DNA from: a virus
Direction: 5' to 3' (one strand)
UHGV virus genome: UHGV-0461192
DNA length: 34,141 nucleotides
Part shown: piece by piece, positions 1 through 34,141 of the stretch
How the letters are laid out: every line of letters begins with the position of its first letter
How positions within the stretch are numbered: the stretch's first letter is position 1
Translations under genes and position numbers: made by a program
Notes under the pieces: generated by a model
What the model was told of the DNA's origin: nothing
What the model saw: the letters and a program-made list of their open reading frames with translations, nothing else
The model's database searches: none

Positions 1-50
1 TCGTTTCGGCGCAATTTTCAGCAAACGATCAAAAGTGGTGAAAAATATCG

Positions 51-78
51 TTGACTCATCGCGCCAGGTAAGTAGAAT
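51..78 (+). promoter_or_regulatory. candidate sigma70 promoter of the tRNA operon
   Basis: TTGACT (51-56), 16-bp spacer, TAGAAT (73-78), preceded by an A/T-rich tract; lies ~75 nt upstream of the first tRNA. Confidence 0.4.
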
Positions 79-151
79 GCAACGCATCGAACGGCGGCAC
101 TGATTGCCAGACGATAATAAAATCAAGTGATTAACTGATTGCTTGATGAAT

Positions 152-227
<76 letters not shown>

Positions 228-280
228 GTTTAAAAGGCATCGGCGTCAGCGGATGTCTGGCTGAAAGGCCTGAAGAATTT

Positions 281-354
281 GGCGCGTTAACAAAGCGGTT
301 ATGTAGCGGATTGCAAATCCGTCTAGTCCGGTTCGACTCCGGAACGCGCCTCCA
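281..354 (+). tRNA. cysT: tRNA-Cys (anticodon GCA)
   Basis: 74-nt sequence GGCGCGTTAACAAAGCGGTTATGTAGCGGATTGCAAATCCG...CGCGCCTCCA; anticodon loop ATTGCAAAT; T-arm GGTTCGACTCC; encoded CCA. Confidence 0.93.
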
Positions 355-366
355 CTTTTTTCCCGA

Positions 367-453
367 GCCCGGATGGTGGAATCGGTAGACACAAGGGATT
401 TAAAATCCCTCGGCGTTCGCGCTGTGCGGGTTCAAGTCCCGCTCCGGGTACCA
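367..453 (+). tRNA. leuZ: tRNA-Leu (anticodon TAA), long variable arm
   Basis: 87-nt sequence GCCCGGATGGTGGAATCGGTAGACACAAGGGATTTAAAATCCC...GGGTACCA; class II tRNA with extra arm; anticodon loop GATTTAAAATC. Confidence 0.93.
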
Positions 454-496
454 TGGGAAAGATAAGAATAAAATCAAAGCAATAAGCAGTGTCGTG

Positions 497-522
497 AAAC
501 CACCTTCGGGTGGTTTTTTTGT
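497..522 (+). terminator. rho-independent terminator of the tRNA operon
   Basis: hairpin AAACCACC-TTCG-GGTGGTTT followed by a T-run (TTTTTTTGT). Confidence 0.7.
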
Positions 523-583
523 ATCTTCTTTCTCATTTCCGAAGATGCGTCCGAAGATGATTTTTCTCTGGACGCATCATCAT

Positions 584-1630
584 TCATTTTCTCTGGCCAC
601 CAACTACGGGCACTACTTTAACTTTCCGGTCATATGCTGCTGTCTGTCGCGGGTTCTTATGCCCGGAAATTGCTTGCTTCTCTTCCAGGCTGCCTTCCAG
701 ATCAGAGATACCTTTTGCTTTCAGATCATGAAATGTGAAGTCTATTTGCAGATGAGGATATTTTTCCTGTGCTGCCGCTTTGACATCACGCCAACGAGAG
801 TTAAAACCATCACGGGTATACTTGCCACCGGTAGTTTGATGAATCACAAACAGGCTACTGATTCCCGTTTTTAATGGCAGAGAACGAGCCAGAGCTATCG
901 CTTTCTGCAGACGAGGCGACCAGGCTTTGATTTGCTTAACGCCGGTTTTTCCCTGACGAATGTAGATCCCGGAATCGAACAGCTGGTCTTTCTGCAATGA
1001 AAGTACATCACTCTGTCTGGCCACGCATAAGTAGGCAATCTCCATTGCTACGCGAACAACATCAGGAGACACTTCATAAACGGCCTGATATTCTTCATCC
1101 GTAATATAACGTTCGCGAGCTTTCTCTTTAAACTGTTTAACTCCCTGACAAGGATTCCTCTGAACATAACCTCGTTCATAACCCCAACGGAATACCCGGG
1201 ACATAAAGCTTTTTTCCCTGTTTGCCTGAGTTCGGCTTGATAAACCGCGTTGATCCATATAGCGCCGAATATGTTCAGGTTTGATTTTATCCGGGTCGAT
1301 CTTCCCGAAGACAGGCAGAACTTTTCCGGAATATTTTGTGTAGTCTTTCCGGGTTTCGACTGCCAAATCCATAAAATCAGGGGAGGTCATGAATTGTTCC
1401 GTGAGCGCCTGAAAAGTATTTCTTTCTTTTTCGTCACCGACCGCTTTTTCATATGCCAGCCATACGGCTGATCGTGGTGCATCCAATGCGCACAGGCGTA
1501 TCGCTTTGTTATCTTTATTCCTGAATTCGTAGGCCGCTTTGCCCTGGTAAACACGAGGCGGCATCCAGTTATCTGCTGGGTTCTTTCTCTTTCCGGCCAT
1601 TAAATATTGCTCCAAAATCAGGTTCATCAT
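584..1630 (-). CDS. int: phage tyrosine integrase (site-specific recombinase)
   Basis: 348-aa ORF; C-terminal region carries tyrosine-recombinase-like motifs (HDLKAKG ... SGHKN ... AAYDRK with candidate catalytic Tyr); positioned next to a tRNA gene and overlapped by an Xis-like ORF, as in lambda int-xis. Confidence 0.85.
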   Translation of the reverse strand: MMNLILEQYLMAGKRKNPADNWMPPRVYQGKAAYEFRNKDNKAIRLCALDAPRSAVWLAYEKAVGDEKERNTFQALTEQFMTSPDFMDLAVETRKDYTKYSGKVLPVFGKIDPDKIKPEHIRRYMDQRGLSSRTQANREKSFMSRVFRWGYERGYVQRNPCQGVKQFKEKARERYITDEEYQAVYEVSPDVVRVAMEIAYLCVARQSDVLSLQKDQLFDSGIYIRQGKTGVKQIKAWSPRLQKAIALARSLPLKTGISSLFVIHQTTGGKYTRDGFNSRWRDVKAAAQEKYPHLQIDFTFHDLKAKGISDLEGSLEEKQAISGHKNPRQTAAYDRKVKVVPVVGGQRK

Positions 1631-1832
1631 CTTTTCGCGTCGTCACCTCCTGTAAATTGCGAAATTTTATTGGGTTCATGAAATGGCCCCAGGTTGTTTT
1701 TGGGTGTCCGTCAGCCCTTTCCATGAAGAAAATTCCAGCCCGGCGAAGAGCCTCACATTGCTTTGATTTAAGTGGGCTTCCCGTCAGCTCGACCATTTCT
1801 TCTCTGGTGATTATGTCGTGATCGCTTTTCAT
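1569..1832 (-). CDS. xis: putative excisionase / small DNA-binding protein
   Basis: 87-aa ORF immediately upstream of and overlapping int; sequence DIITREEMVELTGSPLKSKQCEALRRAGIFFMERADGHPKTTW resembles winged-helix Xis/AlpA-like proteins. Confidence 0.55.
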   Translation of the reverse strand: MKSDHDIITREEMVELTGSPLKSKQCEALRRAGIFFMERADGHPKTTWGHFMNPIKFRNLQEVTTRKDDEPDFGAIFNGRKEKEPSR

Positions 1833-2022
1833 GGTCTTTCCTCATTATGTAGCTTATTGCGTCATCTGCCTTCTGGCAGGCACGGGCAATATCAGACTCG
1901 GTCAAAGTCTGTTTCCTGACGCTGGCCGACAGTCGACCAATTTTGATATCAAATGCGGAGAGCAGAGTTGCTCCCGGTTGCCATCGCAGCATTGTGATCC
2001 TCCGGTGTCTGGTGAATCGCAA
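1768..2022 (-). CDS. hypothetical small protein (uncertain)
   Basis: 84-aa ORF co-oriented with the early-left operon; overlaps the xis ORF start; no recognisable motif. Confidence 0.3.
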   Translation of the reverse strand: MRFTRHRRITMLRWQPGATLLSAFDIKIGRLSASVRKQTLTESDIARACQKADDAISYIMRKDHEKRSRHNHQRRNGRADGKPT

Positions 2023-2041
2023 TGCTAGCGATGGTGAGTTT

Positions 2042-2224
2042 TTATTTCTGATTAGGCGTAATCAGTTCTTGTGGGGTGAATGCCGATTTCTCCCGAGTGA
2101 CCTTAATGTTTTCTGGCAGGTGTAGCCCAAGTTCGCAGCGGCTCCGTGCTTCAATAATGCCATTGGTACCATCGGCAAGTACCAGGTGAACCGCGTCACC
2201 ACGCTTTAATGTGAGTTTAAGCAT
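2042..2224 (-). CDS. small protein with CsrA/RsmA-like signature (hypothetical)
   Basis: 60-aa ORF; start ATG overlaps the stop of the upstream gene (TAATG), suggesting translational coupling; ungapped alignment to E. coli CsrA gives identities at M1 L2 L4 T5 G9 G33 P37 V42 R44 E45 (from memory of the CsrA sequence). Confidence 0.45.
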   Translation of the reverse strand: MLKLTLKRGDAVHLVLADGTNGIIEARSRCELGLHLPENIKVTREKSAFTPQELITPNQK

Positions 2225-2793
2225 TAGCGTATCCTCAGTGACCGTTCGCCGCGTTCCAGATGTGCGCCTGGTACCGGGTTTAATAACTCGGCTGGTGGTG
2301 TTTCTCCACGCGCCAGTATTTCGGCGGCAACCGCCTCCGCAGATTCAATCACTTCTTTAATGGCTCGCTTGTTTGGTGTAATAACCGTTTCTACATCAAC
2401 AAGTGACACGCCCTCATACTCATCCGGGATCTTATCTTTGCTATCGATAATTACCCGGATAGCCCCCTGTGCATCAGTAAATGTGTTTTTTGCGGTTTTC
2501 AGTTTATCCAGGCCAGCAGCTTGCAGGCAGGTGAGCATATGCTTTCGAATTGCTTTTTCCTTGCCTTCAAAGGACGTCTTACGGGTTGCCAGGCGAGACA
2601 TTTCTTCAGCGCAGGTATTGGCATTGCCCTGTAAATTACGGCAGATGACCATCATGGCGTCCAGTTTGTCTCCCAGTTCTCCTTCCATGCCTTCAAGCGT
2701 GTCGGCGATCATCTCTGGCGTCAGTTCATCGGCGGTTTCTAACAGGTCAATCAGACTGGCATATTCTTTTGCAATAGCGATAGCAGTGCTCAT
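2224..2793 (-). CDS. Gp157-like phage protein
   Basis: 189-aa acidic ORF (MSTAIAIAKEYASLIDLLETADELTPEMIADTLEGMEGEL...) resembling the Siphovirus Gp157 family, which typically sits next to phage recombination genes. Confidence 0.55.
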   Translation of the reverse strand: MSTAIAIAKEYASLIDLLETADELTPEMIADTLEGMEGELGDKLDAMMVICRNLQGNANTCAEEMSRLATRKTSFEGKEKAIRKHMLTCLQAAGLDKLKTAKNTFTDAQGAIRVIIDSKDKIPDEYEGVSLVDVETVITPNKRAIKEVIESAEAVAAEILARGETPPAELLNPVPGAHLERGERSLRIR

Positions 2794-5006
2794 GCTGTTT
2801 GCTCCTGTGCAGCGGTAAGGGCGGCGAGGCGTTCAGTTTTAATGTCGGTGATACGGCGCAGACGTGATCCCAGATACGATGAATATTCTTTATCGCCTTT
2901 GGTTTCCGCTGCTTTCCTGTGTACATCCACTTCGCGGGCGATGAGGCCAAATACCTTGTTTACTTCGTTGGCGGTTACCGCGGCGGCCAGCGTATTGGCA
3001 ACGTTGATAAGCTTCTCATCCAGTTCCTTACGCAGACGGGTAGCATCTTCCGCATTCTCGCTGGCATTCTTGATATCAAACTCAGCTTTATTCCTCTGGC
3101 GGTATTCCGGATTGTCGTACAGGCCCATGAAAATATCGGCGCTGAATCCGAGAGGGGATAGCGCTTTCTTAACAGCATCCGTCCAGGATTTCTTCGGTGC
3201 TTCGCCGTCGCTTGTTGGTCCGTATTTAGTGTCGTAGATATAAGGTGTGCATCCGTAAGCCTCGGACTCACCGCGTACCCCATTCAATATGTACCAGACT
3301 CTCACTTTCATGGTGTGGTGCATTTCACATAGGTACCCGCCAACACCGTCTTGAATCAGATCCCATTCTATTTTTTCACCAACCTGTTTTTTGCGAACTA
3401 TTGGTGCGCCTTTATCAAAGCGCTCCTCCAGCACCTCTACCCCCCAGCCAATACCAAATGGCCCAAATTCGCGAGTCGCTTTCATCGCTATATAAGTGCC
3501 GTTGATGGATGTGCCGCCGCCATTCTGAGAGAAAGCACTGGTGAAGCGCTCATCGGTTTTGAATACGTTCTTCCACAATGCCAGGTTATCCGTGTCATCT
3601 GAGTCCTTTAACTCCGTTTCGATAGCTGAGATTGCATTCTGCCGCTTGTGCTCTTCGGCATGGATCCGCTCAACCAGCGCGTCAACGTTCTGCACCAGAT
3701 CCTTTACCTGCTCGCTAAGTTGTTCTTGTGGAGGAGTCTCTTCTGCCAGGGTAATAGCTGCAGGTTCCCTCTGTGATACGGCGTTATTTTCAGGTACGTC
3801 ATACACATGGCGAGGCGTGACAAACTGCTCACGCAACTGCTGCAAACTACGTTCTCCAGCATTTGCAGCTTCGCTTTTTTCGCCCTGATTTGAGGGTGTT
3901 TCTGACATCATCCCATCAATTGAGAATCGTCCGCCGCCGTGGTTGGTGACTTTTACATCATCCTTGGGTGCTGCTTCCTTTGGCTTCTCTTCAACAGCAT
4001 TTGCATCACGCTGCCCGTTAGCTTGCAGCCAGTTGTCGATGTGACTGCGCAGGGATTGTGGGAAGTGGTACGTGTCTTTTGCGGGGGCGCTCTGAATAAC
4101 ACCGAATACTGATGCGCGGTCATAGGCAAGGATCTGATCCGTTGTGCGCAAGGCCATTGACCAGCGTTTAAAATCTTCCCTGTCCTGACTGATTATTTCG
4201 TCTGCCGCTTTCAGGATGCTGGGGGTGATTTTTTCCGGGGCAACAGGTAACAGGGCGCAGGCAATTTCACGATCCAGAGTGGCGTGAGTCTGTTTGTAAG
4301 GACGTGCGGATGCTGTTTCTGGTTTTACCTCCGGCAGCATTTCATCTCGTTTACCGGGATTCTCTACCCATTTTTTTATAAATTTGGAGATAGTCCAACT
4401 GGTCGGGTTTTGTTCCTGGGTATCGCAACTTGCCAAAATTGCATGTACCAGATTATTCAATCCAGCAATATGCATGTACTCGATGGGCTTACACGCCACC
4501 ATGGCATCAAGAACGATGCGGTTAAACGCGTCAACCTCATCCTCACTGTCAGTATCACTGTTATCGAGCATCTCCAGGTATTCACGCGTCTGCACAAGCA
4601 ATTCACTGTCGACTTCGTTGGCGTCGTGGCTGAACAGCAGAACGGCGGCGAATCGTTCACGAGCCGGCAGTTTCATCAGGTCGCTAACCTGTGAGATATC
4701 TGCTGAACTGCAATCTGAATCAACAGGAGTGTTAACTACCCATTTTTCGCCATCAAAACTGTGTTCTGTGGCAAACGTCTCATCAAACTCACCGACGCCT
4801 GGGCGCGGTTGGCCCGGGGCATCTTCCCAGATTTTAGGTTTGAAATAGTTGTCGCCGTGGTCAGGGTAGGCTTCCCACAATTTGCCGATGATGATGTTCT
4901 CGGCAACTTTTTTGTTAGGGGCGGCGATGGCGATGGCCAGCGCCGGGATCGCGCCGTTTTTGAGCGCGCCTTTTTTCGCTTCTAACAAGCCGTTAAAAAT
5001 GGTCAT
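2790..5006 (-). CDS. large recombination-associated protein with Rad52/Erf-type single-strand annealing signature in its C-terminal third
   Basis: 738-aa ORF; region FGPFGIGWGVEV...YGCTPYIYDTKYG...KKSWTDAVKKALSPLGFSADIFMGLYD resembles the conserved Rad52/Erf motif (K..TDA.K+AL..FG...); N-terminal ~500 aa of unknown function with long acidic stretches. Confidence 0.5.
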   Translation of the reverse strand: MTIFNGLLEAKKGALKNGAIPALAIAIAAPNKKVAENIIIGKLWEAYPDHGDNYFKPKIWEDAPGQPRPGVGEFDETFATEHSFDGEKWVVNTPVDSDCSSADISQVSDLMKLPARERFAAVLLFSHDANEVDSELLVQTREYLEMLDNSDTDSEDEVDAFNRIVLDAMVACKPIEYMHIAGLNNLVHAILASCDTQEQNPTSWTISKFIKKWVENPGKRDEMLPEVKPETASARPYKQTHATLDREIACALLPVAPEKITPSILKAADEIISQDREDFKRWSMALRTTDQILAYDRASVFGVIQSAPAKDTYHFPQSLRSHIDNWLQANGQRDANAVEEKPKEAAPKDDVKVTNHGGGRFSIDGMMSETPSNQGEKSEAANAGERSLQQLREQFVTPRHVYDVPENNAVSQREPAAITLAEETPPQEQLSEQVKDLVQNVDALVERIHAEEHKRQNAISAIETELKDSDDTDNLALWKNVFKTDERFTSAFSQNGGGTSINGTYIAMKATREFGPFGIGWGVEVLEERFDKGAPIVRKKQVGEKIEWDLIQDGVGGYLCEMHHTMKVRVWYILNGVRGESEAYGCTPYIYDTKYGPTSDGEAPKKSWTDAVKKALSPLGFSADIFMGLYDNPEYRQRNKAEFDIKNASENAEDATRLRKELDEKLINVANTLAAAVTANEVNKVFGLIAREVDVHRKAAETKGDKEYSSYLGSRLRRITDIKTERLAALTAAQEQTA

Positions 5007-5036
5007 TGGTCTTTCCTCATTACAGGTCAGTGGTTT

Positions 5037-5357
5037 TTAGTAGGGGAGCTCATCGGTATCTGGCGTGTATTCGATGCAAAGTAACTGCTGGATTTTGTCA
5101 TCGATAGCAGCAATACGCTGTTGGGCGTCGGCGACTGTTTTCTGTTTTTGTTCACGCAGTTGCTCGACCTGTAAACCGATGATGTCGATTGGCTCGGGCT
5201 GGTTAACGGTAATTTCAATTTCGCGGCTTTCCAGAAGGATGTACCTGTCTGGAAAATTTTTTGACATATCAACAGTCGCAACAAGCAGCTTTTCGTGGCT
5301 GAAAGTTGAAGTTGCATAATGAATAAAGAGTGTTACTGGGATGGTGCGCGCTTCCAT
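5037..5357 (-). CDS. hypothetical early protein
   Basis: 106-aa ORF with AGGAG RBS upstream of ATG; first gene of the leftward early operon after the long leader. Confidence 0.5.
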   Translation of the reverse strand: MEARTIPVTLFIHYATSTFSHEKLLVATVDMSKNFPDRYILLESREIEITVNQPEPIDIIGLQVEQLREQKQKTVADAQQRIAAIDDKIQQLLCIEYTPDTDELPY

Positions 5358-6223
5358 AGCGACTCCTTGGTAATGTATACTCAGAGCCGATCAGCGAATA
5401 TTGATCAGCTTCCATAGCGTCAGTGTCGTTGGTCTTTCCTCATCACAAGTTTGGTCACTTGTGATAAATCCGAATGGTTTGGTCGCCGTTCGGGGTAACT
5501 GGCCCGCCTTGTGCGGGTCTTTTGCTATCTAAAGGGTGCCGGTTACGTTTCCGGCGTCGTTATGTTTCCATTACGACCGTACAGGGCTGGTCAGGCCCGG
5601 GCTGGTCTTTCCTGTTTTGAGCTGGTCAGGCTCATGGTCAACGCTGGTCAGGCGTGGTACTTCCTCCGGTCTTTCCCTGGTGTCACGCTGCGGGTTTGGC
5701 CTCTCCTGTTGGGGACTCAGGCACAGCGATAAAACCTGGCTGTGTGAAAAAATGGCCCATCGTGCGGACTGGGCAAAGACTAAACACAGCAAATTGATGA
5801 TGGGCGCCCGGAATCGAACCGGGTAACGGGCAGGGAGTTCCCGTTAAACACCTGTTCACCACAACCGGGAGCGCACTCCGCCATTTCAAAATTTAACGAC
5901 AAAGCTCAAAGTTGAGTCGATGAAGTGCGCTCTCGTGTTGTAGCCAGGACTCTTCCCTGGTGGTCACACCGTATCGCCTTGATGGTGAATCAATCGCTCA
6001 TACCTGGCTGTGGCTTGCACATTCCGGCTACCTGCTATGGAGACAACGCGTTAAGGCTCCGCTTCCATCCAGACCGCTTCGACACATGTGCCATATGCCG
6101 GTGAAGTCTTTCCCTCTGTCACCGTGTTGGCGCCGACGCGCAAAATTTGGTGCCGTCTTTCCGGCTGTCAGAACGTGTTTCTGAACAACTGCCGCTGGGT
6201 AAGCGTTGTTGATGAAAGTGACT

Positions 6224-6246
6224 TTACAATTTGTATTTGTAATGGT
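6224..6246. promoter_or_regulatory. candidate left operator (oL-like) with TTTGTAAT half-site repeats
   Basis: TTTACAATTTGTATTTGTAATGG; shares the TTTGTAAT motif with the repressor-cro intergenic region. Confidence 0.4.
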
Positions 6247-6367
6247 CAATGTGTTTTTAAAAAATAATTTGTAGTGAGGGGCAAAAAAATATTCACTGTG
6301 TAAAGGTGTTTTTGTGTTAGGGGAAAGTTGCATGCCAGCAGCGGCTGGCCTGGAAATTTGAACTGAA

Positions 6368-6796
6368 CTATTTTGTCTGGTTTTTGGCTTCAAGTAGTTC
6401 TTTTAGCAGTAGATCGAAGTGCTCTCTTTTTTCTTTTAGCTCATTGATTAATTTATTTTTTTCGCTCTCAGGCAGTCCTCTGAATAGTTGCAGTAGAGCC
6501 TGTTCTTGCGGGGTTAGTTCTTGATTGTAATTACCCGGGTGTAGTGTGGATTCATCCAAATATTCCCCTTCATTCATGAAGAAAAAATGAACAGGGTATC
6601 CGGTCACTTTTGCTAGCTTGTCTAATTTATCTTTTCTTGGAGTTACCCCATTACACCATGCCTGAACTGATTGAGCCGTAACCCCAATATGGCGAGCTAA
6701 CTCAGATTGAGACCAGCCTAAGTCTTTTAGAATCCGTTGTAGTCGGCTAGCAAAAGCCATGTTTTTCGTTTTTGTGTTCATACCGTAAGGATACAA
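6368..6796 (-). CDS. prophage repressor, XRE-family HTH, no S24 peptidase domain
   Basis: 142-aa ORF with HTH segment LGWSQSELARHIGVTAQSVQAWCNG; divergent from a Cro-like gene; C-terminus lacks Ser-Lys autocleavage motifs. Confidence 0.8.
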   Translation of the reverse strand: MYPYGMNTKTKNMAFASRLQRILKDLGWSQSELARHIGVTAQSVQAWCNGVTPRKDKLDKLAKVTGYPVHFFFMNEGEYLDESTLHPGNYNQELTPQEQALLQLFRGLPESEKNKLINELKEKREHFDLLLKELLEAKNQTK

Positions 6797-6879
6797 GGTT
6801 TAATTGTAGGGAGCATTGCAAATATAATTTGTAATTACAGTTATTGTTTGTAATGATGACGCGGACACAAGGAGTCCAT
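6797..6879. promoter_or_regulatory. repressor-cro intergenic region: candidate oR operators and divergent promoters
   Basis: palindrome TGTAATTACA (6830-6839) and repeated TTTGTAAT (6828-6835, 6847-6854); possible pR -35 TTGTAA / -10 TAATGA; AAGGAG RBS before the cro-like ATG. Confidence 0.5.
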
Positions 6880-7110
6880 ATGGATAAACAACTGCAAGAC
6901 AAAATTCTTTCCGTAATGAGTCAATCCGAGTTAGGGCGGCGATTAGGGAAAAAACCACAAACGGTAAGCCTCTGGTTCAAAGGACGGGTTCCCGGTGAAG
7001 AGGTTTTGCGCACATCTGAAGCTCTTGAATGGCGCGTGACCCCTCATGATCTTAGACCGGATCTTTACCCAAACCCAGATGACAGCTTGCCTAAAACGGA
7101 AGCAGCTTAA
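6880..7110 (+). CDS. Cro-like regulator (YdaS-like HTH protein)
   Basis: start chosen at MDKQLQDKIL after the AAGGAG RBS; SQSELGRRLGKKPQTVSLWFKGRVPGEEVL...RPDLYP resembles Rac-prophage YdaS. Confidence 0.7.
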   Translation: MDKQLQDKILSVMSQSELGRRLGKKPQTVSLWFKGRVPGEEVLRTSEALEWRVTPHDLRPDLYPNPDDSLPKTEAA

Positions 7111-7168
7111 CTGTTGGTGAGCCCCAAATCTGATTAAGCGTAATCAATTTTTAGCGACAGGAGACGCT

Positions 7169-7645
7169 ATGGAAAACCAAGAGGAATTACAAAAAGAGAT
7201 TTTGACCTGGGCGGCAAGGGCAGGGCAGGAACTCGTCACGATTGAAATCTGCCGGGCCTGGTTCAGTCAGGGACGCAATGATGAGTTGAGACTACATGAA
7301 TTTGAGGACGCGGACGGCAACGTGGACTGGAGAGCCATCAACAACAATCGGCAGAAAATCTTTCGCTGGTTACGTGGCGAGACAACGGCGGCGCGCCGAA
7401 AAACTCAGGTGCTGGCCAGTGTGATGAAAGCCGTGCTACCCGCAGAACGGCGGGCACGTCTGGAGTCGCCGGGCGATCCCGTTTTGCTGGCAACGCTGGC
7501 GGCAAAAGAAGGGGTGGAAGCGATTAACGCTGTACATCTCCACTTCGCGCCAGAGTTAACTATTCAGGAAATTGACGAAGCAATAGCGGCGCTGGTAGCG
7601 ACGCGAGGAGCAGTGATACGCACTGCGCAAGACCACCATGCATGA
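7169..7645 (+). CDS. YdaT-like protein (CII-like regulator family)
   Basis: 158-aa ORF; AINNNRQKIFRWLRGETTAARRKTQVLASVMKAVLPAERRARL resembles the remembered Rac YdaT motif (W..QQNIYHRWLKGETKTQREKIQ...LPRELRHRL). Confidence 0.65.
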   Translation: MENQEELQKEILTWAARAGQELVTIEICRAWFSQGRNDELRLHEFEDADGNVDWRAINNNRQKIFRWLRGETTAARRKTQVLASVMKAVLPAERRARLESPGDPVLLATLAAKEGVEAINAVHLHFAPELTIQEIDEAIAALVATRGAVIRTAQDHHA

Positions 7646-7684
7646 GCGCCTGACCAGCGTTTAACTTATACCGAGGAAAGACCG

Positions 7685-7909
7685 ATGTTAAGACATATTG
7701 ACCGCATTACCTGGCGTAACGGCTGGCACCTGAATGGACGCCCGGCACATGTTGCAGAGATCCGCCCCATATTCGATGGCCGCGTCGCAGCTGCACGTTC
7801 TGTATGGGAAAAGTACGAAGAAGAAAAAGCGAAACTGCGTGAGCAAAATCTCTCTGGCGCTGCCTATGAGGCTGGCTGTCGCGTTCTCTCAGAGGCTTTG
7901 GGCATATGA
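7685..7909 (+). CDS. hypothetical small protein
   Basis: 74-aa ORF preceded by the conserved element GCCTGACCAGCGT...CCGAGGAAAGACCGATG. Confidence 0.5.
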   Translation: MLRHIDRITWRNGWHLNGRPAHVAEIRPIFDGRVAAARSVWEKYEEEKAKLREQNLSGAAYEAGCRVLSEALGI

Positions 7910-8661
7910 ACATCCTCCCGTTACTTGATAGACCCATAGCCTTCCAGAGAAGTTTTATCCGTCTTGAAATGGGCGTGACTGCCGCATTGTTTCTGTCGCA
8001 GTTGACGTACTGGACAAACAGAACAACTGACGACGGCTGGGTATATAAAACCCAGGATGAGTGGGAAGAGGAAACAGGGCTTTCACGATACGAGCAGGAG
8101 GGCGCGCGCAAAAAACTACGTGGTCTCGGCGTCTTGCTGGAACGTAAACAGGGCTTGCCTGCCAGGCTGTACTACAAAATCGATAATGATGTGTTGTGCC
8201 AGCTACTTACGTCCGCATACAAGGATGCGGAAAAACCACATACAGGTGAGGGGAAAACCACCAGGCCTGTACGTGGAAAACCAACAAACATTCTTACAGA
8301 GAATACTACAGAGATTATTACTGATGGTGAATCGGCTGACGCCGACACCCAACAACCTGCCGACCAGAGAATAAATTATCAGGTGATACTCGATACCTAT
8401 CACGAGATTTTGCCAGAGATGCCACCAGTGAAAATCCTCACTGACGGCAGAAAAAAACACCTTCGCACTTTCTGGAAAAAATTCAATTTCAATGAGTCCC
8501 GTTGGCGGGCCTATCTGGAATTTATCGGTGGCAATTGTCGCTGGATGCTGGAGGACAGGCCAAATGGCAGGGGAGGATTCTGGCGGCGTAAAAATCTTGA
8601 TTATCTGATTACCGAACGCTGCTATGTTTCGGTCAAGGAAGAACGCGCAAATGATAAATAA
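7906..8661 (+). CDS. phage replication initiation protein (O-like / replisome organiser)
   Basis: 251-aa ORF with N-terminal winged-helix-like region; positioned directly upstream of, and overlapping, the DnaB-like helicase gene as in P22 genes 18 and 12. Confidence 0.65.
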   Translation: MNILPLLDRPIAFQRSFIRLEMGVTAALFLSQLTYWTNRTTDDGWVYKTQDEWEEETGLSRYEQEGARKKLRGLGVLLERKQGLPARLYYKIDNDVLCQLLTSAYKDAEKPHTGEGKTTRPVRGKPTNILTENTTEIITDGESADADTQQPADQRINYQVILDTYHEILPEMPPVKILTDGRKKHLRTFWKKFNFNESRWRAYLEFIGGNCRWMLEDRPNGRGGFWRRKNLDYLITERCYVSVKEERANDK

Positions 8662-10066
8662 CGCGATTGCACTGTACAGCGTTGACGCAGAACAGGCTGT
8701 TCTGGGCTGTCTGATGCTGAATACCGACCACGACAGAACCAATGCGGTATTTGCGTTACTGAAACCGGAAACGTTTTATATCAATGCGCATCAGGTTATC
8801 TACCGGGAGATCAAAGGATTATTTCAAGCTGATAAACCAACTGACCTGATAACACTGACCGAACTGATGGAATCGAAGGGGCTGTATGAGCGCGTGGGGG
8901 GATTCGCATACCTGGCTGAAATGAGTAAGGCGGCGATTCCGGCCTCAATGGTCAACTACGCGAAAATTGTACGTGAAAAAGCCATTCTTCGTTATGCCGT
9001 GGAAAAGTTGAATTCTTGTCTGGAGATTATGATCCAGCCTGCAGATATGACTGCTACTGACAGGATCACCGCCGTTCAGCAAGTGATTGGGCAGGTGGCC
9101 GAACATTCCCGTACCGGGCATAAGGGCGGTTTGCGTCCGGCAAGTGAAGTCGTCGATGACTGGATAGATGACCTTGAGCGCCGTTTCAATGATCCAGCAC
9201 ATGCAGCCGGACTAACGCTCGGAATCGAAAGCCTTGATCGCTTAATGGCACCAAAGCAGGCGTTAAGAGGTTCATTGGTCGTTATTGGTGCCCGGCCAAA
9301 AATGGGCAAGACAGCCGCGTTTAATAAAATTGCGGTGCATTTTGCTCTGAATCATCGTTTGCCGACGCTGGTATTTAGCCTGGAAATGACTGACAGAAGT
9401 CTCATTGAACGCATGGTTGCGCAGGAAGCAAAGGTCAATTCGGAGATTTTTTATCTTGGCCCTAACGATGAATCTGAATTGAGTCTCGCAATAGCAAAGG
9501 CGGGGGAGATTGCCGAATCCAACATGATGATTGACAGCACGGCAGGTGTAACCCTTGCGCATATTGTCGCTGAATGTCGAAAAGTTAAACGGATGCGTGG
9601 CTCGGTTGGCCTGGTGGCAATTGACTATTTGACGCTGATGAAGACCGAATCGGCAGAGCGTAGGGATATTGCGTATGGCGATATCACAACCGGTTTGAAG
9701 AACCTGGCAAAAGAGCTGGATTGTGTTGTGGTCCTGCTGACGCAACTCAACCGAAAGCTTGAAGAACGTGCCGATAAGCGGCCTAACCCGAGCGACAGTA
9801 AAGATACCGGGCAGATCGAACAAGATTGCGATGTCTGGATTGGCCTCTATCGTGATGCTGTTTATAACGAAAATGCCGACCCAAATCTCATGGAAATGTT
9901 GCTACGTCTGAACCGCGAAGGACCATCGGGAACAGCCTATGCCCTGATGAAAAATGGCTCAGTTATTGATATCAGCGATGAGGAGGTTTATCGCCTTACC
10001 AACGACCGCTCAGAAAAAAATAAACGTTATTCCCGTAGCGATAATTCTCGCACAAATGAATTTTAA
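8651..10066 (+). CDS. replicative DNA helicase, DnaB family
   Basis: Walker A GARPKMGKT, DnaB-like motifs (VVIGARPKMGKTAAFN, LVAIDYLTLM, VVVLLTQLNRKLEERADKRP); start taken at ATG 8651 (RBS AGGAAG upstream), ORF opens at 8624. Confidence 0.88.
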   Translation: MINNAIALYSVDAEQAVLGCLMLNTDHDRTNAVFALLKPETFYINAHQVIYREIKGLFQADKPTDLITLTELMESKGLYERVGGFAYLAEMSKAAIPASMVNYAKIVREKAILRYAVEKLNSCLEIMIQPADMTATDRITAVQQVIGQVAEHSRTGHKGGLRPASEVVDDWIDDLERRFNDPAHAAGLTLGIESLDRLMAPKQALRGSLVVIGARPKMGKTAAFNKIAVHFALNHRLPTLVFSLEMTDRSLIERMVAQEAKVNSEIFYLGPNDESELSLAIAKAGEIAESNMMIDSTAGVTLAHIVAECRKVKRMRGSVGLVAIDYLTLMKTESAERRDIAYGDITTGLKNLAKELDCVVVLLTQLNRKLEERADKRPNPSDSKDTGQIEQDCDVWIGLYRDAVYNENADPNLMEMLLRLNREGPSGTAYALMKNGSVIDISDEEVYRLTNDRSEKNKRYSRSDNSRTNEF

Positions 10067-10104
10067 CCACGCCTGACCAGCGTGAAATAACCGAGGAAAG
10101 ACCA

Positions 10105-10515
10105 ATGACCACCACTCCAGGCAAATTAGAGTACCCGTCGGACAAAGGACACATAGACGACGGTAAAAACTATCTCGACGTCATTTTGTGGAATATGAAC
10201 GTCGGGCCACGTGCGCGCACTCGCGCGGTTTTTGTGCCAAGACCTAAAGCAGGCAATTTTTCAACCCCTGCTAAGCCTGCCCGTCAGGCATCCGTAGCCG
10301 CAGCGCCAGCAGTGAAACGTAAGGGCAAAACGCACACCGGGATCGCGATTCGCAGAAATGGTGAGCGGCAAGTGAAACTCCACGAAACAGCGACAACCTG
10401 GTGTGCCTCACCGCATGAAACTTACGACAAGATAACCGGGCAGCGCATTGGCGCGCCTGGTCGCTGCCGCCTGCTGCTGAGTTCCATCACTCCGATAGCA
10501 AAGAAAGGGGCGTGA
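10105..10515 (+). CDS. hypothetical protein
   Basis: 136-aa ORF preceded by the same conserved element GCCTGACCAGCGT...CCGAGGAAAGACCAATG. Confidence 0.5.
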   Translation: MTTTPGKLEYPSDKGHIDDGKNYLDVILWNMNVGPRARTRAVFVPRPKAGNFSTPAKPARQASVAAAPAVKRKGKTHTGIAIRRNGERQVKLHETATTWCASPHETYDKITGQRIGAPGRCRLLLSSITPIAKKGA

Positions 10516-10516
10516 T

Positions 10517-10753
10517 ATGGCCGGGCAATCAGATTACCTGCCGCCCGGCTTACCACACAACCGCGCCAAATGGCCCCAGGAATACCAGCTTAAAGAGCAC
10601 TACGACATGCGAGCGGCGGCGCTGATCCGCCAACTCTTTGAGAAACGTATTCCGAGGGGAAGCGTGATTGAGCAAATCGGAATGACGCCAGATACGTACC
10701 GGGAATTTTTCAGAGAGCGTCTGAACTACTGGAGAGGGGTGATGGAACAATGA
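10517..10753 (+). CDS. hypothetical small protein
   Basis: 78-aa ORF tightly packed in the rightward operon (start 2 nt after the previous stop). Confidence 0.5.
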   Translation: MAGQSDYLPPGLPHNRAKWPQEYQLKEHYDMRAAALIRQLFEKRIPRGSVIEQIGMTPDTYREFFRERLNYWRGVMEQ

Positions 10754-11061
10754 AATACAAACGGTGGGTGCGTGCGGAAGTCGTAATCATCAAACAATGT
10801 GCGGGCAGCATGACAGTTGAACGTATAGGGCAGCTTATTGGCAGAACCGGTGCAGCGGTACGCACAAAAGCGCGCGAGCTGAAAATCTGTATGTATCTGC
10901 GGGGTAATTATCACCAGTCAGTGAAATACCTCCAGGAAGATATCGAGCTGGCAAGGGAATTACATCAGTCGGGTATTAATCGCCAGGATATCGCAGAAAA
11001 ACTCGAAATGCCGATCGGAGCGGTGAATCAGTTTGTTTATTTTGAGCGGAGAATTTCATGA
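10750..11061 (+). CDS. hypothetical protein, possible DNA-binding protein
   Basis: 103-aa ORF overlapping neighbours by 4 nt; two HTH-like segments. Confidence 0.5.
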   Translation: MKYKRWVRAEVVIIKQCAGSMTVERIGQLIGRTGAAVRTKARELKICMYLRGNYHQSVKYLQEDIELARELHQSGINRQDIAEKLEMPIGAVNQFVYFERRIS

Positions 11062-11282
11062 AAGAACTTTTTCTTGCATTTGTGCCCCGGTTTATTAATG
11101 ACCAGATCGCACTGACTGATAATGGTGAACAATATGAAATTGCCTGCAGCATGGTGGATGTGAATCCTGGCGAACGGTATGACGCGATGTGTGACCTGAA
11201 AATATTTACCTGGCTGGGTTGGGCTATTCCGTGTGGAGAACCAACCAATATTCGTCCGTTTGAGAGCAGGGAGGCTGTATGA
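11058..11282 (+). CDS. hypothetical small protein
   Basis: 74-aa ORF with 4-nt overlap to the upstream gene. Confidence 0.45.
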   Translation: MKELFLAFVPRFINDQIALTDNGEQYEIACSMVDVNPGERYDAMCDLKIFTWLGWAIPCGEPTNIRPFESREAV

Positions 11283-11469
11283 GTGAATTGAAAATACGTC
11301 GCAAGGCAATAGCACGCGTTAAAAATCTATTACCAGTGCCTGTCAAATATCGTTTTTGTGGTGGGAATGTACGGATTGGTACGGATGTATGGTGATTGCG
11401 GAGTGACGTAAAACGAATCGTTGTGGGTGTAATATCGTCAATATCATTGGTTTCCCGGAGGGAAAGGAC

Positions 11470-11691
11470 ATGTTTGGCGATAAACTGGAGTTACCACGGA
11501 ACGGGCGGATAGTGCTCTATATTTCAGATTACAAAGTAACCCGGGCTGAGGTGTTGGAACCGGAAAAACATCTGGTCACGTTACCGGACATTATTGAGTT
11601 GTATAAGCGGGTCGGATATGTGGACTTGCATCGCGATGATGTTCCCGTTGAGTGTATGGAATGTGAACACCGGAGGTTTGAAGTTGATTGA
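11470..11691 (+). CDS. hypothetical small protein
   Basis: 73-aa ORF with GGAGGGAAAGG RBS-like sequence upstream. Confidence 0.45.
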   Translation: MFGDKLELPRNGRIVLYISDYKVTRAEVLEPEKHLVTLPDIIELYKRVGYVDLHRDDVPVECMECEHRRFEVD

Positions 11692-11933
11692 ATTGACTTA
11701 GAAAAAGTCCGGGGCTATAGTTTCCGCGCAGCCGCAAAATCGGTTGCCGGGATTGGCGTCCCGGATATCTAAGTGACGCATAGCCGCGTTAGCGGTTTTT
11801 TTATGTGTTAGGCACGGCCACATTCGCATTATGGTGGGCTGTGTGGGGGCTTCTGTGGAAGCGCCGGGTTCACTTAGCCGGTTACGCCAACCCTGCACAG
11901 CTCACCACCAGATGATTGGCGTCGCTGGTGGTG

Positions 11934-12752
11934 ATGAAAAAAACACTAAGTGAGGCCACTGCGATGACAGTCCAAATATCTGCGGAATCCCTTTCTCCGC
12001 TACATCATAACCAACTTCCCGTCATCACTACTGAATTGCTTGCCAGTTTGTATGGCACGGAAGTAAATGGTATCCAGCAAAACTTCAAGCGCAACATCGC
12101 CAGATTTGTCGTAGGAAAGCATTTTTTTAAGCTGGAAGGTAATGAATTACGCGACTTCAAAAACAGACTGACAGATAGTCAGTCAGTTGCTAAACATACC
12201 CGATCCCTCATTCTCTGGACAGAACGCGGCGCAGCTCGCCATGCCAAAATGCTGGAAACAGAACAGGCCTGGGAAGTTTTCGAAAAGCTGGAAGATTGTT
12301 ATTTTAGCCAGCGTCCAGAGAGGCGGAGTACAACTACCGATGACCGTACTCCCTTGCGTGATGCCGTTAATATACTGGTCGGCAAGAAAGGCATGATGTA
12401 TCCCGATGCCTACACCATGATTCATCAACGCTTCGCCGTCTCTCACATAGAACAACTGTCACAGACGCAAATGTTAGAGGCGATTGAATACATCCACTGC
12501 CTGCTACTCGATGAAAATCACCCAACCATTCCAGATTTTTCTTTTATCACCACTATCAAAAATGGAAAAGTGACCGGGATGCGCCATGTTGCCAAAGGCG
12601 AACATCTGATGACCTTTGACGCTTTCAAAGAGATCGCTGAGCGGGCAGGGTATCTGGTGATCCACAGCGACAATCTGCGAAGTATGACACTGGATAAATT
12701 GATGGTAATGGGGAAAAAGTCGGCTATATCCGTTGCTAATTCAGCATTTTGA
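11934..12752 (+). CDS. ORF6N-domain protein, putative antirepressor
   Basis: N-terminal LPVITTELLASLYGTEVNGIQQNFKRNIARFVVGKHFFKLEGNEL resembles the ORF6N antirepressor-type domain; ORF opens with TTG at 11916, ATG at 11934 or 11964 more likely. Confidence 0.55.
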   Translation: MKKTLSEATAMTVQISAESLSPLHHNQLPVITTELLASLYGTEVNGIQQNFKRNIARFVVGKHFFKLEGNELRDFKNRLTDSQSVAKHTRSLILWTERGAARHAKMLETEQAWEVFEKLEDCYFSQRPERRSTTTDDRTPLRDAVNILVGKKGMMYPDAYTMIHQRFAVSHIEQLSQTQMLEAIEYIHCLLLDENHPTIPDFSFITTIKNGKVTGMRHVAKGEHLMTFDAFKEIAERAGYLVIHSDNLRSMTLDKLMVMGKKSAISVANSAF

Positions 12753-12780
12753 CAGGTTGTTTGGGGCGGAAATACTCTAT

Positions 12781-12848
12781 TTGCGCTTAAAAAGGTATTT
12801 GACCACGACCAGCACGAGACCGAATACCTCTGTCAAAGTACCGCCCAT
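12781..12848. repeat. direct repeat copy A (remnant of the 3' end of a homologue of the 16200-16805 gene)
   Basis: 68 bp about 93 percent identical to 16204-16271; on the minus strand encodes MGGTLTEVFGLVLVVVKYLFKRK-stop with an in-frame stop 4 codons upstream. Confidence 0.75.
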
Positions 12849-12926
12849 ATAAAACAGTTACATATGCACTTGATGACTAAGCTGGCACCAGGTTAACACC
12901 TGGCGCCAGCTTGAAGGAGACTTCAG

Positions 12927-13850
12927 TTATTGGTTTCTGAGGAAAGCGATTCTTGAAAGGGTCATTTGCGTCTGGCAGTCGACCATTTTCTTGACTTCAG
13001 CATCTGTTCCCTGCATTGAAACTTTACCGCACATAGCATCCTTAGTTTTGATCCACTGACGCTGAGAAGGCAGCAAATCTTTTTTCTTCGCCGGGGTTAA
13101 CTTGCTCCAGACGGTACTCAAATCAGAGTCGGCATTCGCAAATGCCATTCGGGACTGATCAAGGTTGTCAGCTTTTTGCGGCTGAAGTTGTGCCTGTCTC
13201 TCTATTTGCTTCTCCGCCTCATACTTAGCCTGTTCTTGCGCCCTGAGTTGCACCTGTTGTTCCGCTTCAATTTGACTCTGTTGGGCATCCTTAGCCTGCT
13301 GGATTTTCTGCTGCTCAACGATCGGGGTGATAATGGAAAGCGATGTCAGTAAAGCGGCGCCCACTGATATCGGATTATCAGTAGAGGTTTTTACAAAAAC
13401 GTTTTTCTGATCGTCGGTCGCCTGCACGGTGTAGGTGATACGTTTTGAAAAGGCGTTTGCGTTGTTCTCCAAAAACAGGCTTTCCATTTGCTTATCGAGA
13501 TTACGATTAAAATTCTTTCTGTAAGCATCTGAAAGCTGGACGTACTCGTTCGCAGATAGAGTCATCGTCACGGTCCCTTCACAAGTTTTCATTGTGCTGC
13601 CCGTGTCACTTGATGTTGTGGAGATCTCAGAGATGGCTAGTTTGATCTTGTCCAGTGTGCTTCGTTTGGTCTGATTAGTGACATCAGGGTATTTATCGAC
13701 CTGTTCAGAGAGTCCTTCATAAGCAGATTTTTTTAATAAATCCATGAGAGCTGACTGGGTTATTTCCGAAGAACAACCGATCTCATCTTTTTTGTTATCA
13801 CAGCCTGTAAGGGCAATGGCGAGTAAGAGTACTGAGTATTTTAATCTCAT
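12927..13850 (-). CDS. lipoprotein with C-terminal DUF1311/LprI-like domain
   Basis: signal peptide plus lipobox (LLLAIALTGC); Q-rich coiled region; C-terminal QRQWIKTKDAMCG...DCQTQMTLSRIAFLRN fits the DUF1311 pattern. Confidence 0.6.
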   Translation of the reverse strand: MRLKYSVLLLAIALTGCDNKKDEIGCSSEITQSALMDLLKKSAYEGLSEQVDKYPDVTNQTKRSTLDKIKLAISEISTTSSDTGSTMKTCEGTVTMTLSANEYVQLSDAYRKNFNRNLDKQMESLFLENNANAFSKRITYTVQATDDQKNVFVKTSTDNPISVGAALLTSLSIITPIVEQQKIQQAKDAQQSQIEAEQQVQLRAQEQAKYEAEKQIERQAQLQPQKADNLDQSRMAFANADSDLSTVWSKLTPAKKKDLLPSQRQWIKTKDAMCGKVSMQGTDAEVKKMVDCQTQMTLSRIAFLRNQ

Positions 13851-15038
13851 GAATTCCCTTTAGAGTAAGGATTGGTTTTTAAGACGCGGTCTGTAATCAG
13901 TCCCGAGAGCTACAGTAAACAACGCTGAGCACTGAACGCATCACAGGTAAGGTAAAAGGTGATATCGGCAAAGGCTGTGAAACCTTTAATTCAACAGATG
14001 GGAACGGTATGCGCAGGATCCTGTAACGACGCTCCCAAAACCGGAAACCTGTAAGGCATGTTTTCGCTGCTGAACTTAATATACGAACCTGCACTATCAT
14101 GAACATATTTTATATCGTTATACCCCGAGTGATTGTGCCCGGCAATGGATAGTGTCCTGGAGGAACTATTTCTACTGTAAAAGGTAGATATTTAATTTCA
14201 GTTTTGAATTATTCCCTGCTGTTAATAACAATGGCTGTATATGGCACCGAGTAGGCATTTTTTCGCTTACTGAAGGGCAGCTGTGAGCGAGGAACAGACT
14301 TTCCCTACTTCGTTGAGAGTACACCTAGTACAATCAAGGCTAAATGATAAAAATATACAAAATATCATATTTATGATATATATAATGGCATTAATCTTAT
14401 TCTTGGATTACGTTGAAAGGGTAATATTATATTTGTGTAACATAGTTTAGATAACAATGCCGTTATGGGGGGGGGAAAGACATTTCAACATATTAGCTTT
14501 GTATCTAACGCTCATGTAGATCTCGATTTTGAACTTAAAGAACAATTATTTTTTAGAGAGCAAGGTATTTTTGGGGAACAAAAACATAAAGTAATGGAGA
14601 GAGGAGAATGTATCAAAAAATCATCGATTTAATTTAGATTGTCCGTATAGTTGGGGGTAAGTCGAATCGCTGGGCTACATGGAATATTGTGTCAAGTAAA
14701 AATATATTTCAATCTTGCAATAACCGATTGTTGAAAATAATGTCAAATCTTAATGGTGAATGGGGAGAATATAATAAACATGAGTCGATATTATGCAAAT
14801 GGATTTAAATATTTTATACCCGAAGACATAGGGTTTCGAGAGTTCGATGAGACTACTTTGAATGCTTTCGAATTTGCTGGCTAAAACATATAGGTTATAT
14901 CTTACATCTGTTTGTAATGGAGCGTAGATGCGACAAGCTACACCATAATAATCATATTATGATATATTGTTAAGTTGTTATGGCATTAAATAAAATTATG
15001 TCATTTTGTTAACCAAGCAAGAATCAAAGGACTTTTAG

Positions 15039-15737
15039 ATGGGTACGGCATTAATTTCAAGCTTTATTAGTGGTGCAATAGCTATAATCTCTATTGCTAT
15101 ATCTACTTATAATCAGAATAGAATAAACAAGCTCAATGAATCACTGGATGTAAGGAGAAAACATCAGTACTATATTGAACCGTTAATTCGCTCAGCTTCA
15201 GACTTACAAAGCCGTATTTATAATATATTAGAATTGGGGTTCATTGAAGAGTTTTATCATAATGGGAATAAGCGCCAACAAGATTATGTTATCAACAATA
15301 CTGTTTTTCTTTTTTCCCAGTTTTTTGCATGGACAGAAGCTGCCCGCATAGACATTCAATACCTTAGCCTAGAAAAAAATAAAAAAATGAGGGAGTTTAT
15401 TAGATTACAGAACAATATTAACTCATTAATCCAAACAGACGTCTTTGGTCAGTATTTTATGTTTTTCATAGGAGAGCAGAGAGCTATTGCAGAAAAGATG
15501 CTGATATCAACAGATACTGGATTTGATTGCATAGGTTACGGCAGTTTCACAAAGGAAAATTGCTTTATCAATGAGCCATTTTTTTTAGATTTAAACAATG
15601 AAGTGATAAATATGACAAGAGATATCGGAATTTATAAAGAAAGGCTAATCAGAATACAGCACGCGTTAATCGATTTAATTAATTTTCTTGATCCTGGCAT
15701 GATTCGATTTGACGGAAAAAAATATGGAAAAATATAA
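15039..15737 (+). CDS. hypothetical membrane-anchored protein (orphan, low GC)
   Basis: 232-aa ORF in a strongly AT-rich stretch; N-terminal hydrophobic helix (ALISSFISGAIAIISIAI) followed by a soluble domain; no recognisable family. Confidence 0.5.
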   Translation: MGTALISSFISGAIAIISIAISTYNQNRINKLNESLDVRRKHQYYIEPLIRSASDLQSRIYNILELGFIEEFYHNGNKRQQDYVINNTVFLFSQFFAWTEAARIDIQYLSLEKNKKMREFIRLQNNINSLIQTDVFGQYFMFFIGEQRAIAEKMLISTDTGFDCIGYGSFTKENCFINEPFFLDLNNEVINMTRDIGIYKERLIRIQHALIDLINFLDPGMIRFDGKKYGKI

Positions 15738-15921
15738 CCCAGATGATTCGTATCAAGGTAAGTTGCTATATGTATCAATTTAATTATGGTTGGGTGAAAT
15801 TTATGTTAATAGTAGCGGAGGGTTAGTTAAAATATGCTCTCAGTGATTTTTGGATAGTTCTTTTATTTATCATTGAAAGTAAATATGTATAGCTTCAAGA
15901 TTTACAAGTGAATCTGTTTAT

Positions 15922-15955
15922 TGACAGTCCGCTTATGGCACAGAGCGGACTGTCA
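15922..15955. terminator. strong hairpin between convergent genes (putative bidirectional terminator)
   Basis: perfect 11-bp stem TGACAGTCCGC / GCGGACTGTCA with 12-nt loop, A/T-rich flanks. Confidence 0.45.
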
Positions 15956-16199
15956 TATTAAATTTGGCTCCACGCCATAGATGTGTCAGCTCATATCTTA
16001 TCTAATACACACAATAACTTTCTCATTCTTGGAGAATTATTTTTTTAAGGGTAGGTGTTGACGTTAGAGCAAAAGAATGGTGATTTTTTTGATGTGTATT
16101 ACGTTGGAACTGATGGGAATAACTATCTGTTTTCAACGCACTGCTAATTTATCAAGGCCCTTTGATCAGGGCCTTCGAAAGACTGTTGGACCGAGAGAG

Positions 16200-16805
16200 T
16201 TACTTGCGTTTAAAAAGGTATTTTGTCACGACCAGCACGAGGCCGAATACCTCTGTCAAAGTACCGCCCATGTACAACTGTAGTGTTAAATCCTCAAATT
16301 CCAGCTTACCTGCGCCGTCGGCAATAAATACACCATTCATTATCAGAAGTTGGAAAGCAAGGATAATCAGGAACCATTTCCCGTATCGTTTTTTTAGAGC
16401 GATTTCTGCTTCAAAATCTTTGTTGTTGAGTTGTTTGCGCTCATGCTCGGTATCAAGTGAATTCACCTGTTTCACAGATGTGAACTCGGTCAAGATTTTA
16501 CTCTCAGTACGGGTGACTTGTTGAGAGGGTGTAGCAGTTGGAATTCTTTTGCTAGACGCAGCTACAGCCATTTTGCGAGCTTCGGCAGCTCTTTTTCTGG
16601 CTATTCCGCGAATACGGACAGCCGTTTTTTTGGGGGCGTGCGAAACCTTTGGCTGAGGTGAAGCTTCGTCAGGAGACTGAACCGGAGTTTCATCGTCCTC
16701 CGGCTCAACCTCTTCTGCTAACTGACGGTGTAGGTTGAGGGAATCCTTCAGTCTGCGTGCTACTTCCTGTTTGAAACGGCTGTTAAAATCGTCATCCGAT
16801 GGCAT
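16200..16805 (-). CDS. hypothetical protein with charged N-terminal region and C-terminal transmembrane helices
   Basis: 201-aa ORF directly downstream of (4 aa gap) the ImmA-like gene; C-terminal hydrophobic segments (WFLIILAFQLLIMNGVFIA, VFGLVLVVTKYLF). Confidence 0.55.
   Translation of the reverse strand: MPSDDDFNSRFKQEVARRLKDSLNLHRQLAEEVEPEDDETPVQSPDEASPQPKVSHAPKKTAVRIRGIARKRAAEARKMAVAASSKRIPTATPSQQVTRTESKILTEFTSVKQVNSLDTEHERKQLNNKDFEAEIALKKRYGKWFLIILAFQLLIMNGVFIADGAGKLEFEDLTLQLYMGGTLTEVFGLVLVVTKYLFKRK
16204..16271. repeat. direct repeat copy B (3' end of the 16200-16805 gene)
   Basis: matches 12781-12848 with 5 mismatches in 68 bp. Confidence 0.75.
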
Positions 16806-16814
16806 TTTAAAGCG

Positions 16815-17303
16815 TTACCCCAACCTCAAGTTCTTTAAACGATAAGTCATCGCATCGTCAGATACGCCAAAATAATGCGCCATTATATAACTTGGTTGAC
16901 CGTCAGCGTGCAGTTTTCTGACCTCATCTACCGGCATCAGAAGTTCTGCTGCGAACTTGTTTGCAAAAATTTCATCAGGATGCGTTCCGGCGCTTGCGGT
17001 TTCGCCACGTAAATCAACGTACTCATATTCATCGCTATGCGATGCTTGCCGGGCGATGTAATGCCCCAACTCATGCCCACATGAAAAACGTTGACGAACT
17101 TTGTTGTCATCACTGTTTAGAAAGATCGCTGGATCTTGATCTTTTTGTTTAATCAGTGCGCCAGAAACTTTCCCAGGAAGATCGGTAATAAAAACATCTA
17201 ATCCCATGTCGTGAGCAATTTTCGCTGGATCAACAGGGAAACCACGCCCGCACCAGAACGTGTCCAGCACTCGCCGGGCGTGCTCTCTTGGGTTGGTAGC
17301 CAT
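16815..17303 (-). CDS. ImmA/IrrE-family zinc metallopeptidase
   Basis: 162-aa ORF with HEXXH motif (GHELGHY) in a context typical of ImmA/IrrE (DUF955) peptidases; GGAGG RBS upstream. Confidence 0.7.
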   Translation of the reverse strand: MATNPREHARRVLDTFWCGRGFPVDPAKIAHDMGLDVFITDLPGKVSGALIKQKDQDPAIFLNSDDNKVRQRFSCGHELGHYIARQASHSDEYEYVDLRGETASAGTHPDEIFANKFAAELLMPVDEVRKLHADGQPSYIMAHYFGVSDDAMTYRLKNLRLG

Positions 17304-17679
17304 AGCTCCTCCAGTTACTGCATTACGATTATTGGTTGAAATATAGACAGCATGTTCCGTACCACATTCCTGTAAAAGTGCAAATTCTGCACTTCTGGTA
17401 CGATATTAACTGTTAGTAGTAAAGTCTTCCAGATAAATCACTTTAAAATCTTGTGAATTGCTTGCTTTTTACGCTGTATTGTGGATGGTTCAATGTTTCC
17501 AGTAAAAACATACATGATAATCATGAGTTTAGTGTTTTTTTAGGCGTCTATATGTTTCTGGAAAATACAGGTCTAACCTGATCTTATCGTTGAGATTTTT
17601 TGTACTCAGTATGCGTGAACGATTCGACCAGGTGACTGTGTACGTGAAGAAGACCGCCCTTAATATTTTAAATGTGCAA

Positions 17680-17695
17680 CCCCTCAGAAGAGGGG
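17680..17695 (-). terminator. hairpin immediately downstream of the 77-aa gene (putative terminator)
   Basis: CCCCTC-AGAA-GAGGGG stem-loop a few nt after the stop at 17702, followed on the minus strand by a U/A-rich tract. Confidence 0.4.
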
Positions 17696-17701
17696 CTACT
17701 C

Positions 17702-17935
17702 TCACTTCTGCAGTATCTCGCCAATACCTGCCAGATTCTCGTCCATCTTGTCACCGTTTTCGATAAGGATGGAGTTGAGCCGATTCAGTTGCATAGCAAT
17801 TTCAAGTTTGATTAAGGTATCCACCGATACACCAGTTTCTTTTGCTAACTTAGTAAGAGCCGCAGCTCGATTGGCTAAATTAAAATCATCGAACTCATAA
17901 CGACTTCTGCACGGCTGGTTGCCTAACGTACCCAT
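17702..17935 (-). CDS. hypothetical small protein, possible HTH
   Basis: 77-aa ORF; segment LAKETGVSVDTLIKLE is HTH-like; followed by a hairpin. Confidence 0.45.
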   Translation of the reverse strand: MGTLGNQPCRSRYEFDDFNLANRAAALTKLAKETGVSVDTLIKLEIAMQLNRLNSILIENGDKMDENLAGIGEILQK

Positions 17936-18179
17936 AGTGATTCCTCATGATATAAAGACCCAACAATATAAATTACCAGGCACATCATAAGATAGGGTTC
18001 CAGCCCATATTTTCAAATATTTGCAAGTATCACCGTTCAGTCTAAAAAGTTGGATGATGATTTAACGAGCCATAACAAAACCCTGCCTCGGAGGTTTTTT
18101 CTTTTTTATAGAACTCAGCGGCGTGAAAACGAATAATAAATTGTGCAAATAGTGCAGTTTTTATTATTCGAGGTAATTA

Positions 18180-18820
18180 TGAAAACCTTCTATGAGGACT
18201 GGCCTGAAACTTTCGTTAGCCGGTTAGATATGTTACGGGCGTTGGATGATCGCGGTTCGACCCGGAGGCTCTATCTTGAACGGACCGGGGCAATATTTGA
18301 CGCTCTGGCAGAAGAGATACGTACAGTCGTTGCCGGGCATCCTGAAATCGACGTGAGTGAACTTGATATCGGGCCGCTGTATCGCTATTACAAACGTGGA
18401 GAAAAGGGGAATCCGCTGGCTGACTTACTTATTGAGTTGGCTCCACCAACTTGTGAACGGGTTCGTATATCTCCTGAAGTGTACATAATCCCGTATCTGT
18501 TTTTTGCACTGTTGATAGCGCAAGGCGCTGACAACGATGCCCGCGATTTTTTCAATATGATGATGCGACCGTTAATCATCGCCTACCGTTTCAAACAACT
18601 GGCGCGATACCTGGGAACAAAGGGCGGAGGACGACCACAGCACAGATTAAAAAGCGAAGCCATTGAACTGGCTGATCGTTTTTTTACTGAAAACCCGACA
18701 GCGCCATTATCGCGTGGCGTGCAATACATATCCGGTATTTTTGTGGCGAAATACTCTGACCCACCTGCAGCGTCGACGATTAGAAAATGGTTAATTCCAA
18801 TTTACAGGAGTGATAAATAA
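18180..18820 (+). CDS. hypothetical protein
   Basis: 213 aa from ATG 18180 (GAGG RBS); ORF opens at 18143; no recognisable motif. Confidence 0.5.
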
Positions 18821-18933
18821 TGACCATAAACGGTTTAATCCCCTATAAAACCGTTTAATAAAATTCACGACGTGAATATAATTGTTCATTATTCCCTCAT
18901 TGTATTTGGCGTTATGACAAATGCCATAAAATA

Positions 18934-18949
18934 CTGTATAAATATACAG
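18934..18949. promoter_or_regulatory. LexA box (SOS operator)
   Basis: CTGTATAAATATACAG matches the CTGT-N8-ACAG consensus with AT-rich core; 22 nt upstream of a small ORF. Confidence 0.7.
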
Positions 18950-18971
18950 GTTGTGGCATTGGGGGGAAGAC

Positions 18972-19151
18972 ATGAATATTCAAGAATCTATAGGCGAACT
19001 ACCGGAAACATGCCGGGCTGTTATCAAGCGTAAGGACGGACACATCGTTGGTGTGCGTGTTCTGACCGATGATGAGCGGATTGCCAGCCTGATGGCGTTT
19101 CTCGAGTTGGCAGAAATAGCTGGATATACTATTACACCCCCTGACGCGTAA
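18972..19151 (+). CDS. small LexA-regulated protein, candidate antirepressor
   Basis: 59-aa ORF (MNIQESIGELPETCRAVIKRKDGHIVGV...) immediately downstream of the LexA box; function inferred from context. Confidence 0.45.
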   Translation: MNIQESIGELPETCRAVIKRKDGHIVGVRVLTDDERIASLMAFLELAEIAGYTITPPDA

Positions 19152-19228
19152 AACACGGTATAATATCGGTGCTGGATTGAACACCCGGCACCATTTTCTG
19201 AACACTGCCGCGCCACCTGGAGTTAACC

Positions 19229-19825
19229 ATGGCGCAGCATTCATTTATCAGGGTATCCGGCGGTTCGCTAATACCCGCGACACCAGACACGCAACGCTGG
19301 TTGACTGAACGAGTCAAACCAGGTGCTGTTGTGTATGCAGATTTCAAACAGGCGCGTAATCCCGCGTTTCATCGTAAATTTTTCTCACTTCTCAACCTGG
19401 GCTTTGATTACTGGCATCCGTCCGGAGGGGCTATTTCTCCTGCGGAGCGCGAACTGGTTCACGGCTACGTTAAGTTACTGGCGTATTACGGTGGACACGG
19501 TGATGTCATGGCAGAGCTGGCTGATCAGTATCTTCTCGATGAGTCGGAAAAGCGCGCGGGGAGTATCAGTGCGGTGAAGTCGTTCGAGGCGTTTCGCGCA
19601 TGGGCGATTATGGAAGCTGGGTTTTATGACGTTCATCAGATGCCAGACGGCAGTTTGATGCGCGTACCTCGTTCAATCTCGTTTGCAGCGATGGACGATC
19701 TTGAGTTCGGTCAACTGTATTCAGCCGTTTTAGATGTGCTGTGGAATTATATTTTGTTCCGCACATTTGCCTCTCAGGAGGCCGCTGAAAATGCCGCCGC
19801 GCAGCTGCTGGATTACACATCATGA
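19229..19825 (+). CDS. conserved lambdoid nin-region protein (possibly YbcN/DUF1367-like)
   Basis: 198-aa ORF, 4-nt overlap with the following YbcO-like gene; family name uncertain. Confidence 0.5.
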   Translation: MAQHSFIRVSGGSLIPATPDTQRWLTERVKPGAVVYADFKQARNPAFHRKFFSLLNLGFDYWHPSGGAISPAERELVHGYVKLLAYYGGHGDVMAELADQYLLDESEKRAGSISAVKSFEAFRAWAIMEAGFYDVHQMPDGSLMRVPRSISFAAMDDLEFGQLYSAVLDVLWNYILFRTFASQEAAENAAAQLLDYTS

Positions 19826-20115
19826 AAAAAATCGACCTGAGAAAAGCTGCACGCAGTCGCGCTTGTACTGTGCGTATCCCCGGTGTGTGCAATCACAATC
19901 CTGAAACCAGCGTACTGGCTCATTATCGTCTCGCCGGAACGTGCGGCACAGCCATCAAACCTCACGATATGCAGGGCGCTATCGCCTGCAGTGCGTGTCA
20001 CGATGCCATCGACGGACGTACAAAAACGGATTACGAGCACGACTCATTGTTGTTGATGCACGCTGAGGGAGTTTTCAGAACACTGGCTATCTGGCGCGAT
20101 GAGGAGTTTATCTGA
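19822..20115 (+). CDS. YbcO-like putative nuclease (DUF1364, Cys-rich)
   Basis: 97-aa ORF with KAARSRACTVRIPGVCNHNPETSVLAHYRL...IACSACHDAIDGRT, closely resembling the remembered DLP12 YbcO. Confidence 0.7.
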   Translation: MKKIDLRKAARSRACTVRIPGVCNHNPETSVLAHYRLAGTCGTAIKPHDMQGAIACSACHDAIDGRTKTDYEHDSLLLMHAEGVFRTLAIWRDEEFI

Positions 20116-20786
20116 TGAGTAACGAGTATTTATTGGAATATACCCGCATAAAACTGCGCGCTGCATTGCGGGATTTGTCTGGTGGTTCTAAGGGGCAACT
20201 GGAAGCATTGTGTGAGCACCCACCGGCAGACAAAAACGCATACCCACGCAAACATATTCACCGTGTGCAGCTGGAGGACCGGACCGTTGATGCTCTGGTT
20301 ACGCCAGTTTACGCTCTGGAAAGTTTCAGCAGACGTCGCCCCGCGCCGCCGATGAGTGATTTTGAATTTGCTGATTCATCCTGGCGGCGTTCTGTGAACT
20401 CGCTGGATGCAAGTCAGCAAGCGTGGTTGCGTTATTGCTACGGTGGTAACCTGGCATTCAAACACCAAACAGCTATTTGTGAGGCTGTCTGGAGTCGCTA
20501 TAAAGGAAACATCCCCGCGTCAACTCAGAGAAAAGTAGTTAAGCGCCTGCTTTCGTTGGTGTGGTTGTCCGTGCAGGCGGTCGCAGCAGCAAATAAACGC
20601 GAGGATTTTAAGGAGATGGCCGGATCTACCCTAGCAGGAATGCTGTCGGTTTCTCGTTCCACCTGGTGCGAAACATACTCCCTGCACTGGGTAGGAATGA
20701 AAGAGGCGGTGAGAGCACTTGATGAAGTGGCACTTCTTGCAACTTTGCATCATTATCAGAACCATTTAGACGACGTTTGCGTATAA
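20115..20786 (+). CDS. putative late-gene antiterminator (Q-like)
   Basis: 223-aa ORF directly upstream of a promoter/terminator region and the lysis cassette; call mainly positional. Confidence 0.5.
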   Translation: MSNEYLLEYTRIKLRAALRDLSGGSKGQLEALCEHPPADKNAYPRKHIHRVQLEDRTVDALVTPVYALESFSRRRPAPPMSDFEFADSSWRRSVNSLDASQQAWLRYCYGGNLAFKHQTAICEAVWSRYKGNIPASTQRKVVKRLLSLVWLSVQAVAAANKREDFKEMAGSTLAGMLSVSRSTWCETYSLHWVGMKEAVRALDEVALLATLHHYQNHLDDVCV

Positions 20787-20854
20787 TGCTTGCAAAAACG
20801 AACAAAATAGGCCATATTTGACGCTAATTTGGTATGTTGCCAGATTTCTAAGAA

Positions 20855-20882
20855 CCTCGCCACGGCGGGGTTTTGTCGTTTC
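20855..20882 (+). terminator. tR'-like intrinsic terminator in the late leader
   Basis: GC hairpin CCTCGCC-ACG-GCGGGG followed by TTTTGTCGTTTC, between the Q-like gene and the holin gene. Confidence 0.5.
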
Positions 20883-20898
20883 TGAATCAGGAAAAATC

Positions 20899-21282
20899 AT
20901 GTCTGAACCTCTAACCGCTGGCGTTGCTGCTGGCTCGGCGGGGGTGACGTTTGCTGCGTTATTTCCTGAGGCAACACCTGCAGTGATGATCTGTGCGCTG
21001 GCAGGCGCAGCTCTCTATGTGTTGTCGTCCGGGCAGCATCGATTCTGGAAGCAGGTTATTTTCGCACTCATTTCGTTTGTTGGCGGTGTGTATTGCGCTG
21101 AGACAGCGTCAGCCATCATTACCGGTATTCTGAACGCGGTGCTGAGTCACCTGAACCCTCCCGTAACAGTAAAAGTCTCTCCCGCCATTGGTGCACTGGT
21201 TGCATCAGTAATCAGCGTTACATCACTGTTGCGGATCATGTCACAAGCTCGTTTATGGAAATCAGATAAGGGGATGAAATAA
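20899..21282 (+). CDS. putative holin
   Basis: 127 aa from ATG 20899 (ORF opens at 20818); multiple hydrophobic helices and charged C-terminus; first gene of the lysis cassette. Confidence 0.55.
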   Translation: MSEPLTAGVAAGSAGVTFAALFPEATPAVMICALAGAALYVLSSGQHRFWKQVIFALISFVGGVYCAETASAIITGILNAVLSHLNPPVTVKVSPAIGALVASVISVTSLLRIMSQARLWKSDKGMK

Positions 21283-21554
21283 TGACCCTGCACTCTGTCC
21301 TCATCAATGCCAATGCAATTATTTGTCTGATGTTGGCACTACGGTTGATGTTTTTTCAAAAAACAGGCCGCTATCGTTTTTTCATCTCACTAACTGCTTA
21401 CCTCGCGATTCTGTCTGCTGCGTGGATAGCCCTACGAATTTTTTACGGGAAATATACGCAGGTTGATCCCGCAGAGTTCTTTCTCAACCTCACCATCTGT
21501 ATTGCTGTCTGGCGGGCACGAGGGAATATTTCAAAAATAACAGGAGACAGGTAA
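21282..21554 (+). CDS. small membrane protein (holin/antiholin-like)
   Basis: 90-aa ORF with two or three hydrophobic segments; start overlaps previous stop. Confidence 0.45.
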   Translation: MTLHSVLINANAIICLMLALRLMFFQKTGRYRFFISLTAYLAILSAAWIALRIFYGKYTQVDPAEFFLNLTICIAVWRARGNISKITGDR

Positions 21555-22033
21555 TGACGGATCCTAAATGGCTAATCGAGGCTCGAAAAAACCTCGGCAT
21601 TCGGGAAATGAAAGGGAAGCAACATGCTGCAGAAATTGTGCAGTACTGGAAAGATATCAAACGCGGCGGCATTAAGGATGACGAAACACCGTGGTGCGCT
21701 GCTTTCACCGGGGCAATGCTGGAACGTGCGGGTATTCGCTCAACGCGTTTTGAGTCTGCGAATTCTTATCTCGATTGGGGTAATGAACTGAAGGAACCCG
21801 CCTATGGATGCATTGCTATTCTGTCTCGGTCTGGCGGTGGTCACGTCGGCTTTGTTGTCGGGAAAAATGCCGCCGGGGATTTAATGATTTTGGGGGGCAA
21901 CCAGGCAGATGAAGTAAATATCAAAGCTTTTCCTCGTTCCCGCGTAACAGGCTACCGCTGGCCAGCAGGTCAAACGGATGTTCCACAATCACTTCCATTG
22001 GTGAATGCTGAGAAATCTATCTCAGAAGCGTAG
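21554..22033 (+). CDS. endolysin, CHAP/NlpC-P60-like peptidase type
   Basis: 159-aa ORF with candidate catalytic Cys (ETPWCAAF) and His (GGGHVGFVVG); sits in the lysis cassette. Confidence 0.6.
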   Translation: MTDPKWLIEARKNLGIREMKGKQHAAEIVQYWKDIKRGGIKDDETPWCAAFTGAMLERAGIRSTRFESANSYLDWGNELKEPAYGCIAILSRSGGGHVGFVVGKNAAGDLMILGGNQADEVNIKAFPRSRVTGYRWPAGQTDVPQSLPLVNAEKSISEA

Positions 22034-22040
22034 GTAAAAC

Positions 22041-22235
22041 GTGAAAAAACTTCTCTTAGCTGTCGCGTTCTTCACGCTGGCAGGCTGCACACATTCGACA
22101 TACACCGAAGCGACTCGCGCTGACGGCAGCAGTATTAAACACGTGATGATCGCGCCGGGTACGAAGATTACTACTGCGAACGGTGGTTGTATTGATTCAA
22201 CCGGGGCAGAGGCTTCATGCCTTGGTGGAAAATAG
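22041..22235 (+). CDS. small lipoprotein (possible spanin-like or accessory protein)
   Basis: 64-aa ORF, GTG start, signal peptide with lipobox LAGC. Confidence 0.45.
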   Translation: MKKLLLAVAFFTLAGCTHSTYTEATRADGSSIKHVMIAPGTKITTANGGCIDSTGAEASCLGGK

Positions 22236-22294
22236 GGTAATTTACTTTAACGAGAGGCCGCCTTTTTGTTTTAAGGCGGCACACATTCAACAGA

Positions 22295-22555
22295 TTAAGG
22301 TAACTGATTTGACCATTTTGTTGCGCGCCAGTTGTTCTGAACCATAATCTTCTGAAGTATCTCATCTGAAGGCTCTGCTTCGCCGCTTAGCCATTCTCTT
22401 AAAGTTGAACAATTTAGATAAGAGGAGTTCGCACGATAAAAAGATACGATGGCGTCCTCTGATAACTTCTCAGGAAACTTTTTTGGGTCAGCTTCTTTTA
22501 ATATTACGCTCATTAAGGCTTCAATTTTTTCTCTGTTCATTTTTTGCGTTCTCAT
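22295..22555 (-). CDS. hypothetical protein on the opposite strand (moron-like)
   Basis: 86-aa ORF in an AT-rich stretch between lysis genes and cos/terminase, convergent with the lysis genes. Confidence 0.4.
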   Translation of the reverse strand: MRTQKMNREKIEALMSVILKEADPKKFPEKLSEDAIVSFYRANSSYLNCSTLREWLSGEAEPSDEILQKIMVQNNWRATKWSNQLP

Positions 22556-22908
22556 GGTTGTTGTTTTTCTGTAATGATATCAATAAGTTCAAGATATATA
22601 CATATATGGAAAACTTGTTCGGTAGTCTATCGATACAGCACAAAAGGATGGCTCGCTGCCAAAGTGAAAGCTTACGCTGATAATCAGATACACAAAGCTG
22701 ATGTATGCAAACAAGTACGCCGCGAGGCTACAGTTGAGTTTGATGAACCTGATGCGAGCCCCTAATTCCTGTCCTGAAAGGGAGATAGCCCCCTGGTCGC
22801 GGGTCCTTTCCGAAATCCAAAACACCGAGGGTCGGTAGACGCGCAAAAACTCGCTCGTTTTTAGTATTTTTTCATTTTGGGTATTTCCGGTTCCGGTGAG
22901 GATTTTTA

Positions 22909-23475
22909 ATGGCAAGTCAGGCTGAGGTTGCAGCACATTTACTGCTATCTGATCGTCGTCTGCGCGATCTCGCAAAACTTCCGGGAGCACCAGTCCCACA
23001 AGGACGTGGTGATTGGGAGCTAGACGCATGGCGCCATTTTTATATTCGTTATCTCCGGAGCAATAGACGCGACACAACTAGTAATGACGAACCGGAAGCG
23101 GGGGACAATTCTCCCGAAAAAAATCGCGAGCAGTGGCTGAAAAATGAGGAACGACAGGAGCGAATCCTGATGGCACGAGTAAAACGCCGCATTCTCGCTA
23201 AACGCTACGCGCCAATTGAATTAATTAGCGTCGCTGTATCTCGCGTCGCCGTTGAATTACGTACCCGCGTCGAGTCGTGGCCACCACGCCTGAAAAAGGT
23301 CTGGCCGGAGATGCCGCAAGAGGCGAGCAGTGTATTACGAGAGGAGCTGGCGATAGCCTTAAATGAGTTGTCAGACATACGAATCGACTTCAGCGATTAC
23401 GATGTCAGCGATATCGAACGCGATCTCGACAGGGTTGAATCCCTTGCGCGTGACGATACCGATGACGGGTGTTGA
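22909..23475 (+). CDS. terminase small subunit (Nu1-like)
   Basis: 188-aa ORF; N-terminal pattern resembles lambda Nu1; overlaps the large-subunit start. Confidence 0.7.
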   Translation: MASQAEVAAHLLLSDRRLRDLAKLPGAPVPQGRGDWELDAWRHFYIRYLRSNRRDTTSNDEPEAGDNSPEKNREQWLKNEERQERILMARVKRRILAKRYAPIELISVAVSRVAVELRTRVESWPPRLKKVWPEMPQEASSVLREELAIALNELSDIRIDFSDYDVSDIERDLDRVESLARDDTDDGC

Positions 23476-25324
23476 GTGGGCTGATAAATATTTTTATCTC
23501 CCTGAGGGCTCCAGCCACATCGCTGGGCACTGGACGACTCAGCCGGTCCAGGTAGTGATGCTCAATATGATGACGAACGACGCGATAAAAATCGTGTCTG
23601 TTCGCAAATCAGCTCGTCTCGGTTATACAAAAATACTCGTCGCGGCGCTGCTCTATTTCGCTGAGCACAAAAAACGTAGTGCCGTGGTCTATCAGCCTAT
23701 CGATGACGAATCGGATGGATTTGTCGCCGACGAGGTTGACCCCGCTATCGCCGAAATGCCAGTGATTCAGAAAATTTTCCCCGACTGGGATAAAAGCAAC
23801 GAGCGTAACAATCTCCAGCGTAAAGAAATGAGCGGCGCGATTCTTGATTTTCGCGGCGCGAGTGCACCAGGAAATTTCCGGCGACTAACGAAACAGGTTG
23901 TCGAGGGTGACGAAGTTGACGGCTGGCCGCTGGAAGTTGCCAAAAAAGGCAAAGGCGAGGGCTCGCCCATCGAACTGGCGCTCGTTCGAATTAAAGGGGC
24001 AGCGTACCCGAAGGCGATTTTTGGTTCGACGCCGACCGTTACCGGCAAAAGTCATATCGAAATGCTCGAAGACGCTGCCGATCTGACGTTTCGTTTTTAC
24101 CTGACATGTCCGCATTGTGGCGAGGAGCAGGTCCTGGTATTTGGTTTCGACGGTATCGAATACGGCCTCAAATGGGATAACAGCCTGCAGACCAATGAGG
24201 CGAAATCGTCGTCCGCGTATTACCAGTGCTGCCACTGCCCGGAACATTTTTACTATCGCGATCTCGAAAAAATGGAGTTCGGGGGGCGCTGGATAGCCGA
24301 GGACTGCACCTGGACCCGAGACGGCATTCATTTTTTTGATCATGACGGTGGCGTCGTTCGCGCGCCGAAACACGCTGCGATCGTGATAAACGCCCTGTAT
24401 TCACTAAACCTCGATGGATGGGGCGAGATTGTCAGCGAGTGGCTGAAAGCGAAAGGCGACCCGCTCAAGGAAAAGACGTTTCATAACACGACGCTCGGCG
24501 AACTCTGGAGCGACGTGGCCAGCGAGCAGCTGGAGCACGATATTCTGGTTAATCGCCGGGAAAAATACGCCAGCCAGGTTCCTGACGGTGTTGTTTATAT
24601 AACCGGCGGCATCGACTCTCAGACGTCCGGGCGCTACGAGTGTTATGTGTGGGGCTGGGGAGCCGAGGAGGAGTGCTGGCTGATTGATAAAACAATCGTC
24701 CTCGGTCGCTACGACGAGGAGGACACGCTGCAGCGCGTCGACGGAGTGATTCGCAAACAATACCGGCGCAGCGACGGGACCACAATCGGCGTCAGTCGCT
24801 GGGCGTGGGATACCGGTGGTATAGATGCGCAGGTCGTTTATAACCGCTCGCTGAAACTCGGTCCGCTGTGGGTCATTCCAATCAAGGGCGCGAGCTCATA
24901 CGGCCAGCCGGTCGTAAATATGCCTCGTACCCGTAACGCGAATAAAGTGTATTTGTCGTTGATTGGGACAGATACAGCGAAAGACCTGCTCGCAATGCGC
25001 CTGCAGCTGGAACCCGACTCCAAATCGGCGACACCAGGTGCGATTCATTTTCCCAACGACGACGAAATATTCAGCACGACAGAGGCAAAACAGCTCGTCT
25101 CCGAGGTTCTGATCCCGAAACTCATTAACGGTCGCGTCGTTTATCGTTGGGACAACCAGGGCCGGCGAAATGAGGCGCTCGACTGCTGGGTGTACGGACT
25201 GGCAGCGCTGCGTATCAGTAAAATTCGTTTCCAGCTCAATCTCGAGACGCTCGCTGAGCAACGGAAAAAATCACAAAACAAACTGTCTCTCGAGGAGATG
25301 GCCAGAATGCTCGGAGGGAGCTAA
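23462..25324 (+). CDS. terminase large subunit (lambda gpA-like)
   Basis: VEWADKYFYLPEGSSHIAGHW...VSVRKSARLGYTKILV...FYLTCPHCGEEQ...DTGGIDAQVVYNRS...IPIKGASSYGQPV closely parallels lambda gpA; start taken at ATG 23462, ORF opens at 23363. Confidence 0.93.
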   Translation: MTGVEWADKYFYLPEGSSHIAGHWTTQPVQVVMLNMMTNDAIKIVSVRKSARLGYTKILVAALLYFAEHKKRSAVVYQPIDDESDGFVADEVDPAIAEMPVIQKIFPDWDKSNERNNLQRKEMSGAILDFRGASAPGNFRRLTKQVVEGDEVDGWPLEVAKKGKGEGSPIELALVRIKGAAYPKAIFGSTPTVTGKSHIEMLEDAADLTFRFYLTCPHCGEEQVLVFGFDGIEYGLKWDNSLQTNEAKSSSAYYQCCHCPEHFYYRDLEKMEFGGRWIAEDCTWTRDGIHFFDHDGGVVRAPKHAAIVINALYSLNLDGWGEIVSEWLKAKGDPLKEKTFHNTTLGELWSDVASEQLEHDILVNRREKYASQVPDGVVYITGGIDSQTSGRYECYVWGWGAEEECWLIDKTIVLGRYDEEDTLQRVDGVIRKQYRRSDGTTIGVSRWAWDTGGIDAQVVYNRSLKLGPLWVIPIKGASSYGQPVVNMPRTRNANKVYLSLIGTDTAKDLLAMRLQLEPDSKSATPGAIHFPNDDEIFSTTEAKQLVSEVLIPKLINGRVVYRWDNQGRRNEALDCWVYGLAALRISKIRFQLNLETLAEQRKKSQNKLSLEEMARMLGGS

Positions 25325-25557
25325 TGACGTCGCGCGAGGTTTTAACAGAACGACTGCTGGAAGCGGAAATCGCTCTGCACAAATTATTAACGGGTAAATC
25401 GACCGTGTCGCTGTCTCACGGCGATTCAGCAGGAAATAACCGGAGCTATCAATACTCGCAGGCGAGTATTGAGCAGCTCCGAACGTACATTATCGAGCTG
25501 AAATCACAGCTCGGTCTGAGTACGGGACGCCGTCGGCCCGTGGGAGTTCGATTATGA
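25324..25557 (+). CDS. head-tail joining protein (lambda gpW-like)
   Basis: 77-aa ORF; EIALHKLLTGKSTVSLSHGD...SIEQLRTYIIELKSQLG parallels lambda gpW. Confidence 0.8.
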   Translation: MTSREVLTERLLEAEIALHKLLTGKSTVSLSHGDSAGNNRSYQYSQASIEQLRTYIIELKSQLGLSTGRRRPVGVRL

Positions 25558-27128
25558 CTGCTCCGCAGCAGCTGCTCGGGCCTGACGGTAAAACGCCACT
25601 ACGCCGTTACGCGGGGTATAACGGCGGCGGTCCCGGTTTCGGTGGCCAGCTGATTGACTGGAACGCACCACAGCAGAGCGCCGACGCAGCACTGTTGCCG
25701 AATTTTTATCGCGGTAACGCGCGAGCAGACGATCTCGTTCGCAATAACGGCGTCGCGTCGAACGCCGTGCAGCTGCACCAGGATCATATCGTCGGCAATC
25801 TGTTTAAGTTGAGTTATCGCCCTAACTGGCGTTACCTCGGCATATCTCGCGAGGACGCCAGGGCGCTGGCGCGTGACGTCGAGGTAGCGTGGACTGAATA
25901 CGCCGAGGACCCTCACTGCACGATTGATATCGAGCGGAAACGGACGTTCACAATGATGATCCGCGAGGGCGTGGCTACTCACGCTTTCAACGGTGAAACC
26001 TGCGTACAACCAGTCTGGGAGAGTAGTGCCGGCAGCGTTTTTCGGACGCGATTCAAAATGGTCTCACCGAAACGGATTCGAAATCCGGGTTACGCAGCTG
26101 ACACTCAATTTCGCCGCGCCGGTGTTGATATCGATAAAAACGGGGCCGCGGTCGGGTACTGGATAGCCGAGGATACTTACCCTCTCGGCGGAGTCGGTAA
26201 ATGCCGGCGTATCCCAGCACAGCTCAGCAGCGGCAGACACGCATTCATCCACATATTCGAGCCGCTCGAGGACGGACAGACCCGCGGGGACAATATTTTT
26301 TACAGCGTCATGGAGCGCCTGAAAATGCTCGACACACTGCAGCAAACACAACTGCAGAGCGCCATTGTGAAGGCGATGTATGCCGCGACAATCGAATCAG
26401 AGCTCGACAGCCAGCAGGCGTTTGAATATATCGCCGGCGCGGGTACTGATATCGACTCGAACCCGCTGAATTCGTTTATTCAGAGTTACGTGACGTACTA
26501 CAACGGCGCAAATATCAAGCTCGGTGGTGTGAAAGTTCCCCACCTGCATCCCGGCGACAAACTCAGTTTACAGACCGCTCAGAATGCTGATGCTGGTTTT
26601 AGTTCACTGGAAAAATCACTCCTGCGTTACGTTGCAGCTGGCGTTGGCGCGTCATACGAAGAACTTAGCCGGGACTACAGCCAGGTCAGTTACTCCAGCG
26701 CCCGGGCCAGTGCTAACGTCAGCTGGCGATTTTTCATGGGGCGTCGACGTTTTATCGCCGCGCGACAGGCGTCGCTGATGTTCTGCTGCTGGTTTGAAGA
26801 GGCGCTGGCACGCGGAATTATCACCCTGCCACGCTCAGCTGTCCGGTCGTTTTATGAGGCGCGGAACTCCTGGACGAACGCGCTCTGGATCGGCGCTGGT
26901 CGCATGGCGATTGATGGGCTGAAAGAGGTTCAGGAGAGCGCCATGCGCATCACAACTGGCCTCAGCACGTATCAGAACGAACTGGCGCTGCAGGGACAGG
27001 ATTACGAGGAGGTTATGGAGCAGCAGGAATACGAAATTCAGCGCCGGCGTGAAATGGGGCTGAGCGAACCGTCATGGTCTGTATCTCACCCCTCAAATAC
27101 CAACGATAACGGCTGGGGAGGTAACTGA
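25554..27128 (+). CDS. portal protein (lambda gpB-like)
   Basis: 524-aa ORF with long collinear matches to lambda gpB (LLGPDG...LREYAGY.GGG.GFGGQL; LPNFYRGNARADDLVRNNG; RKRTFTMMIREGVA; GRMAIDGLKEVQE). Confidence 0.93.
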   Translation: MTAPQQLLGPDGKTPLRRYAGYNGGGPGFGGQLIDWNAPQQSADAALLPNFYRGNARADDLVRNNGVASNAVQLHQDHIVGNLFKLSYRPNWRYLGISREDARALARDVEVAWTEYAEDPHCTIDIERKRTFTMMIREGVATHAFNGETCVQPVWESSAGSVFRTRFKMVSPKRIRNPGYAADTQFRRAGVDIDKNGAAVGYWIAEDTYPLGGVGKCRRIPAQLSSGRHAFIHIFEPLEDGQTRGDNIFYSVMERLKMLDTLQQTQLQSAIVKAMYAATIESELDSQQAFEYIAGAGTDIDSNPLNSFIQSYVTYYNGANIKLGGVKVPHLHPGDKLSLQTAQNADAGFSSLEKSLLRYVAAGVGASYEELSRDYSQVSYSSARASANVSWRFFMGRRRFIAARQASLMFCCWFEEALARGIITLPRSAVRSFYEARNSWTNALWIGAGRMAIDGLKEVQESAMRITTGLSTYQNELALQGQDYEEVMEQQEYEIQRRREMGLSEPSWSVSHPSNTNDNGWGGN

Positions 27129-28435
27129 TGCCGTGGAACAATTTTCCGCACCTCGCCGCCAGGGCGTTCAATCAACCGCTTTTGCTGGAGCCCACCTACG
27201 CGCGGGTATTTTTTTCGGCGCTGAGCGACCGGTTCGGTACCGGGCGACTGATTGATACAGCGTCTGGAGAGGTAATGAACAGCGACGAAATGAACGCGCT
27301 CGCGATGGGGTGGGACAGCAGCGAGCGAACACGCCAGAAATCGTATCGCGTGGAGCGTGGTATAGCCGTTCTGCCGGTTACCGGGACGCTGGTTCATAAA
27401 TTGGGTTATATCAACCCAGTTAGCGGGATGAGCGGTTACAACGGAATCGCAAAACGCCTGCAGCAGGCGATTTCTGATCCCGATGTAAGAGGGGTCCTGC
27501 TTGATATTGACTCCCCTGGCGGTGAAGTCGCCGGCGCGTTTGATACTGCTGATTTAATCGCCCGGGCGCGAGAGCAAAAACCTGTGTGGGCGCTGGCCAG
27601 CGATACGGCCTGCAGCGCTGCCTATTTGCTGGCGTCAGCGTGTTCGCGCCGGCTGATAACGCAGACAGGCACAGTTGGTTCAATCGGTGTCCTGATGGCT
27701 CACCGCTGCGTCGAAAAAGCGCTGGAGATTGCTGGCGTCGACGTGACGCTGATTTACGCCGGCGCGCACAAAGTTGACGGGAACCCGTATTCCCAGCTGC
27801 CAGGCGACGTTCGCGACGAATTCCAGCTGAGTATTAACAGCACGCGCGAGCAGTTCGCGCAAAAAGTCTCGGATTATACCGGGCTGAAAAAATCCAGGGT
27901 GCTGGCCACGGAAGCTGCAGTATTTATCGGCGCGGACGCGATTAAATCTGGTCTCGCTGATCAACTCGTTAATTACGCGGACGCTATCGCAGTGATGGCC
28001 GACGCACTGAAACCAAAAATGGAGCGCTTTATGTCTGGTACAGAAACCACGGCGGAGACCACGACCACAGAACAAACCGCGACCACGACTACTGTCGCGC
28101 AGGTTGAGTTTAACACGGAGCAGATTCGCGCGGACGCCGCATCAAGCGAACTGGCGCGTGTGATGGCCATCATCAATTGTCCCGAAGCTGTTGGGCGCGA
28201 GGCGCAGGCAAAAGCGCTCGCTGGCGTCCCCGGGATGACGGTCGGGCAGGCGCAGGTAGTCCTCGCTGCAGCACCTAAAACGGCGCAGGCGCGGACAGAA
28301 ACGGCGCTCGATACACTAATGAGCACTGAATCACCAGCGACTATTCAGGATGCTGGCAGTACTACGGCAACAGGAACAACCGCAAACGTCTCGATGCTGG
28401 TTGCTGCAGGGCGTTCAATTTTAGGGGATGAATAA
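27128..28435 (+). CDS. head maturation protease / scaffold (lambda gpC-like, S49 ClpP-type)
   Basis: 435-aa ORF; GIAVLPVTGTLV...MSGYNGIAKRLQQA, KPVWALASDTACSAAYLLASA and TGSIGV... parallel lambda gpC. Confidence 0.9.
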   Translation: MPWNNFPHLAARAFNQPLLLEPTYARVFFSALSDRFGTGRLIDTASGEVMNSDEMNALAMGWDSSERTRQKSYRVERGIAVLPVTGTLVHKLGYINPVSGMSGYNGIAKRLQQAISDPDVRGVLLDIDSPGGEVAGAFDTADLIARAREQKPVWALASDTACSAAYLLASACSRRLITQTGTVGSIGVLMAHRCVEKALEIAGVDVTLIYAGAHKVDGNPYSQLPGDVRDEFQLSINSTREQFAQKVSDYTGLKKSRVLATEAAVFIGADAIKSGLADQLVNYADAIAVMADALKPKMERFMSGTETTAETTTTEQTATTTTVAQVEFNTEQIRADAASSELARVMAIINCPEAVGREAQAKALAGVPGMTVGQAQVVLAAAPKTAQARTETALDTLMSTESPATIQDAGSTTATGTTANVSMLVAAGRSILGDE

Positions 28436-28764
28436 TGACTACAGAAACGTATAGCCCGGACGATTTTATTCTTGGGCCTGACCTTGTTGTCACGACCGTC
28501 GGTCATTTTCAGGGCGGGATCAACGTACCCCGGCTGACACCGATTATGCTCGACGCTACTGTCGGGACGTTTAAGGTTTGGGACGGCTCAGTCGGTAAAG
28601 CTATTGGCCTCACTGCCACCGCAGTTAATACTGGCTCCAGTTCTGCAGACTGCTCGTACTATAAATCAGGCTCGTTCCGTTACACGGCGATTAACTGGGG
28701 TACGGTTACCGACGTAGCTAAACGCAAATCAGCATTTGCGGGTACGCCGATCAGCGTCGGCTGA
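28435..28764 (+). CDS. head decoration protein (lambda gpD-like)
   Basis: 109-aa ORF; YYKSGSFRYTAINW...KRKSAFAGTPISVG parallels lambda gpD (FYKSGTFRYEDVLW...KKRTAFAGTAISIV). Confidence 0.88.
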   Translation: MTTETYSPDDFILGPDLVVTTVGHFQGGINVPRLTPIMLDATVGTFKVWDGSVGKAIGLTATAVNTGSSSADCSYYKSGSFRYTAINWGTVTDVAKRKSAFAGTPISVG

Positions 28765-28783
28765 TAGCAAAAAACTCAAAACA

Positions 28784-28808
28784 AGCCGCCTCCGGGCGGT
28801 TTTTTTAT
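28784..28808 (+). terminator. intra-operon hairpin plus T-run between the D-like and E-like genes
   Basis: CCGCC-TCCG-GGCGG stem followed by TTTTTTTAT. Confidence 0.35.
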
Positions 28809-28822
28809 AACAGGATATATAA

Positions 28823-29857
28823 ATGAGCGATTCGTTTACTACGTCAGAACTGATTACCGCGACACAGCAGGTATTTAAGTTCAATCCGTTGTTTTTAAAG
28901 CTGTTTTTCCGTGAGACCTACACGTTTACGAGCGAAGAGGTTTTTCTGGATAAAATCCCGGGAAAAGTGAACATGGCCGTGTACTGCGCGCCGATGATCA
29001 CCGGCAAAGTTGACCGCACTCGCGGCTATTCAACGAACCATTTCAAACCGGGTTACACGAAACCCAAGCACACGATCAATCCGAATATGAGCATCAAGCG
29101 CGCAGCCGGTGAGCAGATTGGCCAGCCGGAAACGCCGGTCGAACGTCGTGCAAAAATCATCATGCAGAACCTGCTTGATGAGGAACTGAGCATCAGCCAG
29201 CTCGAAGAGTTCCAGGCGGTACAGGCTGTTCTGTACGGTAAATACACTGTTTCCGGCAGCAATATCGAGACCTATGAGATCGACATGAGCCGCAGCGCGA
29301 CGAATAACGTCACTCAGTCCGGTTCGACAGCCTGGTCGACTCAGGACGCGGAAACGTATGACCCGAGCGACGATATTGAATCCTACGCGGACCTCGCCTC
29401 CGGTGCGGTTAACGTGATCATCATGGATGGTAAAGCCTGGAAGCAGTTGAAGCGTTTTAAAAAATTCTGGACGGCACTGGATACGCGCCGTGGCTCAAAC
29501 AGCCAGCTCGAGGTCGCGCTGAAAAACCTGGGCGACGTTGTCAGCTTTAAAGGCTACTACGGCGACACTGCGCTGTTTGTCTACAAAGGGCAATACCTCG
29601 ACCCGGTAACAGACACTGAAACGCGTTATATGCCGGATAACACGATGATCCTTGGCAACACAAAAAACCGCGGGCTCCGCACTTATGGCGCAATTCAGGA
29701 CGAAGACGCGCTGAAAGAGGGTATTTCCGAAGCGACGCGCTATCCAAAAGTCTGGACCACTACCGGTGATCCGGCAGTGACGCAAACAATGACGCAATCC
29801 GCGCCAGCAATGGTCCTCACGGACGCCGACGCGTTCGTTGTCGTAAAAATCGCGTAA
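28823..29857 (+). CDS. major capsid protein (lambda gpE-like)
   Basis: 344-aa ORF collinear with lambda gpE (FKFNPLFLKLFFRE, IPGKVNMA, DTRRGSNSQLE, LPDNTMILGNTKNRGLRTYG, YPKVWTTTGDPA). Confidence 0.95.
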   Translation: MSDSFTTSELITATQQVFKFNPLFLKLFFRETYTFTSEEVFLDKIPGKVNMAVYCAPMITGKVDRTRGYSTNHFKPGYTKPKHTINPNMSIKRAAGEQIGQPETPVERRAKIIMQNLLDEELSISQLEEFQAVQAVLYGKYTVSGSNIETYEIDMSRSATNNVTQSGSTAWSTQDAETYDPSDDIESYADLASGAVNVIIMDGKAWKQLKRFKKFWTALDTRRGSNSQLEVALKNLGDVVSFKGYYGDTALFVYKGQYLDPVTDTETRYMPDNTMILGNTKNRGLRTYGAIQDEDALKEGISEATRYPKVWTTTGDPAVTQTMTQSAPAMVLTDADAFVVVKIA

Positions 29858-29880
29858 GAGTCGAAAGGCTCTTTTTTGTT
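29856..29880 (+). terminator. weak hairpin plus T-run after the major capsid gene
   Basis: AAGAG-TCGAAAGG-CTCTT followed by TTTTGTT. Confidence 0.3.
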
Positions 29881-29891
29881 AAGGAATCAAC

Positions 29892-30311
29892 ATGAGCACA
29901 AAAACAGAATTGCTGGCGCGTATTGACGATCTGAGCGCTCAGCTCGGTCGCGAATTACCGCGCAGCGGGACTATTGCGGAACTGGAATCAATCGTTGCCG
30001 GCGCTGAGTCAGAGCTCGATATTCTGAACGAGCAATCCGGTGACGCGGGAGGCATCGAGATTACAGTGAATACTGCGTCCGGGACCGATAATGAACTCGC
30101 TCAATCAATCGCGAGCGCTATCGTTTCACAGTCACAAGAGCAGGAGCTCGCACCGGCTACGCGCCGCGTCAAGTTGCGTAACACGCTGGACGTTTATCAC
30201 TACGTGAACGGGCGTCGCGTTCGCGAGATTGTTGCCGCAGGCCGTGAAATTGTTGTTGATTCACCGGAGGTCGCAGACCTTATCGCAGCTGATCACGTTT
30301 ACGCTCTATGA
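29892..30311 (+). CDS. DNA packaging protein FI-like
   Basis: 139-aa ORF; N-terminus TELLARIDDLSAQLGREL...ELESIVAGAESEL parallels lambda gpFI. Confidence 0.75.
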   Translation: MSTKTELLARIDDLSAQLGRELPRSGTIAELESIVAGAESELDILNEQSGDAGGIEITVNTASGTDNELAQSIASAIVSQSQEQELAPATRRVKLRNTLDVYHYVNGRRVREIVAAGREIVVDSPEVADLIAADHVYAL

Positions 30312-30688
30312 GCTACTACGATGACCTCCGGGCCGGCGACGAGGAGATGATCCGTGAGTGGGGACGGCCCGTTAAATTACGCGGTAAAACCGACCCCATT
30401 ATCGCTATTTTCAACGAGCCTTACGCGCGCGTTGACGTTCCTCACGCTGGTTTTATTACCGGTACAGTAACGAGCCTGACGGCGCTCTCGGACGACGTCG
30501 CTGGCGTTGTTGCGCGTGACGTCGTCCAGGTTCCAAAGCAGCGCAGCATCGAACCTGACGGCTCTGTTACCTGGTCTGGCTGGACCGATTACGTGGTTAA
30601 AGAGCCTCAACCTGATGGCACAGGGCTCACGAATATTTTTTTAGAGCCTCACACGTCCAGCGAAAACAGCGAGTATTCAAAATACTAA
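30308..30688 (+). CDS. head-tail connector FII-like
   Basis: 126-aa ORF at the position of lambda gpFII with weak N-terminal resemblance; 4-nt overlap with the FI-like gene. Confidence 0.55.
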   Translation: MSYYDDLRAGDEEMIREWGRPVKLRGKTDPIIAIFNEPYARVDVPHAGFITGTVTSLTALSDDVAGVVARDVVQVPKQRSIEPDGSVTWSGWTDYVVKEPQPDGTGLTNIFLEPHTSSENSEYSKY

Positions 30689-30719
30689 GTGGGACCTCGG
30701 TCCCACTTAAGGGGGAACC

Positions 30720-31400
30720 GTGGCCGATTTACGTAGTAACGCGCAGATGTTCGATATCGATGTTTCGGCGCTGGAGCAGCTCAGAGTCGAAATCAGCGCG
30801 ACGCAACATCAAATGTTAATGGTATACAACAGGGCGCTGAACCGAACTGCAAAACATATGCACCGAATTTCAGCAGGAATGATTTTGACTGCACTGGCAG
30901 CTAAAAATCATAAGGCCGTAGATAAACGAATCAAGCCGTTCATTAAGCGCCGTAATTTTACAAAAGAAGGGGCAGGAGACCTGAGCAGCGCCAAGCTCTG
31001 GTACGGTCTGAATGATTTCCGGGTATCTGAGCTAAAGGGGCGATTACAAAATCCACGGAGGCAAAAACAGCCTCGCGATCTTGAGACCGGCCTGTTTTTG
31101 AAAACCAAAAAAGGCGCTAGAGGGGCAACTTTTACACCCAAAAGTGCAGGGCTGGCGATGATGAGTTGGCCCGATTCATTCGTAGCGAAACGCTACGGTG
31201 CGAAAAGTGTCTGGATTCGACTGGATCGCGGAGGAATCGAAGAGGCTCGCGTACCTGTGCACGACGCGCTGGAGGATGCTATCGATGATTATATTTTTGA
31301 AAACATTGGCCCTGTTTTTATGGGCTTTTTTGAGAAAGATTTGCGCGGTCGCGTGAAAGGTAATGTCCACGTAGACCCAAAAACAGGTAAACGATTATGA
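30720..31400 (+). CDS. putative virion/tail assembly protein (minor tail protein Z-like?)
   Basis: 226-aa basic ORF, GTG start after an AAGGGGGAA RBS; sits after the head-completion genes. Confidence 0.45.
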   Translation: MADLRSNAQMFDIDVSALEQLRVEISATQHQMLMVYNRALNRTAKHMHRISAGMILTALAAKNHKAVDKRIKPFIKRRNFTKEGAGDLSSAKLWYGLNDFRVSELKGRLQNPRRQKQPRDLETGLFLKTKKGARGATFTPKSAGLAMMSWPDSFVAKRYGAKSVWIRLDRGGIEEARVPVHDALEDAIDDYIFENIGPVFMGFFEKDLRGRVKGNVHVDPKTGKRL

Positions 31401-31933
31401 GCGGACTGGATGCATTTGACGAATATCTTGATCGCGTTAAAGGCGCGGTTTTACAAATACCGTTCATCAAAACATTCGGAATTTATCCGGAAATTCCGGC
31501 TGGATTTGAAACGCCAGCTCTGTTCCTGGAAATCAGCAACTGGTCACAGAGTGACGAATCGGTTCCAGGCTCAATTCAGTCAGTCGAGCTGTCGTGTAAT
31601 TTGTATTTGCTGCGTGAATTTGCAGCTGATCAGTACGGACTGAAATCGCAGAATGCAGCGCTCTATATGACGAGCTGGATCAATGGGCGAATGTTCGGTC
31701 CCGGAACTAAACCGGCAAAATTCAGCGACGCGGAACCGTGCGACTGGATTAAAAACGGGCAGTCAGTCGGTTCGCATTCAGTTCAGTGCGTGTCGTTCAC
31801 GCAGGTTGTAGGCGTTGGTCCAGATATTTTCGATTATCCCTCACAGGGGACCCTGAAAAATATATACGTCGGAATAGCACCAGATATCGGCGCAGAACAT
31901 GAGGGCGACTATTATGGCCCAATCGGACGATGA
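31397..31933 (+). CDS. putative tail-completion/virion protein
   Basis: 178-aa ORF overlapping neighbours; no recognisable motif. Confidence 0.4.
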   Translation: MSGLDAFDEYLDRVKGAVLQIPFIKTFGIYPEIPAGFETPALFLEISNWSQSDESVPGSIQSVELSCNLYLLREFAADQYGLKSQNAALYMTSWINGRMFGPGTKPAKFSDAEPCDWIKNGQSVGSHSVQCVSFTQVVGVGPDIFDYPSQGTLKNIYVGIAPDIGAEHEGDYYGPIGR

Positions 31934-32420
31934 ATATGCTGCAGCGGAGAACGCGCGCAGGCTGCGTGACGCAGTTAAACGCGGCACGATAGCTGCAGTT
32001 AAAATGAATCCTCCACGCTGCCGAGTCTCATTTGGTGGCGAACACCAGTCAGGCTGGCTGCAGTGGTTTACTCACGCCACCTCAGAACGCGTCGACTGGA
32101 GCGCACCATCAGTGGGCGATCCCGTTACTGTTGTTTCTGAGGGTGGGGATACGCGGAACGGTGTAGTTATGCTCGGGCTGCACATTGACGACAAAGCTCC
32201 GCCAAGCAATGACCCCCATGATCATGTCACTGCATACTGTGACGGGGCTACGATGACGTATAACACAAAAAATCACACTCTGACTTGTCATGGCTACCCC
32301 ATTTGCACGCTGAGTTTGATTTCTGTGCAGTACGGAGCCTGCCCGACGCCAGCGATCACATCCTCTGTTGGCGATATCAGAATCACACGTTCAGTGCCGT
32401 CACGATGTATCGCGTCGTAA
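31914..32420 (+). CDS. baseplate hub/spike protein gpV-like, N-terminal portion only (interrupted at the inverted-repeat junction)
   Basis: PRCRVSFGGEHQSGWLQWFTHATSERVDWSAPSVGDPV...HVTAYCDGATMTYNTKNHTLT parallels the N-terminal half of P2 gpV; after 32284 the frame runs antisense through the 3' end of the J-like gene. Confidence 0.6.
   Translation: MAQSDDEYAAAENARRLRDAVKRGTIAAVKMNPPRCRVSFGGEHQSGWLQWFTHATSERVDWSAPSVGDPVTVVSEGGDTRNGVVMLGLHIDDKAPPSNDPHDHVTAYCDGATMTYNTKNHTLTCHGYPICTLSLISVQYGACPTPAITSSVGDIRITRSVPSRCIAS
32230..32284. repeat. inverted repeat, left copy (55 bp, perfect)
   Basis: CTGCATACTGTGACGGGGCTACGATGACGTATAACACAAAAAATCACACTCTGAC is the exact reverse complement of 34087-34141. 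Confidence 0.95.
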
Positions 32421-33214
32421 ATTCCTGACAGAGCTGCCGTCGCTCCGATTTTATGTTGCGTATCCACATATATCGCCAAATCGCTCTGAGCACCGTTAAG
32501 CAAAACGTTCTGGTCGGGTCCGAGCCCGGCTACGATAACGGCCTCAACCCGGTAATTCAGGTTCGACGCAGGTTTTACAGTCACGAAATCAGTCAGCGGT
32601 CGAGTATCGTCAGGAGACAGGGCCGCATTCACTGTATTCAGTAGTGATTGAGGCGGAGTGCCGTCGCCGGTTCGCGACAAGACATACATATCGACGTATC
32701 CAGGCTGGGTCACCGGCGGGCCGTACGCCTGAGCTGTCAGAACGTCGGGATCACTCGACAGCGCGAAATAGTTATAGGCGTTCGTACTGCCGGCAGTATT
32801 CCGCGCATACCATGATAGCTGTATTCGGTGTCGATACTCGTCGTCACTCTCGTAAACAGCCTCAGTCGGGGGAATTACATCGGGATTAGCTGGCGTTATC
32901 AACAGCCGCAGGCAGTCAAAATTAGCGCCAATCTGGTCGAGGTCACTCCCCTTTGCAAACGCGAGCAATACAGCGAGCATCCCCTGATTTACCCGAGCTG
33001 TAATAATGATTTCTCTGTATGCAACTATTTCCAGCAGTTTAACGGCCGGGTCTGACTCCAGGAGTGCGTTAAATTGTGGATATAATATCTGCAGCTCTGA
33101 CAGTAGATTAGATTTAACATCTGAAAATAACGGGGTTTTAACGAATGCTGGCGGCGGCAGCAGACTCATATCAATAGTTTTCACTATCGAATTCTGAACT
33201 GTTGATGTTATCAA
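32294..33214 (-). CDS. baseplate assembly protein J-like (P2 gpJ family)
   Basis: 306-aa ORF collinear with P2 gpJ (LLEIVAYREIIITARVNQG, GSDLDQIGANFDCLRLLITPA, PPTEAVYESDDEYRHRIQ, PYCTEIKLSV). Confidence 0.85.
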   Translation of the reverse strand: MITSTVQNSIVKTIDMSLLPPPAFVKTPLFSDVKSNLLSELQILYPQFNALLESDPAVKLLEIVAYREIIITARVNQGMLAVLLAFAKGSDLDQIGANFDCLRLLITPANPDVIPPTEAVYESDDEYRHRIQLSWYARNTAGSTNAYNYFALSSDPDVLTAQAYGPPVTQPGYVDMYVLSRTGDGTPPQSLLNTVNAALSPDDTRPLTDFVTVKPASNLNYRVEAVIVAGLGPDQNVLLNGAQSDLAIYVDTQHKIGATAALSGIYDAIHRDGTERVILISPTEDVIAGVGQAPYCTEIKLSVQMG

Positions 33215-33552
33215 AATATCAGCTCCATATTATTAAACTCTAATCGCTGTTGTGTTTCGATATCTGTTGCGATAATTAATATTGTTATTTTCCCGATATC
33301 CACTGCTAACACATTTATTCTGTCAATTCTGACGCGTGGTTCCCATCGTGCTATTGCGCCAGCGCTTTCCATGATTATTCGCATAGCAAGCGACGGATCT
33401 GTGGGATTATCAACAAGATCAAATAATTTGCTGCCATATTCCGGCAGCATTACACGCGTCCCCAGCGGGGTCGTTAAAATATCAACGATAGACTGACGAA
33501 TGTGATCAGTCCCCGATAAAAGTTTACCGGTGTTACGGTCCATTCCAAGCAT
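33211..33552 (-). CDS. baseplate wedge protein W-like (P2 gpW / GPW-gp25 family)
   Basis: MLGMDRNTGKLLSGTDHIRQSIVDILTTPLGTRVM...WEPRV parallels P2 gpW; internal Met chosen as start, ORF opens at 33600. Confidence 0.8.
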   Translation of the reverse strand: MLGMDRNTGKLLSGTDHIRQSIVDILTTPLGTRVMLPEYGSKLFDLVDNPTDPSLAMRIIMESAGAIARWEPRVRIDRINVLAVDIGKITILIIATDIETQQRLEFNNMELIF

Positions 33553-33554
33553 CT

Positions 33555-34141
33555 TTACGCCATTGGTTGGTTCGGTTGTTGAGTTTCCCCGTCCGGACAT
33601 ATATGAGTGTGTCCGTTATACGTTGTGCGGACTTCAGTTATTGTGCCTTGTCGGTCCTGCACCTCTTGCCCTGCTAACACACTACCGCGAGTTGTGATAT
33701 TACCTGTTCCACCGTTATCTCCAGTGACAGAAATATCGTTACGGAATGTCGCTAATTTATCTACTACTAATGTCTCGGTAATATGCGTTGGACCAGCTAG
33801 TGTTATACCACCCGGAGCCCACGCGCTGATTGTTTGAGCTGTCAGCGATATTCTGTTCGCAGCAGTAACACTAACAGAACTCGTTGCTATAACGTTCACT
33901 AAATCAGCATGTGCGTTAATTGTATCTGTCGCTGTGACATTAATAATATCAGCGTCTGCGTTAATTAATTTCCCACCATGGATATTAACTACATTTTCGC
34001 TATTAATAGTAACATCTGCGCGTCCAAATATTTCTATTTCAGACTCACCGAGTATTTTTACCACGCCGTCCGGTACGCCCTGCCATGTCAGAGTGTGATT
34101 TTTTGTGTTATACGTCATCGTAGCCCCGTCACAGTATGCAG
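33555..34141 (-). CDS. baseplate hub/spike protein gpV-like, C-terminal portion (frame open to the window edge)
   Basis: ORF begins MTYNTKNHTLTWQGVPDG..., continuing the sequence at which the plus-strand V fragment breaks; ends TYNGHTHICPDGETQQP, like the P2 gpV C-terminus. Confidence 0.65.
   Translation of the reverse strand, partial: AYCDGATMTYNTKNHTLTWQGVPDGVVKILGESEIEIFGRADVTINSENVVNIHGGKLINADADIINVTATDTINAHADLVNVIATSSVSVTAANRISLTAQTISAWAPGGITLAGPTHITETLVVDKLATFRNDISVTGDNGGTGNITTRGSVLAGQEVQDRQGTITEVRTTYNGHTHICPDGETQQPNQPMA
34087..34141. repeat. inverted repeat, right copy (55 bp, truncated by the window end)
   Basis: reverse complement of 32230-32284; identity runs to the last base of the window, so the true repeat may be longer. 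Confidence 0.95.

What the first reader, a model, noticed from the sequence alone, without database searches (positions are those of the whole stretch)
2790..5006. Unusually large recombination protein: Rad52/Erf-like annealing domain at the C-terminal end of a 738-aa protein
Phage single-strand annealing proteins are usually 200-350 aa with the annealing domain at the N-terminus. Here the Rad52/Erf-like signature sits around residues 520-640, after ~500 aa of unassigned sequence with long acidic stretches, and no separate exonuclease gene is evident nearby. The N-terminal region could be a fused exonuclease, a nuclease inhibitor or another partner domain.
Basis: partly seen in the sequence, partly recalled or inferred. 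Interest (0 to 1): 0.45.

Follow-up and report, generated by a model that had tools for sequence, protein, structure and literature searches.

The report
Rad52-type annealase fused to RecE-like module
This common E. coli prophage gene encodes a DNA strand-annealing (recombination) protein of the human-RAD52 type joined to the unexplained non-enzymatic front part of the RecE exonuclease; it always sits next to a small Gp157 partner, has no nuclease gene beside it, and is labelled "hypothetical" or wrongly "exonuclease" in databases.

Summary
The 738-aa ORF (2790..5006, minus strand) is real and is one gene. Residues 470-632 form a Rad52-fold annealase: the model has pLDDT 96.7, and the only significant PDB fold hits are human RAD52. 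Stand-alone relatives of about 250 aa include F116 gp19 and a P. putida CSV86 protein, both shown elsewhere to drive oligonucleotide recombineering. Residues 1-336 are not a nuclease. They are the non-catalytic N-terminal module of RecE-type proteins. Other phages attach the same module to a PD-(D/E)XK nuclease (RecE), to a DEDD 3'-5' exonuclease, or to this annealase. An acidic, disordered linker with recurring short motifs joins the two halves.

In 76 of 80 related loci a Sipho_Gp157 gene follows immediately; here its start overlaps the fusion's stop. No nuclease or RecT lies within 5 kb in any locus.

One new observation: the small upstream gene (106 aa) accompanies the long fusions only. 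In 33 of 49 cases it ends in an acidic-[ILVM]-P-[FY] tail that resembles the SSB C-terminal tip.

Its "fused exonuclease" idea is not supported. This is a new architectural variant of a known recombinase kind. Moderate interest.

The parts
2790..5006 (-). 738-aa fusion gene: RecE-type N-terminal module + linker + Rad52-type annealase + helical tail
   Evidence: ORF and translation. Full-length homologues exist in about 58 genome loci and one phage. phrog_2489 matches over the full length.
4728..5006 (-). Head domain, aa 1-93: small alpha/beta domain. Homologues carry the precomputed tag PF27430, a family absent from the local Pfam copy.
   Evidence: Full-length model has pLDDT about 85-94 here. 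Conserved in A2. Shared with the phage Evi DEDD-exonuclease fusion, aligned from residue 14. PF27430 tag on homologues; family not in the local library.
4332..4688 (-). Helical domain 1, aa 107-225, containing the only dense acidic patch (aa 138-167)
   Evidence: Secondary structure and pLDDT; charge analysis. About 45% identical to P0122, which has a PF06630 head, from residue 142 onward.
3999..4310 (-). RecE-like helical block, aa 233-336
   Evidence: NCBIfam exodeoxyribonuclease VIII NF007259 matches aa 233-336 to profile positions 262-370 of 877, E 1.9e-12. phrog_607 and phrog_2082. BLASTP to mEp237 RecE 275-346 gives 42% identity.
3714..3998 (-). Acidic disordered linker, aa 337-431, with short motif GGGRFSID (aa 357-364 = 3915..3938) and SNQGE (aa 372)
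   Evidence: pLDDT < 50 over aa 340-430. Hypervariable in A2 but with recurring motifs. Motif census: G.G[RK]F[SGA][ILV][DE] occurs just after the block in about half of the long fusions, and other motifs are shared with the Evi DEDD fusion.
3600..3713 (-). Connecting helix, aa 432-469. A recombination junction seen in the mosaic allele P0272 lies at about aa 448.
   Evidence: Helix 432-465. P0272 is about 97% identical up to aa 448, then about 45% identical.
3111..3599 (-). Rad52-fold annealase core, aa 470-632
   Evidence: AF2 pLDDT 96.7. Foldseek against PDB: the only significant hits are human RAD52 1h2i and 8bjm, prob 1.0. BFVD hits are viral Rad52-like SSAPs. 40 of 87 family members hit PF04098. 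The profile aligns with RAD52 residues 49-159.
2793..3110 (-). Three-helix C-terminal tail, aa 633-738; candidate partner- or SSB-binding region
   Evidence: Helices 633-674, 679-703 and 706-737 at high pLDDT. Several invariant residues (R659, E661, D663, E681, R691, R715) in A2. The function is inferred by analogy with the Red-beta C-terminal domain (PMC13490951).
2224..2793 (-). Gp157-family partner gene (189 aa), translationally coupled through an ATGA overlap
   Evidence: PF05565 E 9e-29. Immediately downstream of the annealase in 76 of 80 loci. Overlap read. All 23 sampled partners are PF05565, and none hits Mu Gam.
5037..5357 (-). Upstream 106-aa gene (phrog_2479) ending in DTDELPY, an SSB C-terminal-tip-like tail
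   Evidence: HMM census: present upstream in 49 long-fusion loci and in no stand-alone locus. 33 of 49 end in acidic-[ILVM]P[FY]-COOH, against 4 of 6801 other ORFs. SSB-Ct patterns such as DDEIPF are given in PMC13490951.
2042..2224 (-). 60-aa gene (phrog_2482), coupled to Gp157 through a TAATG overlap; function unknown
   Evidence: A homologue lies downstream of Gp157 in many long-fusion loci.

Best explanation
The gene encodes one polypeptide with two halves. The C-terminal third (aa 470-738) is a Rad52/Sak-type single-strand annealing protein. Like its relatives, it most likely forms a ring, binds ssDNA in a basic groove (K613/K614 align with RAD52 K152/R153) and anneals complementary strands. 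The N-terminal half (aa 1-336) is the non-catalytic module found at the front of RecE-type proteins. An acidic, disordered linker of about 100 residues carrying short peptide motifs tethers the two halves.

Shown here:
- the fold of the annealase domain
- homology to stand-alone annealases that have published recombineering activity
- homology of the N-module to RecE and to DEDD-exonuclease fusions
- the obligatory Gp157 neighbour
- the absence of a phage nuclease

Inferred:
- The protein is the prophage's recombinase.
- Gp157 is its accessory factor, occupying the position that Gam, DUF1351 or DUF2483 take next to other Rad52-superfamily annealases.
- The N-module and linker act as an adaptor. 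They place the enzyme at DNA ends or on a host or phage partner, as they would for the nuclease in RecE.
- ssDNA substrate comes from host nucleases or from replication forks.
For: - Fold: C-terminal model pLDDT 96.7, pTM 0.81. The only PDB hits at E<=1e-3 are human RAD52. BFVD hits are viral 'Rad52/59/22' and 'RAD52-like recombinase' proteins.
- Sequence: 40 of 87 family members hit PF04098, best E 3e-6, and the next family has 5. The profile aligns both Rad52 motifs to RAD52 residues 49-159.
- Family shape: 2656 representative clusters. Most are stand-alone proteins of 240-290 aa with the domain at the N-terminus.
- Function in relatives: the F116-type 251-aa protein is 42% identical. F116 gp19 (Rec6) and the P. 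putida CSV86 243-aa protein (Rec5; strain and length match L066) gave about 1e-4 oligonucleotide recombineering (PMC5743808).
- N-module: the RecE equivalog matches aa 233-336. mEp237 RecE residues 1-476 are about 43% identical to P0122 residues 1-475, and P0122 residues 166-812 are about 45% identical to window residues 142-736.
- Alternative cargoes: PF12684 nuclease plus RecT in mEp237, and PF16473 DEDD in Evi and Chris1.
- No conserved catalytic residues in the N-terminal half.
- Context: early-left operon between cI and int. Gp157 is adjacent in 76 of 80 loci, and there is no nuclease or RecT within 5 kb. ATGA coupling.
- Positional analogy of Gp157, Gam and DUF1351 next to Erf (PMC8093625).
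Against: - No biochemical or genetic data exist for this protein or for any long fusion.
- The window's own score against Pfam Rad52_Rad22 (13.6 bits) is below the curated cut-off of 20.3, so family membership rests on fold and on relatives.
- Ring formation, DNA binding and annealing were not tested.
- The function of the RecE N-terminal region is unknown even in RecE, so the 'adaptor' role is inference only.
- The N-terminal domains have no structural relative in PDB or BFVD.
- Gp157 has no known mechanism, and the PHROGs label 'Mu Gam-like' found no support at sequence level.
- The full-length model rests on only 27 sequences, and inter-domain geometry is unreliable (pTM 0.36).
Confidence: 0.8

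Rival explanations
1. The N-terminal about 470 residues are a fused exonuclease of a new type, so the protein is a single-chain exonuclease plus annealase.
For: PHROGs labels phrog_2489, phrog_7838, phrog_607 and phrog_2082 as 'exonuclease'. RefSeq sometimes names the gene 'exonuclease family protein'. No separate nuclease gene lies in the module.
Against: - The labels are inherited from RecE-type relatives, whose nuclease is a different C-terminal domain that is absent here.
- phrog_7838 'exonuclease' actually covers the Rad52-fold domain, aa 472-722.
- No nuclease family or fold matches aa 1-469.
- Only one invariant residue, an alanine, occurs in the N-terminal half of 27 homologues.
- The RecE nuclease domain alone substitutes for the full-length protein, which implies that the N-region is not the nuclease (PMC11611040).
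Confidence: 0.04
2. The long ORF is an artefact: two genes (an N-terminal protein and a normal 270-aa annealase) merged by a sequencing frameshift or a recent accidental fusion without function.
For: Stand-alone annealases of this family are the rule. The junction region is disordered and hypervariable.
Against: - The same open frame occurs in 449 complete E. coli genomes and in a cluster of 817 sequences.
- About 58 intact long ORFs in Escherichia, Raoultella, Serratia, Yersinia, Providencia, Proteus, Xenorhabdus, Photorhabdus, Pantoea and others, with identities down to about 30%, keep both halves in one frame.
- Within the open 2217-nt frame, no internal start with its own ribosome site was looked for.
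Confidence: 0.01
3. The protein is not primarily a recombinase. The Rad52-fold domain serves another ssDNA transaction, such as replication restart or protection of phage ssDNA. Alternatively, the acidic N-module and linker act as a decoy or inhibitor of host nucleases or defence sensors, with annealing secondary.
For: - The N-terminal half is strongly acidic (net -29).
- The neighbour p106 carries an SSB-tip-like tail that could titrate host SSB-binding proteins.
- SSAPs are recognised by bacterial Avs sensors (PMC13581612), which gives phages a motive to modify them.
- The prophage also carries NinB/Orf.
Against: - Close stand-alone relatives work as recombinases in recombineering assays.
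- The DNA-binding lysines and both Rad52 motifs are invariant across the family.
- The gene sits in the canonical recombination slot of a lambdoid early-left operon.
- The same N-module carries bona fide recombination nucleases elsewhere.
Confidence: 0.1

Closest known systems
Sak/Rad52-family phage annealases: Pseudomonas phage F116 gp19 ('Rec6'), P. putida CSV86 'Rec5', lactococcal phage ul36 Sak
   Same: - Same annealase domain: 42% identity to the F116-type protein over 200 aa.
- Same Rad52 fold and motifs.
- A partner gene follows immediately: Gp157 in the Pseudomonas prophages, a DUF1351-like protein in F116-type phages.
   Different: Those are stand-alone proteins of 240-290 aa with the domain at the N-terminus. 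Here about 470 residues of RecE-type module and linker precede it. The identity of ul36 Sak with this subfamily was not tested here (own knowledge).
Human RAD52 N-terminal domain (PDB 1h2i, 1kn0, 8bjm)
   Same: Best and only significant structural match: prob 1.0, TM 0.46-0.58 on the target. The FG..GW hairpin motif and the KK..TD..KKAL..G helix align.
   Different: 17-19% identity. RAD52 R156 corresponds to an invariant Ser here. The C-terminal part is a three-helix tail instead of the RAD52 RPA/RAD51-binding region. The oligomeric state is unknown.
RecE (exodeoxyribonuclease VIII) of Rac-type prophages, e.g. phage mEp237 gp31 with RecT
   Same: - Shares the helical block: aa 233-336 against RecE about 262-370.
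- Through the bridging protein P0122, shares the whole N-terminal architecture plus an acidic linker.
- Same genomic slot in the early-left operon.
   Different: RecE ends in a PD-(D/E)XK nuclease (PF12684) and has a separate RecT annealase. The window protein ends in the annealase itself, has a different head (PF27430-type instead of PF06630) and has no nuclease.
CP-933P-type 'exodeoxyribonuclease' of phages Evi and Chris1 (N-module + DEDD 3'-5' exonuclease)
   Same: Evi shares the window's own head and middle domains, aa 14-331, at 25% identity, and some linker motifs (GPFY, DPNDPKW).
   Different: The C-terminal cargo is an Rv2179c-like DEDD exonuclease, PF16473. No Gp157 or p106 neighbour was seen in the three RecE/DEDD loci examined.
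Erf-SSB modules of Firmicutes phages with Gam / DUF2483 / DUF1351 / Sipho_Gp157 neighbours (Steczkiewicz et al. 2021, PMC8093625)
   Same: A Rad52-superfamily annealase paired with a small Gp157-family gene.
   Different: There Gp157 lies upstream of erf-ssb. Here it lies downstream and is translationally coupled, there is no SSB gene in the module, and the annealase is of Rad52/Sak type rather than Erf type.

Membership tests
Rad52/Sak annealases (Rad52 SSAP superfamily; Pfam PF04098 Rad52_Rad22) | Rad52 N-terminal-domain fold (beta-hairpin, three-stranded sheet, long helix) | tested here: met
   AF2 model pLDDT 96.7. Foldseek top and only significant PDB hits are RAD52 1h2i and 8bjm, E about 1e-6, prob 1.0. 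BFVD hits are viral Rad52-like proteins.
Rad52/Sak annealases (Rad52 SSAP superfamily; Pfam PF04098 Rad52_Rad22) | Score above Pfam's curated gathering threshold | tested here: not met
   The window domain scores 13.6 bits against a cut-off of 20.3, E 0.063. 40 of 87 relatives hit at E<=1, best 3e-6. It is therefore filed at superfamily (fold) level, not as a curated PF04098 member.
Rad52/Sak annealases (Rad52 SSAP superfamily; Pfam PF04098 Rad52_Rad22) | Conserved basic residues of the inner ssDNA-binding groove (RAD52 K152/R153) | tested here: met
   The HMM alignment places window K613/K614 opposite RAD52 K152/R153. K614 is invariant and K613 nearly invariant in 27 long homologues. The role of K152/R153 is from established knowledge.
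Rad52/Sak annealases (Rad52 SSAP superfamily; Pfam PF04098 Rad52_Rad22) | Oligomeric ring; ATP-independent annealing of complementary ssDNA | not testable with these tools
   Needs protein work. Indirect evidence only: the stand-alone relatives Rec5 and Rec6 support oligonucleotide recombineering (PMC5743808).
RecE / exodeoxyribonuclease VIII (NCBIfam NF007259) | C-terminal PD-(D/E)XK 5'-3' nuclease domain | tested here: not met
   No PF12684 or other nuclease hit. mEp237 RecE has it at residues 792-944. In the window that position is occupied by the Rad52 fold.
RecE / exodeoxyribonuclease VIII (NCBIfam NF007259) | Equivalog score over the full length; PF06630 N-terminal head | tested here: not met
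   46 bits against a cut-off of 1269, and only aa 233-336 match. There is no PF06630 hit in the window protein, whereas P0122 and P0123 have it.
RecE-type N-terminal module (shared by RecE, DEDD fusions and annealase fusions) | Homologous helical block plus a head domain, followed by an acidic disordered linker and a C-terminal DNA-processing domain | tested here: met
   Two head types (PF27430-tagged, PF06630) are combined with three cargo types.
Erf (PF04404) and RecT/Red-beta (PF03837) annealases | Match to the family profile | tested here: not met
   A Pfam scan of the C-terminal domain at E<=10 lists only Rad52_Rad22. Erf-named proteins appear only as weak BFVD fold hits, E 0.01 or worse.
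Mu Gam-like end-protection proteins (for the Gp157 partner, as PHROGs labels phrog_253) | Sequence similarity to Phage_Mu_Gam or to a solved Ku/Gam structure | tested here: inconclusive
   All 23 partners hit PF05565 and none hits Mu Gam at E<=1. No PDB relative by profile.

The most novel reading that the evidence does not exclude
The module is a three-protein recombination system without its own nuclease, and it borrows host enzymes. The RecE-type N-terminal region and its linker peptides would be a portable docking adaptor. Evolution attaches it to a 5'-3' nuclease, a 3'-5' nuclease or an annealase. The upstream 106-aa protein, with its SSB-tip-like ...D-E-[IL]-P-[FY] C-terminus, would plug into SSB-tail-binding pockets. 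Those pockets could be on host SSB-interacting proteins (from established knowledge these include the nucleases RecJ and ExoI) or on the annealase fusion itself. That would supply the missing resection step or load the annealase. If so, the decades-old question of what the RecE N-terminus does becomes testable through natural domain swaps.
Probability: 0.2. Interest if true: 0.72.

Novelty: new variant of a known kind. Interest (0 to 1): 0.55.

Why it matters
- Annotation: about 8% of complete E. coli genomes, and many Salmonella, Serratia, Yersinia, Providencia and Photorhabdus/Xenorhabdus prophages, carry this gene under the names 'hypothetical' or 'exonuclease'. Surveys of phage recombinases would therefore count these prophages as lacking an annealase.
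- RecE biology: the RecE N-terminal region has no known function, although full-length RecE boosts linear-linear recombination used for direct cloning. Finding the same module naturally attached to three different DNA-processing domains shows that it is an autonomous, portable unit. It also offers natural swap constructs for testing what it does.
- Partners: the strict Gp157 pairing and the SSB-tail-like neighbour point to accessory factors of Rad52-type annealases that nobody has characterised.
- Tools: a native E. coli Rad52-type annealase with accessory proteins is a candidate recombineering tool.

Tried and rejected
- Megablast of the gene against 50,697 phage records found nothing. The phage homologues are too divergent at DNA level, and tblastn was needed.
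- Whole-protein Pfam, NCBIfam and PDB sequence searches gave no annealase hit. Only the isolated domain, the family-wide scan and the fold comparison did.
- P0272 (622 aa, 'exonuclease family protein', 97% identical in the N-half) looked like a natural swap to another fold. It is instead a truncated mosaic with a divergent allele of the same Rad52-type domain.
- PF27430, the tag on the homologues, could not be identified. It is absent from the local Pfam copy and from the literature library.
- The N-terminal domains were searched by fold, as part of the full-length model, against PDB and BFVD without any significant hit.
- The 'Mu Gam-like' label for Gp157 has no support from Pfam member scans or a PDB profile search.
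- The window's own genome is not held, so a host- or other-prophage-encoded nuclease partner could not be sought.
- A literature search on 'full-length RecE' was swamped by 'receptor'.
- No correlation was seen, by eye, between presence of the p106 tail and presence of linker motif A.
Full report
**Observation.**
- The window carries a lambdoid prophage integrated beside a tRNA Gly-Cys-Leu cluster.
- On the minus strand the order is: cI-like repressor (6368..6796), an ORF-free leader of about 1 kb, a 106-aa gene (5037..5357), the 738-aa ORF (2790..5006), a Gp157-family gene (2224..2793), a 60-aa gene, an excisionase-like gene and the integrase.
- The 738-aa ORF has a good ribosome site. Its stop overlaps the Gp157 start as ATGA, and the Gp157 stop overlaps the next start as TAATG.
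- The ORF is not a frameshift artefact. The identical protein stands for 817 sequences. The three-gene module is in 449 of 5426 complete E. coli genomes. About 58 intact long homologues occur across the Enterobacterales and in Stenotrophomonas phage BUCT708.

**The C-terminal third is a Rad52-type annealase.**
- Whole-protein searches were silent.
- The isolated domain (aa 470-738) gives a sub-threshold Pfam Rad52_Rad22 hit, E 0.063, and so does its stand-alone F116-type relative.
- An exhaustive search found 2656 representative clusters. Most are stand-alone proteins of 240-290 aa with the domain at their N-terminus, and about 35 are long.
- Of 87 aligned members, 40 hit Rad52_Rad22 individually (best 3e-6), while no other family has more than 5.
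- The family profile aligns to human RAD52 residues 49-159 across both hallmark motifs. Window K613/K614 fall opposite RAD52 K152/R153.
- The AlphaFold2 model is very confident: pLDDT 96.7, pTM 0.81.
- Its only significant PDB matches are human RAD52 structures, prob 1.0. In BFVD all 16 significant hits are viral proteins of 170-290 aa, named Rad52/59/22 or RAD52-like recombinase where named.
- Functional anchor: Ricaurte et al. showed that F116 gp19 (Rec6, 251 aa) and a P. putida CSV86 protein (Rec5, 243 aa), both classed as Sak, support oligonucleotide recombineering at about 1e-4 (PMC5743808).
- The F116-type protein is 42% identical to the window domain. My CSV86 locus holds a homologue of matching length.

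**The N-terminal half is the RecE-type non-catalytic module, not a nuclease.**
- The full-length model (pLDDT 77.8) resolves these parts:
  - an alpha/beta head, aa 1-93
  - a helical domain, aa 107-225
  - a second helical domain, aa 240-335
  - a disordered stretch, aa 340-430
  - a helix, aa 432-465
  - the Rad52 domain with a three-helix tail
- Residues 233-336 match the NCBIfam exodeoxyribonuclease VIII equivalog at positions 262-370 of 877 and the RecE PHROGs.
- Pairwise comparisons give a mosaic network:
  - mEp237 RecE residues 1-476 are 43% identical to P0122 residues 1-475.
  - P0122 residues 166-812 are 45% identical to window residues 142-736.
  - The phage Evi protein shares the window's head and middle domains.
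- Domain scans complete the picture:
  - mEp237 RecE is a PF06630 head plus a PD-(D/E)XK nuclease, with RecT next door.
  - Evi and Chris1 end in a DEDD exonuclease, PF16473.
  - P0122 and P0123 carry the PF06630 head with the annealase.
  - The window carries a PF27430-tagged head with the annealase.
- So two head types combine with three cargo types.
- The N-half has a single invariant residue, an alanine, among 27 homologues. It has no nuclease family or fold match.
[quoted passage not shown] It is dispensable for nuclease function, but it enhances linear-linear recombination (PMC11611040).
- The database label 'exonuclease' is therefore inherited, not earned. phrog_7838 'exonuclease' even covers the Rad52 domain itself.

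**Linker.**
- It is 79-214 residues long, 15-23% Asp+Glu, and hypervariable.
- It carries recurring short motifs. G.G[RK]F[SGA][ILV][DE] (GGGRFSID at aa 357 here) occurs just after the RecE-like block in about half of the long fusions, across many genera. GPFY and DP.D.KW are shared with the Evi DEDD fusion.
- This pattern suggests docking peptides. That is inference.
- A natural mosaic, P0272, switches from about 97% to about 45% identity at about aa 448. That marks the linker/annealase border as a recombination joint.

**Context.**
- In 80 related loci a Gp157 homologue follows the annealase gene immediately in 76. The four exceptions are contig ends. This holds both for the 58 long fusions and for the 19 stand-alone, mostly Pseudomonas, versions.
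- No RecE nuclease, DEDD exonuclease or RecT lies within 5 kb in any of them.
- In the window, the other early genes checked include NinB/Orf but no exonuclease.
- All 23 sampled partners are Sipho_Gp157, and none resembles Mu Gam by sequence.
- Steczkiewicz et al. noted that Gam, DUF2483, DUF1351 and Gp157 occupy the same position next to Erf in Firmicutes phages, and they inferred analogous functions (PMC8093625). In F116-type phages the gene after the annealase is DUF1351-like.

**New side observation: the upstream 106-aa protein.**
- It accompanies the long fusions in 49 loci, counting the window and phage BUCT708, and is absent from all stand-alone loci.
- 33 of the 49 end in acidic-[ILVM]-P-[FY]-COOH (DTDELPY, ESDIPF, DDSDIPF, DEEIPY and similar). 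Only 4 of 6801 other ORFs in the same loci end that way.
- SSB C-terminal tips read ...DDEIPF. The last seven residues are the functional interface, and annealase C-termini bind them (PMC13490951).
- The tail is therefore a plausible SSB-tip mimic. Its target is unknown.
- Earlier notes on this stretch do not mention it.

**Mechanism proposed.**
- Shown: a Rad52-fold annealase tethered to a RecE-type module, obligatorily paired with Gp157, with no phage nuclease.
- Inferred: the annealase oligomerises and anneals ssDNA. Gp157 is its accessory. The N-module and linker position the enzyme on DNA ends or on a partner. Host nucleases or replication supply ssDNA, possibly recruited through the p106 tail.

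**Novelty.**
- The annealase kind is known, and so is the Gp157 pairing with Rad52-superfamily annealases.
- The fusion to the RecE N-module, the two-heads-by-three-cargoes network and the SSB-tail-like neighbour were not found in the literature searched.
- Earlier agents of this scan reached the same core reading on identical genes. I re-derived it independently here.

Noticed in passing
window 5037..5357 (-): The 106-aa protein upstream of the fusion ends in DTDELPY. Its homologues end in acidic-[ILVM]P[FY]-COOH in 33 of 49 loci, against 4 of 6801 background ORFs. This resembles the SSB C-terminal tip. The protein is found only with the long fusions.
   Followed up: partly
window 4486..4517 (PAM 4483..4485); L087:702-733: A 32-nt spacer in the type I-E CRISPR array of E. 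coli NCTC9112 is 100% identical to the fusion gene. In canonical repeat orientation the protospacer is preceded by ATG, an interference-proficient I-E PAM (own knowledge). This prophage family has therefore been a CRISPR target.
   Followed up: partly
window 5358..6367 (-): An ORF-free leader of about 1 kb lies between the cI-like repressor and the first early-left gene. It has repeated GGAAAGACC motifs. The cassette GATGAGGAAAGACCAA occurs at about 5429-5444 without a start codon and again at 5004-5020 as the fusion's ribosome site. Rfam finds nothing there at gathering threshold. Earlier notes propose structured and antisense RNAs.
   Followed up: no
window 11715..12752 (+): Rfam finds isrK, C4 antisense RNA and c4-a1b1 target elements directly upstream of an anti-repressor gene (11916..12752). 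This is a P1/P7-like RNA-controlled antirepressor module inside a lambdoid prophage.
   Followed up: no
P0272 (E. albertii and others, 327 member sequences): This 622-aa 'exonuclease family protein' is identical in N-module and linker to the window protein up to about aa 448. It then carries a divergent allele of the annealase, truncated inside the KK..TD..KAL motif. It is probably a broken mosaic copy.
   Followed up: partly
window 14001..16000: A low-GC island (GC 0.33-0.35, against about 0.5 around it) holds genes of unknown function (phrog_5606 and others). It is probably a moron or cargo insertion.
   Followed up: no
H31, E. coli strain S14 (NZ_CP107114.1 314171-318557): An IS3-like ISEc52 transposase interrupts the otherwise 100% identical three-gene module in this strain.
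   Followed up: no
L057:4786-6017 (Pluralibacter MAG): This is a decayed copy. A linker fragment with GPFY...GRANK sits in a different frame from a 284-aa annealase ORF, and replication genes lie where the N-module should be.
   Followed up: no
window 19229..19825 (+): A NinB/Orf recombination mediator is encoded in the nin region of the same prophage, so the phage carries two recombination functions but no recognisable exonuclease.
   Followed up: no

What the first reader, a model, noticed from the sequence alone, without database searches (positions are those of the whole stretch)
5360..6220. ORF-poor 850-bp early-left leader with clustered GCCTGACCAGC and GGAAAGACC repeats shared with rightward gene starts
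The region between the repressor/oL and the first leftward gene has no credible ORF. On the leftward transcript it carries three copies of GCCTGACCAGC interleaved with GGAAAGACC-type elements (plus-strand coordinates about 5570-5700). The same composite element, GCCTGACCAGCGT, 7-10 nt, CCGAGGAAAGACC, ATG, precedes the rightward genes at 7685 and 10105, and a GAGGAAAGACCAATG variant precedes the 738-aa gene. The same orientation relative to transcription in both operons suggests a cis-acting RNA element (nut- or put-like antitermination, processing or translation-initiation signal) rather than chance.
Basis: seen in the sequence. Interest (0 to 1): 0.5.

Follow-up and report, generated by a model that had tools for sequence, protein, structure and literature searches.

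The report
Conserved hairpin-plus-ribosome-site cassette in prophage early operons
The two repeats are real: one is a small RNA hairpin with an invariant loop and the other an extended ribosome-binding cassette, kept together at early-gene junctions in many Enterobacterales prophages, and the "empty" leader is packed with conserved RNA modules.

Summary
Observation confirmed. GCCTGACCAGC occurs 5 times (0.54 expected) and GGAAAGACC 7 times (0.12 expected), always in the sense of transcription. No leader ORF has a phage-family match.

GCCTGACCAGC (H) is the top of a 4-7 bp stem-loop with an invariant CUGACCA loop and covarying outer pairs. GGAAAGACC (S) is a Shine-Dalgarno core plus a fixed spacer, 0-4 nt before ATG. 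H+S sits where an upstream cistron ends, in over 120 viral contigs and in prophages of at least eight Enterobacterales genera. A sister lineage (Pectobacterium phage ZF40) uses GGCAAGACC at every start. No locus mixes the two variants.

Best reading: a cis-acting intercistronic RNA cassette for early genes, probably read by a sequence-specific factor. Its closest analogue is the SAS/ESAS repeats of cluster K mycobacteriophages. A nut- or put-type element is not supported: no boxA, no U-tail, no N-like gene, nothing similar in HK022.

The leader itself holds:
- pL/oL and two GAAAGA-loop hairpins;
- a 160-nt structured RNA absent from Rfam;
- a tRNA-like element;
- a homologue of the Rac sRNA KilS and the RprA 3' end, with a terminator;
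- the orphan H/S array.

Function is inferred, not shown.

The parts
6221..6249 (-). pL promoter (TTGACC-17-TAAAGT), overlapping the oL operator repeat TTACAATTTGTATTTGTAAT at 6224-6243
   Evidence: Promoter scan. The 20-nt repeat is shared with two oR copies at 6816-6854.
6152..6165 (-). Promoter-proximal hairpin GCCG-GAAAGA-CGGC (GAAAGA hexaloop)
   Evidence: Read from sequence. BUCT708 has GCCCG-GAAAGA-CGGGC at the same place. GAAAGA sits in stems of at least 4 bp in 64 of 706 contexts, against 105 of 5671 for shuffled loops.
6103..6116 (-). Second GAAAGA-loop hairpin, GAGG-GAAAGA-CTTC
   Evidence: Relatives have GCGG-GAAAGA-CCGC or CTGC.
5940..6101 (-). Element A: a roughly 160-nt structured RNA with four covarying helices, a likely pseudoknot and a 19-nt invariant core GGUAGCCGGAAUGUGCAAG. 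No Rfam family matches it.
   Evidence: Covariance model R1 scores 138 bits, E 1e-42. Nine pairs show double changes. No Rfam hit at E up to 10. More than 120 viral contigs carry the core, in 27 clusters at 92% identity.
5861..5941 (-). Long-range helix (ACAAC..GAGAGCGCAC / GUGCGCUC..GUUGU) with a variable insert. Its 3' strand is homologous to the 5' end of the Rac sRNA KilS.
   Evidence: Covarying versions GAGAGCAUU/AGUGCUCUC in other phages, seen by eye. Alignment to Rac and KilS.
5799..5862 (-). tRNA-like element: a canonical T-arm CCCGG-UUCGAUU-CCGGG plus a second arm. It is not a tRNA by ARAGORN or by Rfam's gathering score.
   Evidence: Weak tRNA-Sec-like hit of 19 bits. ARAGORN negative. 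Compensatory variants in L014, L098 and ZF40, seen by eye. True tRNA-Arg occupies this position in 22 of 113 element-A loci.
5745..5797 (-). KilS/RprA-3'-like sRNA module: UUUGCUGUGUUUAGUCUUUGCCC followed by an intrinsic terminator
   Evidence: RprA model 37 bits, below the gathering score of 70. Terminator scan. blastn to RprA nt 61-83 in the window, and matches starting at nt 56-62 and reaching nt 106 in 76 loci. KilS alignment.
5584..5678 (-). Orphan H/S array: S 5668-5676, H 5643-5653, H 5621-5631, S 5604-5612, H 5586-5596. Stems are CACGC/GCGUU(G), GAGC/GCUC and GGGC/GCCC.
   Evidence: Conserved with changes in BUCT708 and dozens of leaders.
5501..5519 (+). GC-rich hairpin that is an intrinsic terminator only for rightward (antisense) transcription. 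It is preceded by an A-run on the leader strand.
   Evidence: Terminator scan. The same A6-hairpin arrangement is conserved in most leaders.
5431..5463 (-). Hairpin UCACAAG-UGACCAAA-CUUGUGA followed by an orphan GAGGAAAGACC that has no start codon
   Evidence: the 146-nt segment has z = -3.85. Relatives have UACAGGG-GACCAA-CCCUGUA plus GAGGAAAGACCAAC.
5004..5018 (-). S cassette GAGGAAAGACCA + ATG of the 738-aa exonuclease gene (no H)
1830..1843 (-). S cassette GAGGAAAGACC + ATG of the DUF4224 excisionase-like gene (no H)
7643..7687 (+). H+S composite between the cII-like ydaT gene (stop at 7643-7645) and the 74-aa gene (ATG at 7685)
   Evidence: The fold gives a 7-bp hairpin and an open SD.
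10068..10107 (+). H+S composite between dnaB (stop at 10064-10066) and the 136-aa gene (ATG at 10105)
   Evidence: Fold z = -2.1, with the hairpin as the only structure in the centroid fold.

Best explanation
GCCTGACCAGC (H) and GGAAAGACC (S) are the two halves of a portable intercistronic RNA cassette used in the early (pL and pR) operons of a large family of lambdoid prophages of Enterobacterales.

H is a short stem-loop. It has two fixed G-C/C-G pairs, 2-4 freely covarying outer pairs and an invariant heptaloop CUGACCA. It forms exactly where the upstream cistron ends.

S is an extended translation-initiation sequence: GAGG as the SD core, then the fixed spacer AAAGACC, then ATG 0-4 nt on. 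It stays single-stranded 5-25 nt downstream of H.

I propose that the cassette acts in cis on the mRNA. It would give the downstream early gene a defined, independently initiating start, and possibly a processed or stabilised one. I further propose that H's loop and S's fixed spacer are read by a sequence-specific trans-acting factor, which would put these early genes under one post-transcriptional control.

The three H and several S copies in the leader are start-less ('orphan') copies. They lie in the long 5' UTR downstream of a terminated KilS/RprA-like leader sRNA. They could serve as an entry, titration or autoregulatory cluster for the same factor.

Shown: sequence, structure, covariation, position, orientation, conservation and the lineage-specific S variant. 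Inferred: action at the RNA level, the effect on translation or processing, and the existence of a reader.
For: 1. Hairpin.
- In 74 distinct 23-mers, 88% of cells pair. There are 49 double-change cells against 21 +/- 3 in shuffles (0 of 500 reach the observed value). Slid controls pair at 12-50%.
- 278 of 485 CTGACCA occurrences have a stem of at least 4 bp, against 58 of 3818 for shuffled 7-mers.

2. Loop and S are more conserved than their surroundings.
- Both are invariant from Escherichia to Serratia and Rosenbergiella, while spacers and flanking genes diverge.
- Cassettes within one phage share only about 40 nt. Their flanks are at random-level identity.

3. Position.
- 379 of 665 S copies have a start codon within -1 to +9 nt of the motif's end that opens an ORF of at least 30 aa. 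345 of these are ATG at 0-4 nt, most often at +1 (203 copies).
- 208 of the 379 carry H within 60 nt upstream.
- In 175 of 182 unique composites, an upstream ORF of at least 60 codons stops between -14 and +26 nt of H.
- H keeps the same nucleotides whether it is translated (..QRLTSV*) or untranslated.

4. Orientation and restriction. All copies follow transcription in the two divergent early operons. None occurs in the late genes.

5. Folding. The folds show the hairpin plus an unpaired SD.

6. A specific reader or homogenisation. 120 loci hold 379 start-linked GGAAAGACC and no GGCAAGACC. 48 loci, plus ZF40, hold 103-106 GGCAAGACC and no GGAAAGACC. No locus mixes the two.

7. Precedent. SAS/ESAS in cluster K mycobacteriophages have the same logic (PMC3203893).
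Against: - No experiment and no transcript data bear on this element.
- No candidate reader was found. The proteins next to the cassettes have no Pfam or PDB match, and they fold poorly as single sequences.
- The loci were collected with the exact motifs, so counts of invariance are partly by ascertainment. Only the outer stem pairs, the flanks and the additional copies are unbiased.
- Much of the conservation is orthologous. The composite precedes only a few gene positions.
- Uniformity of S within a genome could come from gene conversion rather than from a reader.
- The orphan leader copies have no start codon, so a purely translational role does not explain them.
- In the GGCAAGACC lineage the leader hairpins keep GAAAGA loops. 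This argues against a simple decoy model.
Confidence: 0.45

Rival explanations
1. Processing and stability signal without a dedicated reader. H would be a 3'-end protecting hairpin or an RNase E-guiding hairpin at cistron ends. Cleavage in the A/U-rich spacer would free a downstream mRNA that starts just before a strong SD. This would be the analogue of the RNase III sites between T7 early genes (comparison from my own knowledge).
For: H lies at the very end of upstream cistrons. Spacers are often A/U-rich, for example GUUUAAC, GAUAUAA and GAAAUAA. The hairpin is the only stable structure and the SD is open. The same leader uses tRNA-like and terminator structures that imply processing.
Against: A generic protective hairpin does not need an invariant 7-nt loop while its stem drifts. 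Nor does it need a fixed spacer after the SD that switches as a block between lineages. The stems are short (4-7 bp).
Confidence: 0.2
2. nut/put-like processive antitermination signal. The hairpins, in pL and pR transcripts, would load a phage antiterminator or modify RNA polymerase so that it reads through downstream terminators.
For: Copies lie in both early operons in the sense orientation. A hairpin with a conserved loop is the logic of boxB. The leader has a strong intrinsic terminator that must be passed to express the early-left genes. Promoter-proximal GAAAGA-loop hairpins upstream of that terminator resemble the purine-rich boxB loops (the boxB comparison is from my own knowledge).
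Against: No boxA enrichment: 8 of 194 against 97 of 2000. The H copies lie downstream of the leader terminator and 570-630 nt from pL. Rightward copies lie about 770 and 3200 nt from pR, at cistron junctions tied to start codons. No arginine-rich N-like gene was found. There is no GAAAGA hairpin between cro and the cII-like gene. HK022 has none of these elements.
Confidence: 0.12
3. Recombination linker. The cassette would be a short conserved boundary sequence kept because it lets phage recombinases swap neighbouring gene modules. Sequence identity would then be maintained by gene conversion, not by an RNA function.
For: Different downstream genes follow the same dnaB-stop-H-S junction. 33 of 935 pairs with near-identical upstream flanks have unrelated downstream flanks, and 57 of 915 show the reverse. 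The all-or-none S variant per genome fits homogenisation. The phage encodes an exonuclease and a Gam-like protein.
Against: Most pairs keep both flanks together (586 of about 930). Compensatory stem changes with an invariant asymmetric loop point to selection on a folded single strand. The fixed distance to ATG and the strict transcriptional orientation are not needed for recombination.
Confidence: 0.13
4. Nothing more than chance, or a strong ribosome-binding site.
For: S contains GAGG at an SD-like distance from ATG.
Against: Counts are far above shuffles. Seven conserved nt beyond the SD have no anti-SD pairing. There are orphan copies without starts. The H hairpin covaries. The cassette is conserved across genera.
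Confidence: 0.02

Closest known systems
Start-associated sequences (SAS) and extended SAS (ESAS) of cluster K mycobacteriophages (Pope et al. 2011, PMC3203893)
   Same: An asymmetric conserved sequence that contains the SD core plus positions with no rRNA pairing. It lies a few nt upstream of (mostly ATG) start codons of non-structural genes, in one orientation and in front of unrelated genes. About half the copies carry a second, inverted-repeat element just upstream. Consensus differs between sub-lineages. Function is unknown, and a host or phage reader has been proposed.
   Different: Unrelated sequence (GGGATAGGAGCCC against GAGGAAAGACC) and unrelated hosts. ESAS are 17-bp imperfect inverted repeats for which the authors found little support for RNA hairpins. 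H is a short hairpin with clear compensatory changes and an invariant loop. The prophages here also have start-less copies clustered in the pL leader.
Lambda/P22 nut sites (boxA + boxB bound by N)
   Same: A small hairpin with a conserved loop, present in both early transcripts of a lambdoid phage in the sense orientation.
   Different: No boxA and no N-like gene. The loop is a heptaloop rather than a GNRA-like pentaloop. Copies are not promoter-proximal. There are several per operon, each tied to a start codon.
KilS sRNA of the Rac prophage (Bar et al. 2021, PMC8175672) and the processed 3' 47 nt of RprA (PMC9262595)
   Same: This applies to the leader, not to H/S. Window bases about 5950-5745 share with Rac the block GGAGUGCGC..CCGGUUGU, the seed (A)UUGCUGUGUGUAGUC and a terminator, in the 5' UTR of the early-left operon. 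The seed plus terminator match RprA from about nt 56-62 up to nt 106 in 76 loci.
   Different: The window copy has a roughly 65-nt tRNA-like insertion and a 160-nt structured element upstream. It scores 37 bits against the RprA model, below the gathering score of 70. Relatives give no RprA hit at gathering. Rac has no H or S motifs.
3'ETS-leuZ and other sRNAs released from tRNA precursors (Lalaouna et al. 2015; from my own knowledge, not read here)
   Same: A tRNA or tRNA-like structure is followed directly by a short seed and the operon terminator. tRNA processing would therefore release an Hfq-type sRNA.
   Different: Here the 'tRNA' is degenerate. Processing has not been shown.

Membership tests
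Lambda-type nut site | boxA (CGCUCUUUA-like) a few nt upstream of the hairpin | tested here: not met
   0 exact and 8 of 194 one-mismatch matches within 50 nt of H, against 3 and 97 of 2000 random windows.
Lambda-type nut site | boxB: a 5-bp stem with a purine-rich GNRA-like pentaloop | tested here: not met
   H has the heptaloop CUGACCA. The GAAAGA hexaloop hairpins near pL are closer in style, but they have no counterpart downstream of pR.
Lambda-type nut site | An arginine-rich N protein encoded just downstream of nutL | tested here: inconclusive
   The first early-left gene (106 aa) is acidic, belongs to PHROG 2479 of unknown function and has no Pfam or PDB match. The single-sequence model is poor, pLDDT 50.
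Lambda-type nut site | One promoter-proximal site per early operon, upstream of the first terminator | tested here: not met
   The leader H copies are 570-630 nt from pL and downstream of the terminator at 5755-5769. The rightward copies lie after the cII-like gene and after dnaB.
HK022 put RNA | Sequence or structure relatedness to putL/putR | tested here: not met
   HK022 bases 21000-31000, which should span the immunity and early region (the put sites are not annotated in the record), hold no H, S or seed motif. Model R1 finds nothing there.
HK022 put RNA | Acts in cis on RNA polymerase to suppress termination without a phage protein | not testable with these tools
   Needs read-through assays.
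SAS/ESAS-type start-associated repeats (a functional class, not a homologous family) | A conserved asymmetric sequence holding the SD core, within a few nt of start codons, extending beyond rRNA pairing | tested here: met
   379 of 665 S copies are start-linked, with ATG most often at +1. The spacer AAAGACC is invariant.
SAS/ESAS-type start-associated repeats (a functional class, not a homologous family) | One orientation, non-structural genes only, in front of unrelated genes | tested here: met
   In the window there are no copies beyond 10103, apart from one one-mismatch chance-like site.
SAS/ESAS-type start-associated repeats (a functional class, not a homologous family) | A second inverted-repeat element immediately upstream in a subset of sites | tested here: met
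   H lies upstream of 208 of 379 start-linked S copies. Unlike ESAS, it shows RNA-type covariation.
Intrinsic terminator (for H) | A U-rich tract directly after the stem | tested here: not met
   2 of 194 contexts have at least 6 T in the 10 nt after the stem.
RprA (Rfam RF00034), for the leader sRNA module | A score at or above the family's gathering threshold over the whole model | tested here: not met
   37.4 bits against 70. There are no gathering-level hits in 11 related loci. Only nt 56-106 are alike.
KilS (Rac prophage sRNA), for the leader sRNA module | Shared sequence blocks and the same position in the 5' UTR of the early-left operon, ending at a terminator | tested here: met
   Hfq binding and expression were not tested for the window copy.
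tRNA (for 5799-5862) | A cloverleaf recognised by ARAGORN or the Rfam tRNA model | tested here: not met
   ARAGORN finds only the three host tRNAs. There is only a 19-bit tRNA-Sec-like match. The T-arm is intact but the acceptor stem is not.

The most novel reading that the evidence does not exclude
The early operons of this prophage family are run by a so far undescribed post-transcriptional regulon. A lineage-specific reader, protein or RNA, would recognise the CUGACCA loop and the GG(A/C)AAGACC spacer at cistron junctions.
Probability: 0.2. Interest if true: 0.8.

Novelty: new variant of a known kind. Interest (0 to 1): 0.62.

Why it matters
- **Reach.** The prophage sits in 476 of 5426 complete E. 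coli genomes; the listed top matches include named ST131 strains such as JJ2434 and an O25b:H4-ST131 isolate. Its relatives are spread over Enterobacterales. A shared RNA cassette at early-gene junctions would be a general handle on how these prophages time their recombination, replication and excision genes.
- **A tractable model.** It would give an E. coli model for the unexplained SAS/ESAS phenomenon of mycobacteriophages.
- **Leader sRNA.** The leader shows that a prophage can carry a copy of the active 3' part of the host sRNA RprA, which is related to Rac KilS. This suggests cross-talk with the Rcs/RpoS-linked RprA regulon. It also bears on where such core sRNAs came from.
- **New RNA family.** Element A is a candidate new structured RNA family with more than 120 viral occurrences and no Rfam entry.

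Tried and rejected
- **Coding explanation.** Eight leader ORFs have no PHROG match. Mini-ORFs that start at orphan S copies are not conserved: ATG alternates with ACG, and indels are not multiples of three.
- **RNase P RNA relationship.** From memory, E. coli M1 RNA holds CUGACCAG (nt 5-12) and GAGGAAAGUCC (the P4 strand). The fetched rnpB sequence confirms this. However, local alignment of the leader with M1 scores 23, against 19 +/- 2.3 for shuffles (23 of 300 are at least as high). I treat it as coincidence.
- **Pairing of the KilS/RprA-like seed with S sites.** Duplex energies of -10 to -16.5 kcal/mol equal the control mean of -13.2 +/- 3.9.
- **CsrA-sponge idea.** The leader has 20 GGA against 15.9 +/- 3.3 in shuffles, p about 0.13.
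- **Decoy model linking GAAAGA hairpins and S.** In the GGCAAGACC lineage the hairpins keep GAAAGA.
- **H as a terminator.** No U tails.
- **Chi-like DNA signal (GCTGGTCA against GCTGGTGG).** It does not explain the stem covariation. Rejected by reasoning only.
- **Element A as put.** No match in HK022.
- **Literature search by sequence.** Searches for H, S and the element A core found nothing relevant. Searches for RprA homologues in prophages also found nothing.
- **Search for a reader protein.** There are no Pfam or PDB matches. The AlphaFold single-sequence models were too poor to search (pLDDT 50 and 68).
- **Not used.** I did not run the large protein-database searches, because their answer would not have decided the finding.
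Full report
**Setting**

The window is an E. coli prophage. It is 100% identical to strain SK1144 and is present in 476 of 5426 complete E. coli genomes. It is integrated just after the host glyW-cysT-leuZ tRNAs.

The gene order is as follows:
- int, a DUF4224 xis-like gene, a 60-aa gene, a Gp157/Gam-like gene, a 738-aa exonuclease and a 106-aa gene, all leftward;
- then about 1 kb without annotation;
- a cI-like HTH repressor (6368-6760, leftward);
- then cro-like, cII-like (YdaT family), a 74-aa gene, an O-like gene, dnaB and a 136-aa gene, all rightward.

A sigma-70 promoter TTGACC-17-TAAAGT at 6249-6221 (minus strand) overlaps a 20-nt repeat. That repeat recurs twice between cI and cro.

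**The observation**

GCCTGACCAGC occurs 5 times (0.54 expected) and GGAAAGACC 7 times (0.12 expected). All copies are in the sense of transcription. A fourth start-linked S copy precedes the xis-like gene. No leader ORF has a PHROG match, and RefSeq annotates nothing there.

**What GCCTGACCAGC is**

Many of them have 2-4 copies arranged divergently, as in the window.

Reading the instances showed complementary flanks that differ from copy to copy, for example CGGCGC..GCGCCG, CACGC..GCGTG, GAGC..GCTC and GGGC..GCCC. On 74 distinct 23-mers:
- the two pairs outside the fixed GC/GC pair in 93-96% of sequences, each with three pair types;
- overall there are 49 double-change cells against 21 +/- 3 in shuffles (0 of 500 reach the observed value);
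- slid registers pair at only 12-50%.

Of 485 CTGACCA occurrences, 278 have stems of at least 4 bp, against 58 of 3818 for shuffled heptamers.

H is thus a stem-loop whose loop is more constrained than the identity of its stem. That is the signature of a folded single strand that something reads. It is not a terminator (2 of 194 have U tails), and no boxA lies nearby.

**What GGAAAGACC is**

Of 665 copies in 121 sequences, 379 have a start codon within -1 to +9 nt of the motif's end that opens an ORF of at least 30 aa. 345 of these are ATG at 0-4 nt: 203 at +1, 73 at 0, 48 at +3, 20 at +4 and 1 at +2. Of the 379, 208 carry H within 60 nt upstream.

The motif reads (C/U)GAGG-AAAGACC. Only GAGG can pair with the anti-SD (my reading of the 16S 3' end). 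The rest is therefore conserved for another reason.

In 175 of 182 unique composites, an upstream ORF of at least 60 codons ends between -14 and +26 nt of H. H keeps its nucleotides whether it is translated as ..QRLTSV* or lies 2-4 nt after the stop. Folding gives the hairpin and leaves the SD open.

Cassettes at different places in one phage share only the roughly 40-nt cassette. Their flanks are at the identity of unrelated DNA.

**Distribution**

One genome per species was scanned. Multi-copy hits occur in Escherichia, Citrobacter, Enterobacter, Raoultella, Pseudescherichia, Shimwellia, five Serratia species and Rosenbergiella. The single hits in unrelated phyla are about as many as my estimate of roughly 28 chance matches in 596 Gb.

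Among isolated phages, only BUCT708/709 and Pectobacterium phage ZF40 carry the cassette.

ZF40 has H after dnaB, but it uses GAGGCAAGACC at five or more gene starts. A scan for that variant found 48 more contigs. Across the two sets:
- 379 start-linked copies are all of the A type;
- 103 are all of the C type;
- no locus holds both.

Ascertainment fixes one copy per locus. The other copies, up to nine per locus, are free, so the block-wise switch is real. It calls either for a lineage-specific reader or for homogenisation among cassettes.

**The leader itself**

It is a chain of conserved RNA modules, listed here 5' to 3' on the minus strand.

1. Two hairpins with GAAAGA loops at 6165-6152 and 6116-6103. 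Their stems covary in relatives.
2. Element A at 6101-5940.
   - It has four helices with compensatory changes.
   - A probable pseudoknot changes from CACC/GGUG to AACC/GGUU in two clusters, seen by eye in alignment A2.
   - It has a 19-nt invariant core.
   - No Rfam family matches at E up to 10.
   - My covariance model scores it at 138 bits.
   - The core is in more than 120 viral contigs, in 27 clusters at 92% identity.
   - It occurs downstream of repressors (BUCT708, mEp390), between terminase and portal on the opposite strand in epsilon15-like phages, and between tRNA-Ile and ban in P1-like plasmids.
   - 82 of 113 distinct copies are followed by a GUUGUGG junction, and 22 by a true tRNA-Arg.
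   - Only 25 of 121 H/S loci have it, so it is an optional insert.
3. A long-range helix at 5941-5861.
4. A tRNA-like element at 5862-5799, with a perfect T-arm.
5. At 5797-5745, UUUGCUGUGUUUAGUCUUUGCCC followed by an intrinsic terminator.

The last module matches the 3' part of E. coli RprA (from about nt 56-62, up to nt 106) in 76 loci. The best match is 94% over 48 nt. It stays below Rfam's threshold for RprA. The last 47 nt of RprA are a processed form that is active in vivo (PMC9262595).

The same seed, and the block GGAGUGCGC..CCGGUUGU before it, form the K-12 Rac sRNA KilS. KilS is an Hfq-associated RNA from the 5' UTR of kilR, verified by northern blot (PMC8175672).

The pL transcript that stops at 5748 is therefore a KilS-type leader sRNA, here extended by element A and a tRNA-like element. 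By analogy with tRNA-linked sRNAs, the tRNA-like fold would let RNase P and RNase E release the seed-bearing 3' piece. This is inference.

The H/S array (5678-5584) lies downstream of that terminator. After it come a hairpin that terminates only antisense transcription (5501-5519), a GACCAA-loop hairpin and an orphan S (5463-5431). All of these are conserved in other leaders.

**Mechanism**

The data fix the level and the place. The element is a folded RNA, lies at cistron junctions and is tied to start codons of early genes only.

I commit to the following reading. The cassette is a translation-initiation cassette whose hairpin loop and fixed spacer are read by a specific factor. The leader copies are start-less sites for the same factor. 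Confidence is 0.45.

The rivals are:
- a reader-free processing or stability signal (0.2);
- nut/put-like antitermination (0.12);
- a recombination linker (0.13).

Mosaic breaks at the cassette do occur but are a minority: 33 of 935 and 57 of 915 pairs. The nut and put tests failed on boxA, loop type, position, an N-like gene and similarity to HK022.

**What led nowhere**

- Homology to RNase P RNA, despite two shared short motifs.
- Seed-S pairing.
- GGA enrichment for CsrA.
- A decoy link between GAAAGA hairpins and S.
- Structure prediction of the neighbouring small proteins.
- Literature searches by sequence.

**Comparison and novelty**

The nearest described phenomenon is the SAS/ESAS repeats of cluster K mycobacteriophages. 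They share the logic and the unknown function, but the sequence is unrelated and there is no evidence for a hairpin (PMC3203893).

I found no description of the H/S cassette or of element A in the searchable literature. I rate the finding a new variant of a known kind. Element A is a possible new RNA family, and the KilS/RprA link is a useful side result.

Noticed in passing
window 5940-6101 (-); also L004, L005, L006, L007, L008, L009, L010 and L132-L245: Element A is a roughly 160-nt structured RNA with covarying helices, a likely pseudoknot and the invariant core GGUAGCCGGAAUGUGCAAG. No Rfam family matches it and no paper holds the core sequence. It is widespread in temperate Enterobacterales phages (lambdoid, epsilon15-like, P1-like), usually just upstream of a tRNA or tRNA-like element.
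   Followed up: partly
window 5745-5950 (-); K-12 Rac, L324 9406-9503 (-): The leader carries a homologue of the Rac sRNA KilS. Its seed and terminator also match the active 3' 47-50 nt of the host sRNA RprA. 76 fetched loci have this module. L098 is 94% identical to RprA nt 59-106.
   Followed up: partly
window 5638-5669; L002 602-633: A 32-nt spacer in the type I-E CRISPR array of E. coli strain 702/18 (and of 23CRST013) matches the H/S array of the leader. The blast match is 95.5% identical over 43-44 bp including flanking repeat bases, and the 32-nt spacer itself matches the window when read by eye.
   Followed up: partly
window 5501-5519 (+): A GC hairpin followed by a T-run on the plus strand is a terminator for transcription antisense to the leader. 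The same A-run/hairpin arrangement is conserved in most related leaders. The antisense transcript and its promoter were not identified.
   Followed up: no
window 11715-11912 (+): Rfam gathering-level hits lie in tandem upstream of an ORF6N gene: c4-a1b1, isrK and C4 antisense RNA. This looks like a P1/P7-type C4 immunity module with an IsrK-like RNA.
   Followed up: no
window 454-527: Homology to non-lysogenic E. coli runs about 70 nt past leuZ and ends at about 523-527. The prophage therefore joins the chromosome just after the region that in K-12 gives the sponge RNA 3'ETS-leuZ (from my own knowledge), and that region appears to be retained.
   Followed up: partly
window 5353-5364 and 5404-5415 (-): CGCTATGGAAGC occurs twice: once at the true start of the 106-aa gene and once 50 nt upstream. 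The upstream copy opens a short out-of-frame ORF (MEADQYSLIGSEYT..). In 45 related loci the corresponding ORF starts right after the orphan S cassette.
   Followed up: no
E. coli rnpB (L246 317-693, -) against the window motifs: RNase P RNA contains both CUGACCAG (nt 5-12) and GAGGAAAGUCC (the P4 strand), in the same order as H and S. Overall alignment with the leader is not significant, so this is unexplained and is treated as coincidence.
   Followed up: partly
L003 about 3400-4200 (strain LD91-1): A 94.6%-identical variant of the leader spans 1358 bp of the record for 885 query bases, so it carries an insertion of roughly 470 bp. A 74-aa hypothetical gene is annotated at locus 3973-4197 under the match.
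   Followed up: no
L247 (phage ZF40) 285-510 (-): In ZF40 the tRNA-like element and a GCUGUGUAGUC seed lie between the first and second early-left genes rather than in the leader.
   Followed up: no

What the first reader, a model, noticed from the sequence alone, without database searches (positions are those of the whole stretch)
6368..6796. Repressor without an autocleavage domain implies antirepressor-driven induction
The repressor is a short XRE-HTH protein lacking the S24 LexA-like C-terminal domain, so RecA-stimulated self-cleavage is unlikely. Gifsy-type prophages solve this with LexA-controlled antirepressors; this window has both a LexA-boxed small gene (18972-19151) and an ORF6N antirepressor-like gene (11934-12752) as candidates.
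Basis: partly seen in the sequence, partly recalled or inferred. Interest (0 to 1): 0.45.

Follow-up and report, generated by a model that had tools for sequence, protein, structure and literature searches.

The report
Gifsy-type non-cleavable prophage repressor
This E. coli prophage keeps itself silent with a short repressor that cannot cut itself, and it carries homologues of both antirepressor systems already shown to wake the related Salmonella Gifsy prophages, so it is an unannotated example of a known switch.

Summary
The gene at 6368-6796 (-) encodes a 130-142 aa repressor with one HTH_3 domain, a disordered linker and a C-terminal helical hairpin. It has no S24 domain, and no S24 domain occurs in any frame of five related prophage records.

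It is an end-to-end member of the DicA/GtgR family of non-cleavable prophage repressors, including the family's C-terminal LFxxLPESEK motif.

- **59-aa gene (18972-19151).** It lies behind a near-consensus LexA box that overlaps its promoter. It occupies the slot held by the antirepressor gene gftA in Gifsy-2, directly upstream of DUF1367. It falls in PHROG 340 with Rem, the proven antirepressor of DicA.
- **ORF6N gene.** It is preceded by isrK, c4-a1b1 and C4 RNAs and a small upstream ORF. This reproduces the Gifsy-1 isrK-orf45-anrP module, whose product induces Gifsy-1. Its C-terminus carries a Rem-like module.

A third Rem-like ORF lies at 11470-11691.

In 59 family loci from viral contigs, 47 had a LexA box followed by a GftA- or Rem-type small gene.

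No binding, cleavage or expression data exist here. The mechanism is known, so this is a new member of a known kind.

The parts
6224..6243 (.). OL-type operator, palindromic 20-mer TTACAATTTGTATTTGTAAT
   Evidence: Reference copy of a three-member repeat family confined to the immunity region.
6368..6796 (-). Prophage repressor of the DicA/GtgR (GfoR) family: HTH_3, linker and C-terminal helical hairpin, no S24 domain. Probable start ATG 6781 (137 aa) or ATG 6760 (130 aa).
6816..6854 (.). OR region: two abutting palindromic operators (6816-6835 and 6835-6854) between the repressor and cro genes
   Evidence: the pattern matches on both strands at these sites and nowhere else except OL.
6880..7110 (+). 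Cro-like gene (YdaS family HTH)
   Evidence: Pfam YdaS_toxin E 1.2e-8; phrog_35; RefSeq start in ETEC1738.
7169..7645 (+). cII-like gene (YdaT family)
   Evidence: Pfam YdaT_toxin E 2e-15; phrog_163, CII-like activator, E 7e-42.
11470..11691 (+). 73-aa stand-alone Rem-family ORF in the early-right operon (third copy of the module)
   Evidence: phrog_340 E 3.5e-21. Conserved next to isrK in related prophages.
11693..11802 (+). isrK promoter-like site (TTGACT-17-TATAGT, 11693-11721), c4-a1b1 targets (11715-11767) and IsrK sRNA (11728-11802) with its terminator (11782-11797)
   Evidence: Rfam RF01394 80.4 bits (gathering score 50) and RF03163 52.9 bits; promoter and terminator scan.
11827..11912 (+). 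C4-type antisense RNA element
   Evidence: Rfam RF01695 75.2 bits, gathering score 45. The same element lies upstream of Gifsy-1 anrP.
11831..11953 (+). 40-codon upstream ORF, the counterpart of Gifsy-1 orf45. It ends 8 nt before ATG 11961.
   Evidence: compared with the orf45 description in PMC4825925.
11961..12752 (+).
   Evidence: Pfam ORF6N. 66% identity to Gifsy-1 STM2616/AnrP over about 120 aa. Residues 114-193 are 52% identical to P22 ant. phrog_340 matches residues 207-248, E 4.5e-12. BLASTP to the 59-aa ORF gives E 5e-7.
18827..18857 (+). Hairpin upstream of the SOS promoter (10-bp stem)
   Evidence: RNA fold -10.2 kcal/mol, z -2.5. Gifsy LexA boxes are likewise preceded by terminator-like palindromes. 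The T-run is weak, so terminator function is not shown.
18914..18951 (+). SOS promoter: -35 ATGACA (18914-18919), 17-nt spacer, -10 TATAAA (18937-18942), overlapped by LexA box TACTGTATAAATATACAGGT (18932-18951)
   Evidence: Sequence read. LexA box statistics. The box is conserved 38-40 nt before the ATG in all ten viral-contig homologues of >=73% identity whose upstream sequence is held. The hexamers were assigned by eye; the tool's scan did not list them.
18972..19151 (+). 59-aa Rem/GfoA-family small antirepressor candidate, with Shine-Dalgarno GGGGGGAAG at 18961-18969
   Evidence: phrog_340 E 1.6e-20. Rem falls in the same PHROG, E 4.4e-21. Profile-profile match to the GftA/GfoA family: probability 90.5%, E 1.4e-6. 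AF2 pLDDT 86: helix, beta-hairpin, helix.
19229..19825 (+). DUF1367 gene, homologue of Gifsy STM1020/STM2620 (the 'irsA homologue' downstream of gftA)
   Evidence: Pfam DUF1367 E 6e-78; 56% identity to STM1020.

Best explanation
The gene encodes the lysogenic repressor of an E. coli Gifsy-like prophage that is common in ST131. It belongs to the DicA/GtgR/GfoR family, in which an N-terminal HTH binds palindromic operators at OL and OR and a C-terminal helical hairpin probably mediates dimerisation.

It has no S24 protease domain, so it cannot respond to RecA by self-cleavage. Induction is instead delivered in trans by antirepressor proteins that bind the repressor and take it off the DNA. Two routes are encoded.

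**Route 1, SOS.** LexA occupies a box over the -10 of the promoter of the 59-aa gene at 18972-19151. DNA damage cleaves LexA and the small Rem/GfoA-family protein is made. It then titrates the repressor.

**Route 2, SOS-independent.** An isrK/C4 RNA leader and a small upstream ORF gate translation of an AnrP-like ORF6N protein (11961-12752), as in Gifsy-1. That protein ends in the same Rem-like module.

The 73-aa Rem-like ORF in the early-right operon would be made only after derepression. It may reinforce the decision or act on co-resident prophages.

Shown here: domain content, homologies, synteny, the RNA elements, conservation of the LexA box and family-wide co-occurrence. Inferred: LexA binding, protein-protein binding, and which route matters in vivo.
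For: **Repressor**
- HTH_3 only; all-helical AF2 model; no S24 domain in five related prophage records.
- End-to-end homology to GtgR and DicA. The DicA NCBIfam profile is matched over positions 2-132 of 135.
- Conserved LFxxLPESEK motif. Operators occur only in the immunity region.

**Route 1**
- The LexA box matches 17 of 20 consensus positions and is unique in the window.
- The box core is kept in the ten homologues of >=73% identity whose upstream sequence is held, while its spacer and the protein's N-terminus vary.
- The order LexA box, small gene, DUF1367 mirrors Gifsy-2, which has LexA box, dinI, gftA, STM1020.
- The small gene is in PHROG 340 together with Rem. Rem derepresses DicA targets 165-fold (PMC10448788).
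- Profile-profile link to 33 GftA/GfoA-type proteins: probability 90.5%.
- Of 59 DicA/GtgR-family loci with >=7 kb on the cro side, 47 have a strong LexA box followed within 700 nt by a GftA-type (45) or Rem-type (2) small ORF. Six more are this prophage type, whose box lies 12 kb away and so outside the flank.
- Every related record long enough to judge carries both a family repressor and the small gene.

**Route 2**
- isrK, c4-a1b1 and C4 all score above Rfam gathering thresholds directly upstream of the ORF6N gene.
- The same RNA set lies upstream of Gifsy-1 STM2616/AnrP, which is 66% identical over the ORF6N domain.
- AnrP expression induces Gifsy-1 (PMC4825925).
- A Rem-like module sits at the C-terminus of the window protein. 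A weaker one sits at the C-terminus of AnrP.

**Gifsy precedent**
- Gifsy repressors are not cleaved, lexA3 blocks induction, and repressor-antirepressor complexes were purified (PMC3121763).
Against: - There is no experimental or expression evidence for this prophage.
- The 59-aa protein has no pairwise BLASTP similarity to GftA or Rem. The link exists only at profile level, and a shallow profile comparison failed (probabilities 1.6% and 37%).
- dinI, the first gene of the Gifsy SOS operon, is absent here.
- There is no tight co-variation between partners. An identical repressor goes with a 76%-identical small protein. A 98%-identical small protein goes with a 34%-identical repressor in record G012. 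So cognate pairing cannot be deduced from sequence.
- The co-occurrence of the two regions in about 440 E. coli genomes is largely clonal, mostly ST131.
- Rem-family genes also sit next to S24-type CI repressors in Stx phages (77 of 80 loci). More distant Rem-type genes, including rem itself, have no LexA box. The family is therefore neither restricted to this repressor type nor always SOS-wired.
- The IMG/VR loci are not independent; many are near-identical Salmonella prophages.
Confidence: 0.75

Rival explanations
1. The isrK/C4-gated AnrP-like protein is the real inducer of this prophage. The LexA-boxed 59-aa protein serves another purpose, such as inactivating repressors of co-resident prophages or modulating the SOS response.
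For: AnrP alone induces Gifsy-1. The window protein combines three antirepressor-associated parts: ORF6N, a P22-Ant-like middle and a Rem-like C-terminus. Antirepressors in this family can act on non-cognate repressors. The small protein does not co-vary with the repressor.
Against: ETEC1738 carries an identical repressor but has no isrK, C4 or ORF6N gene, and it keeps the small gene. In 47 of 59 family loci the LexA-controlled small gene is the recurrent partner. In Gifsy prophages lexA3 abolishes mitomycin induction.
Confidence: 0.12
2. The ImmA/IrrE/CapP-type metallopeptidase at 16815-17303 cleaves the repressor after DNA damage, as ImmA cleaves ImmR and CapP cleaves CapH. Induction would then be proteolytic, although not autoproteolytic.
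For: Pfam Peptidase_M78 E 7.7e-18 and PADLOC capP E 2.4e-25. ImmR, CapH and DdrO are likewise short HTH_3 repressors with helical C-terminal domains, and the CapH N-terminal domain and DdrO appear among the fold matches.
Against: The peptidase lies 10 kb from the repressor on the opposite strand, in a low-GC cargo region. It has no adjacent HTH gene. It is absent from three prophages with a 100% identical repressor (L008, L013/G006, L018/G011).
Confidence: 0.04
3. The repressor is a permanent silencer like RacR or DicA in cryptic prophages. The element is not normally induced, and the LexA-boxed ORF and the Rem-like modules are leftovers.
For: RacR and DicA belong to the same family and sit in defective prophages. 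The ETEC1738 copy has a 2-bp deletion in the LexA box, an IS3 insertion and no isrK/anrP.
Against: The window and the complete IMG/VR records carry full replication, lysis, terminase and morphogenesis genes. The LexA box core is intact in the ten homologues of >=73% identity whose upstream sequence is held, despite spacer changes. All three Rem-like modules have intact frames.
Confidence: 0.07
4. The repressor is cleaved in a RecA-dependent way despite lacking a recognisable S24 domain.
For: None found.
Against: There is no S24 match and the model is all-helical. There is no Ala-Gly or Cys-Gly dipeptide anywhere in the sequence (read). [quoted passage not shown]
Confidence: 0.02

Closest known systems
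GtgR/GfoR/GfhR repressors with the LexA-controlled antirepressors GftA/GfoA/GfhA of Salmonella Gifsy-1, -2 and -3 (Lemire, Figueroa-Bossi & Bossi 2011, PMC3121763)
   Same: The repressor is a short HTH protein, homologous end to end, with no cleavage motif. The antirepressor gene lies outside the immunity region, between the replication genes and Q. It is preceded by a hairpin and a LexA box and followed by a DUF1367 gene. The small protein is related at profile level.
   Different: There is no dinI gene between the LexA box and the small gene. The small protein is of the Rem subtype (PHROG 340), not the GftA subtype (PHROG 4847). The box lies 12 kb from the repressor, against a median of 7 kb, because of a cargo insertion. 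The host is E. coli.
DicA-Rem of the E. coli K-12 Qin cryptic prophage (Ragunathan & Vanderpool 2023, PMC10448788)
   Same: The repressor is 32% identical to DicA over its full length. The 59-aa protein and Rem belong to the same PHROG and share the C-terminal hairpin-helix core.
   Different: rem has no LexA box and its inducing signal is unknown. Here the family member sits behind a near-consensus LexA box. Qin is defective, whereas this prophage looks complete.
isrK-orf45-anrP of Gifsy-1 (Hershko-Shalev et al. 2016, PMC4825925), related to the c4-icd-ant immI region of phages P1 and P7 (the P1/P7 part is from general knowledge and the Rfam family descriptions)
   Same: The order is the same: promoter, c4-a1b1/IsrK with terminator, C4-type element, short upstream ORF, then an ORF6N-domain antirepressor. 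The ORF6N domain is 66% identical.
   Different: The module lies upstream of the cargo and Q region, not downstream of Q. The upstream ORF ends 8 nt before the start codon and does not overlap it. The C-terminal half of the protein differs, with a P22-Ant-like segment and a clear Rem-like module.
SinR-SinI of Bacillus subtilis (PDB 1b0n) and arbitrium phage repressor-AimX complexes (PDB 9sf2, 9iaq)
   Same: An HTH_3 repressor with a C-terminal helical domain is antagonised by a small protein. 1b0n_A is the top fold match to the model.
   Different: The match is weak (E 2e-3, TM 0.40-0.53) and is driven by the HTH domain. No homology of the C-terminal domain or of the small protein is shown. 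This is an analogy only.
Lambda CI, P22 C2 and LexA (S24 autocleaving repressors)
   Same: An HTH DNA-binding domain, a divergent cro gene and OL/OR operators.
   Different: There is no S24 domain, no Ser/Lys dyad context and no Ala-Gly site, and the protein is about half the length.

Membership tests
DicA/GtgR/GfoR non-cleavable prophage repressors | N-terminal Cro/CI-type HTH | tested here: met
   Pfam HTH_3 E 1.9e-12 at residues 19-70. Match to the 434 repressor DNA-binding domain in the PDB.
DicA/GtgR/GfoR non-cleavable prophage repressors | Small size (about 130-160 aa) with no S24 peptidase domain or Ala-Gly site | tested here: met
   130-142 aa and no Pfam domain beyond the HTH. All-helical model. 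No PF00717 match in related prophages. No AG or CG dipeptide in the sequence.
DicA/GtgR/GfoR non-cleavable prophage repressors | Full-length homology including the C-terminal LFxxLPE(S/A)(E/D)K helical region | tested here: met
   GtgR 33% identity, E 6e-23. DicA 32%, E 1e-17. Motif invariant across alignments A6 and A7. NCBIfam DicA E 3e-20, but at 72 bits it is below the 101-bit cut-off, so this is a family relative and not a DicA equivalog.
DicA/GtgR/GfoR non-cleavable prophage repressors | Not cleaved during SOS induction; inactivated by binding an antirepressor | not testable with these tools
   Shown only for the Gifsy repressors and, genetically, for DicA-Rem.
GfoA/GftA/Rem small antirepressors | Small protein (about 59-85 aa) of the shared sequence family | tested here: met
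   phrog_340 E 1.6e-20 for the 59-aa ORF and 4.4e-21 for Rem. The link to the GftA/GfoA branch is hhalign probability 90.5%, E 1.4e-6 with deep profiles, but only 1.6-37% with shallow ones. Pairwise BLASTP finds nothing.
GfoA/GftA/Rem small antirepressors | Gene outside the immunity region under a LexA box at its promoter (Gifsy type) | tested here: met
   The box matches 17 of 20 consensus positions, overlaps the -10 and ends 21 nt before the ATG. It is conserved in homologues. LexA binding itself was not tested.
GfoA/GftA/Rem small antirepressors | Operon order dinI, antirepressor, irsA/DUF1367 homologue | tested here: not met
   DUF1367 follows, but no dinI gene lies between the box and the small gene. 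Several family loci likewise have the box directly before the small gene, so dinI is common but not obligatory.
GfoA/GftA/Rem small antirepressors | Binds the repressor and releases it from the operator | not testable with these tools
   No complex prediction or assay was available.
isrK-orf45-anrP / C4-controlled antirepressor module | IsrK sRNA with c4-a1b1 targets and a C4-type element upstream of the antirepressor gene | tested here: met
   RF01394 80.4 bits, RF03163 52.9 bits and RF01695 75.2 bits, all above gathering scores. The same trio occurs in Gifsy-1.
isrK-orf45-anrP / C4-controlled antirepressor module | Short upstream ORF translationally coupled to the antirepressor gene | tested here: inconclusive
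   A 40-codon ORF (11831-11953) ends 8 nt before ATG 11961. In Gifsy-1 the stop overlaps the start as AUGA. Coupling was not tested.
isrK-orf45-anrP / C4-controlled antirepressor module | AnrP-type ORF6N protein | tested here: met
   66% identity over the first ~120 residues. The C-terminal halves differ, but both match the Rem-family HMM: 7e-23 for the window protein and 3.5e-6 (13.8 bits, weak) for AnrP.
S24 autocleaving repressors (lambda CI, LexA) | C-terminal Peptidase_S24 domain | tested here: not met
ImmR-ImmA / CapH-CapP protease-controlled repressors | M78 protease encoded next to, and co-inherited with, the repressor | tested here: not met
   The protease is 10 kb away, on the opposite strand, in cargo. 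It is absent from three prophages with an identical repressor.

The most novel reading that the evidence does not exclude
The ~45-residue beta-hairpin-plus-helix unit may be a portable repressor-docking module aimed at the conserved C-terminal LFxxLPESEK hairpin of DicA-family repressors. It is shared by the 59-aa ORF, the 73-aa ORF, the C-terminus of the ORF6N protein, Rem, GfoA/GftA and apparently AnrP.

This prophage would wire three copies to three different inputs: LexA/SOS, an isrK/C4 RNA gate, and its own early-right promoter. Because docking would be on the conserved part of the repressor, the modules could cross-induce heteroimmune co-resident prophages. They might also act from phages that themselves use cleavable repressors. 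The Rem-like ORFs found next to S24-type CI genes in Stx phages would then be analogous to FsoA of Fels-1.
Probability: 0.3. Interest if true: 0.55.

Novelty: new member of a known kind. Interest (0 to 1): 0.35.

Why it matters
This prophage type is present in about 8% of complete E. coli genomes (437 of 5,426), mostly the pandemic ST131 lineage. RefSeq annotates its repressor only as a 'helix-turn-helix domain-containing protein' and its small inducer gene as 'hypothetical protein'.

Recognising it as a Gifsy-type switch predicts three things:
- SOS-inducing antibiotics should induce it through LexA and not through repressor cleavage.
- A second, RNA-gated route may induce it without DNA damage.
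- Its antirepressors could act on other prophages in the same cell.

It also links Rem, whose inducing signal is unknown in K-12, to SOS control in a close relative.

The mechanism itself is established, so the value lies in annotation and in a testable model, not in a new principle.

Tried and rejected
- **Pairwise BLASTP.** The 59-aa protein against GftA and against Rem gave no alignment.
- **Shallow profile comparison.** Nine Rem-like sequences against five GftA sequences gave probability 1.6%. With 76 Rem-like sequences it rose to 37%. Only after harvesting 33 GftA/GfoA-type proteins from LexA-boxed slots did it reach 90.5%.
- **Word-based homologue search.** The small protein found only seven close E. 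coli relatives, all unnamed.
- **Own genome.** The assembly is not held, so other prophages and repressors in the same cell could not be surveyed.
- **Phage vB_EcoM-705R4.** It carries the identical small gene, but it appears in a preprint on phages located in the genomes of clinical isolates (title and abstract only were read). I found no evidence that it was recovered by induction, so it gives no support for inducibility.
- **S24-type control set.** The Stx-phage CI loci were a biased choice, because they were picked from hits to the small protein. That set serves only to show that Rem-like genes are not exclusive to DicA-family repressors.
- **Fold search.** The small-protein model found nothing in the PDB (best E 2.9). 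The repressor model's matches are dominated by the HTH domain.
- **ImmA/CapP-like peptidase.** Considered as an inducer and rejected on position and lack of co-inheritance.
- **Second LexA site in the immunity region.** Only a one-mismatch core at 5852-5867 was found, which is within chance expectation.
Full report
**What is at the coordinates**

On the minus strand, 6796 to 6368 is an open frame of 142 codons from a TTG. Alignment with DicA and GtgR favours the ATG at 6781, giving 137 aa. RefSeq annotates the ATG at 6760, giving 130 aa, in a strain whose protein is 100% identical.

Pfam sees one domain, HTH_3 at residues 19-70 (E 1.9e-12), and nothing in the C-terminal half.

An AlphaFold2 model built on 20 family members has mean pLDDT 80. 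It shows:
- five HTH helices (8-68);
- a low-confidence linker (69-90);
- a helical hairpin (91-101 and 105-135);
- no beta strand, so no S24 fold, which is a beta fold.

A six-frame search with Peptidase_S24 found no match in five related prophage records, three of them complete. The same search rang in 10 of 14 control genomes.

**Genomic setting**

The gene is the left arm of a classical immunity region:
- A cro-like YdaS gene (6880-7110) and a cII-like YdaT gene (7169-7645) diverge from it.
- Two abutting palindromic 20-mers lie between the repressor and cro genes (6816-6835 and 6835-6854).
- A third lies just downstream of the repressor gene (6224-6243).
- The pattern occurs nowhere else in the window apart from one two-mismatch chance hit.

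The window is a lambdoid or Gifsy-like prophage. It starts beside three tRNA genes and an integrase, and it carries replication, Q, lysis, terminase and morphogenesis genes. The immunity region is present at >=95% identity in 437 of 5,426 complete E. coli genomes, many labelled ST131.

**Family of the repressor**

The protein aligns over its whole length with three references:
- the Gifsy-1/-2 repressor GtgR of Salmonella LT2: 33% identity, E 6e-23;
- DicA of the K-12 Qin prophage: 32% identity, E 1e-17;
- the NCBIfam DicA profile, matched over positions 2-132 of 135, but below its cut-off.

The most conserved feature of the family is in the C-terminal hairpin, LxLFxxLPE(S/A)(E/D)K. The window protein has LLQLFRGLPESEKNKLI.

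Lemire et al. showed that the Gifsy repressors are not cleaved during mitomycin C induction. They also showed that lexA3 blocks induction, and that small LexA-controlled antirepressors bind the repressors in stable complexes. They noted gfoR/gtgR homologues in most E. coli genomes as candidates for the same control (PMC3121763).

**Candidate 1: the LexA-boxed 59-aa gene**

The sequence TACTGTATAAATATACAGGT at 18932-18951 matches 17 of 20 consensus positions. It is the only match in the window at up to three mismatches, against none in 100 shuffles. The bare CTGT-N8-ACAG core alone would occur by chance.

Its position fits an SOS promoter:
- It overlaps a -10 TATAAA (18937-18942), which lies 17 nt after a -35 ATGACA (18914-18919). 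These were read by eye.
- The box ends 21 nt before the ATG, behind a strong Shine-Dalgarno sequence.
- A 10-bp hairpin precedes it, as in the Gifsy prophages.

The gene is followed by a DUF1367 gene that is 56% identical to Gifsy-2 STM1020. In Gifsy-2 the order is LexA box, dinI, gftA, STM1020. The 59-aa gene therefore occupies the gftA slot, without dinI.

**Family of the small protein**

It has no pairwise similarity to GftA or Rem, but profile-level evidence places it with both:
- It matches PHROG 340 (E 1.6e-20).
- Rem of Qin matches the same PHROG (E 4.4e-21). Rem is the protein shown to relieve DicA repression 165-fold (PMC10448788).
- GftA falls in a different PHROG.
- After I collected 33 distinct GftA/GfoA-type proteins from LexA-boxed slots of family prophages, a profile-profile comparison with 75 Rem-type sequences (Rem itself removed) gave probability 90.5% and E 1.4e-6 over 43 columns. 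Shallower profiles had failed.
- Two proteins from such slots (in L109 and L123) look like intermediates. They have a GfoA-like N-terminus and a Rem-like C-terminus.

The AF2 model of the 59-aa protein (pLDDT 86) is a short helix, a beta-hairpin and a helix. It has no match in the PDB.

**Conservation and co-occurrence**

- **LexA box.** In IMG/VR, each of the ten homologues of >=73% identity whose upstream sequence is held keeps the eight core bases of the box, 38-40 nt before the ATG. The spacer and the protein's N-terminal half vary.
- **Related records.** In the records long enough to judge, the small gene accompanies an identical repressor three times (G006, G008, G011). Once (G012) it accompanies a 34%-identical but clearly DicA-family repressor. 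E. coli ETEC1738 has the identical repressor with a 76%-identical small protein.
- **Family survey.** I fetched 80 DicA/GtgR-family repressor loci. Of the 59 with at least 7 kb on the cro side, 47 have a strong LexA box followed within 700 nt by a GftA-type (45) or Rem-type (2) small ORF. The box lies 3.7-9.0 kb from the repressor. Six more are this prophage type, whose box lies 12 kb away because of a cargo insertion.

These loci are not independent, and the E. coli co-occurrence is largely clonal. The pattern is nevertheless consistent.

**Candidate 2: the ORF6N gene**

Rfam places three elements directly upstream, all above their gathering scores:
- c4-a1b1 at 11715-11767;
- IsrK at 11728-11802 (80 bits);
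- a C4-type antisense RNA at 11827-11912 (75 bits).

A promoter-like site (TTGACT-17-TATAGT, 11693-11721) ends six bases before the IsrK start. The IsrK terminator is found at 11782-11797. A 40-codon ORF (11831-11953) ends 8 nt before ATG 11961, which has a GAGG ribosome site and fits the PHROG alignment better than 11934.

Gifsy-1 has the same RNA trio upstream of STM2616, which is AnrP. The window protein is 66% identical to AnrP over the ORF6N domain.

Hershko-Shalev et al. showed the following (PMC4825925):
- IsrK read-through RNA carries orf45 and anrP.
- Short IsrK activates their translation in trans.
- AnrP raises transcription of the antQ operon.
- AnrP expression induces Gifsy-1.
- IsrK rises in stationary phase and on peroxide exposure.

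Beyond the ORF6N domain the window protein differs from AnrP. Residues 114-193 resemble P22 Ant (52% identity). Residues 207-248 are a Rem-like module (phrog_340 E 4.5e-12; BLASTP to the 59-aa ORF E 5e-7). AnrP's own C-terminus gives a weak match to my Rem-family model (E 3.5e-6 in a two-sequence search, 13.8 bits).

**A third copy of the module**

The 73-aa ORF at 11470-11691, just before the isrK promoter, is also in PHROG 340 (E 3.5e-21). It travels with isrK and the ORF6N gene in related prophages. It has no promoter signal of its own that I could see, so it would be expressed from the early-right operon after derepression.

**Rivals**

*ImmA/IrrE/CapP-type peptidase at 16815-17303.* It could in principle cleave a short HTH repressor. 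The evidence is against this:
- It lies in low-GC cargo on the opposite strand, with no adjacent HTH gene.
- It is missing from three prophages whose repressor is identical.

*Permanently silent, Rac- or Qin-like element.* This is unlikely for the window copy, which looks complete. It may apply to the ETEC1738 copy, which has a 2-bp deletion in the LexA box, an IS3 insertion and no isrK/anrP.

**Limits**

- Nothing here demonstrates LexA binding, protein-protein binding or induction.
- Cognate pairing cannot be read from co-variation, because identical repressors go with diverged small proteins and the reverse. This fits the known promiscuity of Gifsy antirepressors but proves nothing.
- Rem-family genes are not confined to this repressor type. 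They occur next to S24-type CI genes in Stx phages. They are also not always LexA-controlled.

**Verdict**

This is a Gifsy-type non-cleavable repressor, with homologues of both characterised Gifsy antirepressor routes encoded in the same prophage. It is a new, unannotated member of a known kind.

The modestly new points are:
- a Rem-family gene under a near-consensus LexA box;
- three copies of the same module on three different inputs in one prophage;
- the profile-level link between the Rem, GfoA/GftA and AnrP C-terminal modules.

Noticed in passing
L008:30440-30490 (E. coli ETEC1738, NZ_CP122768.1): A prophage with a 100% identical repressor has a 2-bp deletion in the LexA box (CTGT-N6-ACAG) and an IS3 insertion. 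It has no isrK/C4/ORF6N module. It looks like a copy losing its induction circuitry.
   Followed up: partly
L047:1477-1890 (IMG/VR record G012): The prophage backbone is the same (cII 98%, small antirepressor 98%), but the repressor and cro are swapped for a different DicA-family pair with 34% identity. Either the small protein serves heteroimmune repressors, or pairing is loose.
   Followed up: partly
L128-L207 (Stx-phage-type loci), e.g. L003:3977-4159: 77 of 80 loci with a 229-aa CI repressor (taken to be S24-type from its length and annotation; its domains were not scanned) carry a 60-87 aa Rem-family ORF about 2 kb away in the early-left operon. This recalls FsoA of Fels-1, an antirepressor carried by a phage that itself uses repressor cleavage.
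   Followed up: partly
L019-L042, e.g. L020:9998-10180: Rem-family genes about 43% identical to the window's sit directly upstream of DUF1367, or of a remnant of it. Most of these loci also hold a DicA-family repressor 1.2-6 kb away. They have no LexA box, like rem in Qin, so their inducing signal is unknown.
   Followed up: partly
L109:3932-4171 and L123:3920-4168: Small proteins in LexA-controlled slots combine a GfoA-like N-terminus (YDIVRRSDG) with a Rem-like C-terminus (LGYRVTPP). L123 has LexA box, dinI, then the ORF. L109 has the box and the ORF with no dinI seen. They look like intermediates between the two antirepressor subfamilies.
   Followed up: partly
L053:1492-2284: One related prophage has a 1-bp insertion in the ORF6N gene, which leaves a 167-aa ORF.
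   Followed up: no
window 16200-17303: A CapP/ImmA/RmrA-like M78 peptidase sits with a 201-aa partner in low-GC cargo. It is variably present among prophages that share the same repressor.
   Followed up: partly
window 152-450: Three tRNA genes lie at the left end, next to the integrase ORF (584-1630). This matches the tRNA-Gly/Cys/Leu attachment locus downstream of pgsA seen in ETEC1738.
   Followed up: no

What the first reader, a model, noticed from the sequence alone, without database searches (positions are those of the whole stretch)
12781..16280. AT-rich 3.4 kb cargo cassette bracketed by ~70 bp direct repeats
The last ~23 codons and stop of the membrane-protein gene (16200-16805) are duplicated, about 93 percent identical, at 12781-12848, where the copy is cut off by an upstream stop. 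Between the two copies lie a DUF1311/LprI-like lipoprotein gene, more than 1 kb of very AT-rich sequence with no convincing ORF, and an orphan membrane-anchored protein gene. The layout looks like a recently acquired moron or defence cassette inserted or exchanged by recombination at the 3' end of a resident gene.
Basis: seen in the sequence. Interest (0 to 1): 0.6.

Follow-up and report, generated by a model that had tools for sequence, protein, structure and literature searches.

The report
Prophage cargo slot with recombination scar
The repeat is real and marks an old recombination scar at a cargo slot of an E. coli ST131 prophage; the AT-rich part of the cargo is a hairpin-bounded gene cassette also found in the fun(Z) slot of P2-like phages, where many such cassettes carry anti-phage defence genes.

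Summary
Window 12778-12858 and 16201-16281 are 81-nt direct repeats (72/81 identical). The right copy is the 3' end of a 201-aa membrane-protein gene. The left copy is a dead 26-codon remnant of another allele.

The 3.4 kb between them is not one recent cassette. A left block (scar plus LprI-like lipoprotein gene, normal GC) is shared by all diverged relatives, so the scar is old. A 1.7-kb AT-rich unit (14276-15950) encodes ORF1 and is 86% identical to the P2-EC58 Z-region insert. It is bounded by two conserved 24-nt hairpins that also bound cargo cassettes in P2-like phages, including P2's own fun(Z).

Relatives carry other cassettes in the same slot. One genome of 5,426 (GPEC172) has the same prophage without cargo. 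Its single copy is a left/right chimera, so it is a secondary deletion by crossover between the repeats.

ORF1 is a membrane-anchored helical protein, distantly related to the one-TM partner of RT-nitrilase defence systems, and always found alone. An anti-phage role is inferred, not shown. The slot and the scar are ordinary. The hairpin-delimited cassette architecture shared by unrelated phages is the interesting part.

The parts
11916..12752 (+). ORF6N/anti-repressor-like gene; fixed left neighbour of the slot
   Evidence: PF10543 E = 1e-21; phrog_4792 anti-repressor; annotated in RefSeq
12778..12858 (-). Left repeat copy: dead remnant (26 codons plus stop, preceded by a stop) of a different allele of the membrane-protein gene; a recombination scar
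   Evidence: present in all LprI-carrying relatives in two decayed versions
12820..12848 (.). 29-nt stretch identical in both copies (right-copy equivalent 16243-16271), in which the GPEC172 crossover occurred
12927..13850 (-). LprI/DUF1311-like lipoprotein gene (307 aa; signal peptide ending LTGC; Q/E-rich middle; C-terminal LprI domain); normal GC
   Evidence: phrog_5094; no PADLOC or NCBIfam hit
13851..14259 (.). Non-coding region upstream of the LprI-like gene, 98% identical in JX2 and SE11; the homology with relatives that carry other cargo ends here
14276..14299 (+). Degenerate type B border hairpin (GGCAGCTGTGAGCGAGGAACAGAC), preceded by the junction spacer motif ACTGAAGG; 5' border of the ORF1 cassette
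14280..15038 (+). AT-rich leader of the ORF1 cassette, with two decaying small ORFs (14465-14632, 14753-14884)
   Evidence: 86% identical to P2-EC58; the small ORFs are kept in L011 and broken in P2-EC58
15039..15737 (+). ORF1: 232-aa protein with an N-terminal membrane helix and a helical bundle; named 'lysogenic protein' only by propagation from P2-EC58
15927..15950 (+). Type A border hairpin (GTCCGCTTATGGCACAGAGCGGAC); the extended 13-bp stem spans 15922-15955; 3' border of the ORF1 cassette
   Evidence: (z = -5.2)
15927..16011 (+). Terminal element (A hairpin plus an extension of about 60 nt) shared with the gene-G side of the P2-like Z/fun slot; fixed right border of the slot in this lambdoid family
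16201..16281 (-). Right repeat copy: functional 3' end of the membrane-protein gene; 81/81 identical in every held relative that has the gene
16200..16805 (-). 201-aa protein gene with two C-terminal hydrophobic helices (phrog_5346, function unknown)
16815..17303 (-). ImmA/IrrE (M78) metallopeptidase gene, CapP-like, 10 bp upstream of the membrane gene on the same strand

Best explanation
The window is a lambdoid prophage integrated next to the tRNA-Gly/Cys/Leu cluster by pgsA. About 400 complete E. coli genomes carry it, many of them ST131. Between its ORF6N anti-repressor gene and a convergent ImmA plus membrane-protein operon lies a cargo slot.

Shown. The 81-bp direct repeat is a recombination scar. 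The right copy is the live 3' end of the membrane gene and the left copy is a dead remnant.

Inferred. The remnant comes from another allele. It was left when two related phages recombined unequally. One phage had ORF6N directly abutting the membrane gene. The other carried the LprI-like gene, the cargo and an intact membrane gene. The scar is old.

Shown. The scar is still recombinogenic. In GPEC172 a crossover in the 29-nt identical core removed all 3.4 kb and rebuilt an intact chimeric gene.

Shown. The cargo has two independent parts. The first is an LprI-like periplasmic lipoprotein gene of normal GC that stays with the scar in all relatives. The second is a 1.7-kb AT-rich cassette carrying ORF1, bounded by a type B hairpin on the left (degenerate here) and a type A hairpin on the right. 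The same cassette sits in the Z-region of P2-EC58. Hairpins with the same 7-bp stem and near-invariant loops bound cargo cassettes in P2-like phages (including P2 fun(Z)), in this lambdoid slot and in an island. Homology between loci breaks at these hairpins.

Inferred. Cassettes are swapped between co-resident temperate phages by recombination at these short shared borders. ORF1 is expressed from its own promoter in the lysogen and acts at the inner membrane as an anti-phage (exclusion or abortive-infection) effector. The LprI-like protein may inhibit lysozyme in the periplasm.
For: Identity of the window and the slot. Repeat and reading frame. Of the differences inside the shared coding part, three are synonymous and one triplet changes T to V, which fits two diverged alleles.

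Age of the scar: every held LprI-carrying relative has the remnant at the same junction, in two versions, one with a 1-bp deletion, while the live copy is 81/81 identical everywhere. The remnant bin is the most diverged part of the left block from ORF6N's 3' half onward (88% against 95-99%).

Deletion: GPEC172 has the same tRNA site and identical protein accessions for integrase, ORF6N, ImmA and Q, with flanks 99.7-99.8% identical. Its single copy is left-type through 12819 and right-type from 12849. It is 1 of 448 genomes with a match.

Composite cargo: breakpoints at 14251/14259 (JX2, SE11), 14280-16009 (P2-EC58) and 15927 (YZMc3-1). GC is 0.46-0.48 for the LprI gene and 0.32 for the cassette.

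Hairpins: 0 hits in 310 kb of shuffled sequence against 183 in 1.13 Mb; uniform orientation in all 90 loci; 47 B..A cassettes with median length 1577 bp and GC 0.37 against 0.49 in flanks; 29 protein clusters. Internal junctions are A, a conserved spacer, then B. 30% of alignment ends fall within 10 nt of a hairpin against 0.9% for random positions. P2 fun(Z) lies between the same hairpins. The composite junction occurs in 895 of 5426 E. coli genomes.

Defence link: 6 of 10 sampled cassette proteins hit PADLOC families, including SduA 4e-234, DarT 2e-43 and PDC-S35/TIR 1e-69.

ORF1: all 43 family members hit the RTasTM model, best 9.8e-11, which is the one-TM partner of RT-nitrilase systems (PMC9122126). 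The AF2 model has pLDDT 87 with a long N-terminal helix. Homologues are solo and lie in a Providencia P2-like Z slot, an AlpA/DUF4238 island, and next to SIR2-HerA or toxin-antitoxin modules.
Against: Only one cargo-free genome was found, and it is a chromosome-level WGS record, so an assembly fault was not excluded. The order of events (old scar, later deletion) rests on parsimony, not on a dated tree. The left hairpin is degenerate in the window, so this copy of the cassette may no longer be exchangeable on that side. The viral loci were collected with exact hairpin patterns, so the conservation of stems and loops is inflated by ascertainment; the breakpoint enrichment uses non-independent alignments from those same loci. 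No recombinase is linked to the hairpins, and their exchange mechanism is unknown. ORF1's own PADLOC hit is weak (1.8e-5) and there is no RT nearby. The fold search gave only generic helical bundles. No experiment shows that ORF1 or the LprI-like protein does anything. Only 6 of 10 sampled cassette proteins matched defence families.
Confidence: 0.72

Rival explanations
1. A single 3.4-kb cassette was recently inserted at the 3' end of the resident membrane gene, perhaps by Campbell-type integration of a circle carrying a homologous 81-bp segment. That would duplicate the segment, and GPEC172 would be the ancestral empty site.
For: A reciprocal crossover in the 29-nt core relates the two states in either direction, so the chimeric GPEC172 copy alone does not give the direction. 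The GPEC172 flanks are nearly identical to the window.
Against: The remnant-LprI junction is shared, at the same nucleotide, by relatives whose left block is 91% identical overall and which carry different inner cargo; one version has a frameshift. The region is compositionally and historically composite. GPEC172 shares the derived A at 12819 with the window's remnant, which the JX2/SE11 remnants lack.
Confidence: 0.1
2. The hairpin-bounded cassettes move by a dedicated site-specific or hairpin-directed mechanism (integron-like, or IS200/IS605 PATE-like mobilisation in trans by a recombinase or HUH enzyme). On this view they do not move by general homologous recombination at short shared borders.
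For: The loops are near-invariant (TGGCACA and TGAGCGA), not only the stems. Orientation is uniform, and head-to-tail arrays have a constant composite junction. The same borders occur in unrelated backbones. In L011 the left border of the ORF1 cassette is a hybrid hairpin, with an A-type 5' arm and loop joined to the cassette's own 3' arm, which places a junction inside the hairpin.
Against: No recombinase gene co-occurs with the slots in the loci examined. Genes lie in either orientation (29 vs 18). No integron-type core sites were seen. The hybrid hairpin can also arise by slippage between the identical 7-nt arms. The conservation is inflated by how the loci were collected.
Confidence: 0.25
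3. The 81-bp repeats are a shared functional element, such as a terminator or regulatory site, rather than a gene remnant.
For: They sit at the ends of convergent transcription units.
Against: The left copy keeps the reading frame of the gene's last 26 codons, with mostly synonymous differences. Neither the inverted-repeat scan nor the terminator-like scan reported a site within either copy. There are only two copies in the window, and elsewhere the sequence is always either the gene end or this remnant.
Confidence: 0.02
4. ORF1 and the LprI-like protein are lysogenic-conversion factors that benefit the host, for example envelope or virulence functions in ExPEC, rather than anti-phage genes.
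For: The prophage is fixed in ST131. LprI-family proteins are named as lysozyme inhibitors. PADLOC has no hit for the LprI-like protein. Four of ten sampled cassette proteins have no defence match.
Against: ORF1 relatives sit in defence-rich slots and islands in several genera and are homologous to a defence-system component. Nothing tested here links ORF1 to virulence.
Confidence: 0.3

Closest known systems
Z/fun variable region of P2-like coliphages (P2 fun(Z); P2-EC58 Z-region ORF1, GenBank AJ512683; Nilsson et al. 2004, Mol Biol Evol 21:1, not readable here)
   Same: The ORF1 cassette at 14280-16009 is 86% identical to the P2-EC58 insert, including its two annotated 'inverted repeats'. These are the type B and type A hairpins. 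P2 fun(Z) is AT-rich and lies between the same hairpins.
   Different: Here the cassette sits in a lambdoid prophage between an LprI-like gene and an ImmA/membrane operon, not between tail genes G and FI. The left hairpin is degenerate. Relatives hold arrays of up to four cassettes in this lambdoid slot.
Phage morons and prophage defence hotspots (Juhala/Hendrix morons; Rousset et al. 2022, PMC9122126)
   Same: Accessory, AT-rich, self-contained transcription units between conserved genes, variable among close relatives and enriched in anti-phage genes.
   Different: As far as I read it, the Rousset study treats a different P2 locus (old/tin) and the P4 psu-int locus. Conserved 24-nt border hairpins with a composite A-spacer-B junction were not mentioned in the papers I could search.
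Integron gene cassettes and attC sites
   Same: Small, mostly single-gene units in co-oriented head-to-tail arrays, separated by a structured imperfect-palindrome junction, with one fixed end of the array.
   Different: No IntI integrase is nearby. No GTTRRRY-type core sites were seen. Genes lie in either orientation and carry their own promoters. The border sequence, and not just the structure, is conserved.
RT-nitrilase + 1TM (DRT type 1-like) defence systems
   Same: All 43 ORF1-family members match the PADLOC RTasTM model. Length is similar (232 aa against a 229-position profile), the match is collinear, and there is an N-terminal TM helix.
   Different: There is no reverse transcriptase next to ORF1 or next to any of the seven distinct homologue contexts examined. 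The similarity is distant (best 9.8e-11; ORF1 itself 1.8e-5).
LprI / DUF1311 lysozyme-inhibitor family (PF07007)
   Same: The C-terminal 80 residues match PF07007 above the gathering score, and the N-terminus looks like a lipoprotein signal with LTGC.
   Different: The protein has an extra domain of about 150 residues and a Q/E-rich linker. It is prophage-borne (phrog_5094, function unknown). Inhibition of lysozyme was not tested.

Membership tests
Phage moron | Absent from otherwise near-identical relatives, lying between genes that are adjacent there | tested here: met
   GPEC172 lacks all cargo. L079, JX2, SE11 and YZMc3-1 carry other genes in the same place.
Phage moron | Base composition different from the surrounding phage genome | tested here: met
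   GC is 0.32 at 14401-16000 against about 0.45-0.52 in the flanks. This is not met for the LprI gene, at 0.46-0.48.
Phage moron | Own promoter and terminator | tested here: inconclusive
   There is a strong terminator-like hairpin at 15922-15955. Promoter-like sites are no more frequent than in shuffles. A -35/-10 pair is annotated, not proven, in the P2-EC58 record.
Hairpin-bounded Z/fun-type cassette (as defined here) | Type B hairpin at one end and a co-oriented type A hairpin at the other | tested here: met
   B at 14276-14299 (4 substitutions from consensus, stem broken) and A at 15927-15950 (1 substitution).
Hairpin-bounded Z/fun-type cassette (as defined here) | The same cassette occurs in another backbone, with homology ending at the hairpins | tested here: met
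   P2-EC58 14280-16009; island L011 14473-15950, ending at the A hairpin.
Integron gene cassette | attC site with R''/L''/L'/R' cores and an adjacent intI/attI | tested here: not met
   No integron integrase is present in the annotated prophage. The border sequences lack GTTRRRY cores. Gene orientation is mixed.
Transposon target-site duplication | Short identical direct repeats flanking an element that has terminal repeats and a transposase | tested here: not met
   The repeats are 81 nt and 89% identical, and one is part of a gene. No transposase lies between them.
DRT type 1-like (RT-nitrilase + 1TM) system | A reverse transcriptase gene adjacent to the TM protein | tested here: not met
   No RT is present in the window region or in the seven distinct homologue contexts.
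DRT type 1-like (RT-nitrilase + 1TM) system | Homology of the TM protein to RTasTM | tested here: met
   43 of 43 family members hit PDLC03799, best E = 9.8e-11; ORF1 itself scores 1.8e-5.
LprI family (PF07007) | Score above the Pfam gathering threshold | tested here: met
   30.8 bits against a cutoff of 22, residues 225-304.
LprI family (PF07007) | Lysozyme inhibition | not testable with these tools
   This needs a biochemical assay.
IS200/IS605-type PATE (non-autonomous hairpin element) | Subterminal hairpins in direct orientation at both ends, a fixed target motif, and a Y1 TnpA acting in trans | not tested
   Co-oriented end hairpins are seen. The target motif and any dependence on TnpA were not examined.

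The most novel reading that the evidence does not exclude
The AT-rich unit is one member of a class that has been barely described. These are integrase-less gene cassettes delimited by two invariant 24-nt hairpins and joined head-to-tail through a fixed composite junction. Many carry anti-phage genes. They are exchanged by a hairpin-directed (site-specific) mechanism between unrelated temperate phages (P2-like and lambdoid) and genomic islands. This would amount to an integron-like shuffling system for phage defence.
Probability: 0.25. Interest if true: 0.85.

Novelty: new variant of a known kind. Interest (0 to 1): 0.55.

Why it matters
The repeat itself is an ordinary recombination scar. It is still a clean natural example of how 81 bp of diverged homology can delete 3.4 kb of prophage cargo and rebuild the gene.

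What may matter more is the border architecture. The same two hairpins delimit cargo cassettes in P2-like phages (including the classical fun(Z) gene), in this ST131 lambdoid prophage and in an island. Sampled cassettes include Shedu, DarT and TIR-like genes. If the hairpins are true exchange sites, they explain how single-gene defences hop between unrelated phages living in one cell. They also give a simple sequence handle (two 24-mers) for mining uncharacterised defence candidates such as ORF1, a stand-alone relative of a DRT effector carried by about 400 sequenced E. coli genomes, many of them ST131.

Tried and rejected
- Rfam at E <= 1 on 12600-16400 gave only two noise hits, so no known RNA family covers the hairpins or the AT-rich leader.
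- NCBIfam has no model for ORF1, the LprI-like protein, the membrane protein or the 77-aa ORF.
- The afdb50 fold library was unavailable.
- The small ORFs upstream of ORF1 were considered as partner genes and rejected. They are broken in P2-EC58 and absent from L014 and L015.
- Rejected: a 3.4-kb unit moving as a whole, and a target-site duplication (see the rivals and membership test).
- A single long hairpin as the unoccupied P2 slot was searched for and not found. A looser outer-flank pattern hit a different element family instead.
- A covariation test on the hairpin stems was not run. The stems hardly vary, and the sample was collected with patterns that fix them.
- Nilsson et al. 2004, which first described the P2-EC58 Z-region, is not held, so I cannot say how much of the hairpin architecture it already reports.
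- I did not resolve the two extra matching places per ST131 genome reported.


Full report
**What the window is.** The region 11900-17400 is found at about 100% identity in 403 of 5,426 complete E. coli genomes, many of them labelled ST131 (EC958, JJ1886 and others). RefSeq annotation of one of them places it in a lambdoid prophage integrated beside the tRNA-Gly/Cys/Leu cluster next to pgsA. The gene order is integrase, recombination genes, repressor/Cro, replication genes, then ORF6N, then the region in question, then ImmA, DUF1367/DUF1364, Q, lysis genes and head genes.

**The observation.** The direct repeat is real: 12778-12858 and 16201-16281, 81 nt, 72/81 identical, BLAST E = 2e-25, with only two copies in the window. 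The right copy is the last 26 codons and the stop of the 201-aa gene at 16200-16805 (minus strand). The left copy keeps the frame (LFYMGGTLTEVFGLVLVVVKYLFKRK*) but is preceded by a stop. Within the shared coding part, three single-base differences are synonymous and one triplet changes T to V. That pattern fits two alleles that diverged as working genes, rather than decay of an in-place duplication, although the numbers are small. The genes between the copies are as described. However, only about 14000-16100 is AT-rich (GC 0.32-0.39); the LprI-like gene is at 0.46-0.48.

**Relatives, and what varies.** Searches of E. coli genomes and viral contigs gave five kinds of slot content, all between the same anchors.
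- The window type.
- Scar and LprI, followed by HNH and GIY-YIG genes (SE11, TUM13936, L107).
- SMEK and methyltransferase genes next to the membrane gene, with no ORF6N or LprI (YZMc3-1).
- L079, which is 99% identical to the window on both sides but has four other cassettes replacing everything from inside the LprI gene (window 13048) to 15927.

Breakpoints cluster tightly. The left block ends at 14251/14259, the P2-EC58 block is 14280-16009, and the right block begins at 15927 (YZMc3-1, L079) or 16178 (JX2). So the 3.4 kb is composite.

**The scar is old and still active.** Every held relative with the LprI gene has the remnant at the same junction. The remnant comes in two versions: L1, as in the window, and L2, with a 1-bp deletion. 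These versions are reassorted with respect to inner cargo. The live copy is 81/81 identical wherever the gene is present. From ORF6N's 3' half onward, the remnant bin is the most diverged part of the left block (88% against 95-99%).

A synthetic cargo-free junction matched one genome, GPEC172, over 100% of its length at 99.7% identity. That genome has the same prophage at the same tRNA site, with identical protein accessions for integrase, ORF6N, ImmA and Q. Its single copy is left-type through 12819 and right-type from 12849, so a crossover in the identical 29 nt (12820-12848) relates the two states and yields an intact 201-aa chimeric protein. The scar predates the split of relatives whose left block is 91% identical overall, whereas the GPEC172 flanks are 99.7-99.8% identical to the window. 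The cargo-free state is therefore most simply a secondary deletion. I did not check the reads of that assembly.

How the scar arose is inferred: an unequal or illegitimate join between two phages. One phage had ORF6N abutting the membrane gene. The other had LprI, the cargo and the membrane gene.

**The AT-rich unit.** Window 14280-16009 is 86% identical to the whole insert of GenBank AJ512683, 'P2-EC58 proviral Z-region, ORF1'. The depositors of that record annotated a left and a right inverted repeat. The right edge (15927-16011) also matched about 300 other E. coli genomes in unannotated DNA. In P2-like prophages this sequence lies just after the tail-fibre assembly gene, at the border of the variable Z/fun slot. 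It begins with a strong hairpin (13-bp stem, z = -5.2).

**A hairpin family at cassette borders.** A 24-nt family, GTCCGCT-N10-AGCGGAC, has two loop types: A (about TCTGGCACAG) and B (about GTGAGCGAGG). It recurs at cassette borders in all these contexts. After collecting 85 more viral loci with exact A or B patterns, a fuzzy search gave 0 hits in 310 kb of shuffled sequence against 183 in 1.13 Mb. Orientation was uniform in all 90 loci. Segments run from B to A. Where two segments meet there is a composite junction of A, a short spacer ending in CTGAAGG, and B.

The 47 cassettes have a median length of 1577 bp and GC of 0.37 against 0.49 in the flanks. They encode 29 unrelated protein clusters, with genes in either orientation. 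Alignment ends between loci fall within 10 nt of a hairpin in 30% of cases, against 0.9% for random positions. Phage P2's own fun(Z) gene (GC 0.33; blocks T5 according to the record) lies between a B-like and an A hairpin, and neither hairpin is annotated there. The composite junction occurs in 895 of 5,426 E. coli genomes, at 1-3 copies each, always unannotated.

In the window, A is nearly perfect (15927-15950). B is degenerate (14276-14299) but is preceded by the spacer motif ACTGAAGG.

Two caveats apply. The loci were ascertained by the hairpins, so conservation is overstated, and the alignment ends are not independent.

**What the cargo does.** Six of ten sampled cassette proteins match defence families, some very strongly (SduA 4e-234, DarT 2e-43, PDC-S35/TIR 1e-69, HNH effector 4e-22).

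ORF1 has no Pfam or NCBIfam family. It has at least 290 homologues of about 240 aa in several bacterial orders, named 'lysogenic protein' only by propagation from the P2-EC58 record. Among 50,697 phage records it appears only in P2-EC58. All 43 aligned family members hit the PADLOC RTasTM model (best 9.8e-11; ORF1 itself 1.8e-5). RTasTM is the one-TM protein that accompanies RT-nitrilase systems (PMC9122126). The AlphaFold model is confident (pLDDT 87) and shows a helix from residue 3 to 65 followed by a helical bundle. Fold search finds only generic bundles.

In the seven distinct homologue contexts the gene is solo with no RT nearby. These include a Providencia P2-like Z slot, an island with AlpA and DUF4238, positions next to SIR2-HerA, toxin-antitoxin modules or an ORC/Cdc6-like ATPase, and plain chromosomal sites.

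I therefore infer, at about 50% confidence, that ORF1 is a stand-alone membrane-acting anti-phage protein. This is association plus distant homology, not a demonstration.

The 760-nt leader travels with ORF1 among E. coli elements. Its small ORFs are broken in P2-EC58 and absent from more distant loci. The LprI-like protein has a lipoprotein-type N-terminus and a C-terminal PF07007 domain, and no defence-HMM hit. A role in inhibiting lysozyme is only a family-name inference.

**Comparison and novelty.** The slot is a typical prophage moron/defence hotspot and the repeat is a typical mosaic-junction scar. The ORF1 cassette has been deposited since 2003 as the P2-EC58 Z-region.

What I could not find described in the searchable literature falls into three points:
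- the two-hairpin border architecture with its composite junction;
- its presence in a lambdoid prophage, in arrays;
- its link to known defence genes.

The founding paper is not held, so prior description cannot be excluded. It resembles integron arrays in layout but fails their defining features. Whether exchange is homologous or site-specific is open.

Noticed in passing
window 13819-13850; L017 (strain 222): A type I-E CRISPR spacer (GCGAGTAAGAGTACTGAGTATTTTAATCTCAT) matches the first codons of the LprI-like gene 32/32, with ATG in the PAM position. It was aligned in strain 222, and roughly 120 further genomes gave the same CRISPR-annotated match.
   Followed up: partly
window ~16218-16249 and ~17064-17095; L018 (JX21CE8): Two neighbouring spacers in one I-E array match the right repeat copy (3' end of the membrane gene, right-type sequence) and the ImmA gene. 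A further genome gave a CRISPR-annotated match inside the ImmA gene.
   Followed up: partly
window 15951-16011: The extension of about 60 nt after the A hairpin (TGTCA.ATTA..GCCATAGATGTGTCAGCTCA..ATACA) is conserved between the P2-like G-side border, this lambdoid slot border and a third prophage type (L008). Its role is unknown, and it has no Rfam match.
   Followed up: partly
L111-L129: A different, non-P2 backbone has a conserved border AATCTGACAG..CTGTCAGATTAGGTTTGATCTTCTACA, after which every locus diverges completely. This looks like another cargo-slot border sharing the CTGTCAGATTAGG motif.
   Followed up: no
window 16815-17303 and 16200-16805: An ImmA/IrrE peptidase that scores best against the CBASS regulator CapP (2.4e-25) lies 10 bp upstream of the 201-aa two-helix membrane protein on the same strand. 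This is possibly a regulated two-gene module of unknown function.
   Followed up: no
window 11808-12257: The 5' part of the ORF6N anti-repressor gene is only 63-72% identical to JX2 and SE11, while its 3' part is 95-99% identical. This is a mosaic junction inside the gene.
   Followed up: no
window 14465-14632 and 14753-14884: Two small ORFs in the AT-rich leader are conserved at the protein level in island L011 but disrupted by indels and stops in P2-EC58. They are probably remnants of a decayed upstream gene.
   Followed up: yes
L005 (FXCREC028); hits H3, H83, H84, H163: IS1 or IS3 insertions interrupt the cargo region in several genomes that carry this prophage (mostly IS1; H84, from a swine isolate, lists IS3). 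In FXCREC028 an IS1 follows the LprI gene and is followed directly by P2-type tail genes, suggesting an IS-mediated rearrangement.
   Followed up: no
L079 2200-6400: A near-identical prophage carries four other hairpin-bounded cassettes in the slot (125-aa multi-TM protein, 158-aa, 251-aa TM plus coiled-coil, 275-aa GIY-YIG) and keeps only the last 122 nt of the LprI gene.
   Followed up: partly
window 11900-17400: Each ST131 genome shows two further matching places for this query besides the prophage itself. I did not identify them.
   Followed up: no

What the first reader, a model, noticed from the sequence alone, without database searches (positions are those of the whole stretch)
15039..15737. 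Orphan low-GC gene for a membrane-anchored protein inside the cargo cassette
The gene has a single N-terminal hydrophobic helix followed by a ~200-aa soluble domain with no motif I recognise, is very AT-rich relative to its surroundings, and is isolated by long AT-rich non-coding flanks and a strong downstream hairpin. This is the typical appearance of a single-gene superinfection-exclusion or abortive-infection determinant carried as a prophage moron.
Basis: inference. Interest (0 to 1): 0.55.

Follow-up and report, generated by a model that had tools for sequence, protein, structure and literature searches.

The report
Standalone relative of RT-defence membrane partner
The gene is real and sits on a portable 1.7-kb cassette that moves between unrelated E. 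coli prophages. It is not an orphan: it belongs to a large uncharacterised family distantly related to the membrane protein that partners reverse-transcriptase/nitrilase anti-phage systems, which makes it a plausible but untested single-gene phage-defence determinant.

Summary
There is a 232-aa ORF (15039-15737, +) in a ~32% GC island, with non-coding flanks and a strong downstream hairpin.

The gene lies in a cargo slot (14252-16177) of an E. coli prophage. Related prophages carry a GIY-YIG nuclease cassette in that slot instead. The same 1.7-kb cassette (14280-16009) occupies the Fun(Z) lysogenic-conversion slot of P2-like prophages.

The protein is not an orphan. Its family has about 1,900 clusters at 50% identity, spans many phyla, has no Pfam or NCBIfam model, and is only ever named 'lysogenic protein'.

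It is a distant homologue (hhalign 96%, E 2e-9) of 'RTasTM', the one-TM protein encoded just after UG5-large RT-nitrilase defence genes. It shares that protein's size, architecture and predicted secondary-structure order. Unlike RTasTM it always stands alone: there is no RT in the window or within 10 kb in 80 loci, and no conserved partner.

Predicted topology is N-out/C-in, with a cytoplasmic helical domain that has no structural match. Neighbours are often defence genes.

Best reading: an autonomous membrane-anchored phage-defence module carried as a moron. The defence function and the mechanism are inferred, not shown. Classical injection-blocking exclusion is less likely.

The parts
14252..16177 (.). 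Variable cargo slot of the prophage, between the LprI-like gene and the 201-aa / ImmA-IrrE gene pair.
   Evidence: Backbone homology (97-98%) with prophages of E. coli S42 and MEI3O-23 ends at 14251 and resumes at 16178. Those prophages carry a 65-aa ORF, a GIY-YIG nuclease and a 134-aa ORF here instead.
14280..16009 (+). Portable 1.73-kb cassette (leader, gene, terminator) shared with P2-like prophages.
14280..15038 (+). AT-rich non-coding leader. It must contain the gene's promoter, which has not been located.
   Evidence: No ORF is conserved with P2-EC58 and there is no Rfam hit. Divergence (JC 0.205) is about equal to the synonymous rate of the CDS (dS 0.163), so most of it looks neutral. 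The first ~120 nt and the last ~100 nt are the best conserved. The -10 predicted in the P2-EC58 record (TATAGA) reads CATAGG here. Promoter-like sites are no more frequent than in shuffled sequence. tblastn finds no RT-nitrilase relic.
14467..14475 (+). Homopolymeric G9 tract in the leader, length-variable between strains.
   Evidence: G8, G9 and G10 occur in otherwise identical ST131 copies. The tract is absent from the P2-type allele. Its significance is unknown, and it could be assembly error.
15026..15031 (+). Shine-Dalgarno sequence AAAGGA, 7 nt before the ATG.
   Evidence: Conserved in P2-EC58, where the record annotates it as the ribosome-binding site.
15039..15737 (+). CDS of 232 aa (WP_000536231.1; 'hypothetical' or 'lysogenic protein'; phrog_5606). 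It has an N-terminal TM anchor and a cytoplasmic all-alpha domain, and is a standalone relative of RTasTM.
   Evidence: ORF and purifying selection. PHROG family. Family size. Invariant polar motifs. AF2 model. Homology to RTasTM.
15045..15110 (+). Segment encoding the single transmembrane helix (residues ~3-24).
   Evidence: The best 19-residue Kyte-Doolittle segment starts at residue 3 (mean 2.16). All 63 aligned members have exactly one such segment. The positive charge lies on its C-terminal flank in 62 of 63, giving N-out/C-in topology.
15922..15965 (+). Intrinsic-terminator-like hairpin and tail that ends the cassette's transcription unit.
   Evidence: 12-bp perfect inverted repeat with a 10-nt spacer, flagged as terminator-like. 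dG -26 kcal/mol, z -4.2. Conserved in P2-EC58, where it is one arm of the annotated 'inverted repeat'.

Best explanation
Window 14280-16009 is a self-contained moron cassette: an AT-rich leader, one gene and a terminator hairpin. It has been exchanged between accessory slots of unrelated temperate phages.

Its product is anchored in the inner membrane by one N-terminal helix. A ~200-aa all-alpha domain faces the cytoplasm and carries a cluster of invariant polar residues (D55, Q57, S58, R59, N62, Y83, Q94, W98, E100, R103, E146, Q147, R148, D218).

The protein belongs to a large, uncharacterised and phylogenetically patchy family. That family is the autonomous sister of 'RTasTM' (Mestre cluster 1858), the one-TM protein encoded right after UG5-large RT-nitrilase defence genes and reported as required for their immunity.

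I infer that the protein works alone as a lysogen-protecting anti-phage module. In this picture the cytoplasmic domain binds or senses a phage-derived or infection-induced cue. The anchored protein then acts at the membrane, most likely by oligomerising and compromising membrane integrity or energetics, which gives an abortive-infection-type outcome.

What is shown: the cassette boundaries and its mobility, the gene's reality and selection, the family breadth, the homology to RTasTM, the absence of any RT or conserved partner, and the predicted topology and fold.

What is inferred: the defence function, the sensing step and the membrane-effector step.
For: Cassette and moron status
- Sharp swap boundaries, with different cargo in sister prophages.
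- The same cassette in the Fun(Z) slot of P2-like prophages. P2's Fun(Z) record says 'cloned gene blocks growth of T5; lysogenic conversion'.
- GC 0.32 against about 0.5 in the surroundings, and a terminator-like hairpin.
- Present in 413 of 5,426 complete E. coli genomes.

A real, constrained gene
- dN/dS 0.25 and 23 invariant columns across 63 members down to ~35% identity.

Family
- 290 hits with no Pfam domain; 1,931 representatives at E<=1e-3; 270 confirmed matches in a 185,579-species genome set, across more than 7 phyla.

Link to defence
- PADLOC RTasTM hits for the query and five relatives, E 1e-10 to 6e-5.
- hhalign of the family profile against the validated E. coli E101 '1TM' protein: 96.0%, E 3.8e-9. 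Profile against profile: 96.2%, E 2.2e-9 over 144 columns.
- Same length (232 vs 229 aa), the same single N-terminal TM, and the same order of predicted helices and beta-hairpin in two independent AF2 models.
- RTasTM proteins do sit 4-8 nt-overlapped behind ~960-aa RVT_1 proteins. The RT-nitrilase + 1TM system is experimentally validated (PMC9122126), and the TM protein is reported as necessary (PMC9226505).

Autonomy
- No RT-nitrilase in the window or within 10 kb of 80 loci, and no neighbour family shared by more than 7 of 70 loci.

Neighbourhoods
- SIR2+HerA, toxin-antitoxin clusters, an AAA_15+DUF4435 (PARIS-like) pair, Juk, Mokosh, MADS, restriction enzymes and PDC candidates.

Topology
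- N-out/C-in in 62 of 63 members.

Modularity
- Rare fusions of the domain to a chymotrypsin-fold serine protease.
Against: - No experiment shows that this protein, or any member of the standalone family, blocks phage.
- The homology to RTasTM is remote (about 20-25% identity). Pairwise BLASTP gives only E 0.001.
- The function of RTasTM/DRT1b is itself unknown. DRT1 and DRT11 work without a TM partner (PMC13275509, PMC13436386).
- A single TM helix is not in itself a pore.
- Many neighbours of homologues are housekeeping genes, and I could not run a controlled defence-island enrichment test.
- The family is rare on viral contigs (7 loci).
- The promoter is not identified.
Confidence: 0.45

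Rival explanations
1. Classical superinfection exclusion. The membrane protein blocks DNA injection or entry of incoming phages at the inner membrane, as P22 SieA or T4 Imm do (my own knowledge of those systems), without killing the cell.
For: It is membrane-anchored, prophage-borne, and replaces the T5-blocking Fun(Z) gene in P2-like phages. It is a single gene with no partner.
Against: The conserved domain is predicted cytoplasmic, with only ~2-4 residues outside. The family is mostly chromosomal, spread over many phyla and rare in viral contigs, which is unlike narrow-range Sie proteins. The invariant polar cluster suggests ligand binding or catalysis. Pfam and PHROGs give no hit to a family of known function, Sie families included.
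Confidence: 0.15
2. Non-defence lysogenic-conversion or accessory membrane protein, with an envelope, stress, signalling or host-interaction function. It would be carried as a moron for reasons unrelated to phage.
For: There is no direct defence evidence. Immediate neighbours of many homologues are housekeeping genes such as biotin carboxylase, YchF and ALAD. One member is fused to a LuxR-type HTH. The prophage is common in ST131 clinical isolates.
Against: Its only detectable relative is a defence-system component. It has a patchy, HGT-like distribution. It recurs next to SIR2-HerA, PARIS-like, Juk, Mokosh, MADS and restriction genes and inside P2 accessory slots.
Confidence: 0.2
3. It acts in trans on an RT-nitrilase (UG1/UG5) system encoded elsewhere. 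It would either be that system's missing TM partner, or a prophage-encoded decoy that neutralises the host's RT-nitrilase defence (anti-defence).
For: It is homologous to the RT-associated TM protein, with the core motifs preserved. Most UG1/UG5-large loci lack an adjacent TM gene (PMC9226505, PMC13275509). P2-EC58 also carries an Abi-P2 RT at another locus (PMC9508834).
Against: There is no RT-nitrilase in the window or within 10 kb of 80 loci. The standalone family (about 1,900 clusters, many phyla) is far broader than the RT-linked clade (29 sequence clusters at 90% identity, those named all Enterobacterales), so most members cannot depend on such an RT. The two clades are only ~20% identical, which argues against interchangeable binding.
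Confidence: 0.07
4. A membrane toxin or addiction-type element that stabilises the prophage or cassette, with no role against phage.
For: It is a small membrane protein on a mobile cassette. Some homologues lie among toxin-antitoxin genes.
Against: There is no conserved adjacent antitoxin gene or antisense RNA. IS1-disrupted and cassette-free prophages are stably maintained. Purifying selection acts on a 200-aa structured domain rather than a short hydrophobic peptide.
Confidence: 0.05

Closest known systems
RTasTM: the one-TM protein encoded downstream of UG5-large RT-nitrilase defence genes (PADLOC PDLC03013/PDLC03799; per PMC9226505, Mestre cluster 1858; 'RT-nitrilase + 1TM' of E. coli E101, Rousset 2022)
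   Same: Detectable homology (hhalign 96%, E 2e-9). Shared core residues include Y83, T88, Q94, W98, R103, E146, Q147, E152, C164 and Y167 (read from the alignments). Nearly the same length (232 vs 229 aa), a single N-terminal TM, the same order of predicted helices and beta-hairpin, and carriage on mobile elements in Enterobacterales.
   Different: It is never next to an RT, whereas RTasTM genes overlap the end of the RT gene by 4-8 nt. Identity is only ~20-25%. The N-terminal DLQSR-YN motif, invariant in this family, is not kept in RTasTM. This family is far larger and spans many phyla.
DRT1b: the TM protein adjacent to ~18% of UG1 (DRT type 1) RT-nitrilase genes (Mestre cluster 85)
   Same: The same general concept of a small TM protein attached to a class-3 UG RT. 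The literature treats clusters 85 and 1858 together as the TM partners (PMC9226505, PMC13275509).
   Different: I did not have a DRT1b sequence, so homology was not tested. DRT1b is RT-linked and this protein is not. The function of DRT1b is also unknown; the literature only speculates that it acts like the Hailong HalA channel (PMC13275509).
P2 Fun(Z), the lysogenic-conversion gene of phage P2
   Same: It occupies the same slot in P2-like prophages, next to the tail-sheath gene FI and antisense to the late genes. Fun(Z) is a non-essential gene that blocks T5 (record note).
   Different: Fun(Z) is 528 aa and shows no sequence similarity: tblastn against 50,697 phage records found only P2-EC58. 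This is a positional analogy only.
Single-TM or few-TM effector proteins of abortive-infection systems (CBASS/Pycsar TM effectors, SLATT; Hailong HalA)
   Same: A membrane-anchored protein with a cytoplasmic domain in a defence context. These are proposed to act by membrane disruption after a cytoplasmic signal (PMC9122126 discussion).
   Different: PADLOC and Pfam show no homology to any of them. Those effectors work with a separate sensor or signal generator, whereas here no partner exists. Pore or channel activity is purely hypothetical for this family.

Membership tests
RT-nitrilase-associated TM protein (RTasTM / cluster 1858; DRT UG5-large partner) | Significant match to the family's sequence profile | tested here: inconclusive
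   PADLOC RTasTM gives E 1.8e-5 (22 bits) over residues 71-204, whereas a true member scores E 1e-164. hhalign gives 96% probability, E 2e-9. This supports superfamily-level homology but not membership of the RT-linked clade.
RT-nitrilase-associated TM protein (RTasTM / cluster 1858; DRT UG5-large partner) | About 230 aa, with a single N-terminal TM helix and an alpha-helical C-terminal domain | tested here: met
   232 aa and one TM at residues ~3-24. The AF2 model has the same secondary-structure order as the RTasTM model.
RT-nitrilase-associated TM protein (RTasTM / cluster 1858; DRT UG5-large partner) | Encoded immediately downstream of, and co-oriented with, an RT-nitrilase (UG1/UG5-large) gene | tested here: not met
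   The upstream gene is a divergently oriented LprI-like lipoprotein gene 1.2 kb away. tblastn finds no RT-nitrilase similarity in the window or within +-10 kb of 80 homologue loci. No RVT_1 or CN_hydrolase appears among the 25 commonest Pfam families of the +-1 neighbours.
RT-nitrilase-associated TM protein (RTasTM / cluster 1858; DRT UG5-large partner) | Required for immunity conferred by the RT-nitrilase | not testable with these tools
   This needs genetics. It is reported for the E101 system only (PMC9226505, citing PMC9122126).
Prophage moron (accessory cassette) | Present or absent, or replaced by other cargo, between conserved genes of closely related prophages | tested here: met
   S42 and MEI3O-23 prophages are 97-98% identical up to 14251 and from 16178, but carry GIY-YIG cargo in between.
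Prophage moron (accessory cassette) | Base composition distinct from the surrounding phage genome | tested here: met
   GC 0.32 against about 0.45-0.55.
Prophage moron (accessory cassette) | Its own promoter and terminator (an autonomous transcription unit) | tested here: inconclusive
   A terminator-like hairpin is present and conserved. The gene is antisense to, or divergent from, its neighbours in both phage contexts, so it needs its own promoter. However, no convincing conserved sigma-70 promoter was found.
Prophage moron (accessory cassette) | Not essential for the phage | tested here: met
   It is absent from sister prophages. It is interrupted by IS1 in strain MSB1_4E, and IS1 sits in the leader in several ST131 genomes.
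Superinfection-exclusion (Sie) membrane proteins | Homology to a described Sie family, or an exposed extracytoplasmic domain | tested here: not met
   Pfam, PHROGs and NCBIfam give no hit to a family of known function, Sie families included; phrog_5606 has no assigned function. The bulk of the protein is predicted cytoplasmic.
Superinfection-exclusion (Sie) membrane proteins | Blocks DNA entry of superinfecting phage | not testable with these tools
   This needs infection assays.
P2 Fun(Z) | Sequence homology to Fun(Z) (528 aa) | tested here: not met
   tblastn of the protein against the phage collection, which includes P2 NC_001895, returned only P2-EC58.

The most novel reading that the evidence does not exclude
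The standalone family is a previously unrecognised, ancient and widespread single-gene anti-phage system, with about 1,900 clusters at 50% identity across more than 7 phyla, no Pfam model and a fold with no structural match. Sensing and membrane-level execution would be combined in one membrane-anchored polypeptide. The RT-nitrilase DRT systems (UG5-large, perhaps UG1) would have recruited their enigmatic TM partner from it. Working out this simpler autonomous protein would then reveal what the DRT TM partner does.
Probability: 0.35. Interest if true: 0.7.

Novelty: new variant of a known kind. Interest (0 to 1): 0.55.

Why it matters
If the defence reading is right, three things follow.

1. 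[quoted passage not shown] PADLOC shows only a sub-threshold hit, and Pfam and NCBIfam show nothing. This matters for predicting phage susceptibility, for example in phage therapy.

2. A large family that the databases label only 'hypothetical' or 'lysogenic protein' gains a testable function.

3. It offers a simple, RT-free model for the least understood component of class-3 UG/DRT systems, the TM partner. That partner's role (effector, channel or anchor) is still only guessed at in the 2022-2026 literature.

The locus also gives a clean example of a 1.7-kb defence-type cassette hopping between the accessory slots of unrelated phage types.

Tried and rejected
- **Direct family searches.** Pfam, NCBIfam and PDB sequence searches with the single protein found nothing useful.
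- **Leader as a gene or RNA.** There is no Rfam hit at E<=1. The small ORFs are not conserved. tblastn finds no RT-nitrilase relic. Divergence is about equal to dS.
- **Flanking inverted repeats as transposon ends.** The repeats annotated in P2-EC58 reduce to a 37-nt, 76% match between the left edge and the terminator hairpin. The window has no comparable pair. I rejected this as evidence for a transposon or MITE.
- **The promoter predicted in the P2-EC58 record.** Its -10 is not conserved here, and promoter-like sites are not above shuffled expectation.
- **A conserved partner gene.** None was found.
- **The RT_UG29 hit among +-2 neighbours.** It proved to be a DnaG-primase-like protein in one cyanobacterial contig, not an RT.
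- **Literature.** The accession is not mentioned anywhere. Rousset 2022 studied the A-Q (old/tin) hotspot of P2, not the Z/fun slot. The 2026 P2/P4 hotspot preprint and the P2 diversity paper say nothing relevant about this gene.

Full report
**1. The observation**

The window holds an ATG-initiated ORF at 15039-15737 (+), 232 aa. An AAAGGA Shine-Dalgarno lies at 15026-15031. It sits in the lowest-GC part of the window: 0.316-0.328 GC for 14501-16000, against roughly 0.45-0.55 elsewhere.

Upstream there are 1,188 nt to the next real gene, a divergently oriented LprI-family lipoprotein gene at 12927-13850 (-). Downstream there are 462 nt to a convergently oriented 201-aa gene.

The small ORFs in the upstream spacer (14465-14632, 14753-14884) are disrupted in the homologous P2-EC58 sequence. 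Rfam finds nothing at E<=1.

The downstream hairpin is at 15922-15955. It is a 12-bp perfect inverted repeat with dG -26 kcal/mol and z = -4.2, and 0 of 200 shuffles fold as well. A moderately T-rich tail follows.

**2. Genomic setting**

The window is an E. coli prophage integrated beside the tRNA-Gly/Cys/Leu cluster downstream of pgsA. It is identical, for example, to strain SK1144. Its genes run integrase, replication genes, ORF6N protein, LprI-like lipoprotein, this gene, the 201-aa and ImmA/IrrE genes, Q antiterminator, lysis genes, then lambda-like head and P2-like baseplate genes.

The CDS is present in 413 of 5,426 complete E. coli genomes. In 408 of these it is >=99% identical, and several of the listed strains are labelled O25b:H4-ST131.

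About 27 further genomes match only the flank. In two that I opened (S42, MEI3O-23) the prophage backbone is 97-98% identical up to window 14251 and again from 16178. Between those points they carry a 65-aa ORF, a GIY-YIG nuclease and a 134-aa ORF. So 14252-16177 is a cargo-swapping slot.

**3. The cassette is portable**

In those prophages the gene lies between the tail-fibre assembly gene and the tail-sheath gene, antisense to both. In P2 itself, fun(Z) lies immediately upstream of the sheath gene FI, on the opposite strand. Its record says 'cloned gene blocks growth of T5; nonessential; lysogenic conversion'.

More distant homologues sit in similar places:
- Providencia (59% identity): again beside a tail-fibre assembly gene of a P2-like remnant.
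- Lonsdalea (44% identity): directly after the integrase of a P2-like prophage that also carries an AAA_15+DUF4435 pair, the PARIS domain pair (PMC9122126).

The CDS is under purifying selection between the two E. coli alleles (dN/dS 0.25, dS 0.163). The leader and trailer diverge at about the synonymous rate (JC 0.205 and 0.178), so most of the leader looks neutral.

The gene is dispensable. IS1 interrupts it in strain MSB1_4E, and IS1 sits in the leader in several ST131 genomes.

**4. The protein and its family**

Pfam, NCBIfam and PDB sequence searches are empty. PHROGs gives a full-length hit to phrog_5606, which has no assigned function.

The large database search returns 290 clusters down to ~35% identity. 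None has a Pfam domain, and they are named, if at all, 'lysogenic protein'. An exhaustive profile search finds 1,931 representatives at 50% identity with E<=1e-3, of which 424 have E<=1e-30. Nearly all are 230-280 aa.

In a 185,579-species genome set, 270 stretches encode a confirmed relative. They span Gamma-, Beta- and Alphaproteobacteria, Acidobacteriota, Cyanobacteria, Nitrospirota, Bacteroidota, Actinomycetota and Firmicutes. Only 7 loci were confirmed in the 2.9 million IMG/VR contigs.

A 63-member alignment has 23 invariant columns, dominated by polar residues in four motifs:
- EPL-R-A-DLQSR-YNI
- Y---NT-F--Q-F-WTE--R
- F-GEQRAIGE
- LDP

All 63 members have exactly one hydrophobic segment, at the N-terminus. 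In 62 of 63 the positive charge is on its C-terminal flank, so the conserved domain should be cytoplasmic.

**5. The one informative relative**

PADLOC gives a weak hit to 'RTasTM (DRT)': E 1.8e-5 for the query and 1e-10 to 6e-5 for five other members.

RTasTM corresponds to protein 2 of the experimentally validated 'RT-nitrilase + 1TM' system of E. coli E101 (Rousset et al. 2022, PMC9122126, Table S2A). That protein hits the PADLOC models at E 1e-164.

The homology tests gave:
- My family profile against that protein: hhalign 96.0%, E 3.8e-9.
- Profile against profile, using 20 RTasTM sequences: 96.2%, E 2.2e-9 over 144 columns.
- Pairwise BLASTP: only E 0.001 at 25% identity.

The two families have the same length, the same single N-terminal TM, and the same order of predicted helices and hairpin, in register with the alignment.

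RTasTM genes overlap the 3' end of ~960-aa RVT_1 genes by 4-8 nt. The literature describes this TM protein (Mestre clusters 85 and 1858; 'DRT1b') as follows:
- It accompanies a minority of UG1 and UG5-large RT-nitrilases.
- It was reported as necessary in the E101 system.
- Its function is unknown; the only suggestion is an analogy to the Hailong channel.
- DRT1 and DRT11 can work without it.

(PMC9226505, PMC13275509, PMC13436386.)

**6. This family stands alone**

tblastn with two full RT-nitrilases finds nothing in the window, the leader included. It also finds nothing within +-10 kb of 80 homologue loci.

I clustered the +-4 neighbour proteins of the 70 loci where the gene could be called (556 proteins including the focal gene). 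No partner family is present in more than 7 loci.

The neighbours are heterogeneous, and many are housekeeping genes. A visible minority are defence genes:
- SIR2+HerA, toxin-antitoxin clusters and an ORC/Cdc6-like ATPase.
- Type I and type IV restriction enzymes, JukA and JukB, MkoA and MkoC, MADS components, PbeA, DolB, ZacB, Hhe, AriA and several PDC candidates. By my rough count these are about 15-18 of the 131 immediate neighbours, with a similar share in the next shell.

I had no matched control, so this is suggestive and not a statistic.

Rare long members fuse the domain to a chymotrypsin-fold serine protease. This fits a module that can be coupled to an enzyme.

The standalone family is much broader than the RT-linked clade, which has 29 sequence clusters (90% identity), those named all from Enterobacterales. 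This suggests the RT systems recruited a member of an older autonomous family. That direction is my inference.

**7. Interpretation**

The secure conclusions are these:
- The gene is real and selected.
- It rides a 1.7-kb moron cassette that has moved between the accessory slots of unrelated phages, including the slot of a known phage-exclusion gene.
- Its product is a membrane-anchored, probably cytoplasm-facing helical protein.
- It belongs to a big unannotated family that is the autonomous sister of a defence-system component.

The most likely function is lysogen-protecting phage defence exerted by the protein alone. I would guess at an abortive-infection-type membrane effect triggered through the cytoplasmic domain. 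Neither the defence function nor the mechanism is shown, so I give the whole package 0.45.

The rivals are classical injection-blocking exclusion (0.15), a non-defence accessory membrane function (0.2), action in trans on an RT-nitrilase or as an anti-DRT decoy (0.07), and an addiction toxin (0.05).

**8. Novelty and verdict**

As far as the searchable literature shows, no one has described this family or its link to RTasTM. It fails the defining synteny criterion of RTasTM, so I do not file it as a member. I treat it as a new, RT-independent variant of that kind of protein.

Interest is moderate (0.55). A specialist would find the standalone sister family and its cassette mobility useful and testable. 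The defence claim still rests on guilt by association.

Noticed in passing
[not shown]
   Followed up: partly
window 12778-12858 and 16201-16281: An 81-nt direct repeat (89% identical). The second copy is the 3' end of the 201-aa gene (16200-16805, -). The pair brackets the LprI-like gene plus the cargo slot, which suggests an old duplication or a recombination scar that delimits a larger accessory segment.
   Followed up: partly
L093 6103-8207 (E. coli S42) and L094 (MEI3O-23), equivalent to window 14252-16177: Sister prophages carry alternative cargo in the same slot: a 65-aa ORF, a GIY-YIG nuclease family protein (221 aa) and a 134-aa ORF. This is possibly another defence or homing module.
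   Followed up: no
window 16200-17303 (-): An ImmA/IrrE metallopeptidase (162 aa, HEXXH) hits PADLOC CapP at E 2e-25. It is followed by a 201-aa protein with a C-terminal hydrophobic helix. This pair forms the conserved right border of the slot in all prophage variants seen. It may be a damage-responsive regulator/effector pair.
   Followed up: partly
window 11916-12752 (+) and 12927-13850 (-): The ORF6N-domain protein matches the PADLOC candidate PDC-S05 (E 1e-9). The neighbouring 307-aa protein has a lipoprotein signal (LTGC) and is annotated as LprI-family lysozyme inhibitor. The stretch from 11.9 to 17.3 kb therefore looks like a run of accessory genes.
   Followed up: partly
L092 (E. coli 20AR0479) and hit H27 (strain MSB1_4E): IS1 insertions recur in this island. 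At least six ST131 genomes have IS1 in the leader upstream of the gene, and one strain has IS1 inside the CDS.
   Followed up: partly
proteins P0129 (557 aa) and P0130 (622 aa): Rare family members carry a C-terminal chymotrypsin-fold serine-protease domain. It has a GDSGS motif in P0130, which reads GDVGS in P0129, and matches Glu-specific protease and SGPA at E 3e-6 to 2e-4. P0205 carries a LuxR/GerE HTH.
   Followed up: partly
L051 3471-5387 (Leptolyngbyales MAG): Two genes upstream of a family member is a 639-aa protein that matches only the DnaG-primase-like N-terminus of RT_UG29, and 'RTasDnaG-like'. This is a single case with no RT domain.
   Followed up: partly
L001 214-250 and 1870-1906 (P2-EC58): The 'left/right inverted repeats' annotated in the 2002 record amount to a 37-nt, 76% complementary match between the cassette's left edge and its terminator hairpin. 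The window keeps only the hairpin arm.
   Followed up: yes

Follow-up and report, generated by a model that had tools for sequence, protein, structure and literature searches.

The window, by which we mean the whole stretch of 34,141 nucleotides that was analysed (UHGV virus genome UHGV-0461192), is a prophage of E. coli with its integration site beside tRNA-Leu and pgsA, and its sequence is shared at 100% identity by strain SK1144 and by many more. Two genes oriented opposite to the surrounding phage genes lie in the accessory segment that separates the replication genes from the DUF1367/Q antiterminator block. The first is an rmrA-like gene for a stand-alone M78 (ImmA/IrrE) zinc peptidase of 162 aa, a predicted antitoxin (positions 16815–17303, minus strand), assigned on the basis of Pfam, PADLOC and homology to gp32 of Gordonia phage Kita; the second is an rmrT-like gene for a 201-aa predicted membrane-depolarising toxin (16200–16805, minus strand), assigned from its ORF, homology to Kita gp33 and an AlphaFold2 (AF2) model. 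The peptidase gene has a strong Shine-Dalgarno sequence (GGAGG, 5 nt ahead of the ATG), and just 9 nt separate its stop codon from the start of the membrane protein ORF on the same strand, in keeping with the co-operonic arrangement described in an earlier note on this DNA. Twenty-five nucleotides past the toxin stop codon, an 8-bp GC-rich hairpin, AAGGCCCT-GATCAA-AGGGCCTT, can be read from the sequence at 16154–16175 (minus strand); it has no T-run and was not called by the terminator scan, and it possibly marks the end of the operon.

Two further features of the prophage bear on the pair. A second toxin gene has left an 81-nt relic of its 3′ end, encoding ...YMGGTLTEVFGLVLVVVKYLFKRK*, at 12778–12858 on the minus strand; this is a direct repeat of 16201–16281, with 89% identity in the repeat search. 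The toxin relic is also present in the related prophage of E24377A, between the ORF6N and LprI genes. That prophage contains no full copy of the module. The immunity region, about 10 kb from the pair, has a repressor (6368–6796) in which the domain scan finds HTH_3 only and no S24 peptidase domain, in agreement with the uncleavable XRE protein of the earlier note. The prophage also carries a C4/IsrK antisense RNA and ORF6N antirepressor module, which offers a route to induction that has no need of the peptidase.

The first gene encodes a peptidase with every catalytic residue in place. It matches Pfam Peptidase_M78 (PF06114) over the whole domain, at residues 32–157 (E 7.7e-18), and has the complete M78 catalytic set, namely the HELGH motif (H77, E78 and H81) and E111, all invariant in the 11 peptidases compared; both the HEXXH peptidase of ImmA/IrrE type read from the letters and the integrity of its active site are thereby borne out. 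The Pfam scan found no HTH in its 162 residues. Its best PADLOC match is capP (E 2.4e-25), with RmrA at 5.8e-12, and the RmrA models, which are 357–400 positions long, match only via their peptidase half. The nearest solved structures are CapP (7t5t, E 4.4e-11) and IrrE (3dte, E 2.3e-6). As the PDB match is confined to approximately residues 56–182 of these 291–301-aa chains (56–176 in the 291-aa CapP), and the window protein has only 162 residues, it lacks the additional domain that CapP and IrrE carry at the C-terminus. Among 50,697 phage records its nearest relatives are the Kita-type proteases, and it shares 43% identity with Kita gp32 over the full length (E 1e-41).

The second gene product combines a charged N-terminal region with C-terminal membrane helices, as first described. 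Its first 143 residues are 36% charged, and hydropathy indicates one clear hydrophobic segment at 144–162 and a second, amphipathic helix at 175–197. The AF2 model has helices at 4–32, 119–164 and 173–199 and low-confidence segments at 34–68 and 85–117, from which we derive a layout of an N-terminal helix (4–32), a disordered charged linker (approximately 34–117), a juxtamembrane helix continuing into TM1 (119–164), and TM2 (173–199), which bears the invariant residue E185. E185 is a membrane-embedded Glu. On the basis of the KKRYGK ahead of TM1, the acidic loop and the KRK at the C-terminus, hydropathy and charge predict an N-in/C-in hairpin with both ends cytoplasmic. Alignment of 22 enterobacterial homologues divides the protein into a conserved N-terminal helix, a linker that is free in length and sequence (the whole protein ranging from 130 to 239 aa), and a highly conserved C-terminal part of about 90 residues ending in a nearly invariant second membrane helix.

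No model in Pfam, NCBIfam or PADLOC matches the 201-aa protein, a profile of its family has no sequence match in the PDB, and tblastn with the E. coli toxin as query gives no match in phage records. When 37 members of the family were scanned against Pfam, NCBIfam and PADLOC no family was assigned, and two of them had a sub-threshold match to Phage_holin_2 (best E 6.5e-4). A phage holin was considered and set aside: the window protein itself does not match that model, and its gene is on the opposite strand to the holin and endolysin genes and about 4 kb away from them. A SLATT-type effector with two transmembrane helices was likewise rejected, there being no match to Pfam SLATT.

Upstream of the peptidase gene, 17304–17701 (398 nt) holds no credible ORF, which agrees with the non-coding stretch of about 400 bp that had been recorded there. 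It is not, however, rich in palindromes as the earlier note had it: there is no inverted repeat of at least 12 nt in 17304–17700, and a 6-nt seed gives three imperfect ones, 71–82% complementary. The window and an Escherichia whittamii copy of the operon (locus L002) are near-identical to position ~17570, that is, for some 270 bp upstream of the peptidase, and then diverge. The promoter and leader of the operon presumably lie within this common non-coding segment, 17304–17570 on the minus strand. A sigma-70 scan gave no promoter match in 17304–17560, with counts for the region at shuffle expectation, and an Rfam E-value scan of 11000–20000 returned no RNA family in 16000–18200. A terminator-like hairpin was called at 17580–17568 on the minus strand, just upstream of the shared region.

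The 77-aa ORF beyond it (17702–17935, minus strand) exists, and was originally described as HTH-like and separately terminated. Neither description is confirmed. Its sole Pfam match is a 14-residue stretch of MerR at E 0.13, below threshold, and the hairpin of two helices that AF2 predicts matches nothing significantly in the PDB (best E 4.8); a GC hairpin does follow its stop codon, but without a T-run, and the call of the terminator scan is instead the site at 17580–17568. The ORF has no counterpart in the copy of this prophage region in E. whittamii, its homologues are almost exclusively from E. coli, and a 53%-identical relative resides in a different prophage with no peptidase nearby. We therefore reject it as an HTH partner of the peptidase, judging by its sequence and the AF2 model, since it does not travel with the two genes and no HTH fold is seen in it.

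The partner that is conserved is the membrane protein. A pattern scan for its relatives, using one genome per species, located ten loci, in Escherichia, Leclercia, Buttiauxella, Thalassotalea, Gallibacterium, Microbulbifer, Desulfuromonas, a Rhodococcus MAG and two unclassified MAGs (an uncultured proteobacterium and a “bacterium” isolate). At all ten, an M78 peptidase of ~160–190 aa is encoded directly upstream on the same strand, the genes overlapping or at most 11 nt apart. The same peptidase-first arrangement is seen in Gordonia phages Kita and ThankyouJordi and in six of seven metagenome look-ups, the seventh being cut by a contig end. Among these seven distant members, a full peptidase stands upstream at four loci from three members, a C-terminal fragment at the contig end in two, and one contig is too short. 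The settings of the pair vary: prophages are one, and others are the gap separating pheT-ihfA from a MerR gene, a site behind sucCD and one next to a large restriction-type enzyme. Variants in E. coli and Salmonella, which also have a 162-aa M78 gene, are found on the outer flank of prophage or island integrases. The contexts are mobile or defence-like, with restriction-enzyme genes, HicAB or VbhA alongside, or at phage moron sites. In none of more than 20 loci is an HTH gene conserved beside it.

How large the toxin family is became apparent in an exhaustive profile search, which was needed because a word-indexed search with a diverse alignment brought few extra members. With clusters defined at 50% identity, it yielded 3,275 cluster representatives at E <= 0.001, of which 654 at E <= 1e-10, all of them small proteins with the same C-terminal hairpin. 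Short members of 100–120 aa are almost devoid of an N-terminal region. Within E. coli, each gene is present (at least 80% coverage) in 431 of 5,426 complete genomes, approximately 8%, with exact co-occurrence; among these are the ST131 reference strains EC958 and JJ1886. In about 410 genomes both genes are intact and >99% conserved. The disrupted alleles that were found affect only the toxin, through an IS1 insertion at the 3′ end in one strain whose peptidase is intact, or through frameshifts at A-runs, and among the alleles seen there is none in which the peptidase is lost and the toxin intact. These natural variants, anecdotal as they are, fit the logic of a toxin-antitoxin pair.

Relationship to a system of known activity emerged by way of the Rhodococcus homologue, the only route by which the link was reached. 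Used as a tblastn query, this protein matches a gene in Gordonia phage Kita and in phages related to it. The Kita match is gp33, situated directly behind gp32, which is annotated as a “metallo-protease”. BLASTP aligns the window membrane protein with Kita gp33 at 32% identity (E 1e-6) across both membrane helices; an HMM built from proteobacterial sequences only scores the Rhodococcus protein at 44.6 bits and Kita gp33 at 23.3 bits; and hhalign relates the proteobacterial and actinobacterial toxin sub-families with a probability of 96.4% (E 1.4e-9). In the toxin alignment including Kita gp33, E185, G188, T194, L197 and F198 are invariant, the last two being the LF of a C-terminal YLF motif; with more actinobacterial members E185, G188, L197 and F198 are still invariant and T194 is not. 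The homology of the toxins spans some 70 membrane-helix residues, where composition can inflate scores, but synteny and the invariant polar residues speak against mere chance. The remote-homology search recommended in the earlier note finds both proteins to be homologous to the gp32/gp33 pair.

The two Kita genes were shown by Ernits et al. 2023 (PMC10440598) to form a RosmerTA toxin-antitoxin system, and in the supplementary tables of that paper gp32 (YP_009301393.1) is RmrA_D25 and gp33 (YP_009301394.1) is RmrT_D5. Millman et al. 2022 (bioRxiv 10.1101/2022.05.11.491447) defined RosmerTA as an antitoxin with a Zn-peptidase domain together with a toxin whose function was unknown. Kita RmrT_D5 is toxic alone, causes rapid depolarisation, pore formation and permeabilisation of the E. 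coli membrane, and stops translation, transcription and replication within minutes; its peptidase neutralises it only in part, and no confident model of the RmrA/RmrT complex was obtained (PMC10440598). The system defends E. coli narrowly, against two BASEL phages (myoviruses), and the toxin was reported to have no detectable similarity to other families (PMC10440598). The E. coli accessions are not found in the portion of the entries in the supplementary tables of PMC10440598 that was consulted.

We consider it likely that the pair in the window is a RosmerTA-type toxin-antitoxin or abortive-infection cassette, carried by the prophage as an accessory “moron” that runs opposite to its early-right genes. 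This assignment rests on the homology of both proteins to the tested Kita pair, their strict adjacency across phyla, the intact catalytic site and the membrane hairpin. As far as sequence can tell, the locus has the features of RosmerTA D25/D5: adjacent co-directional genes, an M78 peptidase, homology to validated RmrA and RmrT, and conserved pairing. What it lacks is an N-terminal HTH on RmrA, which is frequent but not universal in RmrA proteins (PMC10440598) and which the Kita RmrA_D25 (178 aa) lacks too. By analogy with Kita, we infer that the E. coli toxin would be toxic, that its peptidase would neutralise it, and that the pair may act in defence. The 201-aa RmrT-like protein (NetFlax D5 family) would insert into the inner membrane by its C-terminal hairpin and, if unchecked, would oligomerise into a depolarising or permeabilising pore, while the 162-aa RmrA-like peptidase (D25 family), made first from its strong ribosome-binding site, would keep it harmless in the lysogen. 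Infection by certain phages may then relieve this control, so that membrane potential would be lost before the phage cycle is completed. The earlier suggestion that the membrane partner is a regulated effector accordingly stands in part: it is most likely an effector that the peptidase restrains, but it is not unusual, as it belongs to a widespread two-gene cassette. That note had itself raised, against its own reading, the prospect of a widespread conserved module of known function, and this is what we find, though the example with experimental data belongs to another phage family.

The Kita antitoxin neutralised incompletely and no confident complex model was obtained, so that the peptidase is best called a putative antitoxin. 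There is room for proteolytic control, as the catalytic site is invariant and the linker of the enterobacterial toxins is disordered and hypervariable, and we can imagine, while thinking it rather unlikely, that the peptidase neutralises or gates the pore-forming toxin by proteolytic attack on the cytoplasmic part at the toxin's N-terminus. Were this the case, the antitoxin of this toxin-antitoxin system would be an enzyme with the toxin as its substrate, and the linker could be a decoy or a sensor for a phage factor.

The converse arrangement, in which the peptidase is an activator that trims the disordered N-terminal region upon infection and frees an active pore, would follow the logic of bacterial gasdermins and their proteases. 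The N-terminal helix and hypervariable linker do resemble a removable module, the incomplete neutralisation in Kita would suit such a role, and the invariant catalytic residues suggest that catalysis, and not binding alone, is under selection. However, the Kita peptidase lowers the toxicity of its partner and is not required for it (PMC10440598), the family members of 100–120 aa have almost nothing to trim, and a peptidase-then-toxin order with overlapping genes is that of a typical antitoxin-toxin operon. We therefore regard activation by the peptidase as improbable. Quite improbable, too, is that the pair serves for addiction or stabilisation alone, or is a remnant in decay, and takes no part in defending E. 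coli against phages. Many toxin-antitoxin pairs lack a defence phenotype, the Kita system is active against just those two BASEL phages (PMC10440598), and relics and disrupted alleles of the toxin gene exist; against this, some 410 genomes have both genes intact and >99% conserved, and the family is tied to defence and mobile contexts. Finally, a switch of the ImmA/IrrE type, in which the peptidase senses DNA damage or another signal and cleaves an HTH repressor, be it that of the prophage, the 77-aa protein or some other protein, to turn on an effector or the prophage, could appeal to the Pfam family shared with ImmA, IrrE and CapP and to a prophage repressor without a self-cleavage domain, but it is highly improbable given that no HTH gene is conserved with the pair in the more than 20 loci, that the 77-aa ORF is E. 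coli-specific and separable from the peptidase, that the pair also occupies non-prophage chromosomal sites (pheT-ihfA, sucCD), that the peptidase is without the C-terminal domain of CapP and IrrE, and that the prophage owns an induction module, which likewise tells against a part in prophage induction.

We conclude that the kind of module found here is already known and tested, and that the idea of a new regulatory type of switch is not supported. What is new, in addition to the N-terminal extension of the toxin in Enterobacterales, is the size and breadth of the toxin family, from Proteobacteria to Actinobacteria and almost always with the same short peptidase. Equally new is that the family has no Pfam or PADLOC model, hence it was missed by the Pfam and PADLOC models tested. 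Two genes that were annotated only as “ImmA/IrrE family metallo-endopeptidase” and “hypothetical protein”, and that about 8% of complete E. coli genomes possess, receive a functional label by this assignment, and the E. coli pair would make a convenient native-host model for the control of a membrane toxin by an HTH-less M78 peptidase.

Among known systems, ImmR/ImmA of ICEBs1 and the phage ImmA-like anti-repressors resemble the locus in having a small stand-alone M78 peptidase on a mobile element. There, however, the ImmA gene adjoins that of its repressor substrate in the regulatory region, whereas ~10 kb separate the window pair from the immunity region and it sits among accessory genes on the opposite strand, so that the earlier placement of the peptidase outside the ImmR-ImmA layout was right. 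CapH/CapP (7t5t) and IrrE/DdrO (3dte) share the same M78 catalytic domain. CapP, however, is a two-domain protein of ~290 aa, compared with 162 aa here, and the window peptidase has no adjacent gene for an HTH substrate, its neighbours being the protein with two transmembrane helices, the 77-aa orphan and unknown proteins; PADLOC found no CBASS match in six other proteins scanned from the region. PanT, for example PanT_D11 of B. choladocola, which served as the comparator for RmrT_D5 (PMC10440598), is likewise small, has membrane helices at its C-terminus behind an unstructured N-terminus, and acts as a toxin by depolarising the membrane. It is paired with a Panacea (DUF4065) protein as antitoxin and not with a peptidase, and the likeness drawn is one of description.

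The closest parallels are within RosmerTA. The original system (Millman et al. 2022) likewise consists of two genes, for an M78 Zn-peptidase antitoxin and a toxin without a known domain. It differs in that RmrA often has an N-terminal HTH, of which the window peptidase has none, and in that no PADLOC model, RmrT or other, matches the window toxin family. The Kita pair comes from a different host phylum and phage family, and its toxin has 119 aa as compared with 201 aa in E. coli, where there is an additional N-terminal region of ~100 residues made up of the conserved helix and a disordered basic/acidic linker of ~85 residues. The two pairs have these features in common: an HTH-less M78 peptidase of ~160–180 aa is followed by a small protein with a C-terminal hairpin of two transmembrane helices, the genes are tightly coupled and carried on a temperate phage, and the hairpin domains of the toxins share the invariant E, G, T and LF.

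The cassette formed by the M78 peptidase gene (16815-17303, minus strand) and the membrane toxin gene (16200-16805, minus strand) is matched by two different type I-E CRISPR spacers from other E. coli strains, each over 32 of 32 positions. One spacer, from an array located between queE and ygcE in strain 23CRST031, matches the plus strand within the toxin gene at 16218-16249, with AAG directly 5' of the match. The other, from strain GCM39-10-2-9-3-1, matches the plus strand within the peptidase gene at 17209-17240 and has ATG on its 5' side. Both AAG and ATG are functional I-E PAMs. Only short, spacer-type matches to the cassette genes are seen in about 10 genomes each.

The cassette locus also carries IS1 insertions in E. 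coli strains, including S9 and AR_451 (compared loci L014 and L031). The element lies downstream of the toxin gene in S9, R10 and R13; in AR_451 it interrupts the 3' end of the gene, truncating TM2, the second helix of the C-terminal hairpin. Within the window, a direct repeat of 81 nt with 89% identity links 16201-16281 to 12778-12858. The latter copy, which lies a short way downstream of the LprI-family gene, represents the remnant 3' end of a second toxin gene. As this remnant is present in the related prophage of E24377A, from which the full cassette is absent, we suggest that cassettes have turned over at this site of accessory genes.

A low-GC stretch of approximately 1.19 kb (13851-15038) separates the LprI-family gene from the next gene, and a scan of both of its strands found no ORF of at least 70 aa. 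The gene that follows (15039-15737, plus strand) is situated within an island of 32–33% GC. Its 232-aa product has a membrane helix at the N-terminus and a weak PADLOC match to RTasTM, a DRT-associated membrane protein (E 1.8e-5); a strong terminator hairpin follows at 15922-15955. This may be a further defence-type accessory gene. Upstream of the cassette, the 77-aa ORF at 17702-17935 (minus strand), described as HTH-like in the earlier note, is an almost E. coli-specific orphan belonging to phrog_5550, of unknown function. Its predicted fold is a hairpin of a helix, a loop and a long helix, with fair confidence (pLDDT 81), and its conserved motif is MQLNRLNSILIE.GD..DENLAGIG.

At 11715-12752 (plus strand) lies an antirepressor control module that is immI-like and of the P1/P7 type. 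Here, Rfam matches to c4-a1b1, isrK and C4 antisense RNA (80.4 and 75.2 bits, above the gathering scores) are found directly upstream of the ORF6N/antirepressor gene at 11916-12752. The prophage carrying this module has an HTH-only repressor.

For the RosmerTA pair of Gordonia phage Kita, the source paper disagrees internally on which BASEL phages are blocked: Bas54 and Bas59 according to the main text, versus Bas54 and Bas60 according to the legend of Fig. 5 (PMC10440598). Close relatives of the window peptidase are encoded by Mycobacterium phage Che9c (45% identity) and a Helicobacter prophage (40%). In both, the peptidase is followed by a small protein with C-terminal membrane helices that is not homologous to the D5 toxin, the RmrT_D5-type family, and in Che9c the pair adjoins a HicAB system. 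This subfamily of peptidases thus changes partners among different membrane toxins.

What the first reader, a model, noticed from the sequence alone, without database searches (positions are those of the whole stretch)
18934..19151. Consensus LexA box directly upstream of a 59-aa ORF
CTGTATAAATATACAG is a near-perfect SOS box, 22 nt upstream of the ATG of a small ORF, separate from the immunity region. This is the strongest candidate for the SOS-sensing input of the prophage (small antirepressor).
Basis: partly seen in the sequence, partly recalled or inferred. Interest (0 to 1): 0.5.

Follow-up and report, generated by a model that had tools for sequence, protein, structure and literature searches.

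The report
SOS-controlled small prophage antirepressor gene
A near-consensus LexA binding site sits on the promoter of a 59-residue gene that belongs to the same family as the proven small antirepressors GfoA (Salmonella Gifsy-1) and Rem (E. coli Qin). It is therefore very probably the switch by which DNA damage wakes this E. coli prophage: a known mechanism in a gene that databases still call hypothetical.

Summary
CTGTATAAATATACAG lies at 18934-18949, 22 nt before the ATG (18972) of a 59-codon ORF ending at 19151. It is the only LexA-type site in the window: 25.2 bits against 9.3 for the next best.

- The ORF matches PHROG 340, as do E. coli Rem (the tested antirepressor of DicA) and a Gifsy-1 GfoA-type protein recovered through the published gfoA primer. 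BLASTP of the ORF against the GfoA-type protein gives E 6e-10.
- The ORF occupies the same slot as Gifsy gfoA/gftA, between a LexA box and the DUF1367 gene upstream of Q.
- The prophage repressor (6368-6760, minus strand, 130 aa, no peptidase domain) is a full-length homologue of GtgR, GfoR and DicA, the class inactivated by antirepressors.
- In 77 of 80 distant homologues from viral contigs a strong LexA box precedes the gene. The background rate is 0.17% of windows.

Likely mechanism: LexA cleavage lets the promoter fire, the small protein binds the repressor, and lytic genes are derepressed.

This is a new member of a known kind. Side findings are two further paralogues in the window, one fused to an ORF6N Ant protein, and a conserved stem-loop after the gene.

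The parts
18932..18951 (+). LexA operator (SOS box), 20-mer TACTGTATAAATATACAGGT; core CTGT-N8-ACAG at 18934-18949
   Evidence: 25.2 bits, the only site in the window. Conserved in 75-76%-identical relatives as CTGTATATATATACAG or CTGTATAAATACACAG. The CTGT/ACAG positions are the most conserved columns in 43 distinct promoter regions of distant homologues.
18914..18942 (+). Candidate sigma-70 promoter ATGACA-17 nt-TATAAA. The -10 hexamer lies inside the LexA box. An alternative reading is TTTGGC (18905-18910), 16 nt, TAAAAT (18927-18932), which places the box over the start site.
   Evidence: Read from the sequence. ATGACA is invariant in the five aligned relatives. The tool's scan did not list it, because it requires T at position 6 of the -10 hexamer. 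This part is inference.
18972..19151 (+). 59-aa ORF: small antirepressor of the GfoA/GfhA/Rem family (PHROG 340). Annotated as 'hypothetical protein' WP_001025459.1 in RefSeq.
   Evidence: PHROG 340, E 1.6e-20. BLASTP against the GfoA-type protein, E 6e-10. Profile against Rem, 76% probability. AlphaFold2 model: beta-hairpin 15-31 plus helix 40-49, mean pLDDT 79.6. The ORF stays intact in 55 distinct distant homologues.
19168..19192 (+). Conserved stem-loop GGTGCTGG-ATTGAACAC-CCGGCACC followed by ATTTTCT, lying between the antirepressor gene and the DUF1367 gene. It could be a partial terminator or a recognition hairpin.
   Evidence: RNAalifold on 15 diverse loci, including Gifsy-2 and the GfoA type: 5 pairs, 3 of them with compensatory changes, and a near-invariant loop. 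Single-sequence fold. No Rfam match.
6368..6760 (-). Prophage repressor, 130 aa, HTH_3 domain only, no S24 peptidase domain. This is the presumed target of the antirepressor.
   Evidence: Pfam HTH_3. Full-length homologue of Gifsy-2 GtgR (33% identity, E 6e-23), DicA (31%, E 1e-15) and a GfoR-type protein (29%, E 1.4e-10). Best NCBIfam match is 'transcriptional repressor DicA'.
19229..19825 (+). DUF1367 gene, the conserved downstream neighbour of the antirepressor slot. It is followed by YbcO/DUF1364 (19822-20115) and Q (20115-20786).
   Evidence: Pfam. 56% identical to Gifsy-2 STM1020. Present about 70 nt downstream of the small ORF in 75 of 80 distant loci.

Best explanation
The 59-aa ORF at 18972-19151 is a LexA-repressed small antirepressor of the GfoA/GfhA/Rem family, and it is the SOS input of this prophage.

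Proposed steps:
1. In the lysogen, host LexA sits on the box, which overlaps the core promoter, so the gene is silent.
2. After DNA damage, RecA-stimulated self-cleavage of LexA frees the promoter.
3. The small protein (beta-hairpin plus helix) accumulates.
4. It binds the 130-aa DicA/GtgR/GfoR-type repressor, which has no self-cleavage domain, and takes it off its operators.
5. Early lytic transcription starts.

Shown here: the box, its strength, its conservation, family membership, synteny and the class of the repressor. Inferred by homology: LexA binding, binding of this repressor, and necessity for induction.
For: Family membership:
- PHROG 340 is matched by the window ORF (E 1.6e-20), by Rem of E. 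coli K-12 (E 4.4e-21) and by a GfoA-type protein (E 7.6e-21).
- The GfoA-type protein was recovered with the published gfoA forward primer.
- It aligns directly with the window ORF: 33% identity over 51 aa, E 6e-10. It matches the family profile with 96.3% probability.

Experimental basis in the literature:
- Rem derepresses the DicA-controlled dicBp promoter 165-fold (PMC10448788).
- GfoA and GftA are LexA-controlled, bind their repressors and suffice for induction (PMC3121763).

Genomic context:
- Gifsy-2 has the order LexA box, dinI, gftA, DUF1367.
- The GfoA-type loci have the order LexA box, dinI homologue, ORF, DUF1367.
- The window has the order LexA box, ORF, DUF1367 (56% identical to the Gifsy-2 gene).
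- The repressor is a homologue of GtgR, DicA and GfoR and has no peptidase domain.

Conservation of the box:
- It is kept in 75-76%-identical relatives although the 5' half of the ORF has diverged.
- 77 of 80 homologues at 31-44% identity have a box of at least 14 bits, for most 35-75 nt before the aligned start (three lie 98-189 nt away). Only 0.17% of background windows do.
- The box positions are the best-conserved columns of 43 distinct promoter regions.

Which gene is the trigger:
- A related prophage has the identical repressor (WP_000853106.1) but no ImmA protease, no ORF6N Ant protein and no other family member. It keeps the LexA-box ORF.
Against: - No experimental data exist for this prophage.
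- The window holds two more proteins with the same domain (11470-11691 and the C-terminus of 11964-12752) and an ImmA/IrrE metalloprotease (16815-17303). Any of these might act on the repressor.
- The N-terminal half of the ORF differs between prophages that carry an identical repressor, so sequence does not track repressor specificity in an obvious way.
- Family members can act on repressors of other prophages. FsoA of Fels-1 does so (PMC3121763).
- Homology to GftA itself is not supported (probability 1.8-10.8%).
- The 80 distant loci share one conserved module and are not independent observations.
- The GfoA-type protein matches the published reverse primer at only 20 of 22 bases. It may therefore be a close variant of strain ATCC14028's GfoA rather than that protein itself.
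Confidence: 0.82

Rival explanations
1. The LexA-controlled promoter mainly drives the downstream genes DUF1367, YbcO and Q. SOS would then switch on late genes directly through Q, or a recombination function. The small ORF would be a leader or accessory peptide.
For: The ORF lies 77 nt upstream of DUF1367-YbcO-Q on the same strand. The pairing of small ORF and DUF1367 is conserved in 75 of 80 loci. The hairpin between them has only a weak T-run and could let transcription through.
Against: Homologues of the small protein alone are sufficient for derepression: Rem and GfoA, and the positional counterpart GftA, in PMC10448788 and PMC3121763. The ORF is kept intact and under LexA in very diverged forms. 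A conserved stem-loop followed by TTTCT separates it from DUF1367.
Confidence: 0.07
2. The 59-aa protein is an SOS-induced antirepressor that acts in trans on repressors of other prophages in the same cell. The resident repressor is inactivated by another factor, such as the ORF6N Ant-like protein, the 73-aa paralogue or the ImmA/IrrE protease.
For: There are three paralogous domains in one prophage and an ImmA/IrrE protease. Trans-acting antirepressors are documented in this family (FsoA acting on GtgR, PMC3121763). The N-terminal divergence does not follow the repressor allele.
Against: Only this paralogue has a LexA box. A relative with the identical repressor lacks the Ant protein, the 73-aa ORF and ImmA, yet keeps this gene and its box. 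The ImmA cassette lies in a variable island that is replaced by other genes in relatives.
Confidence: 0.08
3. The box is a chance or relic sequence, and the ORF is a small protein of unrelated function.
For: The minimal pattern CTGT-N8-ACAG occurs by chance in 31 of 100 shuffles. Pfam and NCBIfam have no model for the protein.
Against: The 20-mer scores as high as the best bona fide sites, and no shuffle reaches it. The box is conserved across 43 distinct promoter regions while the flanks drift. Family membership is clear.
Confidence: 0.02

Closest known systems
[quoted passage not shown]
   Same: Same protein family: PHROG 340, BLASTP E 6e-10, 33% identity over the beta-hairpin-helix core that ends in GY-x-[VI]-TPP. 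Same slot directly upstream of the DUF1367 gene of the nin/Q region. Under a LexA box. The repressor is of the same short, non-cleaved HTH class.
   Different: The window protein is the bare core (59 aa) without the roughly 25-aa N-terminal extension of GfoA (82 aa). It starts with ATG rather than TTG. No dinI homologue lies between the LexA box and the antirepressor, so the box directly precedes the gene. The host is E. coli, in a prophage with lambda-like head genes and P2-like tail genes, integrated next to a Gly-Cys-Leu tRNA gene cluster downstream of pgsA.
Rem of the E. coli K-12 Qin cryptic prophage, antirepressor of DicA (PMC10448788)
   Same: Same family: PHROG 340, E 4.4e-21, aligned over the whole core. 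It lies upstream of the Q-type antiterminator region. The target repressor DicA is a homologue of the window's repressor (31% identity over the full length).
   Different: Rem is 83 aa with an extra N-terminal hairpin region. No CTGT-N8-ACAG lies within about 230 nt upstream of rem, where hokD-relBE are found. The paper states that its inducing signal is unknown. The window gene has a near-consensus LexA box.
GftA of Gifsy-2
   Same: Same position (LexA box ... antirepressor, then DUF1367), same size class, and the same type of target repressor. GtgR is the closest characterised homologue of the window's repressor, at 33% identity.
   Different: It belongs to a different PHROG (4847). No significant similarity to the window ORF was found (BLASTP none; hhalign probability 1.8-10.8%). 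The only links are weak bridging hits: a 74-aa family member and the GfoA-type protein touch PHROG 4847 at E 0.005 and 0.04.
Tum of coliphage 186 and AntC of N15 (LexA-controlled antirepressors)
   Same: Same logic: a LexA box on the promoter of an antirepressor that inactivates a non-cleaved repressor.
   Different: They are not homologous. Tum matches PHROG 189/1993 and gives hhalign probability 0.15%. The right-hand part of N15 scanned here (24000-46375, which includes the repressor region) encodes no family member.
Large Ant-type antirepressors (P22 Ant, BRO-N, KilA-N, ORF6N and pRha proteins)
   Same: The same roughly 45-aa domain forms the C-terminus of proteins with Phage_pRha, Bro-N, P22_AR_N, KilA-N or ORF6N N-terminal domains. 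One of them lies in this window, at 11964-12752.
   Different: The window ORF is the stand-alone domain. Whether the fused forms use this domain to bind repressors has not been tested.

Membership tests
GfoA/GfhA/Rem small antirepressor family (PHROG 340) | Sequence homology to experimentally characterised members | tested here: met
   PHROG 340, E 1.6e-20. Rem, 4.4e-21. GfoA-type protein, 7.6e-21. Direct BLASTP against the GfoA-type protein, E 6e-10. hhalign of the family profile against the GfoA-type protein, 96.3%, and against Rem, 76%.
GfoA/GfhA/Rem small antirepressor family (PHROG 340) | Small stand-alone protein (about 55-100 aa) encoded outside the immunity region, next to the DUF1367 gene of the nin/Q region | tested here: met
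   59 aa, 12 kb from the repressor gene, 77 nt upstream of DUF1367. The same arrangement is found in Gifsy-2, in the GfoA-type loci and in 75 of 80 distant loci.
GfoA/GfhA/Rem small antirepressor family (PHROG 340) | Transcription under direct LexA control (true for GfoA, GfhA and GftA; not for Rem in K-12) | tested here: met
   At the sequence level only. The box scores 25.2 bits and overlaps the candidate promoter. It is conserved in relatives. LexA binding itself cannot be tested with these tools.
GfoA/GfhA/Rem small antirepressor family (PHROG 340) | The cognate repressor is a short HTH protein of the GfoR/GtgR/DicA class that is not cleaved on induction | tested here: met
   130 aa, HTH_3 only, no S24 domain. 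Full-length homologue of GtgR, DicA and a GfoR-type protein. Absence of cleavage is inferred from the domain content.
GfoA/GfhA/Rem small antirepressor family (PHROG 340) | Physical binding to the repressor, release of the repressor from DNA, and sufficiency for induction | not testable with these tools
   This needs pull-down, EMSA and ectopic expression, as done in PMC3121763 and PMC10448788.
GftA family (PHROG 4847) | Sequence homology to GftA of Gifsy-2 | tested here: not met
   BLASTP finds no alignment. hhalign probability is 2.7%, 10.8% and 1.8%. hmmsearch gives E 1.6. Other family members give only weak bridging hits.
Tum (phage 186) antirepressor | Homology to Tum / DinI-fusion architecture | tested here: not met
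   hhalign probability 0.15%. Tum falls in PHROG 189/1993. The window ORF has no DinI-like part.
LexA regulon operator (gammaproteobacterial SOS box) | CTGT-N8-ACAG palindrome with an AT-rich centre, overlapping a promoter | tested here: met
   TACTGTATAAATATACAGGT matches 17 of 20 consensus positions. The candidate -10 hexamer lies inside the box.

The most novel reading that the evidence does not exclude
The roughly 45-residue beta-hairpin-plus-helix unit of this ORF may be a general, portable repressor-binding module.
- It exists as stand-alone SOS-controlled antirepressors: GfoA, Rem, this ORF, and at least 118 clusters at 50% identity.
- It exists as tandem duplicates.
- It exists as the C-terminal effector of at least five otherwise unrelated 'Ant' architectures: pRha, Bro-N, P22_AR_N, KilA-N and ORF6N.

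This prophage carries three copies under different controls: one LexA-controlled, plus two with no LexA box (an unannotated 73-aa ORF and an ORF6N fusion). Together they could form a built-in network for cross-talk with co-resident prophages that carry DicA/GtgR-type repressors.
Probability: 0.35. Interest if true: 0.55.

Novelty: new member of a known kind. Interest (0 to 1): 0.3.

Why it matters
- Spread: matching DNA is found in 457 of 5426 complete E. coli genomes, and 402 carry at least 80% of the 7-kb query, among them SaT040 and other isolates from humans. The gene that probably couples the prophage to DNA damage is annotated 'hypothetical protein'.
- Use: naming it gives a direct handle for making non-inducible lysogens. 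In Salmonella, deleting the Gifsy-2 antirepressor removed the prophage-dependent sensitisation to ciprofloxacin (PMC13320796).
- Annotation: PHROG 340 ('unknown function') contains GfoA and Rem, and neither Pfam nor NCBIfam has a model for the family. This is an annotation gap that can be closed.
- Rem: LexA control is the rule in this family, so Rem of K-12, whose inducing signal is unknown, may have lost its SOS box.

Tried and rejected
- Direct BLASTP and profile comparison with GftA of Gifsy-2 found no supported homology.
- Tum of phage 186 and the right-hand part of phage N15 (24000-46375) are not related to the family.
- A sequence search of the PDB found nothing. A Foldseek search of the AlphaFold model against the PDB found nothing below E 1.5. 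The fold is too small for a reliable search.
- Pfam and NCBIfam have no family for the ORF, Rem or the GfoA-type protein.
- Rfam gave only noise over 18700-19400.
- I tested whether the divergent N-terminal half of the ORF co-varies with the repressor allele. It does not: a 76%-identical ORF goes with an identical repressor.
- I tested whether the palindrome ATTCAC-N3-GTGAAT upstream recurs in the immunity-region operators. It does not.
- The search for related loci with the broad alignment failed for lack of a conserved stretch. The genome-contig scan with the narrow alignment returned only one locus.
- The exact reverse gfoA primer was not found in any fetched locus. The GfoA-type sequence matches 20 of its 22 bases.
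- I considered predicting the repressor-antirepressor complex as a fusion protein.

Full report
**Observation**

The region was read directly.
- CTGTATAAATATACAG occupies 18934-18949.
- The next ATG is at 18972, so 22 nt lie in between. It is preceded by GGGGGGAAG (18961-18969).
- It opens a 59-codon frame whose stop codon ends at 19151.

How strong is the site?
- The minimal pattern CTGT-N8-ACAG occurs once in the window, but 31 of 100 shuffles also hold one.
- The 20-mer TACTGTATAAATATACAGGT is 17/20 identical to the E. coli consensus. No shuffle out of 100 reaches this.
- I built a weight matrix from 14 LexA sites that I recalled from memory, so it is approximate. It scores the site at 25.2 bits, as high as the best training site. 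Nothing else in the 34 kb scores above 9.3.

**Context**

- The window is a prophage inserted next to a Gly-Cys-Leu tRNA gene cluster downstream of uvrC-pgsA.
- Matching DNA occurs in 457 of 5426 complete E. coli genomes; 402 carry at least 80% of the 7-kb query and 413 matches are at least 99% identical. The carriers include SaT040 and other isolates from humans.
- Part of it has been deposited as phage vB_EcoM-705R4.
- Gene order:
  - integrase;
  - early left genes;
  - a 130-aa HTH repressor (6368-6760, minus strand);
  - YdaS-like Cro (6880-7110) and YdaT/CII-like protein (7169-7645);
  - replication genes;
  - a variable accessory region;
  - LexA box and 59-aa ORF;
  - DUF1367 (19229-19825), YbcO/DUF1364 (19822-20115) and Q (20115-20786);
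  - lysis genes;
  - lambda-like head genes and P2-like tail genes.

**What the ORF is**

Pfam, NCBIfam and the PDB give nothing for the ORF. PHROGs places it in family 340, labelled 'unknown function' (E 1.6e-20). Two experimentally characterised proteins fall into the same family.

1. Rem of the E. coli K-12 Qin prophage (E 4.4e-21). The profile alignment covers the whole core (alignment A3). Rem raises expression of the DicA-repressed dicBp promoter 165-fold and was named an antirepressor (PMC10448788).
2. GfoA of Gifsy-1.
   - The paper that defined it (PMC3121763) gives the cloning primers.
   - The annealing part of the forward primer found 59 viral contigs. The recurrent ORF there has 82 codons and a TTG start, as the paper describes.
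   - It reads LSNSALQ...GYRVTPPSDNMKSTA.
   - It lies between a dinI homologue and a DUF1367 gene, with a LexA box upstream of dinI.
   - It matches PHROG 340 (E 7.6e-21) and the family profile (96.3% probability).
   - It aligns directly with the window ORF: 33% identity over 51 residues, E 6e-10.
   - Caveat: the reverse primer matches at only 20 of 22 bases. The protein may be a close variant of the ATCC14028 protein.

GftA of Gifsy-2 belongs to another PHROG (4847). No supported similarity to the window ORF was found. Only faint bridging hits exist, in line with the paper's remark that GfoA and GftA are distantly related.

Tum of phage 186 is unrelated, and the right-hand part of N15 that I scanned holds no family member.

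**Position**

- In Gifsy-2 the order is terminator, LexA box, dinI, gftA, STM1020 (DUF1367)..., Q.
- The window has LexA box, ORF, then a DUF1367 gene 56% identical to STM1020.
- An exhaustive profile search found 118 cluster representatives. Most are stand-alone proteins of 55-100 aa.
- In 80 viral-contig loci with homologues only 31-44% identical to the window ORF, a DUF1367 gene of 56-69% identity (at least 62% in all but two) follows about 70 nt downstream in 75 of them.

The slot is therefore conserved while its occupant evolves fast. That is what one expects of a protein that must match diverse repressors.

**The LexA box is conserved**

- In relatives whose ORF is 75-76% identical, the box is kept (CTGTATATATATACAG or CTGTATAAATACACAG). 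The ATGACA hexamer 17 nt upstream of TATAAA is also kept, although the first half of the ORF has diverged strongly.
- In the 80 distant loci, 77 have a site of at least 14 bits, for most 35-75 nt before the aligned start (three lie 98-189 nt away). Only 0.17% of 1176 background windows do. One of the three exceptions has no upstream DNA in the contig.
- In 43 distinct promoter regions aligned on the box, the CTGT and ACAG columns are the most conserved positions, and the flanks drift.
- The loci descend from one module and are not independent. The pattern nevertheless shows selection on the box.

**The target**

- The 130-aa repressor has only an HTH_3 domain.
- It aligns over its full length with GtgR (33% identity, E 6e-23), DicA (31%, E 1e-15) and a GfoR-type protein found through the published gfoR primer (29%, E 1.4e-10).
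- Its best NCBIfam match is 'transcriptional repressor DicA'.
- PMC3121763 shows that Gifsy repressors are not cleaved on induction but are bound by their antirepressors.

**Which gene is the trigger?**

The window holds two more copies of the domain:
- an unannotated 73-aa ORF at 11470-11691 (PHROG 340, E 3.5e-21);
- the C-terminus of an ORF6N protein at 11964-12752.

It also holds an ImmA/IrrE metalloprotease (16815-17303). None of these has a LexA box. A related prophage in strain HCP5S3_I2 has the identical repressor protein (WP_000853106.1). It lacks the protease, the ORF6N protein and any other family member, and it retains the LexA-box ORF. This points to the 59-aa gene as the core input.

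**Mechanism proposed**

1. LexA bound at 18932-18951 blocks the promoter. The candidate promoter is ATGACA-17-TATAAA at 18914-18942, with the -10 inside the box. An alternative is TTTGGC-16-TAAAAT, with the box over the start site. Both are inferred.
2. SOS-induced LexA cleavage releases transcription.
3. The 59-aa protein is made. Its AlphaFold2 model shows a beta-hairpin at 15-31 and a helix at 40-49, with mean pLDDT 79.6.
4. It binds the repressor and removes it from the operators between 6761 and 6879.
5. A conserved stem-loop at 19168-19192 follows the gene. Three of its pairs show compensatory changes, its loop is nearly invariant, and TTTCT follows it. It may end or modulate the transcript before DUF1367. 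No Rfam family matches it.

**Comparison and novelty**

This is a new member of a known kind: LexA-controlled small antirepressors of the GfoA/Rem family. It differs in three respects.
- It has the minimal size, consisting of the core domain only.
- It has an ATG start.
- It has no dinI gene between the box and the antirepressor.

The useful by-products are these.
- PHROG 340 can be named.
- LexA control is the rule in the family. Rem in K-12 has no box within about 230 nt, where hokD-relBE lie upstream.
- The domain is also the C-terminal module of pRha, Bro-N, P22_AR_N, KilA-N and ORF6N proteins, and occurs as tandem duplicates.

**Verdict**

- Confidence is about 0.8 for the full mechanism and higher for LexA control alone.
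- Interest is modest, because the mechanism has been known since 2011.

Noticed in passing
window 11470-11691 (+): An unannotated 73-aa ORF (MFGDKLELPRNGRIVLYISDYKVTRAEVLEPEKHLVTLPDIIELYKRVGYVDLHRDDVPVECMECEHRRFEVD). It is a second stand-alone member of the GfoA/Rem family (PHROG 340, E 3.5e-21), with a Cys/His-rich tail. It has no LexA box. RefSeq annotates nothing here.
   Followed up: partly
window 11964-12752 (+): An ORF6N 'Ant-like' protein of 262 aa. Its residues about 197-238 form the same small domain as the LexA-box ORF (BLASTP E 4e-7). In the wider family the domain is fused to pRha, Bro-N, P22_AR_N, KilA-N or ORF6N N-termini, or is duplicated in tandem (P0016, P0031).
   Followed up: partly
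window 19168-19192 (+); also L003 (Gifsy-2) about 11716-11737 and L098 about 3034-3054: A stem-loop between the antirepressor gene and the DUF1367 gene. The stem covaries (CG/UA/AU at 3 of 5 pairs) and the loop is almost invariant (yTGAACAmC) across very diverged phages. A weak T-run follows it. It could be a partial terminator or a protein-recognition hairpin (nut-like). No Rfam family matches.
   Followed up: partly
window 18855-18882 (+): A second promoter-like site, TTAATA-16-TATAAT (10 of 12 matches), about 50 nt upstream of the LexA box. A perfect palindrome ATTCACGACGTGAAT (18863-18877) lies in its spacer. The arms are invariant and the centre varies in relatives. It is not found in the immunity-region operators. 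The binding factor, if any, is unknown.
   Followed up: partly
window 18972-19080 compared with L004/L007/L010/L011 6001-6110: The 5' half of the ORF (codons 1-37) is strongly diverged between related prophages, while the 3' half and the flanks are nearly identical. The repressor protein is identical (WP_000853106.1). This looks like a mosaic recombination joint inside the gene, or fast evolution of the N-terminal part.
   Followed up: partly
window 16200-17303 (-): An ImmA/IrrE (Peptidase_M78) metalloprotease of 162 aa with a 201-aa partner of unknown function, and no adjacent HTH gene. It sits in a variable island that in relatives is replaced by a GmrSD_N/DUF262 protein and other genes. It is probably an accessory or defence cassette rather than the induction switch.
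   Followed up: partly
loci L014-L093 and L097-L155: Many family members start with TTG or GTG rather than ATG (the TTG start of GfoA is an example). Gene callers may therefore miss or misplace them.
   Followed up: no
L012 (E. coli K-12 Qin) 4652-5130: rem has no CTGT-N8-ACAG within about 230 nt upstream. hokD and relBE lie there instead. This suggests that Qin lost the SOS control that is typical of the family, which may explain why the inducing signal of Rem is unknown.
   Followed up: partly
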